64,000 nucleotides of DNA from Dendrobates tinctorius (lineage: Eukaryota): contig NW_027361677.1 of the NCBI RefSeq assembly GCF_039654945.1, positions 18,538,001 through 18,602,000 on the forward strand, in the 5' to 3' direction. This document shows, piece after piece, positions 1 through 64,000 of this stretch. The notes beneath the pieces are model-generated. The model saw only the letters and a list, made by a program, of their open reading frames with translations, searched no databases and was not told the origin of the DNA. Both the position numbers and the translations under genes were made by a program. Numbering within the stretch: the first letter of the stretch is position 1; every line of letters starts with the position of its first letter.

Positions 1-1639
1 ACTCTCCTCCAGTGCTGTGAAATAAGGGGTGGCATTGCCATAGCTCATCGTGTTGCACGTTAATTGATCACAGCTGAATCCCTAGGGTTTATTGAGAAGA
101 CATATGACCACCATAGATAGTTGCCAGTCTTTGCTATAATAAAGCAGGACCATGCAGTCTATACAACATGACATGCACTAAAAGACTTTGCTTTAAGGTG
201 AGGACTTTGACAACTCTTCCCATATTTTCAAAAGGTAAAGTCTCTAGGGTTGTCACTGTAGAATAAAAACAAGGACAAACGCTGAAGAACACAGCCAATG
301 AAAACGGCGTTTGTTTTCCCAAAAAAGGATGAAATAATTTCCCTTGCTGGTATGTTTCATTGTAGACGAGCAGATTTAATGTATGACATACTTTTATGTG
401 CCAAAGCTGTCATATAAAAACTCCAGAATTAAAGGATCTTCATATAAGGATGCTGTGTCTCGTGTCTGACATCTGGAACTGAGAAATACATTTGTTTCCA
501 ATGAGAGGTCAGATTCTTTCCACAAGGGGTTTATACGCATTTCCTTGTATATACAGTTGTGTTTGATATTCTTATTAAGTGCAACTGGATGACACAATAT
601 CGCCGCCACCAGCCTGCTGTGGAGGGAAGTGTAAGAGACGTCTTGCTGAGTTTTCAATAAACTAAACTATGCATTCTTATCGACGTGAGATGACATCAAA
701 CTCACAAGTCCCGTTCACTTCATTAAGAGGAGTCTGCCTACATGAACATACGCAGCTGTCCCCCTCACTATCCCCTGTTGGCAAACTAAAAGGTGCCCAG
801 AGGACTCACTGGAACCATTTTGAGTCTATAGGAAATGGTCAAACCCTTCTTTGGACAACGCTTTATACCTTGGGCACATGGATATCTCCAGATTCTCTTA
901 ATATTTTTGTTAGACTCACCAGGTGAAGTGGAACCTCCAAGCACAAGGTCTGGGTGGGCCCACGGGTGTCAGCGCAGCAGATAAGAGGCACACATGGGAC
1001 ATGGATAGCCAAGAGACATGAGGCCGCAGGCAGGAAGGCAGAGTGCAGGAGACCGCAGGCAGGCAGAAGACATTAAGAGACCGCAGGTAGGTGGAGTGCA
1101 GAAAAAGGTGTGTAGCAAACCAAGGTCTAGGAACACAGAAGTCTTAATGCAATGTCAAAACAGAAGGGTGAGTCTCGGTGAGCTTATATAAACCCAGGCG
1201 GAATCTTACAAGGGATCACATCGGGCCATCAGTAAAGCCTGACAGCAGTCTATTGGACCAGAGAGGGAAGCAAAGCAATGATCCATGACAGGTGTCTTAA
1301 AGGGAATCTGTCACCCTATTTTTCGCCTATCAGCTGCCGACATCAGGGGCTTATCTACAGCATTCTGTAATGCTGTAGATAAGCCCCCCCATGTAACCGG
1401 AGAGATAAGAACAAAGAGTTAGATTATACTCACCGGGGTGTGGTCCGGTCTTGGTCTGGTGGGTGTTGTGGTCCGGCGCCTCCCTTCTTCTAACGGTGAC
1501 GTCGTCTTCTTTGCTGCCTGTCGTGGCTCCTGCGCAGTCGCACTGCTCTGCCCTGTTGAGGGCAGAGCAGAATACTGCAGTGCGAAGGCTACAATCACCT
1601 GGCAGATTCCTTTTCATTTGGTGTCATCCTGTACATGAT

Positions 1640-2885
1640 GATTGTGGGGAAGTCTCCATTCTATAGCAGTGCCACGATGGACGACTAGCATGAATCTTTG
1701 GACGACGTCCCCGGTTTTCCACCCTGTATCTCCATCGATGCCCTTGACGTCCTAGAAGGGTGAAGAAGGATGATGGTAGATTATAAGGAAGGATAGAGGA
1801 CATGATGCTGACAGTCCATAGACATTGTGTGATAACGTATCAGTAATAATACATAATATGATGATTAATGGACTCTGTCATCTTCCAACTTCTCTGCACA
1901 ACTCCATCGGCTCGATATGCCATAACATCATTCATTCGAGAGCACCAATTCTTCCACTCGATAAACTGGAGCGACGTGGAGTCCGGCAGAGCGGAACCAC
2001 CGTTCCATGGGGAAGATGTCAGTATAGCACATGGGGACATCCATAGTGTAATCATTGCCCAGTAACACACGTATTACCTTATTATTACAGAAGAATCGAT
2101 TTGCAGGACCCGGGTACAGCAATCTCGTCATTAGTCCATAGTCACCAGACAAGAGCCCTGTAAATCGCCTCCTTCCTGTCGGCCTCTCTAATGATGACAC
2201 TGCGCCAGATCTACAAATCTGGGGGATCCAGAGGGTATGATGTAGTTTGCAAGGCTCCTGTCCGGCGGTCACTGAATACAGATGTGGCCAATGGACCTGG
2301 GCAGCCGAGAATTGATTCACTCATCTCTATTAATCATTACATTAACCTTCCAGTGTACAGTATATATGTGAGTCGCTGATTCTTAGATCTGTACATTTTT
2401 CTACTTACAGGTGGATTAGTCTGAGAGAAATCATCTCCCTTCTGGAAACACCTAGTAATAACATTTACAGGACAAGTACACTGGACATTCTTTATTATTC
2501 CACCTTTCCTCATTACCCCCCTGAGACCACCATCTTATATCGTTGGGGTCTCACATTCAGACTACCAGCTAGAAAGAAGGAACTATGACTAACTTACAAT
2601 CCCATTCGGACCATGCCAAAACTCCAAGATTGGGAAATAGGACTGCCATCACCATCACTGCCATCTGGGACAAACTGGCAGACGGAGAACACCAAAAAAA
2701 CCCTCATCTGAAACCTCTTGATGCGCCTATGCCTCGATATGCAAGTAAAATTACGCTATATCTCTCTCCACCCTCTTTGTCGTGCAGAACATTTATCATT
2801 AAGGGGTGAAATACTAATGTGAAAAGGCGCCTACTCTTCATAGTACTCACATCGGCAGCAATAGATAAAGGATTTCTAGACGAGT
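1640..2885 (+). mobile_element. Possible highly degraded Ty3/Gypsy gag-pol relic
   Basis: Scattered collinear peptide remnants (IDSLISI, APMPR, DKGF) resembling the Gypsy gag end and RT start; no long ORF. Confidence 0.35.
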
Positions 2886-3150
2886 CTCTGCACAACCTCT
2901 TTAAAGCTTTTGGTCACTTGCACTTCCTATTTGCAATAAATGCATTTTATTGGCGAGTATGCAGTGGTCATCAATATTAGATCAGAGGAGGTGCAACATC
3001 CGACACAAACAAAGTATTTTTTTTTGTTTCTTTTGCCCCCTCAGGAGAGATGGAGAAACATCTATTGTTCTCGGTGGAGCAGCTCCCAGCAATGTACGAA
3101 CGCGGCAAATTGTTGTATTTTCCAAGTTTTGATTAAAAGAGTTTATATTA
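2880..3150 (+). pseudogene. Collapsed relic duplicate of CDT1 (intron 2 pieces, start of last exon, 3' UTR end)
   Basis: 2893-2943 resembles 13326-13376; 2965-2984 resembles 13565-13584; 3030-3087 resembles 16876-16933 (EMEKHL); 3105-3145 resembles 17515-17555 including ATTAAA. Confidence 0.75.
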
Positions 3151-3399
3151 CATTTTCTTGGATCTATTTTTTTAGATGCTTCTTTCTGGTTTATTGTTGG
3201 CTATGCAGTGAATTGATCATAGAACTGCAGTGTAAAGCATGGGGCGCTCTAAGGCAGTCGAGGAATTTCAAACTTTAACATTACATAATGAATCCAAAGA
3301 GCGGCCACAAACCTTATAATCTGCTATACTTTACTTAACTTTAAAGGGATTGTCAACGTAGCTCACTTCTGTATGAGGAGGAGTTCAGCATTGATAGCA

Positions 3400-3630
3400 G
3401 CAGTTTACAATAGGTGATGTCACAGCTCACCTCCTCCTGTACAGTGACTGCTAACCCCTCTATATACAGTAGATAACACAGGATCCACCATTCACAATAG
3501 GTGATGTCACCGCTCACCTCCTCCTGTACAATGACCGATAACACCTCTATATACAAATTACGCAGGATCCACCATTCACAATAGGTGATATCACAGCTCA
3601 CATCCTCCTCCTGGACAATGACTGATAACC
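3400..3630. repeat. Tandem copies of an interspersed ~84-bp unit (GGATCCACCATTCACAATAGGTGATGTCACAGCTCACCTCC)
   Basis: About 3 copies here; the same unit recurs at 19404-19423 / 20970-21035. Confidence 0.75.
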
Positions 3631-4251
3631 TGGGTCGGACTGGCCCATTGGAGAACTGGAGGATTCTCCAGTGGGGCCTGGCACCTGCTGGCATGCAGGG
3701 CTAGCAGTTGTCTAGGGATCCTGCTGCTCCAGAGGCGTGTCGCTAATAGCGGCACACCACGCAGCTGTTATGGGGGCCCCCCGGTGCCAGCGGAGCAGTA
3801 GCGGGTGACAGGAGACGCTCTTGTGGCTATTGTCTGTCACCGCTGCTAAAATGAAATGAAAATTCACTGCTCCCCACACCCACATGGGCGTGGAGAGGGG
3901 TATCATTTAACTTTAATGGCGGCCGCCGGTCAGTGACAGTGTTAGCTGCAGCAGCCGGCTAATGTTGCCCGCTATCAGGGCCGGGAGACCAGGGCCCCCC
4001 AACCCACGCGGCCACTATGCTGCAGTAAGTCAGGGGGTCCGTTGCCAGCGCCGCCCTCCGGTGCACACATTCAACTGTAATGGAAGAAACAGCGTCAGTT
4101 GACGCTCCTTCTCCCATCAGTTCCCTCTGCCTCTGACACGGCCGGTGCACCCGCTGTGTGTCTGGCAGATGGCAGCACAGCTCCTGACACCGAAGCAGAG
4201 CCGCCGCCAGAATCAGCGTGGGAGCAAGGAGGAGAGGTGAGTATTGTGGTT

Positions 4252-4300
<49 letters not shown>

Positions 4301-4319
4301 CCGTGAGTCCAGGTTGCAT

Positions 4320-5060
4320 CATACCCTATTGGGGTGGCAGCATTATACCCTATAAGGAGGGAGCATTATACCCTATGAGGGCGCAGCATAATACCCTATG
4401 GGGGATGGGGGGCAGCATTATACCCTGAGGGGGCTGCATTATATTCTGTGGGGGCTACATTATATCTTATGAGGGGGCTACATTATACCATATGAGGGGG
4501 CTGCATTATATTCTGTGGGGGCTGCATTATACCCTATGAGGGGGCTGCATTATACCCTATGAGGGGGCTGCATTATATCTTATGAGGGGGCTGCATTATA
4601 TTCTGTGGGGGCTACATTATATTCTATGAGGGGGCTGCATTATATCTTATGAGGGGGCTACATTATACCCTATGAGGGGGCTGCATTATATTCTGTGGGG
4701 GCTACATTATATTCTATGAGGGGGCTGCATTATACCCTATGAGGGGGCTGCATTATATCTTATGAGGGGGCTACATTATACCCTATGAGGGGGCTACATT
4801 ATATCTTATGAGGGGGCTACATTATATCTCATGAGGGGGCTGCATTATACCCTATGAGGGGGCTACATTATATCTTATGAGGGGGCTACATTATACCCTA
4901 TGAGGGGGCTGCATTATACCCTATGAGGGGGCTGCATTATACCCTATGAGGGGGCTGCATTATACCCTATGAGGGGGCTACATTATACCCTATGAGGGGG
5001 CTACATTATACCCTATGAGGGGGCTGCATTCTATTCTCTGGGGGTTACATTATATTCTAT
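4320..5060. repeat. 21-22 bp minisatellite (GGGGGCTGCATTATACCCTATGA), probably inside a non-autonomous DNA element (~3630-5190)
   Basis: More than 30 tandem copies, preceded by (TA)n at 4257-4298. Confidence 0.92.
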
Positions 5061-5234
5061 AACGGTGCTACCCCAACTCCTGCTACATAATAAAACGTGT
5101 ACTACCTTATATTACAGCCTGATATCAGCGTGTTTCACCTCACGATTGGTGGTCTTGTATTTATTTCTATGTAGCTACATAGTGGGCCCAAGGTGCTGCT
5201 GATAACACAGGAGCCATCATTCCTATTTACATAC

Positions 5235-5600
5235 GCTGGGACTTGTAGTACCACATATACAGATGCTGGGACCTGTGGTACCATAAATGTAGTGTTTTAC
5301 CACACACATCCCAGTTATTACACAGACTAACCTTCCTTTGTTCCTCTATATAACGTTTCTAGCTATAGAGCGCTGTGCACACTGTACACCACCGCCGCCG
5401 CCATTACTATCGGTTACCTCAACTACAGGACGTAATGGGCCATACCAAGTATGTTTATATAAAACACCCCCTCACTTCTTTGGACTATTCCGGTCACATG
5501 ATCCAGTTTTCCCGCGAAATCCGACTTCCACGCTGCGCCCATTTAGGACTGTCGACCAATCGCGGAGCTCGCAGGCGCTGACGTCACGCCCCGGGACTCT
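5235..5600 (+). promoter_or_regulatory. CDT1 CpG-rich promoter: overlapping E2F sites, CCAAT, CRE, ZNF143-like motifs
   Basis: TTTCCCGCGAAA 5508-5519, CCAAT 5556-5560, TGACGTCA 5579-5586, GCTGGGACTTGTAGT ~5235; CDT1 is a known E2F target. Confidence 0.7.
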
Positions 5601-5654
5601 GCACTCAGCGCTGAAGCTTTAGTCTTTCTTGTGTTCGCTGTGTGAGCGGCCGGC

Positions 5655-5933
5655 ATGGAGCAGATGAGAGTTACCGATTACTTCGGGCAGCGGAAGAGGC
5701 CGGCAGCGCGGGGGAACCCGGGGACTAAACGGAGGAAGGTGCAGGAGGCCGTGAAGTTAGAAGACTTGCTGCGTCCTCCCAGCACTCCGGAGCAGCCCGA
5801 GCGCAGCGAGCTGCCCGCTCCCTCCGCACTCCTTCCCAGCAGCAAGAAGCGGGGCCGGCAGGACTCAGAGCAGGAGGTGACGGGAAAGAGATCCGCGCGG
5901 AAGAAGCTGAAGCTCCCTGAAGAGGAGCCCCAG
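5655..5933 (+). CDS. CDT1: CDT1 exon 1 (PIP degron, Cy-like ARKKLKL)
   Basis: ATG at 5655; donor CAG|GTACAG at 5934, phase 0. Confidence 0.93.
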
Positions 5934-8900
5934 GTACAGCCGCCATGTTTAATGTGGGCAGCTGTGTAGCCAATCAGATAACTGCTTTCATTTTGTCACA
6001 TGAAAGCTGCAATCTGATTGGCTGTTCTGTGCACTTCCTATTCTACACCTCGGCTTGAGAGCACTTCCTGTTAGGGCACGAGGTGGTCACACAGGGGGCA
6101 GAGCCTTACCTTTGCCCCCCCCCCCCCCCGAAAGCTGTGAGCTCTGCCTATGGCTAGCATTGGCTGCCCAGCCAAGTGGTCATATGTCTCAAAAAAATAA
6201 AACATAGCCATATGGTGTCAAGGAGTCTAATCACAATGGAGGGGCTTCATATTTCTTTATCGCCTTATTGGGGGACACAGATTACCATGGGTGTATGCTG
6301 CTGCTGCGAGGCTGACACTCTGCACAACAAGAAAATTAGCTCCTCCCCGGCAGTATACACCCACCGACAGGCACCTCAGCTTGTGCTTAGTGTCTGTAGG
6401 AGGCGGACCGGGATCGCCCCAGATCCGCATCTAACAAATTCTTTTTCCTTTCAGGTTTTAGTTGTGTGTATTAATTTTTTTCAATTTATTTTTCAGATTT
6501 AGCATCAGGAAACGGGATGTGAGTTCATCCTGCTTTTCCATATCAGGCGGCTGAGCGAGCAATGTGGTATTGCCCACATCACAACTCTCAGGACCGCAGG
6601 CAGGACCTTCCCCTATCACCCTCGGGTGCTATGGGCTATTGACGGGTGGCTGGTCCTAGCCGATTCCCCTCCTCACCCCTCTCCCAGGACAGGGCTGAGA
6701 GGAAGACAGCGGTCGCCAGCGGTGACGTTTCCCCTGCCAGCATGAGTTTGGCGCCGTCTTCTGCACCATACGGACATGGTGCGGGTACAGAGGATCGTCT
6801 CTCCCAGCGGCCTGCTCTCTATCGTGGGCCCCTGCGGTCATCCTCTTCAGGGACATCAGGTAAGCTTATCTGAATGTCCCCTCCAGCCCCGCTCTCAAAA
6901 ATGGACTCAAGCTGCCCCATTACAGGCAGTTCAGGGCCCCTGTTTGAAATACCCGCCCTGCAGTCTCTTCACATTAATGTTATCGGGATCGGTGCCTCTC
7001 AGGGCCGATTTGAATTTCCCGCCCCCTTTTTTCACCGGGTGCTCTGTCAGACGCGCGCCTCTTCTGCTATCACCGGGGGGTCCAACGGTGGTTTCCGGCC
7101 GAGGGCAGCAACCTACCCAGTACCTTCACTGTCCCTGCGGCTTCACTGACTCCGGGCGCACTATTGCATGTTAGTGCAGGGGGAAACGCTTTCGGTTTGA
7201 AAACTTCCTCTTCCCTCTCTGCGTGCGCTTTTTAGCCCATCACAGGGCTGCTTTCACTTCAGCGCTGTCAGTCTGACCTTAACCGCGCCTCCCCTCGGTC
7301 CTCTACCAATCACGCGGCTCGGCGGTTAAGCCCTGCCCACCGCTAGCGTTTCCTGTCATTTCTGGATATCATCTTCTCTCCCTTCACCGGATCTCTTCCT
7401 GGGGGACTCAACGGTGTTTTGCTCCGCATCTGAACCTCTGTAGGCTCGGCGCTTCTACAGTCTGACGCTATAATTAGCTCTCCACGGCAGTTCCCTATCA
7501 GATAGCGCTACTACCGCATAGACATATGCCCAATCCTGCAGGGGTTCCCTGTTCTAGACCCATCGCTATTGCCTGCGCGTGCTGTAAAAAGAAGTGGGCA
7601 TCAGGTCAGTCGTCTCCTTTCTGCCCGTCCTGCAGCCCTTCCACCATGTCTGCCCCTCAGGAGCACTCCGAGCCCCGGGTTGAGAGCACCCCACCCCGAG
7701 TGGGCCGTTGCAATGTCTGTCGGTCTTGGATCTGACTAAAGTTTCTCAGTCTCTGGTCCAGGTCTTAGAACGGTTACCCCAGCTATTTACAGCCCCCTGT
7801 GCGCCGACCGCCCCTCACGGTGAGTCGCCTGCACCTGACCGCGACCTTCAGACGGACAGGCCGGGTAGGGGCTCTAGGAAGCGGGTTCTGTCTGGCTCTT
7901 CCAGCTCGCAAGGTCCGTCCGCTTCTCCCAGGCTACGCTCCTCGTCTCCCTCATCAGCAGACGACCCTAGGTCAGACGAGGATTCCCAATCTGGATCTGA
8001 CTCAGAGGCGGACAACATAGCTAGAACTCGGGACATGGTGGATAGTCTCATATCGGCTATATTCCAAACCCTCAAGATAAAGGAGGATAAGGCACCCCCT
8101 CAGGAATGCTCTGTTTCTTTTAAGAGAGCGAGGCCTCCCTCTCAAACCTTTCCTAATCACAAGGAGTTCAACACTTCATTAGCCAATCACTGGCAACATT
8201 CTGAGAAACTTTTTTCAGGCCGCAAGTACTTAGATGTGCTATAGCCCTTCGATGCGGATCTAGTCACAAAATGGACCAAAGCTCCCGAGGTAGATCCACC
8301 AGTTTTCCGTCTGTCTTCTAAGACGGTTCTGTCCCTTCCGGACAGAGCTTCGCTTAAAGATCCGACAGACAGGCAAATAGAATCATTGGCTAAGTCAATT
8401 TTTGAGGCATCCGGCGCCTCCCTCTGTCCTATTTTCGCCTCCGCTTGTGTGGCGAAAGTCATTTCAGCTTGGGCAAAAATTCTTCGCAAGGGCATTTCAA
8501 CGGCAGCACCTCAGGACGAGCTGGCAGATTTAGCAGACCAGATTAATCATGCAGGTAAATACCTCTTGGCCGCCTCCTTGGACGCGGCAGGGTGCGTAGC
8601 AAGAGCTAACAGCAACATAGTAGCCATACGCCGCATCCTTTGGTTGAAGTCGTGGAGTGCGGACACAACCTCAAAAAAGTCGCTCACCAACCTGGCGTTT
8701 CACGGCTCTTTGGCGCCAAGCTGGATCAGATAATCTCTGATGCCACTGGTGGTAAGAGTCCTTCCCTTCCTCAGCCCCGGCCTAGAAGGTTTTTTAACAG
8801 GAAAGCTTCTCGGCCGTTCAGGTCCTTTCGCCTCTTCTCTCCCGCAGAAGGTTCATCCCAGCAGATCACTATCTTATAAACCCGCCCCCCACTGGAGATC

Positions 8901-11900
8901 AAGAGGTCAGGTCTTCAGGCCCCCTGTCCGGCAGATTTTCATCTAAGTGACGGGTCACCCCCACCTGGAAATCCTTCCAGGGTGGGAGGCAGACTTTCCT
9001 CTTTCATGGACGCATGGCTATCCGTTGTCGACGATGCTTGGGTCAGGAAAATCATCACATCCGGATACAAAATCGAATTTTCTCCCCCCCAAACAGTCGC
9101 TTCTTCCTGTCTCGACCCCCAAGACAGCGGTCTCAGATTCCAGGGTTCCTTCAGGCCGGGGTTATCGTTCTCGTTCCTTCAAACGAACTGTTTTCAGGGT
9201 TCTACTCGAATCTCTTCGTAGTCCCGAAAAAAGACGGCTCCCTTCATCCAATTTTGGACCTCAAGTTGCTCAACCTCCACGTGAGGATCCTCCACTTCAA
9301 GATGGAGTCTCTGCGCTCGGTAATAGCCTCGATGGAACCCGGAGAGTTCCTCTGCTCTGTGGACATACAGGATGCCTACCTCCACATCCCTATTTGTTTG
9401 CAACATCAGAGATATCTCCGCTTTGCGATTCAGGACAATCACTACCAGTTCACGGCCCTTCCCTTTGGCCTAGCCTCCGCTCCCCGTGTCTTTACGAAGG
9501 TGATGGCAACAGTCATGGCCATTCTTCGATCCAGGGGGATTCTCATCGTCCCTTACCTGGACGATCTCCTGATCAAGGGCTCGTCCCGCCAAGACTGTCT
9601 TTCAAAGTCTTCAGATAACCCTGGATGCTCTCGGACGCCTCGGATGGATAGTCAACAAGGAGAAGTCCATCCTGCGCCCTACCCAGCGTCTGACCTTTTT
9701 GGGCATGGAATTCGACACGAATCTAGCCCGGGTGTTTCTACCGAGGGACAAGTTTTCAACCCTTTGCAAGGGAATCCGATCCCTAAAACGCTCGAGGATC
9801 ATGTCCCTTCGGCCTGCATGAGGGTCCTGGGGAAGATGATGGCTTCCATGGAAGCAGTGCCTTTCACACAATTTCACTCTCTCCCTCTCCAGCTGTTCCT
9901 CCTTTCAGTCTGGGACAAGACTTCGTTTTCTCTGGACCGCCCCATCCTCCTTCCGCTCAGTCAGACAATCGCTGACTTGGTGGACTTTGCCGGCGCCAGT
10001 TCTCCAGGGAAGGTCCTTTCTTCCGCCTCAGTGGCAAGTCATCACCACCGATGCCAGTCTCCTGGGATGGGGGGCGGTTTACCATCGAAAAACGGCCCAA
10101 TGGCGCTGGAGCGCCCAGGAGGCTCTTCTTCCCATCAACCTTCTGGAGATCAGAGGATTCTTCCTTGCTCTCCTCGTTGGCAGCCTATTCTTCGTAGGCA
10201 AACCAGTCCGCATTCAGTCAGACAACGCCACGACCGTGGCGTACATAAACCACCAGGGCGGTACTCACAGCAGGCAGGTAATGTCAGAAGTGGCGAAGAT
10301 ACTGCGTTGGGCAGAGTGTCACGTTTCGGCGATCTCCGCCGTTCACATTCCAGGGGTGGAGAATTGAGCAGCCGACTTCTTAAGTCGCCAGGGTCTAGCG
10401 TCAGGCGAATGATCCCTTCATCCCACAGTCTTCAATCAGATATGCCGACATCGATCTCATTGCATCTCGGATGAACAACAAAGTTCCTCACTTTGTAGCC
10501 AGGTCCAGGGATCCTCTAGCCGTCAGTTGCGACGCCCTGGTAATTCCGTGGTCCCAGTTCCAACTGCCTTACCTGTTTCCTCCCATTGCCCTAATCCCAA
10601 GGGTGGTCAAAAAGATAAAGTCAGAGGGCATCCCAGTCATTCTAGTGGCTCCAGACTTGCCAAGACGTCCTTGGTATGTGAACATGCTCGCGGACGTCCC
10701 CTGGAGGCTTCCAGACCGTCCAGATCTTCTCACAAGGCCCCCTTTACCACCAGAATTCTCAGTCTGAGTTTAACGGCATGGCCGTTGAGGCCGTAATTCT
10801 GAGAGAATCAGGGTTTTCCAGCCGGGTCATTCAAAACATGATCGGAGCTAGGAAGCCAGCCTCTTCCCGCATTTACCATAGGTACTGGAAGGCATTTTTC
10901 CGTTGGTGCGATAACGATGTTTTTCCATTGTCGTTCTCCATTCCATCCATACTTGGCTTCCTCCAGTCCAGTTTAGATGCGGGCCTGTCCCTCAGTACCC
11001 TCAAAGGCCAGGTGTCTGCCCTGGCAATTCTCTTCCAGAAGGATCTGGCTTCCTTACCGCAGGTGAAGACTTTTCTCCAAGGAGTCGCCCATGTGGCTCC
11101 TCATCATTCTCCGATAGATCCGTGGGATCTCAATCTCGTTCTTGACGCTCTCCAAAAGGCGCCGTTCGAACCAATCCAGGACATTCCTCTGTCCCTTCTC
11201 TCATGGAAGGTGGCTTTTCTAATCGCCATTACATCCATCAGGAGAGTTTCTGAGCTGGCGGCTTTATCCTGTCGTTCCCCGTACCTAATCTTCCACCAAG
11301 ATAAGGTCGTTCTCAGGCCAGTTCCTTCCTTCCAAAGGTGGTATTCCCCTTTCACATTAACGAAGATATCGTCCTTCCATCGTTTTGTCCTGCGCCTGCT
11401 CATCCTCTGGAAAAGTCGCTCCACAAACTGGATGTAGTGAGAGCCTTGCGAGTTTATCTTGCCAGGACCACTTCTTTTCGCCAATCCGACTCCCTGCTTG
11501 TCATCTCTGAAGGTCGCCGGAAAGGGCTTCCGGCAGCCAAGTCCACAATTGCTCGCTGGATTCGTTCTACCATCCTGGAAGCCTACCGACTTCAGGAAAA
11601 ACGGCCCCCTCCGGGAGTGAGAGCCCACTCCACCCGGGCTGTAGGGGCTTCTTGGGCTGTGCGACACCAGGCTTCGGCCTTACAACTTTGCAGAGCCGCG
11701 ATCTGGTCGTCTTTGCACACCTTTTGCAAGGTTCTACAGGGTTTATACCCAGGCCTCGTCTGATGCAGCTCTTGGTGGGAAGGTTCTGCAGGCGGCGGTC
11801 GCACATCGGCCGACCGAAGTCCTTCCTTTCGTTCCTTTGTGGCTGTTCCCACCCTCAGGAATGCTTTGGAACGTCCCATGGTAATGTGTCCCCCAATAAG

Positions 11901-14900
11901 GTGATAAAGAAAGAGGGATTTTGGGTTCTTACCGTAAAATCTTTCTTGGAGCCTTCATTGGCGGACACAGCTCCCTCCCTGTTTAAGTTGTACCGCCTTG
12001 TTGGGTTGGTACATATGTTCATGGTTTTTGGTTGCTTCTCCTACTGCTTTCTCACCAACTGAGGTACTTGATGCCTGTCGGTGGGTGTATACTGCCGGGG
12101 AGGAGCTAATTTTCTTGTTTTGCATAGTGTCAGCCTCCTAGCAGCAGCATACACCCATGGTCATCTGTGTCCCCCAATGAAGGCTCCAAGAAAGATTTTA
12201 CGGTAAGAACCCAAAATCCCTCTTTTTGGGTCCCATTTACAGCCACTAGAGTTGTATGGAGTAGTGTAAGAGTTAGCAGCACTCACTGGAAACCTGTGAT
12301 CTGGGGGTGGGGGGTGCGGTGCGGTCGCTGGGAGTTGGACCCATACTTATCTGCTAATGACTGCCCACCCTATGTATTGGTCATCCATATTGAAACCCAA
12401 GAAAGTTCCTTTAACAGTCAGAGGGAGTAGACGGTCAGATCTGATTGCTCAGTCTCCATACTGGACTCGGGGCATGAGCAAAGTTGGTCGCCATATCTAA
12501 AGGTGTAGTGTTAAGTTTGGAAGTTATTCCTGGGGTTCTAGTCGACCCTGAGAATCGGGTCCTATTCTCGCGGACCCCCAGTGTATCCTGGTTTTTATTT
12601 TATTTATTTTTAAAGTGATTATTTTTCTGCAAATAATTAACCCTCCCGGTTCTAAGTGCCTAGAACGATAAATCTTGAGTGTGTGAATCTGGCCCGGACT
12701 TGCTGCTTGCATGTAATGGAGGCATTTTAAATAGTGACGACATCACAACCTGACGGGGTTAATTGAAAGAAAACTTCTCGCGTTATCGCCTACGTGCAGC
12801 TCTGTCTTCGTATATGGTTTTTACTCCAATGTTTATTAAATGGAGCATATGGTTCATGAATTTTATGAAAGAGTTTAGTTTTTTTTTACTAAATTTTAGT
12901 GGATATTGCAGATTCTTACTCTGTAAAATTTGCTTCACTTTTTTTTTTTTTTCCGTAGGAGCAGCACTGCCAAATACTGCAGAACTGCTCCTATCCTACA
13001 GATGGATATCACTATATCCTTTCTGAAAAATCCCTTTTAAATAAAAGGAGAATCTAATCAATATTTTTTTTTTTTTTTTTTTTGTTCTCTCCCCCCCCCC
13101 CCCCCCCCAGTGTTTGAGCCCATGCACCCAAACAGAAGTCCAATATGAGACCACTTCATCTTTGGGGAAGAAGATAAAGGACTTTGTCAATGTGACTTTG
13201 TCTCCACAAAGTGGGTTACCGAAGACCGGTCCAGCAGTGCCGGAGGCGAAGGTAAGTCGCATCATCCCCAGCTATGAAAATGGGACATAAACAATCTGCA
13301 CTGCGATAACAAATGAAACTCTGCTCAACCCCTTGACAGCTTTTGGTGACTTGCACTTCTTGTTTGCAATAAATGCAGAGTTCTGTAGTGGATTTGTGTT
13401 GTCACTGCTGCAGCATGTCCAAAATAAGAGTAGTTTACCCCATTGCTAGATAGATTTGTCTGTACTAAACAGTCAGTGCATGGACCTTAAGAAGAAAGTG
13501 GCCTGCGATAAGAATTTTCTGATGACAAAATATTGAAGAGGTTGTCCATTACTTAGATATGGATTGGTCATCAATATTAGATCGGTAGAGATTCACCATC
13601 CAGCCCCCTCCGAGCAGGTTGTAGTTCCTACAAAGTGCTGTAATCTATGCAGTAGCTGTTTCAGGGTAATGCAGCTCAGCTCCTTTTCACTTCAACAGGA
13701 CCTGAGAACAGTCACTACACAGTGTACAGGGCTGTGCTGGTGCCATACTTTGTACACCCAGCTGCAAATGCCTGATTAGTGGGGAGTGTCAAGGGTCATA
13801 ATTGCTTAGGCCTTGATAACCACTTTAATTTGTTTTCTTGCTTCCAGGTTTCATCCAAGGAGAATCTAGAGCTAAAATCTCGGTTGCAGAAGATACAGGA
13901 GCTCGGCCAAAGATTAAAAGTTCCTGCTGCTCCACTCGAGAGCAAAGTTACAATCACAGACTTAAAGGCAAGACTCCAACAAGCACAAGCCCTCGAGTCC
14001 AAGATCAGGGAGAGGAAAGCCGAGAAACAGAAAGTCGCGACACAGGAGCCAAACAGGGAAAGGTGAGAAGTTCCAGGAAGACTTTTGGAATCTGTGACTT
14101 GTAGTTTTCTATAGCACGGTCTTTCCAGGAAGGTCACCATTACTCCTGTCTTGCAGTGAGAAGGCTCCGGCCTATGAGCGATTCCACACCCTCGCCCAGG
14201 ATGTTCCGCCTGGACTGTTGCTACCGTTCAGGTACAAAGTATTGGCAGAAATGTTCCGCAGCATGGACACCATTGTCGGGATGCTCTGCAACCGATCTGA
14301 GACCGTCACTTTCTCCAAAGTGAAGCGGGGAGTCCAGGACATGATGCACAAGTGAGTATTAAAGTTCTGATCACACGATGCAAGTCCTTTTATAGAACCA
14401 GAAACTGTAGATCAGTCATATTTAGAAATAAACAATACCACTTTTTTTCTATAATTTATCTTGCAGACAGTTTGAGGAACGTAATGTTGGACAGATTAAA
14501 ACAGTTTACCCAACGGCCTACAAGTTTAGACAGGAGAAGAATATTCCCACCTTCAAGAATGGCGAGAAGAAGTCTGATTATCATCTCACTATGGAGCCGA
14601 TTGTTCCGGAAGGTGAATTGTTAAATTTACAATGTGGTTGTCTGACTTCTGCCATTACTTGAGGATTTCTTAAAGCGAGTCTGTTACCCACAAAATGAAA
14701 AATTCATCTACTTAATCATTTATATAGGGAACTTAAACCCAGTAATAAACATTAAAGTGTTGTATTTGCTGGAAAATTGACTTTTTATCCATATGCAAAT
14801 GTTGGAGCTTCAGTTCACTATTGCGTCCTCCATTTTAATCTTGTCCAGCTCTGCACCTTGTCTTGATTGACAGCGCTCACTTTCTCACAGCACGATGCCT

Positions 14901-17054
14901 AGACTCAAATATCTGGTCCTGCTCTTGCAAACTAATGCTGGTGTCACACATGCGAGAAACTCGCACGAGTCTCGCATCTCAATACCCGGCATTGCCACCG
15001 GCACTCGGGACCGGAGCGCTCAGCTGCATAGAAATACATACAGCTGAGCGCTCCGGTCCCGAGTGCTGGTGCAGTGCTGGGTATTGAGATGCGAGACTTG
15101 TGCAAGTTTCTTGCATGTGTGACCCCAGCCTAACACTATCTGAGCATGTGGTCGCCCTCTGAGCTCTGGCTCATGAATGCGGCATCAGGAGTAGCAATCG
15201 GCATCCATAGACTGGCACGAATGTGCATTTTGGGGTTGACAAATTCTCTTTAAAATGTGGATGTTTCTCATTTAGACTGTGAGCCCCATCGGGGACAGTG
15301 ATGATAATGTGTGCAAACTGTAAAGCGCTGCCGAATATGTTAGCGCTATATAAAAATAAAGATTATTATTATTCTTGCCTGTCCTGACACTTGTTAATAT
15401 CTTGATCTTGTAGAAGATAGATTGGACGGTCGCCTTCTGCTCACAGCGAGTCGCCTCCTGGAGCGCAGGAAGTTCTTTCATAGAAGCCTTACTGATATTG
15501 TGAAGCAGCACCACAGAGTAAGTGCTGGATGCTGTTCACATGTTTGCACCCACCATATTACTACACTTCCAGAATCTAATCATGTCCCATCCTATAGTCT
15601 TTCCTGGCGACATTGAATCCCCCCATGGTGGTGCTCGACTCTCAGCTGACCCGCTGGCACCCCCGGTTTAATGTTGATGAGGTCCCAGATGTCGTGGCAG
15701 CTGAACTTCCACAACCGCCCCAAGTGCAGAAGCTGAGCACCGCACAGGAGGTGCTGAGTAAAGCTAGAGGATTGATGACCCCGAAGGCGAGTCTTATGCT
15801 CAGCTATTTACTTTGTTCTTTGCACATTTCATTACTATATTGATTTTATGTTCGCGTTTACCTCTTTCTGCAGATGGAAAAGGCCCTTCAAGATCTGGCA
15901 TTAAGAAATGCAGAGAGTAATGCTGAAGACACACAGCCTGAATCTCCAGCGGAGCCTAAACCTGCTGTTGCTGCACCCAGTGCCCTGAAAGGAGTATCCC
16001 AGTCCCTACTGGAAAGGGTAGGTAGAGTTTAGAGAATGCATTTTCCAAGTAATGGTTCAGCAGCCACATTGAAGTCTTGTGATTGCTTCCTACTTGCTGG
16101 AATCACTGGTGCCTCTTTTGATTTATTGACTGGTGTGATGCATGCACACACATCATACTGGGCCTACTAGTCAGACAGTGGCAGATGGGTGGGGTTGCAG
16201 GTCTCTCCTGACATGGCTTCTGCACCAGGGTTTTGTTCCTCTAGCATAGTTTTGAAGCATTTTACCCTAGGAGCGTTCAGTCTGTAATGTCTGCTCTTCT
16301 AGATTCGAGCAAAAGAGGCTCAGAAGCTTCAAGCCATGATGACCCGCAAACCCCAGCAAGAAGAACGTCTCCTTATGATGTCCAGGCTCCCAGAGCTTGC
16401 CCGCATTCTGCGTAATGTGTTTGTGGCAGAGAAGAAGCCATCCCTGACTGCGGAAATTGTGTGTGACCGTGTAATCTCCAGTTACCGATCTTCAATGTCT
16501 GCAGGTAAGGAAAAGCTTCATCAATGACATCCGGCTCGGGCTTTAAAATCAGTGGGGTGTGGGGGGATACCCCTTACTGATGCCAAAATATTAACTTAAA
16601 TCCAAAGGGTGGAAAACCCTTTCCATCTGACAAAGGTGCAGAATATTGAGCCATGCACCTTATATCAGATGGTTCTGGGTTATGTCATTGTTTTCATTTG
16701 TGGGCAGGGTCCTCTCTCCTTCTGTACTTGCTCATACTTATTGTACTTGTCTATGTATGCCCCTCTTTCACATGTAAAGCGCCATGGAATAAATGGTGCT
16801 ATAATTAAATAATAGCAATCAAAGATCTTACACATGGCATTGATTACTTGGTCTAATGTCGCCCTTGTCTTTGATTCTTTTTGCCCGAAGGAGAGATGGA
16901 GAAACATCTGTCGTTACTGGTGGAGCTGCTCCCGGGCTGGCTCACCGTTCATCCCATCAGGAAGGACACTTACTACAAACTCAACAAGACATCGGACTTG
17001 AATCTGATTTTGGAAAGACTGGACAAAAAAATGAAGGAAGAGTCGGCTCACTGA
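5655..17054 (+). CDS. CDT1: DNA replication licensing factor Cdt1, spliced gene (10 coding exons, ~592 aa)
   Basis: Exons 5655-5933, 13111-13251, 13848-14062, 14157-14351, 14467-14612, 15414-15517, 15598-15786, 15874-16017, 16303-16504, 16891-17054 join in frame (1779 nt). N-terminal PIP degron [14 protein letters not shown]; geminin-binding region [21 protein letters not shown]; [13 protein letters not shown]; C-terminal [22 protein letters not shown]...EMEKHL. Confidence 0.97.
6252..12225 (+). mobile_element. Full-length but decayed DIRS-type tyrosine-recombinase retrotransposon (DIRS-A) in CDT1 intron 1
   Basis: Left ITR ~6252-6385 complementary to right ITR ~12057-12225; ICR ~11878-11990 complementary to both ends; gag with CxxC/CxxC (7526-8950), RT YLDD and RNase H TTDAS (8982-10790), YR RRVSEL/HSTR (10778-11800); many stops and frameshifts. 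Confidence 0.95.
13111..13251 (+). CDS. CDT1: CDT1 exon 2
   Basis: Polypyrimidine tract + AG; open 47 codons CLSPCTQ...PEAK; donor GTAAGT. Confidence 0.85.
13848..14062 (+). CDS. CDT1: CDT1 exon 3
   Basis: TTCCAG|[19 protein letters not shown]...; donor GTGAGA. Confidence 0.9.
14157..14351 (+). CDS. CDT1: CDT1 exon 4
   Basis: [38 protein letters not shown]; AG and GTGAGT boundaries. Confidence 0.95.
14467..14612 (+). CDS. CDT1: CDT1 exon 5
   Basis: [29 protein letters not shown]; AG/GT boundaries. Confidence 0.95.
14936..15130. mobile_element. Palindromic PIF/Harbinger-type MITE
   Basis: Near-perfect hairpin flanked by TAA. Confidence 0.8.
15414..15517 (+). CDS. CDT1: CDT1 exon 6
   Basis: [26 protein letters not shown]; donor GTAAGT. 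Confidence 0.93.
15598..15786 (+). CDS. CDT1: CDT1 exon 7 (ends at a GC donor)
   Basis: [30 protein letters not shown]...MTPK|GCGAGT. Confidence 0.92.
15874..16017 (+). CDS. CDT1: CDT1 exon 8
   Basis: [11 protein letters not shown]...[13 protein letters not shown]; AG/GT boundaries. Confidence 0.94.
16303..16504 (+). CDS. CDT1: CDT1 exon 9
   Basis: [15 protein letters not shown]...[19 protein letters not shown]; donor GTAAGG. Confidence 0.95.
16891..17054 (+). CDS. CDT1: CDT1 exon 10 (last coding exon)
   Basis: [32 protein letters not shown]...TGA; ATTAAA at 17541. Confidence 0.95.
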
Positions 17055-17214
17055 TTGTCAGACATTTGTTTTCAGACGGCTTTGATTTTCTCTCTTTGGG
17101 ACCTGGTTTTTACTTTTTACAGGGTGCAATAATTTTTAAGTCTGTTCATCTGGGTGCTGCCCTTGTATAACTCCATGGGACGGGAGTCATTACAACTTTT
17201 GAGACCCTGTTCAC

Positions 17215-17255
<41 letters not shown>

Positions 17256-18218
17256 CTTCTTTCATCTTAAAGTATTTCTGGATCTGCTACAGCTGTCTTT
17301 TTATTTTACTTCACGATGGATTAGTAAATCTAACAACAAAGATGGAGCCTTTCAACAAAATGCAAAGAATGGTGCAGGAAGTAATCCAGAAACTAGGTGT
17401 GAACGGAGCCTGACTTTGTAATGCAATTTAGTTTTATAGAGCTTTTTAATTGTAACTTTTAGTTCCACGCTGTCCCATGTCAACCTGGCTCTTCATCAGT
17501 TTTAGATTAACATTGCAAATTTCTGTATTTCCCAATTTGGATTAAAAGAATTTGTTACTCTTTGACTTTCTGATGCTCGCTATGCATCGTCTTGAAAGCA
17601 TAAATTGTTTTATAGAGCAGAGGTGGGGCCCCTGAGGACCATAAGTGATTGTCACTTGGTATGCTCCTCAAGCAGGTTCCTAATAAGTCGTAGTCCTTGA
17701 GCCGCTGTCCTTTTAACTCTCCCATGGCGTATGTGCACGCAGTATTCACTACTGAACAACACATCCAACGCTCAACTGGGTATCATGCTGGCAAGTACCA
17801 AAGGTTCTTTGCAGAGTTGGTGGGCTCTCTGGCACGATGTACAGGCGGCGGTCTTTGCGACTCTCTGGCACGATGTATATACGGCAGTCACTGTGGCTCT
17901 CCAGTGCTGTCTACATTGAGTTTAGACCCCTTTTAGAGGATATAAAGTTTGGGAATGCTTCTTTTGGTTTAATATGGCTGGAACATTATACATATCAAAA
18001 TGGCTCCTGGCAGAATTAGCCATTACATATGGGATCACAATAGAGCGGTCAGGAAACTAGGTGAAAAGGAGTATAACAGGTATTTGCACTTCAGGAGATA
18101 ATTGTTGCTCTGTCCGCTTTTTTTTAATTTTTGTTATAATTTGCAAATCTAAAGGGGTTGCCGCCTTCCTTGACTTCTGCATCAGAAGCAGCGTTAATCG
18201 CATCCGCTGATCACCTTA

Positions 18219-18700
18219 GGGCCCCGTCACACATAGCGACTCACCAGCGATCCCGGCAACGATATGAACTTGTCAGGACCGCTGGTGTGACGCTACATGA
18301 TCGCGGGTGAGCTGCCAAACAGGCAGATCTCACCAGCGATGACGGGCGCGCGTTGCTGTGTACCTTAGATACCAGCGCGCTGGTAGCCAAGGTAAACAGC
18401 GTTTCTAAGCGCGGCACTTAGAAACCTGCTGTTTACCTTGGTTATCAGCTCCCTGCACCAGCGCGCTGGTATCTAAGGTACACTGCGGGTTTCTAAGCGC
18501 AGCGCTTAGAAACCCGCTGTTAGCCTTGGCTACGAGCTGGGAGCTCGCTGATCGTTGCTCTCCCGCTGCCACACGCAGCGATGCGCGCTGGCCAGCGGGA
18601 GACCAACGATCAAAAAAAAGTCCAGGGCTTTTGAGCACGATCAGCGATACCCGCCAGGGGGGCCAGTCGCTGATACCTGTCACACACAGCGATAGGGCGC
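18219..18700. mobile_element. Harbinger-type MITE with internal inverted repeats (partial)
   Basis: TTA-GGGCCCCGTCACACA start; internal palindromes GTTTCTAAGCGC...CTTAGAAAC. Confidence 0.6.
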
Positions 18701-19423
18701 TTTAGGCCCATGATGGAAGGACTGAGGTCTATTGTGCAATCAGCTGCAGGTCAGCAACATCCAGCAATTTTACCCTGATCTTGACATATCGATCACATGC
18801 GCTTATCTGACTGGACTGTAACACTGCCAATGGGGGCCTTGCTGCTCCCCAGTATTGGTCACCTTTCTGTACTCGGTATATTTTCTGTATTCAATCTGCT
18901 CAGCACTTTACTTCATGTGATTTCATCCTACTGTAATATAAAGTAATTCTGATGACAGGCAGCACCCAGAGAGCAGGTGTCTTAATTTTCTAAGGGGTAA
19001 TGTTTCTCCTTGTGAAGTGACAAGCCAGGTCTGGCGCATCAGAGTAAGTAGACTTGGGGTACGTTCCCACGATCAGTATTGGGCAGCGCTTTGGACGCAG
19101 TACATGTCCGCTCCGTCCAAAGCGCTGTCGGTGTCTGAACGCTTTTGACTCCTCATATATTCATTGAACCGTGTGGGATCACCACCTCCTATGCATTGTA
19201 CTAGTGACTTTATCTTGCGGAGACTGAGCATCTCCGCAAGATAAATAGACATGCTGCAGTCTGGAAAGATGCACCGCATGTGCGTGTCCACAGGGAAGCT
19301 GCGGGTGCCGATGCACGCGTAGTGGAGATGGGATTTCTTGAAATCCCATCCATTATGCTGTAACTTCTGGCCGCTGCGGATGTACACGGGTCGACTCATC
19401 CCTACTGATAACACCTCCATATA

Positions 19424-20969
19424 AACTGTGTTCCAAATTATTATGCAGAAAGAGTTTAGGAGTGATAAGGTTAGAATTCTTTTGTCATTTAAACTCATTG
19501 ATCGTGATGTGTGTCAGGGCTCTTTATATCACTGAAAGCAATTGCAGATACCTGTGCACATTAGTTTGGCAGGTGTGTCCAAATAATGGCAAGACTACTT
19601 AAGAAGGCTGTTCCACATTATTAAGCAGCCTACATTTTTTGCCAAAATGGGAAAGAAAAGATGTGTTGGCTGCTGAGAAGCAACAAATTGTGGAGTATTT
19701 AGGTCAAGGCATGACTACAATCAACATTGCCAAGACACTTCATCGTGCTCATCGTACAATCAAGAAGTATGTAGCTGATTCCCAGCACACATGTGTGCGT
19801 GCGGATAAGGAAAAATTGAGGACTCTTTCCAACAGGCAATTGCGTCAGGTTAAAAGAGCAGCTGCAAAAATGCCTTATCATAGCAGCAGACAAGTTTTTG
19901 AAGCTGATGGTGCCTCTAACGTCCCCCGAACAACAAGATGCAGGGTCCTTCAGAGGTTTGCAGCTGTGCGTAAGCCATCCTGTCGACCATCTCTATCCAC
20001 TGCACACAAGCAGAAACGGCTCCAGTGGGCCAAACGATACATGAAGACTGACTTCCAAACTGTTCACCGATGAGTGCCGTGCAACGCTCGATGGTCCAGA
20101 TGGATGGAGTGGAGGATGGATGGTTGATAGACACCTCATGAAAACACGGCTAAGGCGCCAACAAGGAGGAGGTGGAGTAATGTTTTGGGCTGGAATCATG
20201 GGGAGAGAGATTGTCGGCCCCTTTAGGATCCCTGAAGGGGTAAAGATGAACTCCATAATCTATGTGGAGTTTCTAAAACAGCACTTCCTGCCATGGTTCA
20301 AGAGGAAGAACCGTGCTTTCCGCAGCAAGATCACTTTCATGCATGATAATGCACCGTCTCATGCTGCAAATAACACATCTGCATCTCTGGCTGCTATGGG
20401 AGGACAAACTTATGGTGTGGCCACCATCTTCCCCTGACCTCCACCCCATTGAGAACCTCTGGAGCATCATCAAAAGGAGTGCCTATGATGGCGGGAGGCA
20501 GTTCACATCTAAGCAACAGCCCTAGGAGGGTATTCTGTCCACATGCAAAACAACTGAAGCACAAACCATCCAAAAACTGACAAATTCAATGGACGAGAGA
20601 GTTCAGAAGCTTCTTTCCAACAAGGGGTCCTATGTGCAAATGTAACATCATGAAGAATAAAGTTTTCACTTGAAAACTGTTTGATTTTATTTTGTAATAA
20701 GCTGATAATGCTTATAATTTCACAATTGACCATTTTTTTTGTTCAAAATAAAAAGGTTGAAAACTCTGCTGTGCATAATAATTTGGAACATGCAGTTTGA
20801 GTGTTTATTATTTTAAAAAATATACTGTTTTCATCGGCAGTTTGTTCAAAAACATTGCAATTATACTAGAATATTAGATGACTGGAAAATAACAATGACT
20901 GCAATTCATATAGGTAATTTAGAGAAGATATGAGGAAATATTTTTTGCATAATAATTTGGAACACAGTG
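19424..20969 (+). mobile_element. Tc1/mariner DNA transposon with frameshifted DD34E-type transposase
   Basis: TIRs (C)ACTGTGTTCCAAATTATTATGCA with flanking TA; DEC, HDNAPSH and SPDLHPIENLW motifs in ~19647-20645; internal direct repeat of the TIR core at ~20772. Confidence 0.93.
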
Positions 20970-21499
20970 TAGAGCAGATAACACAGGATCCACCATTCAC
21001 GATAGGTAATGTCACAGCTCACCTCCTCCTCTTGTACCTTTTTAAGACAGATGCACAGAGCAGTGTTTTGCAACGCCAGGTCCTGCCGTGAGTGACATGA
21101 GGCTGACCAGTTCGTATGGATCTGCCGCCTGTCCATGGTTGTGACTGTGTGAATCAGTCTTAAGATGAAAACACCAGACAGCTTTGACTTTACACTTTTG
21201 ACAGTGAAGATTGAGAGTTTGTGCAGTAATTGCCGATGAATTTCTGGGACAATTCGATTAAGAATAATAGTCTAAACCCTGGCAACTCATTATATGATGA
21301 TGTCATGGCAAAAGTAAAACTGATTTATGATTTGCACTTCTGTTTATTGTGTACCATTGAGGTAGAACAATATGACAATGTGGCCCCCAGGTAACACTGC
21401 CTGCTCCATAACCTTACAGGAGACATTTCTTGGGTCCCTTTATTAAGCACAGGTGCTTATTTTGGTCCTGGTTCCCTGTAAACCAGTGATCCTGTGCAA

Positions 21500-21642
21500 T
21501 CAGTCGTACTGCAGCAGTGCGTGGACCGGGTGAGGCCGGAGCTTCTCTGCCCCCTTTAGTGCTGTCAGCTCGATGAGGACCAGACAGATCAGGATGTCGG
21601 CATTTATTTTCGTCAGTAGTTCGCAGGCTGCAGCCATCGTCC
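21500..21642 (-). CDS. APRT: APRT exon 5
   Basis: [47 protein letters not shown]; minus-strand AATAAA at ~21439-21444 and 21343-21348. Confidence 0.95.
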
Positions 21643-24600
21643 CTGCAAATAAGACATTGGGTTACTGTGGTTGGGGTGTTTGAGGACTAATAATGGCGGC
21701 TCTTCTTTTGACTAGTTGAACCTGAATTGACATCATCATTGCTCAAGGCCAGCTAATCAAAAGAAGAGCCACAGATTCCGGTAGGTCGGAGGCTCCCGTC
21801 CATCAGTCACCGATTTCCAATCAAGTAGAATCCAAAAAGTGCAGGTAACTACTAGCACAAAAAAGAGGGAAGTTGAGTGCCATAGAAATGCAAAATTTTA
21901 TTGAGAAACAAAAACTTTCAAAAAGTAAAAAATCAGGGACAGAATATGCAAAAGAAGCCACCCATTTATGACTGACTATAACAGAAATCCAAATCCATAT
22001 AATAGGCAATTGGACAATTGTAAAAAATGATTCAATGCAGGAGTACAAAAGACAAGCAAAAAAAAAAAAAAAAAGGTGTCACTGAATGATACTGTTGGAA
22101 AATTGTAAGAAATGATTCAAGGTATCAGACAACTTTTTTTTTTTTTTTTTTTTTACTTGTTTCTTGTAGTCCTGCATTGAATCGTCTCTTACAGTTGTCC
22201 AACAGGAGTACGAGAGACAAGCAAAAAAAAAAGTCATCACGGAATGAGGCCCACATTGTGTAATTTCTTTAACTTTAGAATTTGCAATAGTATTTAGATA
22301 GGTTTTATTTATTGGAATTGTTGCTAATTTGCCTCTGAATAAACATCAGAAAATTTGCATAGCAAAATAATCTGATTCTTTATATCCACAAAAATAGTTC
22401 AAAGTACTGAAACTTGTAAGCACTAATTATGTAGCAGTAAAAGGAAAACTGATATAGAAACAAGAGCCAACTCTAAATTTTCATTGTGAGATTTGATTTC
22501 AGGAGGTGAAAATCATTGAGAAAGGTCTCATGTCATAACATACCCTGACAACTTCTGAAAATATGTAGAGCAGACACTGGCGTGGCTGATAGAGCAGGTC
22601 TCGAGGTTTACTTTGTACCAACTCTACTAAATTGTCCATCATTGAACTTCTTCTGGACATTTGAGGTCGGTGCTAAGTCTCCCAGCGGTCACATGACATT
22701 GTCACCTGGCCACTGCAGCCGATCAGTGACTGATCGGCTACAGCCTTTTCTGTTCCTTTCTGACGGAATACTGAAAGGCTGAAGCAGTTGTGAGATTCTC
22801 AAGACACACAGCACTGATCCGGAGAGAAAGTACTTTCTTCAAATGATGTAATTTAGCTGTTATGAATATGCAGTCGTTAGCAACCACTTTTAGAATCATA
22901 GAATCGTAGAGTTGGAAGGGACCTCCTGGGCCATCTGGTCCAACCCCCTGCTCAAAGCAGGATTCGCTAAATCATCCCAGTTAGATGTCTGTCCAGCCTC
23001 TGTTTGAAGACTTCCATTGAAGGAGAACTCACCACTTCTCGTGGCAGCCTGTTCCACTCATTGATCACTCTAACTGTCAAAAAGTTTTTTTTTAATGGCA
23101 TCTGGCTGCAATGCTACACACAGAATGGTGTGGCATTGTTTTTGGAAGAATTTCATAAAAATCTGACATTGGTATATAGACGAGAAGTGATATTTACCTC
23201 CGGTGGCCAATAAATCATCGATTATCACAACCTTCTGTCCGGGGTCCACCGCATCAGTCTGGATTTCAATCTCAGCCTAGAGAAACCACAAAATACAGAT
23301 ATGAAATATTAACACGTCGGTAACCCCACTAGGACATAATTGTATATATTAATCTTGAGTTTTATTGTGGGCCTATAAAGGGGTTGCCCAATATTCCGAG
23401 AATCCCCTCTGAATCCCTACGTTTCCCCCTTGTAAAATAATAACACCTATACTCATCTCCGGTGTCGGAGCAATTCCAGCAGTGTCAACACTAGCTCTCC
23501 ATTCTCCCGGAGCTCATTTTTATTCGGTCGTCCATGACAGCACCACCTGAGAGAGGGGATCCGCCCTTTAGGAACAGGAAACCTACAGATACAAAAGGGT
23601 GGCACCTCTCCGACTCATCAGTTGGTTTCCTGTTCCTAACAAGGACAGAACTCCCTACAGATCGTCCGTCATGGATAACTGAAGACCCAGGCCAGCGGAC
23701 CGGCTCAGGTAGCGGGGGGTTCTCCTACCTCGGTCTCGCTGGGAGCCCTGGATGCGCCACGGTGGGTCCGGGTAGGATTTCCACGGCAGTGGTAAGAGCA
23801 GGCGGAGACAGGGTCCGGCGGATGCCTTCTCCATGGGACCGGTGATAAGGGGTCCCCCTGTGTCTCCTTCCCCGGAGCGGTCCGTTCGGGCGGGCGCCGC
23901 CGGCGGTGTCCCACAAGGGAGCGACGGTTCCGAGCCGGCGGCGCGGTGCTAGCCCCTTGCCGCGCGTCGCGGAAGTGACGCGGCGGAGGGGGCGGGGCCT
24001 AGTGCTGAAACCGGAAGTCGGATGCCGGTCGACTTCCGGTTGTTGAGGACACGCGCCGATGCGCGCCCGCCGCCTGGCGGGCCTGAAGGGGAGGGGGAGG
24101 ATCGCAGAGCGGTCCTATGGGGGGCCCGAACACCGGACGCAGTGCCTGCTGATCCGGAGGGGAAGCCTTCTTAATGCAGAAGGCATTGCTGCTGAGGTGC
24201 TTCTGGAGGCCCAGCGATGGACACAACAGAAGCCCCCATGGACCCACAAGAGGTGCAGCCCGTGGCAAAGCACCCCAGTGACCAGCCTAAGAGGCGGAAG
24301 GAAGGAAGTGGACAGAGCCACAGTAGCTCCTCTAGGCTCCTGCAGCCCCCCGTGATCCGGTACCTATCCTCATCTGCAAGGGTAAGAGATCTGCGAGAAT
24401 GTACCCTGATGCAGTGTCCCTTTATATTTTTTTGATTCTCAGGGGAAGAAGGCCACAGGGAAACAGAAGCACAAGGAATGTGCCCTCTGTAGTTGCCCCT
24501 TACCAGATGGTCACCCTAAGAGATTATGTCAGTCTTGCGTGAGACAGACGGTAGGGACGGAGATGAGGGGTAGAACGTGAGTGGAGTATCAGACTCTTAT

Positions 24601-27600
24601 ACTCTTCCCTATTTATGCAGGTAGCGGAAGAAGCTCCAAGCTTCGCTACGGACCTGAGGCAATTAATCAGGACGGAAATAAAAGCCCTATCAAAAGAAGA
24701 TTCTTCAAAAAGAGGACGGGCTACTGTTTCAGGCTCAGACTCTTCAGTCGGCCCTAGGAGGGAAGATATCTCCTCAGAGTCCTCGGCCTCCTCTTCTTCC
24801 TCCGAAGAAGATTCCAGCCGGTTCTGTTTTCCCTTGGACCATATCGATAAATTAATTAAAACCATAAGGTCAACCATGGGGGTAGAGGAAAAAAGACAGA
24901 ACTGTCTGCTCAGGACATTATGTTCTGGGGTCTAGACCCCAGAAAGCAAAGGACCTTTCCGTTAAACGAAAAAGTCCAGAACCTGATAGACAGGGAGTGG
25001 GAAAAAAGGGGTTCTATGCCGCCTGCTTTCAAGCGGAGGTACCCCTTTGAGGACCCAATAGTAAGTCGATGGGATAAGGCCTCCAAAAAGTCATCTATAC
25101 CCTTCGACGATATGGCCTCCCTTAAAGACCCCCTAGATAAAAAGGCAGATTCCTTTTTAAGGGGCACTTGGGAGATGTCAGCAGGCGCCCTAAGGCCAGC
25201 AATAGCAGCCACGTGCGCAGCCAGATCCATGATGGTCTGGCTGGATCAATTGGACTCCCAGCTAAAGGATGGGACCTCGCGAGCTTCCATCCGTAAGTCT
25301 CTTCCAATTATCCAAAATGCTGCTGCCTTTCTGGCAGATGCCTCGGCAGACTCTGTAAGAATGGCGGCCAGGTCTGCAAGCTTGTCTAATTTGGCCCGAA
25401 GAGCCCTCTGGTTGAAATGCTGGCCGGGAGATATCCAAGCCAGGTCCCGTCTCTGTTCTATCCCCTGTGAGGGTGAATACTTGTTCGGCCCCGTCCTAGA
25501 CGAACTGTTAGAGAAAGCCGGGGACGAGAAAAAGAAATTTCCGAGTCTGCCGAATATATCCTGGAGACGTCCCTTTTCTAGGAAAGGGTATTCCCGCAGG
25601 AGGCAGGCCAGAGATCAGAACAGATGGGACAACAAGAAAACCAGAGGTACGGGCTTCATGTTCGGAGGAGGGGGGCGCCAAGAAGGTCCATCACGGGATA
25701 ATAAGAAACCGCTCCAATGACTAGTGGCTCCAGTAGGAGGAAGATTATCTGCCTTCTACCCGGCCTGGGCCAGAATCTCAAATAGCAGCTGGATACTGGG
25801 GGTAATAGCTACAGGACTGCACCTAGAGTTCTCCTGCGTTCCCCAAGACCGGTTCAAGGTAACTCCGCTCAAATCTTCCCCGCTAGAACAAGCTGCCCTG
25901 GAAACCGAGGTCCTCGAGCTACTGGACAAAAAAGTCCTGACGAGAGTTCCAGAGGAAGAGAGGGGGAAAGGCTTCTATTCCCCCCTGTTCTTGGTCCGTA
26001 AACCGGACGACTCATTTAGGGCTATATTTAATCTCAAAGCCCTCAATAAATTTCTGGTCGTTCGACCATTTAAAATGGAAACAATTAACACCGCAATAAA
26101 AATGCTGTTTCAAAACTGCTTCATGGTGGTCCTAGATCTGAAAGACGCGTACTATCATATACCCATATGTCTAGCTCACCAACCTTTCCTTAGACTGGCG
26201 GTTCAGTTGGAGGGGTCAATCCAGCACTTCCAGTACGCGGTCTTACCCTTCGGGGTGGCAGTTGCACCCCGAGTATTCACCAAAGTGATGGCAGAGGTGA
26301 TGGCCCATCTGCGCGAATTAAATATTCTAGTCGTTCCCTATCTAGATGACCTCCTTATAATAGGCAGTTCAGCAGAGCAATGTTTAGAACAGTTACAGAA
26401 AACAACGGCGGCTCTAGAGCGGTTGGGATGGTTACTTAATATCAAAAAATCCCGTTTGCAGCCATTAAAAATTCAACAATTTTTAGGCCTAACCCTAGAT
26501 TCTAAAAAACAGGAATGCCGTCTGCCCCCAGAGAAGCTGCTGCACCTACATGGCCGGGTCCTGAACGCTTTCAACAACCCCTCCATGTCCCTCAGGAAAG
26601 CCATGTCCCTGTTGGGTTCCCTCTCGTCCTGCATTCCCGCGGTCCAGTGGGCCCAAGTTCATACGAGAACTCTACAGGGCGAAGTTTTGTGGTATCAGAG
26701 GTTTCTTGGGGATAACTTAGAAGGTCGACTGACCTTATCCAGAAACACAATAGAGTCCCTGGAATGGTGGCTAGAAAGAAATAACTTGTCTAGAGGGGTC
26801 CCTTGGGAGTATAACATTACCCGCGTGGTCACCACGGATGCAAGTCCTTCCGGTTGGGGGGCGCATATGGAGGGAATTCTGGTCCAGGGCCTATGGGAAC
26901 GGGATCAAATACAAATGTCTTCTAATTTAAAAGAATTGACAGCGGTAGCACACGCAGCTAAAGAGCTCCTTATGTATCTACAGGGCCATCACGTACGAGT
27001 TCTCTCGGACAATCGAGTGGCCGTGGCCTATATCAATCACCAAGGCGGAACTCGATCCAAAACTCTGATGAATGTGGCAGGACAGTTGTTCCAGCTAGCG
27101 GAGCGGCATTTTTTATCTCTCACGGCTCTTCACATAAGAGGGAAAGAAAACGTCGCGGCAGATTTCCTAAGCCGCAATCTGTTAAAACAGGGAGAGTGGA
27201 CCTTAAACACCTCCATTTTTGTTCAGATCATACAGAGATGGGGTCAACCAGAGGTGGATCTATTCACCACCAAAGAGAAATCAAAAACGAGACAGTTTTG
27301 CTCCCTAAACCCCAGGGAGATTCCTCTGGCAGTAGATGCGCTACTGATAAAATGGGACTTCAGGCTAGCCTATGCCTTTCCTCCCCTATCTCTACTTCCT
27401 CTGGTGTTGAGGAAGATCAGGAAGGACAAGGCAAGAGTCATAGTCATTGCCCCTTTCTGGCCCAGGAGAGCATGGTTCTCGAACCTCAGGATCATGTCGA
27501 TAGACGATCCTTGGGTTCTCCCGGACATCCCGGACCTTCTGTCCCAGGGCCCGGTCTTCCACCCTCAGGTGGCTGGCCTACATCTCACGGCGTGGAATTT

Positions 27601-30600
27601 GAGCGGTCACTCCTAAGGGGTAAAGGTTTCTCCCCAGACCTAATTGACACTCTACTAAAAAGTAGGAAAGTGGTGACAACTAAGATTTACGTCAGAATTT
27701 GGAAAAGATTCCTCCAAAGCTCAAATATAAATAATGACGATTCCGTCCCTATAGGCCAGATCTTGGAATTTTTACAAAAAGGGCTGGACCTGGGTCTCTC
27801 CACCAGTACCCTTAAAGTACAGGTATCTGCCTTAGGGGCCCTCTTTAGCTGCAACATCGCGGCTAATTACTGGGTCAATAGGTTTATCAAAGCAGCAAGT
27901 AGGTCCAGACCAATAGTAAAGAATAGACTCACGCCATGGGATTTGAACCTAGTCCTCACAGCTATGACAGAAGCGCCATTTGAGCCCATCTCGTCAGCCT
28001 CTATTAGGAGCCTGTCCCTCAAGATAGCTTTCCTGATAGCCATAACGTCAGCCCGTAGGGTAAGCGACATTCAGGCATTGTCTAGGCGCCCACCTTTTCT
28101 TCAGGTAAAAGAGGATAGGGTAATACTTAGACCTGACCCAGTGTATTTACCAAAAGTAGCCTCCAGCTTTCATAGGTCGCAGGAAATAGTCCTCCCATCC
28201 TTCCTCCCTAAGCCAACTAATGAGAAGGAGGAGAAGCTACACACTTTGGATGTTAGGAGATGCCTCTTAGAGTATCTAGCGGCTACCGATCCCTGGAAGA
28301 AGGACAATGCCCTCTTTGTCTCCTACCAAGGCCCTAGGAAAGGTCTTAGGGTGTCCAAAAGTACTCTAGCCAGATGGATTAGAAAAGCAATCTCGTTAGC
28401 TTATACCTCAAAAGGTAGAGTAGCTCCGGAGAAATTGAAGGCGCATTCCACCAGAGCCATGGCGACCTCGTGGGCCGAGAGATCGGAAGTCTCCATCGAC
28501 CAGATTTGTAAGGCGGCCACTTGGTCCTCTCCGAGCACTTTTTATAGTCATTATAGGCTAGACTTGGGTGCTTCTGCAGACCTCTCCTTCGGTATCAGGG
28601 TTTTGCAGGCTGTAGTCCCCCCCTAAAGTAGTGATTACTCTCTGTAATTCTCTCAGGTGGTGCTGTCATGGACGACCGAATAAAGTCTTAGTTACTCACT
28701 GGTTAACGGTATTTTTCTGAGTCCATGACAGCACCCGTATATTCCCTCCCTTAAATTTAATTGGGGTGTGCACGTCTATTTCTTGTATGCTCACTGGTGA
28801 TAAAAGTTTATAATTGTAAAGAATACTGTACATAAATCATGCATTAACCTTGGAAGTCCTCTTGTGCTCTGTAATCCAACTAATGCGTGGGAGAGGTGCC
28901 ACCCTTTTGTATCTTTAGGTTTCCTGTTCCTAAAGGGCGGATCCCCTCTCTCAGGTGGTGCTGTCATGGACTCCGAAAAATACCGTTAACCGGTGAGTAA
29001 CTAAGACTTTTCTCTCTAAAAGCTTCCTTCCACCTCCCGGGGCTCCATTTCACCTCTTGAGGCTCCTTTCACTCTCACTTCCACCTGCCGGGGCTCCCTT
29101 TGCTCTCCTTTCCGTCTTCTGGGGCTCCCTTCCCTCTCAAGGCTCCCACCTCCTCAGGTTCCCTTCCAAACCAACTCCCAGGGCTCCCTTCCACCTCCCG
29201 AGGTTCCCTTGGCTTGCTCTTCCACCACCTGAGACTCCATTCGCACTCCCTTCCACCTCCCAGGGCTCCCTTCACCCTTCTTTTCCCTCTCATGGCTCCC
29301 TTCCACCTCCTGGGGCTCCTTTCGCTCTCCCTTCCACCTACTGGGGTTCCGGAGTTCCTTTCGCTTTCCCATCTACCTCCTGGGCTCCATTCCCTCTTCC
29401 GGGGTTGCTTTCGCTCTCCCTTCCACCTCCTGGGGCTCCCTTCCCTCTTCCAGGGTTCCTTTCGCTCTCCCCTCCACCTCCTGGGGCTCCCTTCCCTCTT
29501 CCAGGGTTCCTTTCGCTCTCCCCTCCACCTCCTGGGGCTCCCTTCCCTCTTCCAGGGTTCCTTTCGCTCTCCGTTCCACCTCCCGGGGCTTCCTTTCCTT
29601 TCCCTTCCTAAGGACATAATTAACATCAGGAGTAGGTGAGGGCAGCAGCACCTATCACTTCCTCCAGACATCTTGATTTTTCAGAAGGAGAGGAAACTGA
29701 AGGCAGTGCTGATCGGCATTGCATGTACCTGCACCAATACAACTGGAACAGCGCCGCCACCGGAGGAGAGGATAGGTTTTTATTTTACTGGGGGAAATTA
29801 CTAACAGGGATTCAGAAGGGGTGGTCCGGGTAGTGACTCTGTGCCCCCCGTGCTGGCGGTATTCACTAATGCTCTGCACGCACCTTTCCGTACTCCAGAG
29901 AATAGGACACTGACTCCGTCGGACCCGGTAACTTGCCCTTTTTCCGAATCAACACAAACCCAATTCCAAGTCTTTGTGCCAGTGCCGGACCGAAGAGAAA
30001 CCCGCGGGCGTCCAGACCTGGAAGAGGGGATGCCGGGTAATAGTTACCGTATTTTTCGGACTATAAGACGCACCCCAATTTTCAGAAGGAAAATAGGGAA
30101 AAAAAATAATAATGTGTCAAATGGGGGTCCGTCTTACAGTCCGAATTCAGATTACCTGGGAAGGGATCTGGCACAGGTGGAGAAGTAGACACAGGGGTCA
30201 TTCAGTGGTCCAGGCTTGTGCGGTGGCGGCGGCTCTGTGCTGGGGCAGCTGCGCTGGGGCAGGGGCAGCTGTGCTGGGGCAGCTGTGGCAGGGGCAGGTG
30301 GGCTCTGCGGTTGTGGCAGCGCTCTGCGGTGCGGTGGTGGCAGCGGGCTGTGCTCCGATGCAGGGGCGGCAGCTCCGCCGGCGTATCTTCGCAGCCCAGA
30401 GGCCCCCGCACACCCCTTGCTGGGCTCCGCCATGTTGCGGTGGCCTCCGGGAGCATGGACGCCGGCAAGATGGCCGCCGGTCCGGGGACAGCGCATGCGC
30501 AGCTTCAGATCTCGTGCCGAGATCTCGGGGGACGAGATTCAAATCTCGGCAACGAGATCTCGTCCCCCGAGATCTTGGGACGAGATCTGAAGCTGCGCAT

Positions 30601-32574
30601 GCGCCATCCCCGGACCGGCGGCCATCTTGCCGGCGTCCATGCTCCCGGAGGCCACCGCAACATGGCGGCGCCCAGCAAGGGGTGTGCGGGGGCCTCCGGG
30701 CTGCGAAGAAACGCCGGCGGAGCTGCCGCCCCTGCACCGGAGCACAGCCCGCTGCCACCATCGCAGAGCCTCGCCCGCTGCCACCACCGCACCAGGTACC
30801 GTGCATTGCGACCATAAGACGCACCCCCCACTTTCCCCCAAAATGTTTGGGGAAAAAAGTGCGTCTTATGGTCCAAAAAATACTGTATGTACTTCACACA
30901 CGAGAAGAAGCTGCCGGACCCAGAGTGTTATGAATGGGTCACCGAGGAGGAGAGCGCAATAGGTTATGCCACCAGAACACCAGAGAGGTTGGTCGCTCAG
31001 CGGATTGCAGACGCCTGATCTTAACAACACAACTAGCAGTAGCCGTGGAGCGTTCCTACGTTGCCCTAGACGCCTCGTCACAGCCTGGAGGACTAACTAA
31101 ACCTAAAGACAGAAAGGTGAAATCTAAACTGCCCCGGAGCAGACCCCAAAGGAATAGACAGCCCCCAAACAAATATTGTCGGTGAGACAAGATTAAGAAC
31201 AAACACAGACAGAAAATAGACTGAGCAAATGATGGGTCCCACACTGACTAGACAGGACAGAAAAGGCAACTGTCTGCAATCACGCAAAAACCCTAACAAT
31301 TCCAACAGGACTGATGTACAAAAATACTGAGGTTTGCACAAACCTCGCCCCCACTATATCAGCGCTCAGGTGTGAACTGGCGGCTAGCAACAGGCTAATA
31401 CAGCAGGAGACTGAGCAAACAAACACAAGATACAAAAATACAGGGCAGGAGCAAGCTGACCCCTGACAGCAAGGCAAAAATCAGATGCAAAGGGTTTAGC
31501 AAATGACACTTAGCTGAAAAATGCAGGATCAGGCAGGAGACAGAAATCCTCAATAAGCAAAGAAAGGAGTATCACCGGCAGTCACTGAGAGAAGTCTGCT
31601 TGCTTATGTAGTCCCAGTCACTACCACCACTCCTCCAATTATCTTCTGCAGCTGTTGGGCTAACATCATGATGACCAGCTCCACTACCAGCAGTATCCAC
31701 CAGAGGGAGCCCTGTCTCAAAAGTCAGATTAAGAGAGTTCACAACACCAGAGATTTAGGAGGAGACATTTTTTAATCATGACTTCCTGCGAATCCATAGC
31801 ACCCAACCCCAAACTATAGCTTGCCTTACTCACCGTCCCTCAGTCCAGTCAGTGAGCTCAGCGATTGTCTACGTGACAGCGGTGACTGGAGCAGTGCGGG
31901 AGAGTCTGAGCTGGACTGCAGAAATTTGTCTACCCCTTTAACCTCTGGATAAGGTGAAGGCAGAGGGAAGCCATATTGCCCCCCATCCCCCACCCGCCTG
32001 GCGCTCCCTTACCAGCGATCAGATCGATCTTTGGAAAGTTTTCTCGGAGGTAGTTCTCAAACAGGTCGATGGTGGCGGAGAACGCGGCGGGGTCTTTAAG
32101 AACTGGAGTGATGTCCCTGGAAAGTGAGAATCGGAACAAACACGCATAACGCATAGCCATTGGTACCTTTGTTAAAGGCAATGTTTGGGGGAGGCGAGGG
32201 GTTAAAGGTGTCATCAAGGATATTTAGAAAGTGGCAGGAAGTAACATCTACCGCCATTGGTGGTCGTCGCGGTGATGACATCACATACTGTGATCGTATT
32301 TTTTTTATTATTCCCACCAGTAACAGAAATAAAAAAAAAATCCTAATTATCTACATACTGAAATATAATGTATGCATATTATGCAAATTAACTGGTAATT
32401 AGGCTCTAATGTTCCAGCAGCGGAGCTTCGCCATTACTATGCCCGGACTCTGCCCCCCGCTTCTCAGGATCACAGACCAGGAGACACCGACCTGAAGCAG
32501 ATCCCGGGGGAGGGGAAGTCCGGGAACTCCCGCACCGATCGCCGCAGCACTGCCCGCCGATCCTCCACACTCAT
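21500..32574 (-). CDS. APRT: Adenine phosphoribosyltransferase, spliced gene (5 exons, 180 aa)
   Basis: Exons 32574-32492, 32116-32013, 30017-29884, 23276-23198, 21642-21500 total 543 nt; motifs [45 protein letters not shown]-binding [13 protein letters not shown]. Confidence 0.97.
22892..23085 (-). mobile_element. CR1 LINE 3' fragment
   Basis: AGAATCATAGAATC tail and GTTGGAAGGGACCTC...GGTCCAACCCCCTGCTC typical of CR1 3' ends. Confidence 0.75.
23198..23276 (-). CDS. APRT: APRT exon 4
   Basis: [26 protein letters not shown]. Confidence 0.96.
24217..25720 (+). CDS. DIRS-B gag-like ORF1, predicted spliced (24217-24381, 24443-24550, 24621-25720 with a 1-nt frameshift near 24890)
   Basis: Zinc finger CALC...CQSC, then [11 protein letters not shown] and [10 protein letters not shown] motifs also recognisable in DIRS-A gag. 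Confidence 0.75.
25724..27616 (+). CDS. DIRS-B pol: reverse transcriptase, RNase H and Dam-like methyltransferase domain
   Basis: Open 630 codons; [34 protein letters not shown]...YAFPP...APFWP. Confidence 0.95.
   Translation: MAPVGGRLSAFYPAWARISNSSWILGVIATGLHLEFSCVPQDRFKVTPLKSSPLEQAALETEVLELLDKKVLTRVPEEERGKGFYSPLFLVRKPDDSFRAIFNLKALNKFLVVRPFKMETINTAIKMLFQNCFMVVLDLKDAYYHIPICLAHQPFLRLAVQLEGSIQHFQYAVLPFGVAVAPRVFTKVMAEVMAHLRELNILVVPYLDDLLIIGSSAEQCLEQLQKTTAALERLGWLLNIKKSRLQPLKIQQFLGLTLDSKKQECRLPPEKLLHLHGRVLNAFNNPSMSLRKAMSLLGSLSSCIPAVQWAQVHTRTLQGEVLWYQRFLGDNLEGRLTLSRNTIESLEWWLERNNLSRGVPWEYNITRVVTTDASPSGWGAHMEGILVQGLWERDQIQMSSNLKELTAVAHAAKELLMYLQGHHVRVLSDNRVAVAYINHQGGTRSKTLMNVAGQLFQLAERHFLSLTALHIRGKENVAADFLSRNLLKQGEWTLNTSIFVQIIQRWGQPEVDLFTTKEKSKTRQFCSLNPREIPLAVDALLIKWDFRLAYAFPPLSLLPLVLRKIRKDKARVIVIAPFWPRRAWFSNLRIMSIDDPWVLPDIPDLLSQGPVFHPQVAGLHLTAWNLSGHS
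27196..28626 (+). CDS. DIRS-B tyrosine recombinase, overlapping the 3' end of pol
   Basis: Catalytic R (SARRVSDI), HSTR, AATW, FYSHY; ORF open. Confidence 0.93.
   Translation: MDLKHLHFCSDHTEMGSTRGGSIHHQREIKNETVLLPKPQGDSSGSRCATDKMGLQASLCLSSPISTSSGVEEDQEGQGKSHSHCPFLAQESMVLEPQDHVDRRSLGSPGHPGPSVPGPGLPPSGGWPTSHGVEFERSLLRGKGFSPDLIDTLLKSRKVVTTKIYVRIWKRFLQSSNINNDDSVPIGQILEFLQKGLDLGLSTSTLKVQVSALGALFSCNIAANYWVNRFIKAASRSRPIVKNRLTPWDLNLVLTAMTEAPFEPISSASIRSLSLKIAFLIAITSARRVSDIQALSRRPPFLQVKEDRVILRPDPVYLPKVASSFHRSQEIVLPSFLPKPTNEKEEKLHTLDVRRCLLEYLAATDPWKKDNALFVSYQGPRKGLRVSKSTLARWIRKAISLAYTSKGRVAPEKLKAHSTRAMATSWAERSEVSIDQICKAATWSSPSTFYSHYRLDLGASADLSFGIRVLQAVVPP
29020..29610. repeat. Pyrimidine-rich minisatellite (CCACCTCCTGGGGCTCC...TTTCGCTCTCC, ~52-bp higher unit)
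   Basis: Visible tandem units directly after the DIRS-B right end. Confidence 0.85.
29884..30017 (-). CDS. APRT: APRT exon 3
   Basis: [45 protein letters not shown]. Confidence 0.96.
30047..30885. mobile_element. Tc2/pogo-like non-autonomous element with a long internal palindrome
   Basis: TA-CCGTATTTTTCGGACTATAAGACGCAC ... GTGCGTCTTATGGTCCAAAAAATACTG-TA; GC-rich arms ~30336-30540 and ~30555-30760 are reverse complements. Confidence 0.85.
30926..31746. mobile_element. Solo LTR
   Basis: TGTTATGAA...TTCACAACA termini, flanked by direct repeat CCAGAG. Confidence 0.8.
32013..32116 (-). CDS. APRT: APRT exon 2
   Basis: [34 protein letters not shown]|GTAAGG. Confidence 0.95.
32492..32574 (-). 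CDS. APRT: APRT exon 1
   Basis: [30 protein letters not shown] donor. Confidence 0.92.
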
Positions 32575-32579
32575 TCTTC

Positions 32580-32700
32580 TTCTTAACGGAGCACGTGATC
32601 GCCCCCTGACGTCATCACTGCGCGACCGGCAGACCCACGTGTGACGGCGGAAGCCGCCATCTTGGCACACCCGCGACACCCTGGGATCGAACGCGCCGAG
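32580..32700 (-). promoter_or_regulatory. APRT CpG-rich promoter (E-boxes, CRE, ETS, YY1)
   Basis: CACGTG twice, TGACGTCA ~32607, CGGAAG, GCCGCCATCTTG ~32653 immediately upstream of the ATG. Confidence 0.65.
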
Positions 32701-32774
32701 CAGAGCAGATTCTTCTTGTTAGTTTACATTAGGAAGAGTAAATAATACCCATCTGTGACCCCTATAAATCATAT

Positions 32775-33560
32775 TAATACCCCACATCATTGACAGCTAT
32801 AATAATACCCCACATCGCTGTCATCCATAATAATAATCTCTCACATTGGTGACATGTCTAATAATACCCCACATCATTGACTTCTATAATAATAATACCC
32901 CACATCGGTGTCATCTATAATAATAATCTCTCACATTGGTGACATGTATAATAATACCCCACATCATTGACTTCTATAATAATAATACCCCACATCGGTG
33001 TCATCTATAATAATAATCTCTCACATTGGTGACATGTCTAATAATACCCCACATCATTGACTTCTATAATAATAATACCCCACATCGGTGTCATCTATAA
33101 TAATAATCTCTCACATTGGTGACATGTCTAATAATACCCCACATCATTGACTTCTATAATAATAATACCCCACATCGGTGTCATCTATAATAATAATCTC
33201 TCACATTGGTGACATGTATAATAATACCCCACATCATTGACTTCTATAATAATAATACCCCACATCGGTGTCATCTATAATAATAATCTCTCACATTGGT
33301 GACATGTCTAATAATACCCCACATCATTGACTTCTATAATAATAATACCCCACATCGGTGTCATCTATAATAATAATCTCTCACATTGGTGACATGTATA
33401 ATAATACCCCACATCATTGACTTCTATAATAATAATACCCCACATCGGTGTCATCTATAATAATAATCTCTCACATTGGTGACATGTATAATAATACCCC
33501 ACATCATTGACTTCTGTAATGATAATACCCCACATCGGTGTCATCTATAATACCACACAT
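32775..33560. repeat. 90-bp tandem repeat built of three ~30-bp subunits (~8.5 copies)
   Basis: Period 90 at 32861, 32951, 33041 ... 33491. Confidence 0.95.
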
Positions 33561-34203
33561 CAGCACTTCCTACCTTCTCATTGTTTCCCATAAGAGGCGC
33601 TCCATTGATTTCTGATCCAAGATGTCCGTCATATTGGGCCCCTTTCTCCGCTTCAGACCTTCATAAACTCACTACCCCTAGCATTACACACAGAACGCTT
33701 TTGGAGCAGATTGAAGCTTTTATTAATCAATGTGTATGACTGGCGCATGACTGTGTGCACACTGAGCACATAGATCAGTCCCAGTGATCGGCTCCTGTCA
33801 AAACTTGTGCAATAAAATAAGAGTTCAAGTGGCCGACGGCGTCCAATCAAGCTGCTGTTCTTCTGTTACCTGCAGTGACATCTGGAAAACTTTTGTCCCT
33901 CTTGTCTGCTCCAGTTTTTACACTGGAGACCCTTATTCACTTGGCCGAGTCGACCATTCCTGTGTAAGGCGGAGATAGTTGTCGGCTGAACGATTAGCCG
34001 ACAACTAATGTGTATCTGGGTCTCTACCCATTCTAGATGTCACTCACGTGACCTGATTGGTTCCCTTTTAAAATTGTGTTATCCTATTGAGACTAGTCCT
34101 CAAATTTCCACCAAACCATCACTACAAGCCCATTACAGTTCATTATGGGAACTGAGGAAAAGCGGTAGGAATCCAGTAAGTGTCAGGACAGCGTGGACCC
34201 TCA

Positions 34204-34290
34204 TCAGTGGGGCCACACACATTTCCAGGGTTTTGATTGTGGAGGGTTGAGGCACCTTCCGAGCTTTTCACATCCAGGGGGCGACCAGTT
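34204..34290 (-). CDS. GALNS: GALNS coding exon 14
   Basis: [28 protein letters not shown]; minus-strand AATAAA at 33719-33724. Confidence 0.95.
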
Positions 34291-37200
34291 CTGCCAGAAA
34301 TAAAGAATAGCAAATGCTGAGGTCAGACAATTCTTATCATGGTGTCACATACCCAACATTCACGGTCTGAGTACGGACCGGTCCGGCGTCTGAACCTCAT
34401 ATATGTCTATAATACTGATAGGGCTCAGATCAGGAGACCGGCTTCCGGTCAGGACTCAGATTGTGAATTTTGGACAGGGTAAACTGTCCTTAAGTCTTCC
34501 AAAAGAGCAAAAAAATATCCAATATGTTTTATAGTTAATTTAATATAACTATACTGGCAGGAAAAGGGCAACAAAGTAATTTTGAATTCTAGTCTTAATT
34601 TAGAGGGGTTGTCCCTACTGAAGCTCTTGCGTTTATTAGCTGATTGTTATGGGTCGGGCTCAAACCCTACAGATGAGCTCTACTGATAAATGATTTCTTG
34701 AGAAAGAGTAGACGGGGTATGTGCATATATGCAGTGGATGGTTCAGACTGATTTTATGGGGTCTTTGTACTGCAATAGTTGCATTGTAGCCGATCATCTG
34801 CGGCGCAAATTGACCTGCAGCTTAAAATTTGCAGCATTTCAACATGTACTATGCAAAATGTGCAGCAAATCTGCACATTCCCTTGTAGGGTTCAGCAAAG
34901 ACTTTAGATAAGAGTCCACTAGAGCTGAAGGTTTGCAACCGTTTGGCCACTGGATGGCGCTTGCGACTCATACACTGAACAACATGGACTAAAACTGGAT
35001 CCCAGGACTTGAACTAGCCCCTAGCTAAGAATGAGAATTTTTATGGAGTGTATATATGATATATATATATATATATCTATCACTTTTTTACAGACTTACC
35101 ATGACAGCCAGATCACACACATTGAGCTGAGGTTCCCCTGGAATCATGGAGTCCTGGTGCTGATGGACGATAGGAGAAATTCCCAACATCACGGACTTAT
35201 ACTCGAAACTAGTTATTCTGTAAAAAAACAAGCAAGAAAAGTAAAAAATAAATAAATTCCAGCCTTGTGATATCACTGGAGAATCTATACTGTACTCTGG
35301 GTTTGGGTGCACAGCCGGTCCCTGCGGTGCTGTCGTAATATCTGCAGCACATATAGGGTTACCCCCTCCATAATCTAGGGTGGGTGACCCCTGGGGACTG
35401 GAGCACAGGTGTGCGGTGCACTTGCTTCATTTACTATATTTGACCCTTCAGCTGTGTGCTGGGGCTTGTGGTGCGGGGGGAGCAGTTGCGTTGCAAGACG
35501 CAGGGGTCATGTTCCTGATACAGAGATGACCTGCATAACTCTGTGTAAGATGTGGTCTGCAAAGATCTCGGGCCCCCCCATCTGTCTCACCTGCTTAATC
35601 TGATGGCCAGAAAATGCCTAAAAGTGCTCGGCCTAACTCCACCGACCATCTATATCCAGAAGCCTGATGATACCCGGAGGTCACTGCTCCATCTGTGTCA
35701 CTGTCACTCTCATTCAGCTCAGGCCTTATCGCCTTCAATATTGGATATAACGTGCCACTGTAATTATCTGGTGGGCTGCGTGATCAGCAATCCCCTAATA
35801 CACATTTACAACTGCAACTTATCCCTATGTGAGCAGCACAAGTGTAAAGGATTGTAAAGGACCCTTCTGGTTTAAGATGATTTCAGGATAACTACATGGT
35901 GTCAGTGAATGTAAACATTTATCCAAGGAATGAAAATCCATCTTTTATGTCTTTCTCTGCAGGATTCCTTACATTATAGATTTACAAATCACTAAAAGGT
36001 TATGGACACCTCAATCATGGAAAAAATTGCTTTTTACATCTGTTATTGGCTGCCTTTAGATAATATAATTGCACCAAGTTTCATGCCTTAATTTGCTTTC
36101 CGGGATCTCTATATGCAGTTTGCAGCCTGATCCAAATTCATAGTTTAACCTTGTGGCAGTTTCCCTCCCAGTAATGTAGGCTGGATGTGAGATATGTGTC
36201 TCTCCTAGTAATATAGGCTGGATGTGAGATATGTGTCTCTCCTAGTAATGTAGGCTGGATGTCAGATCTGTGAATCTCTCCCAGTAATACAGGCTGGATG
36301 TGAGATATGTGTTAGAATCTATTTCGTTTTGACCATCCGCCATCTTATTCTGGATTTCTGGCAGCTGGTCTTTTTCCCCTGGTGCTGGGTTTGTCTGAGG
36401 TCAGGTGATTGTATCACCCTTTATTACCCAGCATCTGCCTCCCAGTCCTTGCTGGACAACAGTGTTAATCCTCTAGAGTTCTGGCTAGGAGCTTTGATGG
36501 CGTTCTGTGTTTGATATCGTGCAGTTCTGGGATCTCTAGTTCAGCCTGCTTTGTTTTTTGGTTTTCCTTTAGTTTCTGCAGCTTCCGCTACTTTCCTACT
36601 AGGAGGTTACCTGTTTTCTGTTCCCAGTCCCTAGTTTGTTTCAGGGATACCCTTCCCCCTACCTTTAGGTCTTCGTTTGAGTTTAGCCTAGGAAACGTCG
36701 GTGGGTCTATTCACAAGGAATAGGTCACACACGCCATCGTAGGGCTTCAGCCTAGTCCCAGTACAGGATCAGCTTCTCCCCCTTCTTTCCTAGTAGAGTT
36801 GCAGATCCGTAACAATAAGTATCTCTCCCAGTAATACAGGCTGGATGTGAGATAGGTGTCTCCCAGTAATGAAGGCTGGATGTGAGATCTGTGTGTCTCC
36901 CAGTAATATATGCTGTATGTAAGGTCTGTGTGTATCTCTCAGTAATATAAGCTGGATGTGAGGTCTGTGTGTCTCCCAGTAATATATGCTGTATGTGAGG
37001 TCTGTGTGTATCTCTCAGTAATATAGGCTGGATGTGAGGTCTGTGTGTCTCCCAGTAATATATGCTGTACGTGAGGTCTGTGTGTATCTCCCAGTAATAC
37101 ATGCTGAATGTGAGCTCGGTGTGTCTCTCCCAGTAATACATGCTGGATGTGAGATCCAGGTTTGTCACCCAGTAATATATGCTGCATGCGAGGTCTGTGT

Positions 37201-40200
37201 GTCTCTCCCAATTATACAGGCTGGATATGAGATTTGTGTATCTCTTCCAGTAATATAAAGATAAATGGAAAGTTTGAGTGTCTTTCCCAGCAATACAGAC
37301 TCAATATGAGATCTGTGTGTCTCTCCCAGTAATATAGGCTGGATGTGAGGTCTGCATTTCACACCCTGTAATATAGGCTGGATGTGAGGTCTGTTTGTCT
37401 TTCCCAGTAATATAAGCTGTAACCACCGATCGACCAAACCGCTGCACGACCAGCTCTACCCTCGCCTACTGTATTATCACCCATCACCCCTTGAAGATTG
37501 TGAGCCCTCGCGGGCAGGGTCCTCTCTCCTCCTGTACCAGTTATGACTTGTATTGTTTAAGATTATTGTACTTGTTTTTATGCATACCCCTCCTCACATG
37601 TAAAGCGCCATGGAATAAATGGCGCTATAACAATAAATAATAATAATAATAATAAGTGATCTCGGTGTGTATCCAGAGTGCTGCAGTCTTGATTAGCTCA
37701 TATATCAGCACAGCTTCCATCCTGAACCTATTTCCTCTTCATTATCTTTCCGCCTTCTCTGTAGCCTCTTTCTCTGCCACCCTCTAAAATGTAAATACTT
37801 TCTCCCCTCTCTACACCGTGGAGATCTGTGAACAACCCACTCCTCCTTCTTTCTGCTATCTCTAAGGCCTCTTTCACACATCAGTATTTTTGATCAGTAT
37901 TTGTATGCCAAAACCAGGAGTGTCTCCAAAACAAAGAACAGACATCAGTCTTTCAATTATATTTTTTTCTTGGTAAGTTCCATTCCTGGCTTTGGCATAC
38001 AAACACTGACGTGTGAATGAGCCTTAACACAGAAAGCAGGGAGGGGGAGCGCACAGAGAGCTGACAGGAGAAGGAACGTTGTCCAACTTGTATCAGTTTT
38101 GCAAAAGCACTGAGCTAAATAAAGGATTTACAAAATCTGTTATAGGAATACTTATATGTGTTCTATGAATAAATCATCATTTTACCTTATCGGATACTTT
38201 TCTCCAGGGTCTCTTCCCAGGTGGAACAGGAGAGGTTGGAGGTGCTCCACCTGGTCATGTGTTGTTATTCCAGTAATGTTTTGTCCCGGGCAGAAATTAA
38301 TACCCTGTAATGCCAAATCTGGGTTAGACTGATGTTGGGATTATTCGGTATTATTCCATACCTAGATATTAGGGAACATCCATGAAATTACTTATTTTTC
38401 CAAGCAAATACTTGCAAAGAAGGTGAGGAGATCCTTATTGAGTTACTATACGTCCGGTGTCTTCTCTGGATGTGTCCACGGTCGCATATAATGTTGTCCT
38501 CTCTGATAAAACTGCAAGAGGACTTTTCAATGGTTCCATAAGTCACGACTACTTACCTGGGACAGTTCCTCCCATGAGTTACTCCATGTCCAGTAATGAG
38601 CTTTATATGGTCCCCACCGGACCGCCATCAGCTCATTGCCGCGATAATAAAATATCGGCCTAAAGGCAAAGGGACCAACAGTCTTTAAAGTCTCAGTTCA
38701 TCTAAAATCAGCCGTCCTGCCGCCATTGTGTGTGATCCTGACCTCTCGATTTCTTTGCCCTCCAGAATGACAGGAGACAGATCAATGCCGTCTATTACTC
38801 TGTCTGCAGGGGGGTCCAGTCCTGCCAGCACCAAACTTGTAGTGAACAGATCCATGATGCTGCTCAGCTGGTAGCTCACCTACGGGGAACAAATGCATCC
38901 ATTGTTAGGCCTCTTTCAAACTTCGGTTTTTTACAATCAGTCACAATCCGCCAGGTTTTGAAAAAAATGGATCCTCAATTTTCTTTTGAGGATCCGTTTT
39001 TTTTCTCCATTGACTTTCATTAATGGCGGATTGTGACGGATTGCTGTCCGTTGCATCCGTTTTTTTGGAGGATCCGCCAAAAGTTGCTGTCCGTCACCAT
39101 CCTCAAAGATTTCAAAACGGAGCTTGTAACGTTTTTTTTTCTGGCGGATCCTCCAGACACTCATTTAACCCGAAATTCTTTCTGGGTGCCGGACAAAAAA
39201 AAAAAAAAATTCTTTCTCTCTCTCTCTCTTTCTCTCTCCTGCGATTCCTTTAAACTTCTTCATTTTGCGGATCCGTCAAAAAAACGGATGGGTGGCATCC
39301 GTTGTCATCAGTTCTAAAATGGATCCAGCATCCGTCCTTTTGGCGGATTTTGACTGATGCAAAAAACTGAAGTGTGAAAGAGGCCTTAGGCGAAAGGGGG
39401 GGGGTGGAGAACATGAAGGAATTATATTAAAGGGATTATCTACAATTTTGCTGGGGGATTTAATTTCCGGGACCTCCATTGATCAGCTATTTAAAGGGGC
39501 TTTGGTCCTCTGGGGTGTGCCGCATCCTCTTCATTATGTACCAGGCAAAGCATCAGTACCAGTCAAACACTCAGTACCAGGCAAAGCATCAGTACCAATC
39601 AAAGTCTCAGTACCAGGCAAATCCTTAGTACCAGGGGCGACCACTATGAATGTGCCTGCTAAACAAGAAAGAGGACGTGGCACTTGCCTGCATGCTGCGA
39701 CCACTACAAACAATTAGTTGTTGAGGGTGCTGAGTCAGACCCCGACCGATTAAACAATAATAGCTTGACCAGTACTTTTCATAGGTCATAAATAACAGAT
39801 TAAACATCCGACAGTCCCAACACTCAGCTATGGCAACCAAAAATAAACAGCAATGTAGTGCTTATTGTCGGGTACTGCAACTCAGATCACATTCATTTCA
39901 ATAGGAGCTGAGCTGCAGTACTTGAAAGCAACCACTACAGGGTGAATGGCACTGTTCCATACTTTCAACTGCCATGGGAGTTGCTAAAAACTGATCATGG
40001 GGGAGTGCCAGACATCGGAACCCCACCATTAAATCGATGGCTTATTCAATGCAGTGTTAGATCAGATCCATGTCAGTATAAAGCCTCATTCAGACATGTG
40101 TTTCAGTACACGTTTTATCTTTTTGTTGTTTTACGGCTAGAACACCAATCCATTATACTCTACGGCTCTATTCACACGTCCATCTTTATTTTTCCTTGAT

Positions 40201-43200
40201 CACGTATCGGCGAGAAGAAAAAAAAAAATCACGCAGAAGTGTCCGATTCTGATTCGACTCACGGATCAAAATAAGCCAAGCAAGTGTACATGGCTGTGAA
40301 AAATCATGGTCAGCACGGGGATGCAATCCGTTTTTAACCCTGGATAGAGCAGTTGAAGCTAAGCAATTTTTTTTGCATACAATAAAATGAAACACTGAAC
40401 AAACCCATCAAATGAAGATCAATCCCTTTTTTTTATGTGCGAGAACAATCACTGATGAGGCCTTGCGGGGTCTAAAGTTTGGAACGGCAAAATCTGAAAA
40501 TACTCAAGTTGCTGTACGTCCATCTCTTGGATGGTATCCGAAAGATTTGCTTCTCAGTCTTATGACAACATTGAAAAACAATTTGTATTAGTAGTCCAAA
40601 ATTAGCAAAAATGATAAAAAATAAAAAATAATTCCAAATTAGCAGGAGTGTCGCTGGCGATATTGGAAGGCAGAAGCATCAGGTCAGTGGTAGGAAGAGA
40701 CACAAGGGTGACCAGATAAGAAAATCAATAATGGAAATGCCCAATAATCTGGCACATCACCAGTCACAGAATATTTGGATTTTTTTTTTTTTTTGCCTTT
40801 TTGGAACATTTTTTTTTGCTCTGGAAAATGAGTGAGTTCGGAATCAAAGAAAATAAAAAGCATGGAGGAAAGAATAATTGACCTCAGCTGGTCGCCCAGC
40901 GTTATCAGCACGGCACAGACATGTAGTAATTTTCCTTCTGCATTTTACTTCCTTAAGGCTCATTCACACGTCAGTGTTTGGTCAGTATTTTGCATCAGTG
41001 TTTGTATGCCAAAGCCAGGAATGGAACTTACCGAGAAAAAAAATATAATTGAAAGACTGATGTCTGTTCTTTGTTTTGGAGACATTCCTGGTTTTGGCAT
41101 ACAAATACTGATGAAATACTGATCAAAAATACTGATGTGTGAAAGAGGCCTTACAAAGTGCAATACGTTTCTGCTACAAAATGTAATTCATGCTGCCCAT
41201 GGGTCGGACGACACAAATGACATGACATGTTCCTTGTTGAAAATTGGGTTATTGTTTTGTCCTCTGGAAATTAAATGTTACATGCAGTGCCGCCAATGGA
41301 GAAATGGATCATTATACGGGTCCCTTGCATCTATATAGCGGCATAACTAATGTATTAGGCAGGACTATCTAGTAGACAATGAATGAATTAAGATTCTGTA
41401 CATTAGTTTGTGCATTTATTACCTTTAGTACCTTAGCACAACTTACCTGCCCAGCAACCAAATGCCCCGGCCACCAAGCAATGCCAGGCACCCTCATGCC
41501 ACCCTCGAATGTTGTCTGCTTTCCGCAAAGGAAAGGAGAGTTACTGCCGCCTGCAAGAAGATAATTAAAGACATCGTTATTCCATCGCTCTGATGTAAGA
41601 ATCTAGATTCTAGGAAGTCGGGAGACAGATCGGTTACCTTGGTTAGGAGCAGAAATTAGCGCGGCTCCGTTGTCGGATGTGAAGAACACGAAGGTGTCCT
41701 TGGCAATTCCCATGTTCTTTAGAAGTTCCAAAATTTTCCCCACGCTGAAGTCGATTTCACGGACCGCGTCTCCATACCTAGAAAAAAAAAAGGTAAAGTC
41801 AGAAAGTGTGCCGGGATTTACCGGATTCTTATGTAGGAAAATTAAATCCCCATTTGGTTACCGTCCCCGGTAGTAAAAGTGGCGCAATGCAACAATACAT
41901 AATGAAAAACTTGAGTTTACCCTTTGCAAAAAAAAAAAAAATAGGGAGTAAGGCGCTTACAGTCCTCGGCGACTCGATCCTAGGAAGGGGCTGGAGGCGT
42001 AGACAGGCGCGTGAGTGGCATCTATGGCCCAGTACATAAAGAACGGCTGTTTGGTGGTCCCATACTTGCTGATAAAATCCACGGCTTCCTGACGAGAGGA
42101 GATTATGTATTAGGTGGTTGAGAAAAGACCAATGGCCATCAAGTTCAGAAAGGAAGATGATCCGGGCTAATCTTTCCCTCCTGATCCAAATTGTCGATCC
42201 ACTGGACAAAAATTAAAGATTTCTCCTATCCATGATATCTGGGGTGGTCTGACTGCTGGGGGTCCACCGATTCTGTTGAATGGAGCAGAGATGAAACTGC
42301 CAGATATAGTTGACGTTTCTCCGGCCGCCCATAGACTATGTAGGGCGGTTCTGCAACTTCTGCTCCATTTGCAGAAATTGCTGCAACCCCCAGTTATCCC
42401 CATGGGGCCGATTTTTTTTTTTCTCGGATCGAGCCGGTTTGGGAAAAAAAAAAATGCTGCATGTCCAGATCCAATTATCTTCTTCTCATCCAAGAGAATC
42501 GGATCTGAGAGTGATTTATAAAATGGACCCGGTTCTCTCAGGTACACGCCGGGGTGACCCCGGCTTTAGTCTCCTTTATCCTGATTTATACTTCATACTA
42601 TAAAACACTTTTCTCTATTACTAGGGGTCTTACGTTACTACCTGCAGGTACATCTGCGTTAAGTTGGACTCCCCCGTCTTGTGATTAATCAGTATGTCTT
42701 CGTAATATCTAGAAGGAAACAATGGTAGTGAAAAAGGTTAAAATAGTTAAAAAAAAAAAAAAAAAATCACTAAAAAATATTGATTTTTTTTTTAAAGTCG
42801 CTTTCTCACAATCTGTATTTATTCTGTGTACGGGATAGGTGGTAGATATCTGATTGTTGGGGGTCCAAATATTACGGATCCCCACCGATTACTAGAACAC
42901 GGGCTCTGATCAACGAGGAGGTGAGGAGGTCGCTCCATTTAAAGTGTTGCTCTCATATTGTTTCTTCCGGAGCACACAGCTTATCTGGCTTCGTGCTTGC
43001 TGGGGGGAGCAGTAGACTCCTGAAGATTGACAGTTCGGACCAACATCATGGTGGCGCCGCTGCTCCAAACTGTGTGATCTCCAATGCTGCTAGCAAAATG
43101 GCTTTTCCAGTGATTTTCTAGATTCTGAGCAGCGCTTACAAGCTCTACAGCAAAGAGCTTGCAAGTGCTGCGCTCCTTACTTAGGAAACCGGCCACCTCT

Positions 43201-46200
43201 AATTAGCCCGCACGGGTAGCCAACAATTAAAGCTATAAACTACGTCATTAAAAAATGATTTTTAATAAAAAGGTAAACGGCAAAGTTGCTTGTTCATATT
43301 TCCATCCATTCCTGGGGGACGTTTCTTATACTGATGGTAAAGGGGGGTCTACAATTACAGAATTACATAGTGCCAGATGTTTCACCTTCCAATCATCTCC
43401 CAGTCTCTGTACACCGGTATATTTGGTCGCTCTATATTATCATAAGGCCCAAAATGACAGTTTGGAGAACCGAACCACTCGTCGAAACCGCGGCTCAGCG
43501 GATGATATTTATTTCTGTGCCCCAGATGCCTGCAGAGAGGTCAGAATAAGAAAAAGGAACAGGAAATGAAATCCAAAGTTTCTGGATGTTACATGTATCT
43601 GTGGGGAATGTATCACATACGTGATGATACATAATTGGTATCGACATGAGTTTTACATATAGAGAATATTTTAGTTTATTTTTTCCCCAAATCTTCAATG
43701 GATATTACCAGATAGGGCTTAGAAAACAAAACACTTTTGTAATTTACTGCTTCTTAAAATTTGCAGCCGTTCTTGAGATATTAACACTTTTCTTTTTTTT
43801 GTTTACAGCTTGTTGCCTAGGAGACTGACCACCACTGTTCATTTGTAAGCAGTGCTTTAAAACTGGTGCGGCGTGCGGGACAGGAGGTGTCACAGTTCTC
43901 CGGTGATCCCAGATAGCTTCAAAACGTTCTGCTGTCGAGCAGCGGTGGTCGGTCTCCAAAGCAACGAGCTAGAAACAAAAGAAAAGTCTTAATATCTCAA
44001 AAACGGTTGGAAATTGAAATATGCAGTAAAATGCAAAATTGCTTGTAATTACTAGCACTATCTGAAAATACCCATTTATGAAGATTTAAATAACCCTTTA
44101 AAACACGTTAGGGTCACAGAAATGTTAGGTCCGTTTAATAGCCAATAGCCACATCAAGTGTAGCCCTTTACCCTTGTCAGGTGGATCTCCATGGAAAAAA
44201 GACATTGGAGATATTCATCTCCCACACCAGCTCCGATCCTCCATACTTAGCACTGTGTCCCCCCACTGGTCTACTGGCAACAATAACTGCCAGGAGCATC
44301 GCAAGACCGCTGCAGCCAATCAGCCACCACTGATCAGCTGCAGCCACCACATTTCGTTAGTGCTGTGTATGGAGGAATGGTGCAGGTCCAGGAGGAGATT
44401 ATCTAATTTTTTTCCCTAACACCCTCAGGCCATTTGTAAGTGGCTGTTAAGAAATGGATGACTTCTTTAGAGGGAATCTGTCAGCAGATTTTGGCTATGT
44501 AATTTTAAAGCACCATGAGATAGGGGCAGAGACCCTGATTCCAGTGATGTGTAAAATCAGTGTTTTATCATCAGGAGATTATCACTTCAGGACTAGGTAT
44601 CTCTTGCCTCCTAGTTCAACCACACCCCCACCTCTGATAGGCAACCTTCTGCCAATCAGTGATGTGGGCGGTGTTATACACAGCTCAGTATTCCGAGCTC
44701 TGCAGCAGAGAAAACAGTGATTGTATCACAACTGCTGCACCCAGTAAAATAAACGACACACCGCTGGAATCAGGGTATCTTCCCCTACGTAAGATTACAT
44801 AGCAAAAACCTGATGATAGATTCCCTTTAAGCTTCTAACTGGCTGTGATGCAGTCATATAATGACGGCATATCCTAGAATTCGCATTTTTAGGTCACATC
44901 TATTGAAATTTTACCATTTGCCGACAATTTTATTGATGTATCCGGCCTTCTTCAGCAGCTCTGGCAGTAGCACCTCCGAATCAGGAATCCCACCCAGTAT
45001 CTCCTGCGGGGTGTAAGCTGCGAACGGGAGGAAGGCAGGTGAACAATCATAATTTTTCTCATTGGCATTAAACCAGCTAATTTTTTTAAAAGTTTGCAGC
45101 ATCTGTCAATAGATGTGAATAAATGACATTTCTGTATATAGAATCAGCACAGTCATAATACATTGTCCTACAGCGACAATTCATGGCTGCCCTTACCGTT
45201 TCTGGCATGGTCATTTGTAGTATAGAAACCGTTCCGTATGGGAAAACGTCCCGTAAGTAAAGACGCTCTGGCTATGTAATAAAGAGATAAATATTGTAAG
45301 AACCATTTTGTCCATATAATGACAGCGATCGCATACAACATCCATATTCATACCAGGGCAGTAAATGGTTAAGTGCTTCTATCAAATGTTTCTGAACTAA
45401 CAGACCTTGCACAATGTCAGAGCTGAAAGACCTTGCTCAACTGTGCTGCCCTTATCTACATTGTGCAGACACCCACAAAGTGGTGGCAACATCCCCGGGG
45501 GTCCGATCACTGAAAACTGGCCTCAATTTACTGCTATTATTAACATTTGGTTTTACAAGGTCTCTTAGGGCTTGTTCACAACTTATGTTTTGGCTGTGAT
45601 TTTATGTGTTGTTTTTTTTTTTTTTTTGTGGGTGTTTTACAGCACCAGCAAAATGAATGAGATTTCGACAATTTTTTCCTCGCAGATTTGAAACATTGAT
45701 GTCATTTTTGTAAAGCTGCAAAACGTGTGTATAGACCCTATAGGGACAAAAGTCATCTGCAAAGTTGCTGGAGCAAATGGACAACTTTGTATCAAGACCG
45801 ATCCGAGGTGAGGTCATGGAAGATAGCCCTGGAACTCCGGACCAGTATTACAATCACTTCTGCCTCAGCAGTCAGGTCACCTCGACCAGCAGTGGGTGGC
45901 AAAGTTGTAATAACGCAGCAGTTTTGTTTTTTTTTGTAATTATTGTTGAGCTGTTTTTCTTTACATTCATGATAGCAATTTTTCTGTTTTTCTTTATTCC
46001 CCTATAGAAAAGTTTTTTGTTTATAAAAAAAAACAAAACAATCACTTCTGCCTCAGCAGTCAGGTCACCTTGACCAGAAGTGGATTGTAACATAACATAA
46101 TAATAACGTAGTAGCTATTTTTTATAATTGCTTTTGAGCTGTTTTTCTTTACATTCATACAAGCATTTTTTCTGTGTTTCTACTTTCCTATAGAAAGATA

Positions 46201-47881
46201 AAGAAAAAATAAAAAAATGCACTAAAAGGATAAAAAAGAGACATTGTTTTTTACATTGTGTCATACTGCCAGGTCTGCCTACAGCCTTTTTTTCCTAATA
46301 AAAGATAGCAAAAAAAGTAAAGTTTTTCCAAAAAAGAACACATAGGCCCTGATTAATGATTTGCGGGGTTTTTTTTTCAAGCCACCTTTTTTTTTTTTGT
46401 TTTGTGGTATTTGATTATGGTTTTTGGTTTATTCCAAATTCTTAAATATGGCGGATGCAGTTCATGAATCTTTGTGCTAAATTAAAAACTGCATTTTATT
46501 ATTATTATTATTATTATGCATTTATATAGCACCATTTATTACATGGCGCTTTACATGTGAAAAGGGGAAATATAGACAAGTACAATAAACATGTGTAAGA
46601 CAAGGGACACAAAATACATTTTTTTTATAACTTTTTTTTTTCACCCGTTTTTAATTTTTGCCTAATTCTTTATTTTAATTCACAGCTTTTAAAAATATTT
46701 CTTTTATATGCGTCCCTCCATTTTATATTCGCCATTGTGGGTTTAGTATTTCCAGATATTTTCGACCAATTGATCAACTGTGACGCTTTACAAATTTTAC
46801 ACAAATATACTCCATACCATCCCCCAATTGGATTTTGGTGAAAATTTTTGCATCATTTTTAGTGAAATAAGTGACTTTTTTTGCGCGGGGGGGGAGGGAC
46901 AAAAAGGTGAAAGAAAAAAAAAATAAATAGCATTTTTATTTTTGGCGCAAAATCCACAAACTACATGTTCCATTATGAAGAATTTGGTGCACAAAAAAAA
47001 AAAAAATAAATAAAAAATTTTCAACAATCAAAAGAAATAATAAGTAACTAAAAAGTAAAATGTTAAAGCGGGCTTTTTTTTTTTTTCCATAGTTTCAACT
47101 TTAGAAAAAAAAAATCCTGATGGGGAAGATATGGCGGGACTGGAACACAATTGTGCAAAAAAAAAAAAAAAATATTTGTAACTTTTTTTGCGACCTTTTT
47201 TTGCTAAAGTAATGCAGAAATTCCGGACATACATAAAATCACTCGAAGAGAGGACTCGAGTTCATTGGCGCAAATTTTTTTTTATAAAGTCGCAATTGAG
47301 GAATCGGATGAAAATATCTGGAAACGCCAAACACCTGTGACGACGATGATCGTAAGGAAAAAAAAAAACAGATGAAAGCAAAAAAAGGTGAAAAAAGCTC
47401 AAATAAAGAAAGAAAAAATGTAAAAAAAAATGCAAATTTAACAGTGAATCGGACCCCAATTGGGAGATCCCCCCCCTAATATTTCTATGAGACTATCGTT
47501 AAGTATCAAACTTGGACATGACACTTGGGTCACCTCTGGCACTTACACGGGGAGCACAGGGGATTGGCGGTGTAAAAATCAGGGAAAAGGACGCCTTCTG
47601 ACGCCATCCGATCCAGATTAGGGGTCTCTTTGGAGGGTTCTCCGAAAACGCCGAGATCTCCCCATCCCATCTGCAAACAAAAAAGAAGCCTAAAACAGGG
47701 GAATGAAAAGTTTGCAAAGTTCTGTAAACTCCCACAGCAAAACTTTTTTGCAATGAAGAAATGATTGCACACGAAGTCTTACGTCGTCCATCAGCAGCAG
47801 GATGATGTTGGGTCGGGTCCCATTAGTTGCCAGGATTGGCCTGAAAAGACACAGAAACACCAGAGAGGATACAGGAAACAT
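34204..47881 (-). CDS. GALNS: N-acetylgalactosamine-6-sulfatase, spliced gene (14 coding exons, ~515 aa)
   Basis: Exons join in frame (1548 nt). Signal peptide, [17 protein letters not shown], formylglycine motif [38 protein letters not shown]-terminal [14 protein letters not shown]. Confidence 0.97.
35100..35217 (-). CDS. GALNS: GALNS coding exon 13
   Basis: [35 protein letters not shown]|GTAAGT. Confidence 0.94.
36165..37420. repeat. 38-40 bp minisatellite (CCCAGTAATATAGGCTGGATGTGAGGTCTGTGTGTCT)
   Basis: Tandem copies in GALNS intron 12, interrupted by a solo LTR. Confidence 0.9.
36310..36814. mobile_element. Solo LTR inserted in a minisatellite
   Basis: TGTTAGAATC...GATCCGTAACA termini; flanks ATATG/ATAAG; interrupts a repeat unit. 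Confidence 0.7.
37420..37654 (+). mobile_element. L2-like LINE 3' end with (TAA)n tail
   Basis: GATTGTGAGCCCTCGCGGGCAGGG...TGTAAAGCGCCATGGAATAAATGGCGCTATAA; related copies at ~16700-16815, ~15272-15372 and ~46500-46600 (minus). Confidence 0.7.
37866..38023. mobile_element. MITE, near-identical inverted partner of 40957-41150
   Basis: TIRs GGCCTCTTTCACAC / GTGTGAATGAGCC. Confidence 0.8.
38186..38304 (-). CDS. GALNS: GALNS coding exon 12
   Basis: [18 protein letters not shown]...[13 protein letters not shown]. Confidence 0.95.
38557..38659 (-). CDS. GALNS: GALNS coding exon 11
   Basis: [31 protein letters not shown]. Confidence 0.95.
38743..38879 (-). CDS. GALNS: GALNS coding exon 10
   Basis: [36 protein letters not shown]. 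Confidence 0.95.
38908..39385. mobile_element. Harbinger-type MITE
   Basis: TTA-GGCCTCTTTCA...TGAAAGAGGCC-TTA. Confidence 0.8.
40957..41150. mobile_element. MITE, inverted partner of 37866-38023
   Basis: Reverse complement aligns to 37866-38023 over its whole length. Confidence 0.8.
41447..41550 (-). CDS. GALNS: GALNS coding exon 9
   Basis: [29 protein letters not shown]. Confidence 0.95.
41638..41777 (-). CDS. GALNS: GALNS coding exon 8
   Basis: [16 protein letters not shown]...[16 protein letters not shown]. Confidence 0.95.
41961..42088 (-). CDS. GALNS: GALNS coding exon 7
   Basis: EAVDFISK...[23 protein letters not shown]. Confidence 0.94.
42642..42708 (-). CDS. GALNS: GALNS coding exon 6
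   Basis: [22 protein letters not shown]. Confidence 0.93.
43386..43529 (-). CDS. GALNS: GALNS coding exon 5
   Basis: [31 protein letters not shown]...YRDWEMIG. Confidence 0.95.
44469..44826. mobile_element. TTAA-type (Kolobok/T2-like) MITE; related copy at ~51487-51872
   Basis: AGGGAATCTGTCA...GATAGATTCCCT-TTAA termini; internal sequence shared between the copies. Confidence 0.7.
44915..45017 (-). CDS. GALNS: GALNS coding exon 4
   Basis: [35 protein letters not shown]. Confidence 0.95.
45197..45271 (-). CDS. GALNS: GALNS coding exon 3
   Basis: [25 protein letters not shown]. Confidence 0.95.
47547..47670 (-). CDS. GALNS: GALNS coding exon 2
   Basis: [41 protein letters not shown]. Confidence 0.96.
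47783..47881 (-). CDS. GALNS: GALNS coding exon 1
   Basis: [33 protein letters not shown]|GTAAG. Confidence 0.9.
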
Positions 47882-48279
47882 GACTGCCGGAGGAGAGAAG
47901 AGGGCGGCTGCTGGGGCCTAGGGGGTTAAAGGACATGTGATGCTATTGCAATCATGTGATCGGTGACAGGCGGGAGGTGTGGAGCCATGTGCTGCTGCTG
48001 ATCGCAGTGGGTTTTCCTATATGTGTCTATGACTATGTGGGTGCATAATGGAGCCTAAAATCACCACTCTCCCCCCGCTCTGTAACGTTACGGGGTCTCC
48101 ACTTAGTGGCTGAGCCGCTGCGGTCCCTTCCACTTCTCAATAATATCACTCACAGGTGATGGGGGAAGATTTAGGAGGAAGAAATGTCATGAATGGACTT
48201 GTTACCCCCGGTGGCTCCTATTACAGGACCGCAGGGCGTTCTGTCACATGTTAGTAAAGGCAGACGGCATGGCGGGGAG

Positions 48280-50685
48280 CCGGAGGTTATACTCTCGGGG
48301 GGGGGGGGGGGGTTGCGGAGGTTATATGCCAGAGGTGAGGGTCCAGATTTTATACACCAGGGAGATAGGGGCTAGATGTCATACATTGGGGGCGAGGTGC
48401 TGGTTGTTGTACATCAGTGGCAGGGGCCCAGAGATTATACAACGGCAAGAAGAGAGGCCAGATGTTATACACCAGGGACAAGGGTCTGGGTGCTATACCC
48501 CGGGGAAGGAGGGGCCGGATGTTATAAACCAGGGGCATGGAGTTTTACACCGGGGGGGGGGGCGAGTGGCCGGATGTTATACACCAGAGGGTGAGGGGCT
48601 AGATGTTACACAATGGGGGGAGGAGGCGAGGGGCATTATACACCAGGGATGAGGGGTTGGATGTTATTGGGTCGCCCTCGTCCCAGGGCCGTGGGGTACT
48701 CGGTACCGGGCTGGCGTCAGGGGGAGATGTGTCAGCAGCGGTGACCCGGTCCGTGGCCCTGGGCGCCCAATGTCTATGGCGGATGATGTTTGTAATGTAG
48801 CTTATATGGAAAGTTCGTGACACCACCCGTGGTGTTTGGCAAGTAAGATGTTAAGCCAACGCTGCTTGCAGATCCACTGGGACTGATGGTGTGGTGCAGC
48901 AGAGATGGTGTAGCTCCCCACAGGTGGGGCTGTAGTCCCAGGGCAGTGTAGGTGCAATGGTTCTGGAGAAGTGCAGGATGGTGTAGATGCTGGGACCCAG
49001 ATGTAGCGGTGCTGAAAGGGTTAGCGACGGATGAATGAAGGACACCAGAGCTTGCAGTTTCAAAGCTTTACTCACAGTTCGTGGTACACACTGATGCCTG
49101 CCTCCGTGCCGTGTCCTCCGGGGCAGAGACTCAATCAACCTCCCGGGCAAGTCAGGGCTCTCCTCTCCAACACTCCGCCAACATGTACCTCTCCTGAACG
49201 ACTCCTCTATTGTGCCTTTTAGTGTGAAGAGCTCCAGTACCGTGGTACTCTGAAGTTCCTCCTGTCAGATGTTCCTAACAACTCTACTTGTATGACAGAC
49301 AGCTGTAGCCTGATCAGGGACCTCCTGGATCCCGGCTCTCTATCCGTTTGCTGTTGTGTCCCAAGTCTTGGATGAGAGTAGTGCATTTACAGCCAACTAC
49401 TCCACCGGTGTCTGCTGCAGAACCATAAGTGTCCATACAACCTCGGGGACCGGGCCCCGGCCTTGCGCTGAGAACCTATAGGCAGGGTTCCTATCCAACC
49501 CACTCCTCCTCTCTGTTCTCTACTCCTTCGTTTCATACTTGTCTCTCCTTCGTATGGATGCTTAGGTTACAGGTCTACGTCTTTCTCCTTCTCTTCTCTT
49601 TCCCGTGCCAGCTGGCTCAGGTCACTGAGGCAGCTACAGCACTCCTTCCTCCATCCCTTCTTCCAGGGATCCCCCACTCCTCACTGAGTGGCTTCTCTAC
49701 TCCGCCGACCTTCTGTCAGACGGCCCCCTAAGGGACTGACTTCCCGTCAGACTGATCCCTAATTTTAAACCTTCCCCATCTTTTATATGAATCTAAACTC
49801 CACCCACCTCCCAGCACATCTCGTGTTACGAAGCAAGGAATCACCAGAGGTGCTCTGCTACCCTCTAAGCATGAGCCGCAGTGTGATCAGTGCTGAACTA
49901 TCCTGTGTGTGGGATGCAGGTGTTGGAGTGTGGAAAGGAGTTCCCTACTTACCAGGATGGTGAGGCACCACACCTTAGGAGAAGGTGCAGTACCTCTGTG
50001 GCGACTGAGCCTCAGGGGCCCCACATTATAACCTGAGGGGAGAGGGGCCAGGGGTTGCACATTGGGGGACAAGGGGCCGGATGCTATACACGGAGGAAGG
50101 TGTTGTGGGTTTTACACAGGGAAGGCAAGGAGCAGGGGGCTATACACCGGGGGGGGGGCGAGAGGCCGGATGTTATACGCCAGGGGTGAGGGGTTGGATG
50201 TTATACCCTGAGGGGGGAGGGGCCAGGGGTTGCACATTGGGGGACGAGGGGCCGGATGCTATACACGGAGGAAGGTGTTGTGGGTTTTACACAGGGAAGG
50301 CAAGGGGCAAGGGGCAGGGGGATATACACTGGGCGCGAGAGGCAGGATGTTATACTCCAAGGGTGAGGGGCCGGATGTTATCCCCAGGGGTGGCGAGAGG
50401 CCAGATGTTATACACTGTGGGGTTGGAGGGGAGGTTTGGTGCCAGATATTATACACCAGGAGGTGAGGGGCTGGATGTTATACACAGGGTCGCGAGGGGC
50501 TAGAGGTTATACACTGGGCGAGGTATTGGACATTAGACACCATGGGGACAAAGAGCTGGATGCTACACACCGGGGGGGGGGGGGGGGGGGGGAAGGGGAC
50601 AGAGGTTATACACCAGGGTCAGGGGTTGGATATTTTATTACACGGGGGAGGGCAATGTGGCCGGTTGTTATACACTGGGGGCAGT
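48280..50685. repeat. Degenerate ~30-bp G-rich minisatellite (GGATGTTATACACCAGGGG), split by a solo LTR
   Basis: Units at 48280-48667 and 50026-50685. Confidence 0.8.
48668..50025. mobile_element. Solo LTR (Gypsy-like) inserted in a minisatellite
   Basis: TGGGTCGCCC...GGGGCCCCACA termini with 4-bp TSD TTAT. Confidence 0.75.
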
Positions 50686-51103
50686 AAGAGTAACTTTGCT
50701 GCTTTGATATGGCAGTTCCAGATCCAGACACATGTATTGGGGTGCAGAAGAGGTGCCGTGCAAGTGCCATGCCTTCAATTCAGGGGTTCCAGGACCGTCA
50801 TGGATCACCGACTGCCTATCCTAAATCTAGGCCTGCAATGTACAACATTCCCAAAACATTCGTGCAAGGAGGATAAAATGATCATGAAGTTGAATAACTG
50901 TGGTAACGAACCTCAGCACGAGATGGCGCTGTACCCTCAGCCAGTGTTCTCCGCACATACAATATGGAAAAAGAATGATCAGAACTCTGCAAAACTGGTG
51001 TTTTCCCAAGATAATTCAGAGATCCCCAACTATATAAAGTTTTGCATTAATTGATAATCACATATTGAGCTACGAAGATTTAAAGGAGTTATCTAGACTT
51101 TAA

Positions 51104-51482
51104 GGGTATGTGCACACGCTGCGGATTCCGCTGCGTTTCCGCAGCGTTTTTGGCCGCTGCGGACCCGCAGCAGTTTTAGCTGCAGTGTACAGTACCATTG
51201 AAATGAATGTTAAAAAAAAAACGCTGTGTAGACGTTGCGGAAAAATCCGCGCGGATTTGCTGCGGTTTTGAAACCGCAGAAAGAAGTGACATGTCAATTC
51301 TTTCTGCGGAATCCGCAGCGGGTTCCTATCTCCACCATTGTGGAGATGGTGAATCCGCAGGACCAAACCGCAGTCAAAACTGCAGATAATCCGCAGGTCT
51401 TTTGACCTGCGGTTTATCTGCGGTTTTTGCAAAATCCGTGCGGATTAATCCGCAGCGGATTCCGCAGCGTCTGCACACACCC
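51104..51482. mobile_element. Palindromic Harbinger-type MITE
   Basis: GGGTATGTGCACACG...CTGCACACACCC with TGCGGATTCCGC subrepeats. Confidence 0.75.
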
Positions 51483-53815
51483 TTAAAGGGAAGATTTTTG
51501 CTATGTAATCCAATGTAGAGGCAGAGATCCTGATTCCAGCGATTTGTTACTGTTTCAATAAAATCAGTGTTTTATCAGCAGGAGATTATCACTACAGGAT
51601 TAGGTTTCTCGTGCCTCCTGGTCCAACCATGGCCCCACCACTGATTGGCTGCTTTCTGTGTTACACTGTATATTGACAGAAAGCAGCCAATCAATGGTGT
51701 GGGTGGAGTTACACAGGGCTCAGCATTTGAGATCTGCAGAACAGAAAACTGTGATTATATATCACAACTGCTGCATCCAGTAAACTAAATGATACATCAC
51801 AGGAATCAGGGTCTCTGCCTCTACATCATGCCATTGTCAAATTACTTATCAAAAATGGAGTGACAGATTCTCTTTAAAGTGGATATCAATATTAAATTGT
51901 CTGGAGATGATTTTTGGCCCCAATTAGTTGATTGAATGGACCACAGTGCTTATATTAGAAGGCCTTGGTGTCTTAATTGTTTACACTCCAATATTTACTA
52001 GTGGCTATGCTCAGTATTGCAGCTTTGTCCCATTAGAGGATCATTCCTATCTTCATAGATGGATATCATCGAATGGCGTTTATAAATACGAGCAATTTTG
52101 CAATTTACTGCATATTAAAATTTTCAGCCGTTCTTGAGATAGTCTCACCTTTTGCTTACAGCTCGCTGCTTTGGAGACCGACCACCGCTGCTAGACAGCA
52201 GAACATGCTCAGTGCTTACAAGCTATTTTCTATTGAGCTAGTAAGCGCTGTTTGGAAGTTGGACAAGATCTCTGTAATCTCCTAATCCCGGTGGAGCGCT
52301 TACAAACTAAACAGCAGCGGTAGTCAGTCTCCTAGGCAACAAGCTGTAAACAAAATAAAAGTGTTACTATCTCAAAAACGGAGGAAAAATTTAATAAGCA
52401 GTAAATTGGAAAAGTGCATGTTTTTACAAGCTCTATCCGACAATATTCATCTGTGAAGATGGGAATAACCCTTTAAAGGGAGAAAGCTGCAGTACCGAGC
52501 ATAGCTGCTGCTAAAATACAATGCAAAAGTAGGTGTAAACAGCATAGAGGCAGCAATCCCTTGAAATAGCTGATGGACAGGGGCGCAGAGAGTCAGACCA
52601 GGATCGTCTCCATTATTTAGGTCTTACGTAATTCTGATGACAATATTACAAGAAGCGTTCCTGTATGTGGGACATATACACCCCTTGGTGAATATTCCAG
52701 CCACTCACCATGACAGCCAGGTCAAACAATTGCTGACAGGGTCGCCTCCAGAGAGCACCGAATCCCAGTGCAGGATCACGAAGGAAATCCTCTAGCTGTC
52801 ATCAGCAGCGAACAAGTGGGACTTAGGGAATTACAGAACGTCGTGACAACACTGCAAAACTTAAAGGGCGCCCACTGCTGTGCATGTCCCCAACACGAAG
52901 ACCATTTAGTAACCGCGATAAGGAGGCAAATGTTCCCGAAATGAAGCCCTGTTCACATTAGCATCATAAAACGGTGGTGCCATATGGAATCCCATATTGG
53001 GGATATAAGAGCTGTAAATCCCCCCCAAATTAAGGGTCAAAATTGGTACATTGGAACTGGGGGCAACAACCTATTTTGCGCATAATGCACATAATGGGGC
53101 ACAACATTTTTCGGAGGAAGTCTGGGATTTCAAATGGTTAATATGGCACCTGTTTATAGCAGATCTAGTCCCTTTGGGTGCAGGATTAACCCCTCAAATG
53201 TCACAAGAGACATCCTAATGAGAGTGGAGATGGTAATGGAGCGATACGCCGGAGGTTCCGTTAGTCTCAGCCTCGCCGTGGAAATGTCGTACTGAAGGAT
53301 GACCCCCCCCACAATATTTCCAAAGACCTGCCTTTACTGTCCCCTGGGGTCCGGAGCACAGGTGTGCAGTACACTTTCTTCATTTATTATAATTGCCCCT
53401 TTGGTGCTTGGCTGGGGCTTCCGGTGCAGGGGAGCAGCTGCGTATTAAGACACCAAGGTCACATTCCTGATGCTGGAGAGACCTGTGGGACCCCAGGTCT
53501 GGTTGCCTTGGACTGTCTACATAATGGCAGAAAAAGAAAAAAAAAAAAGCAAATCTTCTCCCATCTGTCACTGCATATAACAAGCAGAATGTATTCCTCT
53601 ACTATACTGGTGCCGAAACCCTGGAGGAGCAATAGAGGAGCTTTGTACAGGGTATATACATCTGGGGTTTCTTGCTCCGTTCGTGGCGTCAAAAATACCG
53701 TAGGATCCAAGTCAAGTGTATCTGTAGGGGCACGTTCACATGGGTTGGATTTGCAGCAAATTTTCTGTCTGAAAAAAATCTGTCTCTTAGTACAGAAGTA
53801 GCATTGTGGCTTAAA

Positions 53816-53857
<42 letters not shown>

Positions 53858-54736
53858 AAACATCCATATCTGAAATTGAGATTAAATTTTGCAGATTTTC
53901 ACCGCTGATTTTATTCTTCACATCTGCGGCATTTTAAAGAAAAAATTTGTTGAGAAAAATTTGCAACGAAAAAATCTCGAGTGGCCAAAGTGTTACAAAT
54001 GTCAGTAATCAGAGGTGACTTTGGATGTTAATTAAGGTCAGGAGAACAGCGGCCAAACTGGAAAAGGAAGAGCATTTTTTTAATTCATGAACCGCGTTTT
54101 CCATTTTGAAAAATTTTATGATTTTGAGACTTTTTAAAAGGGTTTTAAGCCAAATTTTTGATTTAAACACTTTGATGAATCTGGGCACATGTCTCCAGCT
54201 TCAGTCGGGAGGAAACGGAGGCGATCTCAATGAGAGTCACATCTTGATCCCTGGAGATAAATCGCTTCATTGATTCTGTGTCCTATGAAGATTTATCTCC
54301 GGAGATCGCAATTTTTCATCTTCACCATAATATCCGTTCACTTAATAGCCCTAATCAGGATGCTGGATCTATGGCCGCAGTGATATTGTCTCCCTCATAT
54401 CTGGAGAGATGGGTTGTAAGTGGCACTTCTCATTGTCTCGCTGTAGTTTTGAATCAAGAAGAGGAATATTTGTTTTTGTCTTCTGAGTTTTAGGATATTT
54501 TATGCTTTAAATGGATCTTATGTGTTTCACCTCTGGCCATCAGCATTACATGCTGGGTCCACCATACATATTAGATGAATGTCAGATGAACCCAGTGATG
54601 ATCTACTTACTGTGCATGGTGCTGTTCCAACTGTCCAAATTATAGGTACCTTTTAAGGAAGATAAGCTGTCAGCAAAAGTGTTCGGCAGTGGCTAGGGCA
54701 GTCAGAAGACAAAAAAGCATTTGGTTGTCATTTATT

Positions 54737-55365
54737 TAAAATGCTAGGACACTGACACAAAGACATAAAAAGCTAGACTGCAGTTTGCCAAAATCCTTCT
54801 GGGAAAGAGTAGTGAGACCAAGATACAGCTTTTTGGTAAAGCACATCATTCTGCTGTTTACCGAAAATGGAATCAGGCTTACAAAGAAAAGAACATAGTA
54901 CCTACAGTCAAATATGGTGGAGTTCCTCTGGCACTGGATGCTTTGACTGTGTGCAGGCATCATGAAATGTGACAATTACCAAAGGATTTTGGGTGGCAAT
55001 GTAGTGCCCAATATGACCTGGAGCAGTTTGCAAAAGAAGAGTTGGCCAAAATTCCAGTTGAGCGGCTTAAAAAGCGTGTTGATGGTTATAGGAAGAGATT
55101 TATTGCAGTTATTTATTCCAAAAAGTTTGCAACCAAGTATTAAGTTGAAGGTGCCAACAATTTTATCCTGCCCATTTTTGGGGTTTTGTGTGAAATTATG
55201 TCCAATTTGCCTTTTTTTCCTCTGTTTTTTTGGTGTGTTATTCCAATACACACAAAGGAAATACACATGCATATAACAAACATGTGTAATTGCAATAATT
55301 TTCTGGGAGAAATACTTCATTTTCTAGAACAATTTCAAGGATGCCAACACTTTCGGCCATGACTG
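54737..55365 (+). mobile_element. Truncated Tc1-like transposon (3' part and TIR)
   Basis: Remnants of ARLQFAK, ETKIQLFG and PTVKYGG; ends TGCCAACACTTTCGGCCATGACTG-TA. Confidence 0.7.
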
Positions 55366-55494
55366 TATATGGACATGGTTTGACCTGATGGAACAACCCT
55401 TTTAAGTCTATACAATACTTTGCAAATATATTTTTTTACTAACATTTTTTTAGGTTTTGTATTATACTAATATGGTTTTATACTAATCGATCTC

Positions 55495-55940
55495 CATCTT
55501 ACTAAATCCTCTCCAATCTTTCCTGAATGCGGCAGTCAGGGTCGTACTTCTGTCCAGCTGATATAATGATGCGTCCACATTGTGCCAGTCATTGCACTGG
55601 TTACCCATCTGCTACAGAATACAATACAAACTTATCACGGTCACCCACAAAGCTTTCCATAGTGCTGCACCACCCTACATCTCCCTCATTTCTGTCTATC
55701 ACCATACCCATGATCTCCAAAATGTTGCCCGGCGCCACATCTCCCTGTCATCTGTTCATCACCATATCTATGCTCTTCCCAGTGCTGCAGCACCCTAAAT
55801 CTCCCACGTCATCTCTATCACCTTACTCATGCTCTCAATTCTGCTACTGATCTAAGACTAACATCTTCCATAATCTGAACTTCCTACTCCCATCTCCAAG
55901 ACTTCTCTTGTGCTGTGTCATTTCTCTGGAATGCCTTACC
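55495..55940 (+). mobile_element. L2 LINE ORF2 C-terminal fragment
   Basis: CQSLHWLPICYRIQYKLITVTHKAFHSAAPPYIS matches the L2 C-terminal LHWLP motif. Confidence 0.75.
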
Positions 55941-56666
55941 CTGGGCAAACCAGCTGATTCACAGTTTCTCCATCACCTCCAAAGCTGGTTTCCTGATTGT
56001 TCCCACATTGCTGAATCTTGCAGTTCCTTGCTGGTTGATGGTTTATGGTGGCACACCAGTGTAGAAAAAAAGGGAATCTCTCACAATATATTCCAATAGA
56101 TTAAGTCAGAAAGTAAAGTTTCTCTTACTATAGACTGCAAAAGATCAAGAAGTGAGCGGAGCCAGACCACCCATCAGAATAGCAACCCATCATTAATGTC
56201 CAATAAGTGACCGCCCGTATGGGGGCCTATTCTACAAAGAATGTGCAATGATTGGGTGGTCCTGCACTAGGCGTCAGTTTACGCTTTTGCCAAAAAAAAA
56301 CAGTTTTGTCGTAGACGAAAATAAATAATGATCTTGGCGAGAATAAGAAAAGGCCGTTCCTAATAAATCCCATGCAAAACTACACTCAGCTCAAGTCGTA
56401 CATGAATAAGTAATAACGCCGCCAAAAGGAAGACGTTCACCTTTCTCCTGGAAGACTCCTCGGAGGGTCAATGTATCATTATTATCTATGGCAGCCGGTC
56501 GCCAGGGAGGACGGTGTTGGGAGCCTGCCATTCTTACAATGTTCCAGGATTCCTATCGGTCCCTGCAGCCGCAATCATTATCTCCATTGTTACTTTGCAG
56601 CAAATTAAGTTATCAGTCTGTGAGTAGATGTAGAAAAATATAGACTGAAAAATCAGGAGGTGCGGC

Positions 56667-59600
56667 CTGTCTATTGTCTCATGTGGGGGCGCTGCGGCTG
56701 CCATTATTATGGGGGTTCTGTCTATTGTCTAATGTGGGGGCGCTGCGGCTGCCATAATTATGAGGGCTCTGACTGTCTATTGTCTCATGTGGGGGCGCTG
56801 CGGCTGCCATAATTATGGGGGTTCTGTCTATTGTCTAATGTGGGGGCGCTGCGGCTGCCATAATTATGAGGGCTCTGACTGTCTATTGTCTCATGTGGGG
56901 GCGCTGCGGCTGCCATTATTATGGGGGTTCTGTCTATTGTCTAATGTGGGGGCGCTGCGGCTGCCATAATTATGAGGGCTCTGACTGTCTATTGTCTCAT
57001 GTGGGGGCGCTGCGGCTGCCATAATTATGGGGGTTCTGTCTATTGTCTCATGTGGGGGCGCTGCGGCTGTCATTATTATGGGGGCTCTGACTGTCTATTG
57101 TCTCATGTGGGAGCACTGTGGTTGCCATTATTGCGGGGACTCTGTCTATTGTCTCATGTGGGGGCGCTGCGGCTGTCATTTTTATGGGGGCTCTCGTTGT
57201 CTATTGTCTCATGTGGGGACGCTGCGGTTGCCATTATTATGAGGGCTCTGACTGTCTATTGTCTCATGTGGGGGCGCTGCGGCTGCCATTATAATGGGGG
57301 CTCTGACTGTCTATTGTCTCATGTGGGAGCGCTGTGGTTGCCATTATTGCGGGGATTCTGTCTATTGTCTCATGTGGGGGCGCTGCGGCTGTCATTATTT
57401 TGAGGGCTCTGACTGTCTATTGTCTCATGTGGGAGCGCTGTGGTGGCCATTATTGCGGGGGCTGTCTATTGTCTCATGTGGGGGCGCTGCGGCTGTCATT
57501 ATTATGGGGGCTCTGACTGTCTATTGTCTCATGTGGGGGCGCTGCGGCTGGCATTATTATGGGGGCACAGTCTGTCTATTGTCTCATGTGGGGGCGTTGC
57601 GGCTGTCAATATTATGGGGGCTCTGACTGTCTATTGTCTCATGTGGGAGCGCTGTGGTTGCCATTATTACGGGGGCTCTGTCTATTGTCTCATGTGGGGG
57701 CGCTGCGGCTGTCACTATGGAGGCTCTGACTGTCTATTGTCTCGTGGGGGCGCTGTGGTTGCCATTATTATGAGGGCTCTGACTGTCTATTGTCTCATGT
57801 GGGGGCGCTGCGGCTGACATTATTATGGGGGTTCTGTCTATTGTCTCATGTGGTGGCGCTGCAGCTGTCATTATTATAGTATGGGGTTCTGTCTATTGTC
57901 TCATGTGGGGGCACTGCGGCTGCCATTATTATGAGGGTTCTGACTGTCTATTGTCTCATGTGGGAGCGCTGTGGTTGCCATTATTGCGAGGGCTCTGTCT
58001 ATTGTCTCATGTGGAGGCGGCTGCCATTAGCCATTATTATGGGGGCTCTGATTGTCTATTGTCTCATGTGGGGGCGCTGCGGTTGCCATTATTATGAGGG
58101 CTCTGACTGTTTATTGTCTCATGTGGGGGTGCTGCGGCTTACATTATTAGTGGGGCACAGTCTGTCTATGTATTGTCAAATGTGGGGGCGCTGCGGCTGT
58201 CATTATTATGGGGGCTCTGACTGTCTATTGTCTCATGTGGGAGCGCTGTGGTTGCCATTATTACGGGGGCTCTGTTTATTGTCTCATGTGGGGGCGCTGC
58301 GGCTGTCACTATGAAGGCTCTGACTGTCTATTGTCTCATGTGGGGGTGCTGCGGTTGCCATTATTGTGAGGGCTCTGTCTATTGTCTCGTGGGGGCGCTG
58401 CGGCTGTCACTATGGAGGCTCTGACTGTCTATTGTCTCATGTGGGGGTGCTGCGGCTGTTATTATTATGGGGGCTCTGACTATCTATTGTCTCATGTGGG
58501 GGTGCTGCAGCAGTCATTATTATGGGGGCTCTATCTTTTGTCTCATGTGGGAGCGCTGCGGCTGCCATTATTATGAGGGCTCTGCCTATTGTCTCATGTG
58601 GGGGTGCTGCAGCTGTCATTATTGTGGGGGTACTGCCTGGCTATTGTCTCATGTGGGGGCGCTGCAGCTGTCATTATTATGGAGGCTCTGGCTGTCCCTT
58701 ACAGGGGGCACTGCTGTTGCCATTATTATGGAGGCTCTGTATGTCTCTTATGGGGGCACTTCTGCTGTCATTATTATGGGGGGCTGTCTCTTATGGGGGC
58801 ACTGCTGCTGCCATTATTATGGAGGCTCTGGCTGTTGCTTGTGGGGGACACTGCTGTCATTATTATGGAGGCTCTGGCTGTCTCTTGTGGGGGACAATGC
58901 TGTCATTATTATGGAGGCTCTGTCTGTCTCTTATGGGGACACTGCTGTCATTATTATGGAGGCTCTGGCTGTCTCTTGTGGGGGACACTGCTGTCATTAT
59001 TATGGAGGCTCTGGCTGTCTCTTGTGGGGGACACTGCTGTCATTATTATGGAGGCTCTGGCTGTCTCTTGTGGGGCACTGCTGCTGTCATTATTATGGGG
59101 ACACTGCTGCTGCCATTATTGGGGCCTGGCTGTCCTTTACAGGGGGCACTGCTGCTGTCATTATGATGGGGGCTCTGGCTGTCTCTTGTGGGGGACACTG
59201 CTGTCATTATTATGGAGGCTCTGGCTGTCTCTTGTGGGGGACAATGCTGTCATTATTATGGAGGCTCTGTCTGTCTCTTATGGGGACACTGCTGTCATTA
59301 TTATGGAGGCTCTGGCTGTCTCTTGTGGGGGACACTGTTGTCATTATTATGGAGGCTCTGGTTGTCTCTTATGGGGACACTGCTGTCATTATTATGGAGG
59401 CTCTGGCTGTCTCTTGTGGGGGACACTTCTGTCATTATGGAGGCTCTGGCTGTCTCTTGTGGGGACACTGCTGTCATTATTATGGAGGCTCTGGCTGTCT
59501 TGTGGGGCACTGCTGCTGTCATTATTATGGAGGCTCTGGCTGTCTTGTGGGGCACTGCTGCTGTCATTATTATGGGGGCACTGCTGCTGCCATTATTGGG

Positions 59601-62600
59601 ACCTGGCTGTCCCTTACAGGGGGCACTGCTGCTGTCATTATGATGGGGGCTCTGGCTGTCTCTTGTGGGGGGACACTGCTGTCATTATAATGGAGGCTCT
59701 GGCTGTCTCTTGTGGGGGACAATGCTGTCATTATTATGGAGGCTCTGGCTGTCTCTTATGGGGACACTGCTGTCATTATTATGGAGGCTCTGGCTGTCTC
59801 TTGTGGGGACACTGCTGTCATTATTATGGAGGCTCTGGCTGTCTCTTGTGGGGGACACTGCTGTCATTATTATGGAGGCTCTGGCTGTCTCTTGTGGGGG
59901 ACACTGCTGTCATTATTATGGAGGCTCTGGCTGTCTCTTGTGGGGGACACTGCTGTCATTATTATGGAGGCTCTGGCTGTCTCTTGTGGGGCACTGCTGC
60001 TGTCATTATTATGGGGACACTGCTGCTGCCATTATTGGGGCCTGGCTGTCCCTTACAGGGGGCACTGCTGCTGTCATTATGATGGGGGCTCTGGCTGTCT
60101 CTTGTGGGGGGCACTGCTGTCATTATTATGGAGGCTCTGGCTGTCTCTTGTGGGGGACACTGCTGTCATTATTATGGGGGCTCTGGCTGTCTCTTGTGGG
60201 GCACTGCTGCTGTCATTATTATGGGGACACTGCTGCTGCCATTATTGGGGCCTGGCTGTCCCTTACAGGGGGCACTGCTGCTGTCATTATTATAGAGGCT
60301 CTGGCTGTCTCTTGTGGGGCACTGCTGCTGTCATTATGATGGGGGCTCTGGCTGTCTCTTGTGGGGGACACTGCTGTCATTATTATGGAGGCTCTGGCTG
60401 TCTCTTGTGGGGCACTGCTGCTGTATGATGGGGGCTCTGGCTGTCTCTTGTGGGGGACACTGCTGTCATTATTATGGAGGCTCTGGCTGTCTCTTGTGGG
60501 ACACTGCTGCTGTCATTATTATGGGGACACTGCTGCTGCCATTATTGGGGCCTGGCTGTCCCTTACAGGGGGCACTGCTGCTGTCATTATGATGGGGGCT
60601 CTGGCTGTCTCTTGTGGGGGACACTGCTGTCATTATGATGGGGGCTCTGGCTGTCTCTTGTGGGGGACACTGCTGTCATTATTATGGAGGCTCTGGCTGT
60701 CTCTTGTGGGGAACACTGCTGTCATTATTATGGAGGCTCTGGCTGTCTCTTGTGGGGCACTGCCGCTGTCATTATGATGGGGGCTCTGGCTGTCTCTTGT
60801 GGGGGACACTGCTGTCATTATTATGGAGGCTCTGGCTGTTTCTTGTGGGGCACTGCTGCTGTCATTATGATGGGGGCTCTGGCTGTCTCTTGTGGGGACA
60901 CTGCTGTCATTATTATGGAGGCTCTGGCTGTCTCTTGTGGGGCACTGCTGCTGTCATTATGATGGGGGCTCTGGCTGTCTCTTGTGGGGGACACTGCTGT
61001 CATTATGATGGGGGCTCTGGCTGTCTCTTGTGGGGCACTGCTGCTGTCATTATGATGGGGGCTCTGGCTGTCTCTTGTGGGGGACACTGCTGTCATTATT
61101 ATGGAGGCTCTGGCTGTCTCTTGTGGGGCACTGCTGCTGTCATTATGATGGGGGCTCTGGCTGTCTTTTGTGGGGGACACTGCTGTCATTATTATGGAGG
61201 CTCTGGCTGTCTCTTGTGGGGGACACTGCTGTCATTATTATGGAGGCTCTGGCTGTCTCTTGTGGGGACACTGCTGTCATTATTATGGAGGCTCTGGCTG
61301 TTTCTTGTGGGGCACTGCTGCTGTCATTATGATGGGGGCTCTGGCTGTCTCTTGTGGGGACACTGCTGTCATTATTATGGAGGCTCTGGCTGTCTCTTGT
61401 GGGGCACTGCTGCTGTCATTATGATGGGGGCTCTGGCTGTCTCTTGTGGGGGACACTGCTGTCATTATTATGGAGGCTCTGGCTGTCTCTTGTGGGGCAC
61501 TGCTGCTGTCATTATGATGGGGGCTCTGGCTGTCTTTTGTGGGGGACACTGCTGTCATTATTATGGAGGCTCTGGCTGTCTCTTGTGGGGGACACTGCTG
61601 TCATTATTATGGAGACTCTGGCTGTCTCTTGTGGGGGACACTGCTGTCATTATTATGGAGGCTCTGGCTGTCTCTTGTGGGGGACACTGCTGTCATTATT
61701 ATGGAGACTCTGGCTGTCTCTTGTGGGGGGCACTGCTGTAATTATTATGGAGGCTCTGGCTGTCTCTTGTGGGGGACACTGCTGTCGCCCTCATTATGGA
61801 GGCTCTGGCTGTTTTTTACAGGTAAGGTAACACTGCTGCTGCCATTATTATGGGGTATCGCTGTCCCTTACAGGCTTTGGCTGACTCTTGTGGGGGACAC
61901 TGCTGTCATTATTATGGAGGCTCTGGCTGTCTCTTGTGGGGCACTGCTGCTGTCATTATTATGGGGACACTGCTGCTGCCATTATTGGGGCCTGGCTGTC
62001 CCTTACAGGGGGCACTGCTGCTGTCATTATGATGGGGGCTCTGGCTGTCTCTTGTGGGGGGCACTGCTGTCATTATTATGGAGGCTCTGGCTGTCTCTTG
62101 TGGGGGACACTGCTGTCATTATTATGGGGGCTCTGGCTGTCTCTTGTGGGGCACTGCTGCTGTCATTATTATGGGGACACTGCTGCTGCCATTATTGGGG
62201 CCTGGCTGTCCCTTACAGGGGGCACTGCTGCTGTCATTATTATAGAGGCTCTGGCTGTCTCTTGTGGGGCACTGCTGCTGTCATTATGATGGGGGCTCTG
62301 GCTGTCTCTTGTGGGGACACTGCTGTCATTATTATGGAGGCTCTGGCTGTCTCTTGTGGGGCACTGCTGCTGTATGATGGGGGCTCTGGCTGTCTCTTGT
62401 GGGGGACACTGCTGTCATTATGATGGGGGCTCTGGCTGTCTCTTGTGGGGCACTGCTGCTGTATGATGGGGGCTCTGGCTGTCTCTTGTGGGGGACACTG
62501 CTGTCATTATGATGGGGGCTCTGGCTGTCTCTTGTGGGGCACTGCTGCTGTATGATGGGGGCTCTGGCTGTCTCTTGTGGGGGACACTGCTGTCATTATT

Positions 62601-63350
62601 ATGGAGGCTCTGGCTGTCTCTTGTGGGGGACACTGCTGTCATTATTATGGAGGCTCTGGCTGTCTCTTGTGGGGGACACTGCTGTCATTATTATGGAGGC
62701 TCTGGCTGTCTCTTGTGGGGGACACTGCTGTCATTATTATGGAGGCTCTGGCTGTCTCTTGTGGGGGGCACTGCTGTCATTATTATGGAGGCTCTGGCTG
62801 TCTCTTGTGGGGGACACTGCTGTCATTATTATGGAGGCTCTGGCTGTCTCTTGTGGGGGGCACTGCTGTAATTATTATGGAGGCTCTGGCTGTCTCTTGT
62901 GGGGGGCACTGCTGTCATTATTATGGAGGCTCTGGCTGTCTCTTGTGGGGGGCACTGCTGTCATTATTATGGAGGCTCTGGCTGTCTCTTGTGGGGGGCA
63001 CTGCTGTCATTATTATGGAGGCTCTGGCTGTCTCTTGTGGGGGGCACTGCTGTCATTATTATGGAGGCTCTGGCTGTCTCTTGTGGGGGGCACTGCTGTC
63101 ATTATTATGGAGGCTCTGGCTGTCTCTTGTGGGGGGCACTGCTGTCGCCCTCATTATGGAGGCTCTGGCTGTCTTTTACAGGGAACACTGCTGCTGCCAT
63201 TATTATGGGGTATCGCTGTCCCTTACAGGCTTTGGCTGACTCTTGTCGGTTCGCTGGCTGTCTCTGGTGGAGGCACAGGTTATATCTCATGGAGGCACCG
63301 CTGTCGCCCTCATTATGGAGGCTCTGGCTGTCTCCTGTGGGGCACTGGCT
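56667..63350. repeat. 6.7-kb G-rich satellite: ~51-56 bp units grading into 46-bp units
   Basis: TGTCTATTGTCTCATGTGGGGGCGCTGCGGCTGCCATTATTATG to ~58660, then GGCTGTCTCTTGTGGGGGACACTGCTGTCATTATTATGGAGGCTCT. Confidence 0.97.
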
Positions 63351-63399
63351 TGTTCTTGTGGGGGCGCAGGTCACATCACTGCTGCTAGACGTGGGATAA

Positions 63400-63980
63400 C
63401 ACTAATAAAAGGCGGGAAATCCACATGCTTCATTGAACACGAGCGCGAGTCGATAACGACGACTACTTTGGACTCGCGCAGCCTCCGTAACTGCAGCAAA
63501 CACCCACGTGATCACCGTGTCTCGTGAACCCAGGCCATGTCGCGGAGGCGGAGTCATGTGACCGGTAGTGTAACGTCCTGGGTGGGTTGTTGTTTTTGTG
63601 GGAGGACCAAGATGGCGGTGTGTGTGGCTGTCATCGCTAAGGAGGTGAGCAGACCTGTGCGATCTCGGCTGATTCCGCTGATCCACCTCGTGCAGGTCTA
63701 TGACGGAGGAGACCTGCAGGGCAGCTGTGGTCTAATCTGAAGCTGATGTTGGTCTTGTTGAGACTTGTAGTCCCCCAACCCACATTGGGCTTGACAACTC
63801 AGTGGTGCCGCTTCTAGTTTCTGATCGTGAAGCTATGCTGGGAGTTGTAGTGCTTCGCAATTCCATTTAGCATGTGCTGTTGATATGCTGGGAGTTGTGG
63901 TTCACTGTCGAGTTTTCCAGATCCCAGCATGCATCTGGTGTTTTATCTTTGTGGGGGAGTGTTGGGAGTTGTAGTGTATC
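63400..63980. promoter_or_regulatory. CpG-rich, probably bidirectional TRAPPC2L/GALNS promoter
   Basis: CACGTGATCAC ~63505, GTCATGTGAC 63552-63561 (CLEAR/M-box type), YY1 CAAGATGGCGG over the ATG, several ZNF143-type TGGGAGTTGTAGT motifs at 63836-63976. Confidence 0.65.
63612..63644 (+). CDS. TRAPPC2L: Trafficking protein particle complex subunit 2-like, coding exon 1 (gene continues beyond the window)
   Basis: ATG MAVCVAVIAKE|GTGAG matches the conserved TRAPPC2L N-terminus; head-to-head with GALNS as in mammals. Confidence 0.9.
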
Positions 63981-64000
63981 TAATTTAAAACAACTCCTAG

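What the first reader, a model, noticed from the sequence alone, without database searches (positions are those of the whole stretch)
24217..24935. Retrotransposon gag gene split by two spliceosomal introns, with the zinc finger on its own exon
Seen: the ORF from ATG 24217 reaches AGG|GTAAGA (24382); a 61-nt segment ends in TTTATATTTTTTTGATTCTCAG (24442); a 108-nt exon encodes [36 protein letters not shown] (CxxC...CxxC); then ACG|GTAGGG (24551), a 70-nt segment ending CTCTTCCCTATTTATGCAG (24620), and the frame continues [17 protein letters not shown]. Both introns are phase 0, and neither length is a multiple of 3, so only doubly spliced RNA makes Gag. Established: retrotransposition normally removes introns; introns have been reported in only a few retroelements, including some YR elements. 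Inference: this family separates a spliced mRNA from an unspliced genomic RNA that is selectively reverse transcribed. If pol depends on gag readthrough, splicing also gates RT production.
Basis: partly seen in the sequence, partly recalled or inferred. Interest (0 to 1): 0.88.

Follow-up and report, generated by a model that had tools for sequence, protein, structure and literature searches.

The report
Introns inside a frog retrotransposon gag
A frog "jumping gene" of the DIRS type has two intron-like interruptions in its capsid-like gene; related elements in at least five other frog species share the first, so these elements seem to be copied from unspliced RNA yet need splicing to make the full protein.

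Summary
The window holds one complete DIRS1-like tyrosine-recombinase retrotransposon (23519-29010). The 5' part of its gag is cut by a 61-nt and a 70-nt GT..AG segment. Removing both gives a protein that aligns without gaps to frog DIRS Gag proteins.

- **Segment 1 is an old, inherited intron.** Twelve further DIRS elements, from six named frog species plus unidentified sequencing runs, carry a short intron. In eleven it sits at this gag position, always with an invariant weak donor CG|GTA. All twelve have a strong U1-type GTRAG 19-34 nt downstream.
- **The donor is uncertain here.** The conserved donor (24359|24360) is out of frame in this copy.
- **Segment 2 is private to this family.** One contig of a probably-RNA run skips exactly these 70 nt (GT..AG). 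The DNA run shows no such form and holds the segment at high depth.
- **No junction was seen for segment 1.**
- **This copy's gag also has a frame break** at the A-run 24889-24894.

First readers noted DIRS gag introns on other DNA of this genome (s1-381515, s1-381455).

The parts
23519..23628 (.). Left inverted terminal repeat of the DIRS1-like element
   Evidence: Inverted repeat arms 23530-23628 / 28873-28971 (99 nt, 95%). Bases 23519-23554 are 100% complementary to 28649-28684.
It contains the family-conserved weak donor CCG|GTACCT at 24359|24360.
   Evidence: The N-terminus aligns with P0004. The CGGTA of the weak donor is invariant in all 9 sequences of alignment A1.
24360..24442 (+). 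Intron 1 in its conserved extent (83 nt). The acceptor is a T-rich tract plus CAG at 24442|24443.
   Evidence: Homologous introns of 74-102 nt at this position in eleven other elements. The intron sequence is similar to L008 and L001 (z 5-6 against shuffles). No RNA junction was listed.
24443..24550 (+). gag exon 2, 108 nt, encoding the CxxC-x12-CxxC zinc-knuckle-like module
   Evidence: All four Cys are invariant in the homologue alignment A2. No Pfam hit.
24551..24620 (+). Intron 2 (70 nt): weak donor ACG|GTAGGG, strong GTGAGT at 24577, CTTAT branch candidate at -25, acceptor TTTATGCAG|
   Evidence: A 70-nt GT..AG skip in one contig of run X1 (depth 5.6, against 28.5 for the retained form). 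None in DNA run X6, which holds the segment at depth ~450. Absent from all twelve relatives.
24621..25720 (+). gag exon 3 with the LAP2alpha-like domain. The frame breaks at the A-run 24889-24894. The stop is TGA 25718-25720, followed by CTAG.
   Evidence: Pfam LAP2alpha E=6.5e-14 on 24920-25720. Frames. Contigs of X5, X7 and X6 differ in the length of the run. Stop context.
25721..27616 (+). RT / RNase H ORF, in the same frame as the end of gag
   Evidence: RVT_1 E=1.5e-19; RT_RNaseH E=4.3e-5 (24.0 bits, just under Pfam's 24.8 cut-off). 51-65% aa identity to RT of the other frog DIRS loci.
27196..28626 (+). Tyrosine recombinase ORF, overlapping the RT ORF
   Evidence: Phage_integrase E=1.6e-4, below the Pfam cut-off. 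44-57% identity over the main match (up to 73% on a short C-terminal piece) to YR ORFs of other DIRS loci.
28649..28735 (.). Internal complementary region (complement of both outer ends)
   Evidence: Inverted repeats I3 (to the left end) and I2 (28682-28735 to 28957-29010).
28873..29010 (.). Right inverted terminal repeat

Best explanation
The stretch is the 5' part of gag of a DIRS1-like tyrosine-recombinase retrotransposon, and it is interrupted by two real U2-type spliceosomal introns.

**Intron 1** is ancestral to a large clade of anuran DIRS elements. It ends at 24442 and begins at either 24360 or 24382. It lies 8-15 codons before the zinc-knuckle-like CxxC...CxxC module and has a fixed layout:
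- a weak donor CG|GTA;
- a strong U1-type GTRAG 19-34 nt further on;
- a pyrimidine tract and YAG.

**Intron 2** (24551-24620) is a later gain of this family with the same two-site layout. It puts the knuckle on a 108-nt exon of its own.

The introns persist in many copies and across families that have diverged to about 50-65% RT identity. So the RNA that is reverse transcribed must be the unspliced one (inferred). The knuckle-containing Gag can be read only from spliced RNA (shown by the frames). The same holds for Gag-RT made by readthrough of UGA-CUAG into the in-frame RT ORF (inferred).

The weak donors probably keep most transcripts unspliced. This fits a spliced-to-retained depth ratio of roughly 1:5 for intron 2 in run X1, and it fits unspliced contigs in other frogs. 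This particular copy is no longer a source of full Gag because of a frame break at 24889-24894.
For: - **Element identity:** ITRs and ICR; LAP2alpha-like gag, RT/RNase H and YR.
- **Splice marks and base composition:**
- **Homology:** gapless alignment after removal of both segments.
- **Annotated relatives:** exact exon mapping of eight NCBI frog gene models. Seven show one phase-0 intron of 74-102 nt at this position. These are Ranitomeya imitator, R. variabilis (three models), Bufo gargarizans, Engystomops pustulosus and Dendropsophus ebraccatus. The eighth, a distant Lithobates pipiens family, has an 87-nt phase-2 intron further upstream.
- **Unannotated relatives:** the same layout is in a second copy on L001 and in Logan contigs L002, L011 and L013.
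- **They are transposons, not host genes:** all NCBI-model loci checked (L001, L006-L010) are followed by RT and YR ORFs.
- **Conserved signals:** CGGTA is invariant in 9 of 9 aligned sequences. GTRAG occurs in the +19 to +34 window of every intron 1, against a background chance of 0.036 per window.
- **Common descent:** intron 1 of the window is similar to those of L008 and L001 (z 5-6).
- **Intron 2 junction:** a joint 24549/50 to 24620/21 skips 70 nt with GT..AG ends in X1. There is none in DNA run X6. An X1 contig starts exactly at 24620, and X6 holds the segment at depth ~450.
- **Gag-RT link:** gag stop TGA followed by CTAG, with RT in frame.
Against: - No junction for intron 1 was listed in any run.
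- Every Logan contig and cluster member of related families retains intron 1.
- The kind of runs X1, X5 and X7 is not on record.
- The intron 2 joint rests on one contig with a short side of 23 nt. Five letters (GGTAG) are shared by both ends, which a template switch could also use.
- The conserved donor is out of frame in this copy, and the in-frame donor leaves only 61 nt, shorter than every homologue's annotated intron.
- The RNA support behind the NCBI models is unknown.
- In some families an intronic ATG is in frame with exon 2 (P0017, P0021, L008), so there Gag may not need splicing.
Confidence: 0.7

Rival explanations
1. Intron 1 is real, but its working donor is the conserved weak site 24359|24360 (an 83-nt intron). 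The reader's AGG|GTAAGA is the conserved second U1-type motif inside the intron. It is in frame here only because this copy, or its subfamily, has a one-letter length change in the last 24 nt of exon 1, for example at the C-run 24346-24351. Exon 1 of this copy would then be broken as well.
For: - The first donor is in phase with an ATG-started exon-1 ORF in 11 of the 12 relatives (L011 is cut by its contig start; in the distant Lithobates family that donor is itself a strong site and the phase is 2), but not in the window.
- CGGTA is invariant.
- Homologous introns are 74-102 nt, and 83 fits while 61 does not.
- In intron 2 the observed joint uses the weak first donor, not the strong GTGAGT downstream.
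- From 24382 the distance to the candidate branch points is only about 27-42 nt. From general knowledge, this is short for vertebrate splicing.
- This copy has already suffered a homopolymer-length frame break at 24889-24894.
Against: - No length difference at the C-run appeared among the listed indels, although DNA contigs cover that bin at depth 2740 (38 rows were not shown).
- An indel in just those 24 nt is unlikely a priori.
- The in-frame ORF of 55 codons runs cleanly to the strong donor.
- Another first-reader note (s1-381455) reports the same 22-nt donor pair in another copy.
Confidence: 0.4
2. The two segments are not spliced to any useful extent. They are tolerated insertions or decay. 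Gag-like protein is made from unspliced RNA by starting downstream, for example at ATG 24615 inside segment 2, which is in frame with exon 3. That would give a knuckle-less LAP2alpha-like protein.
For: - ATG 24615 is in frame with exon 3.
- Unspliced contigs dominate everywhere.
- Intronic in-frame ATGs exist in several relatives.
Against: - The four Cys of the knuckle are invariant across families, so the knuckle is under selection and must be translated.
- In 8 of the 12 relatives (L001, its second-strand copy, L006, L007, L009, L010, L011, L015) an in-frame stop lies between donor 1 and exon 2, and no in-frame ATG follows that stop within the intron, so exon 2 cannot be read from upstream without splicing; in seven of them the stop is the TAG of the acceptor itself. 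L007's exon 2 does open with an ATG, so a downstream start is possible there.
- Several short upstream ORFs precede ATG 24615.
- The GT/AG signals are conserved.
Confidence: 0.12
3. The segments are indels private to this decayed copy, and the family consensus has a continuous ORF.
For: This copy does carry one private frame break.
Against: - DNA run X6 holds segment 2 in a contig of depth ~450 and shows no 70-nt-shorter form.
- Segment 1 is homologous to introns in eleven other elements.
Confidence: 0.03

Closest known systems
DIRS1-like elements of Xenopus (e.g. DIRS-37_XT) as described in PMC9210276
   Same: Three overlapping ORFs (gag with LAP2alpha domain, RT/RNase H, YR), ITRs and an ICR.
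   Different: That paper never mentions introns or splicing (0 occurrences). Here gag is interrupted, and a methyltransferase domain was not detected by Pfam.
Penelope-like elements, which retain introns after retrotransposition (Arkhipova et al. 2003; PMC8557442)
   Same: A retroelement that keeps a spliceosomal intron through its copying cycle. PMC8557442 calls this 'highly unusual among retroelements'.
   Different: Where functionally characterised (Penelope, Chlamys-3), the PLE intron lies in the 5' UTR and is ascribed to the PLE copying mechanism. Here the intron splits the coding region of gag, and the element uses a tyrosine recombinase.
Splicing in LTR retrotransposons: copia and BARE1 (Gag-only subgenomic RNA), Ogre and CRR (PMC3735527; Ogre PMC2596294)
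   Same: Partial splicing separates a translated RNA from the unspliced template. Suboptimal signals keep both forms.
   Different: In copia and BARE the unspliced RNA still encodes Gag, and splicing only changes the Gag:Pol ratio. Here the unspliced RNA cannot encode the full Gag at all. The nearest case is Ogre, where splicing joins ORFs.
Decoy or pseudo 5' splice sites: the RSV negative regulator of splicing and the P-element IVS3 pseudo-5' sites (from my own knowledge, not checked here)
   Same: A strong U1-binding site that is not the productive donor sits close to the real one in a mobile element that must keep unspliced RNA.
   Different: Position and polarity differ. Here the strong site is 19-34 nt downstream of the weak donor, inside a very short intron. 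No binding or function has been tested.
LAP2alpha exons of mammalian TMPO and ZNF451, derived from DIRS gag (PMC4495291)
   Same: The same gag domain. [quoted passage not shown] The conserved acceptor of intron 1, just upstream of the gag body, is a candidate for it.
   Different: Those are host exons, not mobile. The link to this acceptor is my inference and was not tested.

Membership tests
DIRS1-like retrotransposon (order DIRS) | Reverse transcriptase with RNase H | tested here: met
   RVT_1 E=1.5e-19; RT_RNaseH E=4.3e-5 (24.0 bits, just under the 24.8 cut-off). 51-65% identity to RT of other frog DIRS.
DIRS1-like retrotransposon (order DIRS) | Tyrosine recombinase instead of a DDE integrase | tested here: met
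   Phage_integrase E=1.6e-4 (22 bits, below the 27.1 cut-off). The ORF is 44-57% identical over its main match to the YR ORFs that follow RT in the other loci.
DIRS1-like retrotransposon (order DIRS) | Inverted terminal repeats plus an internal complementary region matching both outer ends | tested here: met
   ITR arms are 95% complementary. The ICR 28649-28735 is complementary to 23519-23554 and 28957-29010.
DIRS1-like retrotransposon (order DIRS) | gag-like ORF1 with LAP2alpha domain (vertebrate DIRS) | tested here: met
   PF11560 E=6.5e-14; compare PMC9210276.
DIRS1-like retrotransposon (order DIRS) | Methyltransferase-like domain after RNase H (many DIRS1-like families) | tested here: inconclusive
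   No Pfam hit at E<=0.1 in the 630-aa ORF beyond RT and RNase H. Not pursued further.
U2-type spliceosomal intron | GT..AG ends, pyrimidine tract, branch-point candidate | tested here: met
   Both segments. The donors are weak (GTACCT, GTAGGG), apart from the strong GTAAGA.
U2-type spliceosomal intron | Removal restores the frame and homology | tested here: met
   Gapless alignment to seven Gag homologues across both junctions.
U2-type spliceosomal intron | Exon-exon junction seen in RNA | tested here: inconclusive
   Intron 2: one GT..AG contig in X1 (kind not on record) and none in DNA run X6. Intron 1: no joint listed.
U2-type spliceosomal intron | Position shared by homologous genes | tested here: met
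   Intron 1 is shared by eleven other elements. Intron 2 is found in none of the twelve relatives, so for it this feature is not met.
Intron-retaining retroelement | The intron is present in many transposed copies, and intron-less copies are rare or absent | tested here: met
   A DNA contig with segment 2 at depth ~450 and no shorter form in X6. Intron 1 is kept in families with only 51-65% RT identity.

The most novel reading that the evidence does not exclude
Anuran DIRS elements carry a conserved splicing-control module: a weak, in-frame donor CG|GTA followed 19-34 nt later by a strong U1-binding site. That second site lies too close to the branch point to splice well. Acting as a decoy or brake, it would set how much transcript is spliced (mRNA for Gag and Gag-RT) and how much stays unspliced (template for reverse transcription). 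The same layout in the independently gained intron 2 would mean the module was re-created under selection. The conserved acceptor would also explain how DIRS gag was twice captured as an alternative 3' exon (LAP2alpha, ZNF451).
Probability: 0.3. Interest if true: 0.8.

Novelty: new variant of a known kind. Interest (0 to 1): 0.64.

Why it matters
How DIRS elements express their overlapping ORFs, and how they divide their RNA between translation and reverse transcription, is largely unknown. A conserved intron that must be removed to translate Gag, yet must be kept in the copied RNA, gives a concrete and testable answer for a very abundant element class in frog genomes.

It would add a second retroelement class, besides Penelope-like elements, that keeps introns through retrotransposition. 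The paired-donor layout is a simple target for minigene tests.

It also bears on genome annotation. These elements are currently annotated as 'lamina-associated polypeptide 2-like' genes. And it bears on how DIRS gag became the LAP2alpha exon of mammals.

Tried and rejected
- **Other copies in the window:** none (self-BLAST).
- **Protein search with the exon-3 piece:** no hits, so no spliced products of this species could be fished out. The gag contigs of this species in the runs are short (at most 721 nt).
- **Logan cluster members of related families:** all retain intron 1, with no spliced form.
- **Profile search with ten Gag homologues:** reached only frogs, so the age of the intron beyond Anura stays open.
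- **Is intron 2 a copy of an intron 1?** Weak and inconsistent similarity (best z 3.7, most below 1). Not claimed.
- **RNA structure around the paired donors:** z-scores between -1.1 and +0.6 in five families. No structure is claimed.
- **Rfam on 23000-29700:** nothing.
- **Programmed -1 frameshift at the A-run 24889-24894:** rejected. The zero-frame codons do not form a slippery heptamer, and other contigs simply differ in run length.
- **U12-type intron:** the donors do not match the U12 consensus (by eye).
- **Literature:** no description of DIRS gag introns in the searchable library. Goodwin and Poulter 2001 is not held, so an earlier mention there cannot be excluded.
- **Long-range splicing from exon 1 to the YR ORF:** acceptor-like sites exist, but no such joint was listed. 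It is left as a note.


Full report
**What is there**

- An ATG at 24217 opens a 55-codon frame that ends AGG|GTAAGA at 24381|24382.
- A 61-nt, T-rich segment (GC 0.39) ends in a pyrimidine tract and CAG at 24442.
- A 108-nt piece encodes 36 residues with CxxC-x12-CxxC.
- A 70-nt segment runs from ACG|GTAGGG (24550|24551) to TTTATGCAG (24620).
- The frame then goes on as VAEEAPSF.

Read through, both segments hit stops.

**Context**

The stretch is the start of gag in one complete DIRS1-like retrotransposon, 23519-29010.
- It has inverted terminal repeats, and an internal complementary region (28649-28735) that matches both outer ends.
- The gag C-terminal part hits Pfam LAP2alpha (E 6.5e-14). 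There is an RT/RNase H ORF (25724-27616) and an overlapping tyrosine-recombinase ORF (27196-28626).
- LAP2alpha-type gag is the known state of vertebrate DIRS (PMC9210276; PMC4495291).
- Only one copy lies in the window.
- This copy's gag has a frame break at the A-run 24889-24894. Gag continues in another frame to TGA 25718-25720.
- Contigs from three other runs differ from the window in the length of that run, so the break is private to this copy.

**Are the segments introns? Homology**

A search with the gag C-terminal part found frog proteins only, at up to 63% identity: NCBI models and Logan contigs. In them the knuckle is contiguous with its flanks. The conceptual product of the three window exons aligns to seven of them without any gap across either junction. 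For example, the window's C-V-R-Q-T|V-A-E-E-A-P-S-F lines up with C-I-K-K-T-I-Q-E-E-T-P-S-F.

I mapped eight NCBI models exactly onto their genomic loci.
- Seven have one short phase-0 intron (74, 102, 83, 89, 87, 99 and 89 nt) lying 8-15 codons before the first Cys. That is the place of segment 1. The species are Ranitomeya imitator, R. variabilis (three models), Bufo gargarizans, Engystomops pustulosus and Dendropsophus ebraccatus.
- A distant Lithobates pipiens family (28% identity) has an 87-nt phase-2 intron further upstream.
- All NCBI-model loci checked (L001, L006-L010) carry RT and YR ORFs right behind gag, so they are transposons and not domesticated genes.
- The same intron is retained in Logan contigs L002-L005, L011 and L013, and in a second, unannotated copy on the other strand of L001.
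- Intron 1 of the window is measurably similar to those of L008 and L001 (z 5-6 against shuffles). This includes a block of about 25 nt after the strong donor. These are descendants of one intron, carried through retrotransposition while RT diverged to 51-65% identity.
- None of the twelve relatives has an intron at the place of segment 2.

In all of these elements except the distant Lithobates one, the annotated or in-phase donor is an invariant, weak CG|GTA (CGGTA is invariant in alignment A1). It is followed 19-34 nt later by a strong U1-type G|GTRAG. In Lithobates both sites are strong, 23 nt apart. The background chance of GTRAG in such a window is 0.036 (the families are related, so the product of chances overstates significance).

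In 11 of the 12 relatives the first donor is in phase with an ATG-started exon-1 ORF. The twelfth, L011, is cut by its contig start.

The window has both sites: CCG|GTACCT at 24359|24360 and AGG|GTAAGA at 24381|24382. There are two readings.
- The family has moved to the strong donor, giving a 61-nt intron that is shorter than any homologue's annotated intron. Branch candidates are then only about 27-42 nt away.
- The true donor is 24359|24360 (83 nt), and exon 1 of this copy or subfamily carries a one-letter length change in its last 24 nt.

I cannot decide between them.

Segment 2 has the same layout: a weak ACG|GTAGGG and then AAC|GTGAGT at +26. That strong site would leave a 44-nt intron and so cannot be a working donor.

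**RNA evidence**

All runs on offer were Logan contigs of one organism, with the library kind not on record. I laid three probably-RNA runs (X1, X5, X7) and one whole-genome DNA run (X6) on the whole element.
- X1, X5 and X7 have small contig sets and long contigs over RT-YR. They cover 29-30 of 30 bins, so the family appears to be transcribed end to end.
- One joint matches the prediction. It runs from 24549/50 to 24620/21 and skips 70 nt with GT..AG ends. It is in X1 only: one contig, depth 5.6, short side 23.
- The retained form has depth 28.5 in X1, so spliced to retained is roughly 1:5.
- An X1 contig starts exactly at 24620, as expected at a branch in the assembly graph.
- DNA run X6 shows no such form and holds segment 2 in a contig of depth ~450. 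The segment is therefore the family state and not a private insertion.

Caveats:
- Five letters (GGTAG) are common to both ends of the skip, so a template switch is possible.
- X1 is not proven to be RNA.
- No joint for segment 1 was listed, although nine joints were not shown.
- In other frogs, every Logan cluster member retains intron 1.

Unspliced RNA clearly dominates, and splicing of intron 1 rests on conservation and on the NCBI models.

**How it most likely works**

Shown:
- Without splicing, the frame from ATG 24217 stops after 72 codons.
- The knuckle, whose four Cys are invariant, cannot be joined to either neighbour.
- In eight of the twelve relatives an in-frame stop lies between donor 1 and exon 2, and no in-frame ATG follows it within the intron. 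In seven of them the stop is the TAG of the acceptor itself.

Inferred:
- Spliced RNA is the messenger for Gag.
- Since RT follows the gag UGA in frame, with the readthrough-prone CUAG context, spliced RNA is probably also the messenger for Gag-RT.
- The unspliced RNA is the template that is copied, which is why the introns persist.
- Weak donors keep the unspliced pool large.
- The strong downstream U1 site may act as a brake or decoy.

Some relatives have an intronic ATG in frame with exon 2 (P0017, P0021, L008), so the dependence on splicing is not uniform across families.

**Comparison with what is known**

- Splicing that separates translated RNA from template RNA is known for copia, BARE1, Ogre and CRR (PMC3735527).
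- Intron retention through retrotransposition is known for Penelope-like elements and is called 'highly unusual among retroelements' (PMC8557442).
- The Xenopus DIRS survey does not mention introns or splicing at all.
- No paper in the searchable library describes introns in DIRS gag. Goodwin and Poulter 2001 is not held, so earlier mention cannot be excluded.
- Abascal et al. inferred that the DIRS gag captured by TMPO and ZNF451 brought its own splice acceptor. The conserved acceptor of intron 1 is a natural candidate for it. This is my inference.

First readers of this scan flagged DIRS gag introns and a 22-nt donor pair on other DNA of this genome (s1-381515, s1-381455). None of those notes had been followed up.

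**Verdict**

This is a new variant of a known kind: a DIRS element with an inherited, coding-region intron and a conserved paired-donor layout. Direct RNA proof is thin.

The frame break is described but not repaired.

Noticed in passing
window 25715-25727: The gag stop is UGA followed by CUAG, and the RT ORF continues in the same frame. This is a context known to favour stop-codon readthrough. It matches scan note s1-376831 on other copies.
   Followed up: partly
window 24889-24894: The frame break of gag lies at a run of six A. Contigs of runs X5, X7 and X6 differ from the window in the length of this run. The RT and YR ORFs of the same copy are intact.
   Followed up: partly
window 27204-27581: Joints that skip ~375 nt with non-GT..AG ends appear in all three probably-RNA runs (depth 16-43) but not in that form in DNA run X6. 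The skipped stretch is the RT/YR overlap. It may be a subfamily with a diverged or replaced segment. Unexplained.
   Followed up: no
window 27316 and 27466: Two acceptor-like sites (pyrimidine tract plus CAG) would join a phase-0 exon 1 in frame to 436 or 386 residues of the YR ORF. This recalls scan note s1-381455 (exon 1 routed to gag or YR). No such joint was listed.
   Followed up: partly
window 24382-24408; L008 6215-6241; L001 3243-3269; second copy on L001 minus strand: A block of about 25 nt right after the strong donor (consensus roughly GTRAGWGATCTNCGWGAAWGT) is shared by four families, although the rest of the intron differs. It is possibly a protein- or RNA-binding site.
   Followed up: partly
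window 24443-24550 and 24615-24617: Exon 2 is 108 nt with phase 0 on both sides, so skipping it would give an in-frame Gag without the knuckle. An ATG inside the end of intron 2 is in frame with exon 3.
   Followed up: no
L002 483-488, L013 ~139-147, proteins P0017/P0021: In one clade the strong U1-type site overlaps an ATG (ATGGTRAGYCC, read as M-V-S-P). In some families this opens a frame that runs through the intron into exon 2. There, unspliced RNA could encode a Gag with a different N-terminus.
   Followed up: partly
window 29025-29603: Tandem arrays of a C/T-rich unit (periods 20, 31 and 51; five copies of 51 nt at 92% match) start 15 nt after the right end of the element.
   Followed up: no
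window 19639-20437: Broken Tc1/mariner-type transposase ORFs lie upstream of the DIRS element (HTH_Tnp_Tc3_2, E 3e-6, below the cut-off).
   Followed up: partly
protein P0076 (Ranitomeya variabilis model, 684 aa): An NCBI model joins the LAP2alpha-like gag and an RT domain in one protein. The model must bridge the gag stop in some way. Compare scan note s1-366792.
   Followed up: no

Follow-up and report, generated by a model that had tools for sequence, protein, structure and literature searches.

How the reverse transcriptase of a retrotransposon is made when its gene opens directly behind a stop codon is the question raised by a junction in a 64,000-nucleotide stretch of the Dendrobates tinctorius genome (the window). 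The element carrying this junction, at 23519..29010 on the + strand, is a DIRS1-like tyrosine-recombinase retrotransposon of about 5.5 kb with TTT at both ends, identified by its sequence ends, repeats and domains. The left inverted terminal repeat (23530..23628, 99 nt) is 95% complementary to the right one (28873..28971). An internal complementary region (ICR, 28650..28735) matches both ends, with an overlap at the 3-nt circle junction (AAA at 28682-28684): the part 28682-28735 is complementary to the right end (28957-29010) according to a repeat search and the left half to the left end of the element by eye. The same pattern of TTT ends and AAA junction is given for XtDIRS2/3 in Table 3 of PMC3266345. 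In a protein search, the nearest named proteins were those of hyloid frogs, dendrobatids among them, with 50-78% identity.

The main coding part of gag (24621..25720, +) ends at the TGA and carries a LAP2alpha domain (PF11560, 52.1 bits, E 7.8e-14 in a Pfam scan), and an ORF1 of the LAP2alpha type is described as a trait of vertebrate DIRS1-like families (PMC4495291, PMC9210276). The pol ORF follows at 25721..27616 (+) and ends with TAA; it combines reverse transcriptase (RT; PF00078, 70.9 bits against a cut-off of 29.6, E 1.5e-19), RNase H (PF17917, 24.0 bits, just under the cut-off of 24.8, E 4.4e-5) and a methyltransferase-like tail. Both RT and RNase H align to the Ty3 RT-RH when a pol profile is compared with solved structures; the tail has no Pfam match but contains the AFPP and PFW motifs of a published table. 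The tyrosine recombinase ORF (26962..28626, +, 554 codons) is in the -1 frame relative to pol and overlaps its last 217 codons; PF00589 is matched below the cut-off (E 2.4e-4) and the HSTR motif is present. A second, decayed DIRS1-like element (6249..12225, +) served for comparison. It is heavily frameshifted, belongs to another clade and has AAG TGA CGG at 8948-8950 with pol at +1 to the stop; its long-overlap frame appears open over RT. Elsewhere, the window contains a broken Tc1/mariner-like transposase reading (19603-20437) with what we take to be DDE-type motifs, a GC-rich inverted repeat of 209 nt (96% complementarity, 18-nt spacer) in a MITE-like element (30330-30765), and long, strongly strand-skewed minisatellite arrays whose units measure 51/55 nt and 45/46 nt (56560-64000); more minisatellite arrays are found at 4300-5100, 29000-29640, 32700-33640 and 36150-37460.

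The gag stop TGA (25718-25720) is preceded by CAA and followed, in frame with pol, by CTA GTG GCT CCA GTA GGA GGA AGA, exactly as reported by the first-pass annotation, so the segment 25718..25724 (+), TGA plus CTAG, is a candidate readthrough site. Among the 2530 stop triplets that the + strand of the window contains, 3 belong to TGACTAG and 9 to TGACTA. The pol ORF was also correctly placed in the gag frame, its length having been given as 630 codons where 631 sense codons are counted (25721-27613). The first in-frame ATG of pol is indeed at 26075, inside RT: it corresponds to Met119, after RAIFNLK (residues 100-106) and before DLKDAY (139) and YLDD (207). The pol profile aligns to the Ty3 RT (4OL8) from position 51 and to 8R0S from position 42; because RT homology to solved structures starts at these positions, initiation at Met119 would cut the enzyme, and the claim that an independent AUG start would truncate RT holds. 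UGA-CUAG had been put forward as an established vertebrate readthrough motif. This is borne out by PMC4132726 for OPRK1, OPRL1, MAPK10 and AQP4, for MDH1 (about 3.5%) and, as UGA_CUA, for Sindbis virus; LDHB, also named, appeared only in a search listing. A +1 frameshift at the gag stop was considered and rejected, as it would meet a TAG two codons later.

To place this copy in its family, contigs from four runs, one per study, were compared over 23450-29050. In each of the four runs the longest junction-crossing contig had no gap, with 6, 10, 12 and 9 substitutions over 468-743 nt. The in-frame gag-pol junction is a family trait, crossed gap-free by contigs from four studies. Family copies are about 1-2% apart in these contigs, and the depth of the DNA-run junction contig (425, compared with about 9-13 for rare-variant contigs of the same run) suggests some tens of near-identical copies. 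No substitution or indel fell within 25718-25724 among the 40 of 496 differences and the 12 of 64 indels listed, and the neighbouring position 25713 differed at 100% in all four runs. Conservation of the junction in family copies, a check proposed in the first-pass annotation, is thus seen for the frame, and we infer it for the seven letters of the motif. N-D or S-D is read across the stop in many frog relatives, and the in-frame TGA might accordingly have come from the loss of a single base in this copy alone, an idea ruled out by the gap-free contigs in all four runs. A private nonsense mutation is unlikely, the gag proteins of relatives P0224 and P0018 ending at the same place. Near 24888 the gag frame of this copy is broken, a break absent from runs X7 and X9, and because of it the copy could not itself make Gag-Pol. 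In pol, 4 of the 7 copy-versus-family differences listed are synonymous, too few to read selection.

The residues encoded directly behind the stop look like those of a translated protein. Compared with 25 relatives, 15 of 16 conserved positions are kept in pol residues 5-55 and 30 of 33 in residues 56-135, and AlphaFold predicts two helices in residues 11-40 with pLDDT 94-95. The stimulatory stem envisaged downstream of the stop was not supported: in all four windows of the element, the RNA past the stop folded no better than shuffled sequences (z of 0.37, -0.78, -0.17 and 0.91, pseudoknots being outside the model); the value was -1.64 for the 80 nt past the stop of the second element. A weak downstream fold counts little against UGA-CUAG because 12 downstream bases sufficed in reporters, and readthrough of the motif in human cells is described as independent of a 3' structure (PMC4132726). 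Levels of readthrough in human reporters are given as about 3.5-31% (PMC4132726) and 0.5-6.4% (bioRxiv 10.64898/2026.07.14.738498), the latter source relating efficiency to the -1 codon and the +5 to +27 context.

The recombinase frame behaves differently over the two parts of pol. Over pol codons 1-413 it contains 16 stops, about as many as expected of an unconstrained frame (15.1 +/- 3.3 in a synonymous null); over codons 414-631 it contains none, where the null has a mean of 8.0 and was open in 0 of 5000 cases. Its open stretch begins at 26962 and, seven codons on, reaches a CAG (26981-26983) that would close a candidate acceptor preceding GHHV (26961..26983, +; 11 of 17 pyrimidines by eye). 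This acceptor is phase 1 in the recombinase frame and matches a candidate phase-1 donor, GTGAAT, in the PCEG motif of gag (25473..25478, +), where frog gene models leave gag. The GHHV site is a join in five gene models of close relatives, these being choices of the predictor made in the pol frame. Another candidate phase-1 acceptor (25864..25886, +; 12 of 17 pyrimidines), the first of better quality past the stop, would lead into pol residue 56 by a rival route. Upstream, a candidate first gag exon of 55 codons starts from ATG 24217 (24217..24381, +) and is followed by a candidate 61-nt GT..AG intron (24382..24442, +), a candidate exon with a CxxC-x-CxxC zinc-finger-like motif also present in models P0018 and P0019 (24443..24550, +) and a candidate 70-nt GT..AG intron (24551..24620, +) that is unspliced in family contigs; both introns would be phase 0, and the gag pieces are out of frame unless both short segments are removed. 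No GT..AG joint and no spliced contig were present among the 15 of 61 joints listed; the runs may not be RNA (their type is uncertain for X1 and X4 and a guess for X7), so that little about splicing can be drawn from unspliced contigs. Judged from these signals, the element looks like a retroelement whose gag keeps short introns at 24217-24620, and we infer that both gag and the recombinase would be expressed through splicing.

Which gene follows the gag stop was then considered in relatives. Among 116 proteins with a readable lead-in, 53 have N-D, S-D or H-D at most 16 residues before VGGRL, a background count being 14 of 241 windows. As read from the sequences, this lead-in is the footprint of a TGA-C or TGA-T gag stop with pol at +1. 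In most readable relatives pol is at +1 to gag, and the distance from the stop to VGGRL is often 13 nt compared with 12 nt here; the in-frame arrangement is therefore not the general DIRS1-like state. In-frame junctions are under-counted in protein data because the stop ends the ORF. A gene model of R. imitator (P0063, 61% identical) begins with MT at an ATG overlapping a forced TGA-C, and when back-read in the shifted frame it allows the stop, four codons and VGGRL without a gap, the spacing found in this element. Another frame shift lies within about 10 codons at that locus, where a one-base slip is possible, and the grouping of P0063 with this element, P0001, P0019 and P0021 (88/71) is not strongly supported; P0063 is one moderate witness and the only clear independent in-frame relative. 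The same spacing fits P0090 (Dendropsophus), but ambiguously. A +1 lead-in into pol is absent from all 9 of the closest gene models (66-78% identical), which is indirect evidence. Two Gag-like models from Engystomops (P0031, P0032) stay free of stops across the beginning of pol, in pol's +1 frame, and may represent a third junction layout or a domesticated copy.

More distant relatives were provided by a metagenomic set of 80 loci (31-40% identical), 73 of which cover the pol start while 7 lack it. The 73 loci comprised 19 of class A (frame open past the gag stop), 31 of class B (frame closing after gag), 7 fused and 16 unclassified. In the 19 class A loci, the gag stop is followed by 331-1027 open codons in the gag frame over pol, and this ORF reaches the recombinase wherever the contig extends that far. 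The class A gag stop is TGA in 16 of 19 cases, TAG in 3 and TAA in none (TGA in 14 of 16 after 90% de-duplication). With the second element removed, TGA is the gag stop in 2 of 31 class B loci; class A loci form a single clade, and of the rows outside it this element lies nearest (96, FastTree), so this contrast is not an independent sampling and the stops within the same elements are the better control. In those same 19 loci, pol ends with TGA in 2 of 17 cases and the recombinase in 4 of 12. CAR-TGA-CTA is found at the gag stop of four loci (L012, L016, L034, L054), leading there into the recombinase; the base after the gag stop is C in only 6 of the 19. Finally, at least 300 open pol-frame codons lie upstream of RT without a stop in 7 of the 73 loci, so that a Gag-Pol-like fusion is tolerated.

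Several individual loci show further arrangements. In L001, L005, L012, L023, L026, L034, L046, L047, L054 and others, a gag stop, mostly TGA, leads into about 1000 dual-coding codons over all of pol, and the first ATG of the long overlap ORF comes as late as codon 509-550 in L029, L047 and L054. In the related YR retroelements L002, L007, L010, L011, L015 and L024, 390-600 open codons are fused to pol in frame, with no stop, giving one Gag-Pol-like ORF. In L019, a 557-codon ORF ends with TGA (L019:2860-2866) in frame with pol, 46 codons before VGGRL, and the recombinase frame is also open; this may be another in-frame case or a copy-level shift. DIRS-like pol sequences in long contigs labelled as bacterial MAGs (L081, L082, L083; a 1.5 Mb Nitrospirales contig, Stappiaceae) are likely due to eukaryotic contamination or mis-binning. 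No relative was found in viral contigs, genome contigs gave 4 distant loci (an in-frame junction in 0 of the 2 examined) and a short-protein search gave 1 match.

Three other ways of accounting for the junction were weighed. Pol could be made from a spliced RNA joining the gag donor at 25473 to an acceptor at 25724, 25733, 25736 or 25886 (pol residue 56). All four acceptors match the donor in phase, gag itself seems to be spliced through its phase-0 GT..AG segments of 61 and 70 nt, many frog models exit gag at PC[EQR]G and continue into a pol lying at +1, and models P0019, P0074 and P0075 have EQLALE at or beside a join. These models are predictions forced to bypass a stop or a shift, however, and the in-phase AGs within 70 nt past the stop lie in purine-rich surroundings (8-9 of 17 pyrimidines), whereas use of 25886 would lose the conserved residues 5-55. 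The sole contig-derived gag-pol join, P0016, was rejected as a spliced Gag-Pol transcript, since it has no GT at the join when read against the family proteins P0224/P0228 and so is not GT-AG compatible; P0229 looks like a 10-nt deletion variant. No such joint was found among the 15 of 61 listed, and we consider splicing into pol unlikely.

A founder that lost one base from a +1 layout would have had a silenced pol, in which case UGA-CUAG would be a relic and the family would have spread by the RT of other families. The spacing one base off that of common relatives fits this history, as does an acceptor-like site with an open +1 frame upstream of the stop; the RT of DIRS-1 is reported to act in trans (PMC7192593), and copies about 1-2% apart are too young for visible decay. 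The open +1 frame is uninformative, however, being forced by the gag residues and open in all 3000 synonymous shuffles over 45 codons, and pol is intact over 631 codons. The spacing of P0063 at 61% identity and the absence of a +1 lead-in from the closest models also speak against such a founder, which makes it rather improbable. Still less probable is that pol starts alone, whether through reinitiation, from a CUG or GUG just past the stop, or by means of an internal promoter such as the minor one described at the Tca2 junction (PMC2194720). A GTG is available at 25724, with GTA and CTA codons before VGGRL, but its context is weak (C at -3), and reinitiation at the AUG overlapping the stop was rejected because the -1-frame ORF that begins there is only 22 codons long. 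An independent start would also leave the preference of relatives for TGA at gag stops unexplained.

Stop-codon readthrough, proposed by the first-pass annotation, is the best-supported route for this family. It is preferred because the junction is in frame in all four runs, no AUG occurs before codon 119 and residues 5-55 are conserved; because the near acceptors are poor, P0063 is in frame and the gag stops of class A are rich in TGA; and because the recombinase frame is closed over RT, stop-free Gag-Pol fusions appear tolerated and UGA-CUAG needs no 3' structure. Points against it are the lack of a hairpin, the single clear in-frame relative, the +1 arrangement of most relatives, the restriction of class A to one clade, the absence of a GT..AG joint among those listed and the precedent of Tca2. 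On balance, intact copies probably make RT as a low-level Gag-Pol product by UGA-CUAG readthrough: they would produce mostly Gag, together with Gag-Pol on the order of a percent, and a Gag-recombinase from spliced RNA.

In many relatives the gag stop opens the recombinase frame, while here stops close this frame over RT and it becomes open again only shortly ahead of an in-phase acceptor; readthrough thus likely switched from the recombinase to pol. In the ancestral layout, the same UGA would have led into a recombinase ORF of about 1000 codons, pol being in the +1 frame; a change of one base in the spacing would have put pol behind the stop, and a splice from the phase-1 donor at 25473 to the phase-1 acceptor at 26983 would have taken over expression of the recombinase. 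This scheme as a whole, in which a one-base shift in a frog clade made an inherited leaky UGA serve pol instead of the recombinase, the recombinase moved to spliced RNA and gag kept short introns, is put forward tentatively; we hold it to be possible, at somewhat less than even weight.

The sources found, as far as they go, contain no account of readthrough or spliced expression in DIRS elements; older DIRS reviews, Repbase Reports and Xenopus ORF tables may bear on the matter. The long pol/YR overlap itself is already in print (PMC3266345). How the start-less second and third genes of DIRS elements, which are abundant in frog and fish genomes, are translated is unaddressed in this literature. 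The junction would represent a short UGA-CUAG signal feeding a whole enzyme in a vertebrate transposon, and the relatives suggest that a single-base shift can redirect a recoding signal to another gene; gag-stop-pol readthrough as such is an already known strategy.

Gammaretroviruses such as MuLV express gag-pol across a UAG with the help of a pseudoknot. As in MuLV and Tca2, gag and pol are here in one frame across a single stop, which would give a low Pol:Gag ratio; unlike in MuLV, the signal is UGA-CUAG with no supported 3' structure, and the element encodes a tyrosine recombinase and not an integrase. Because DIRS elements are described as lacking a protease (PMC3783388), Pol would stay tethered to Gag. 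For the in-frame gag-UGA-pol junction of Candida Tca2, PMC2194720 indicates that the flanking sequence alone need not give readthrough. The element resembles the amphibian DIRS1-like elements (XtDIRS2/3 and Xenopus families; PMC3266345, PMC9210276) in its inverted terminal repeats, ICR, TTT ends and AAA junction, LAP2alpha gag, RT/RH/MT pol, overlapping YR ORF and size of about 5.5 kb. It differs from their descriptions, which in the parts available to us are silent on how pol or YR is translated, in that a single UGA-CUAG separates gag from a pol ORF of the same frame, the long YR overlap has shrunk to the last 217 codons, and intron-like segments occur in gag. Its seven-base core is identical to that of AQP4, OPRK1, OPRL1, MAPK10, MDH1 and alphaviruses (PMC4132726); unlike in the vertebrate readthrough genes, the extension would not be a short tail but a 631-residue enzyme.
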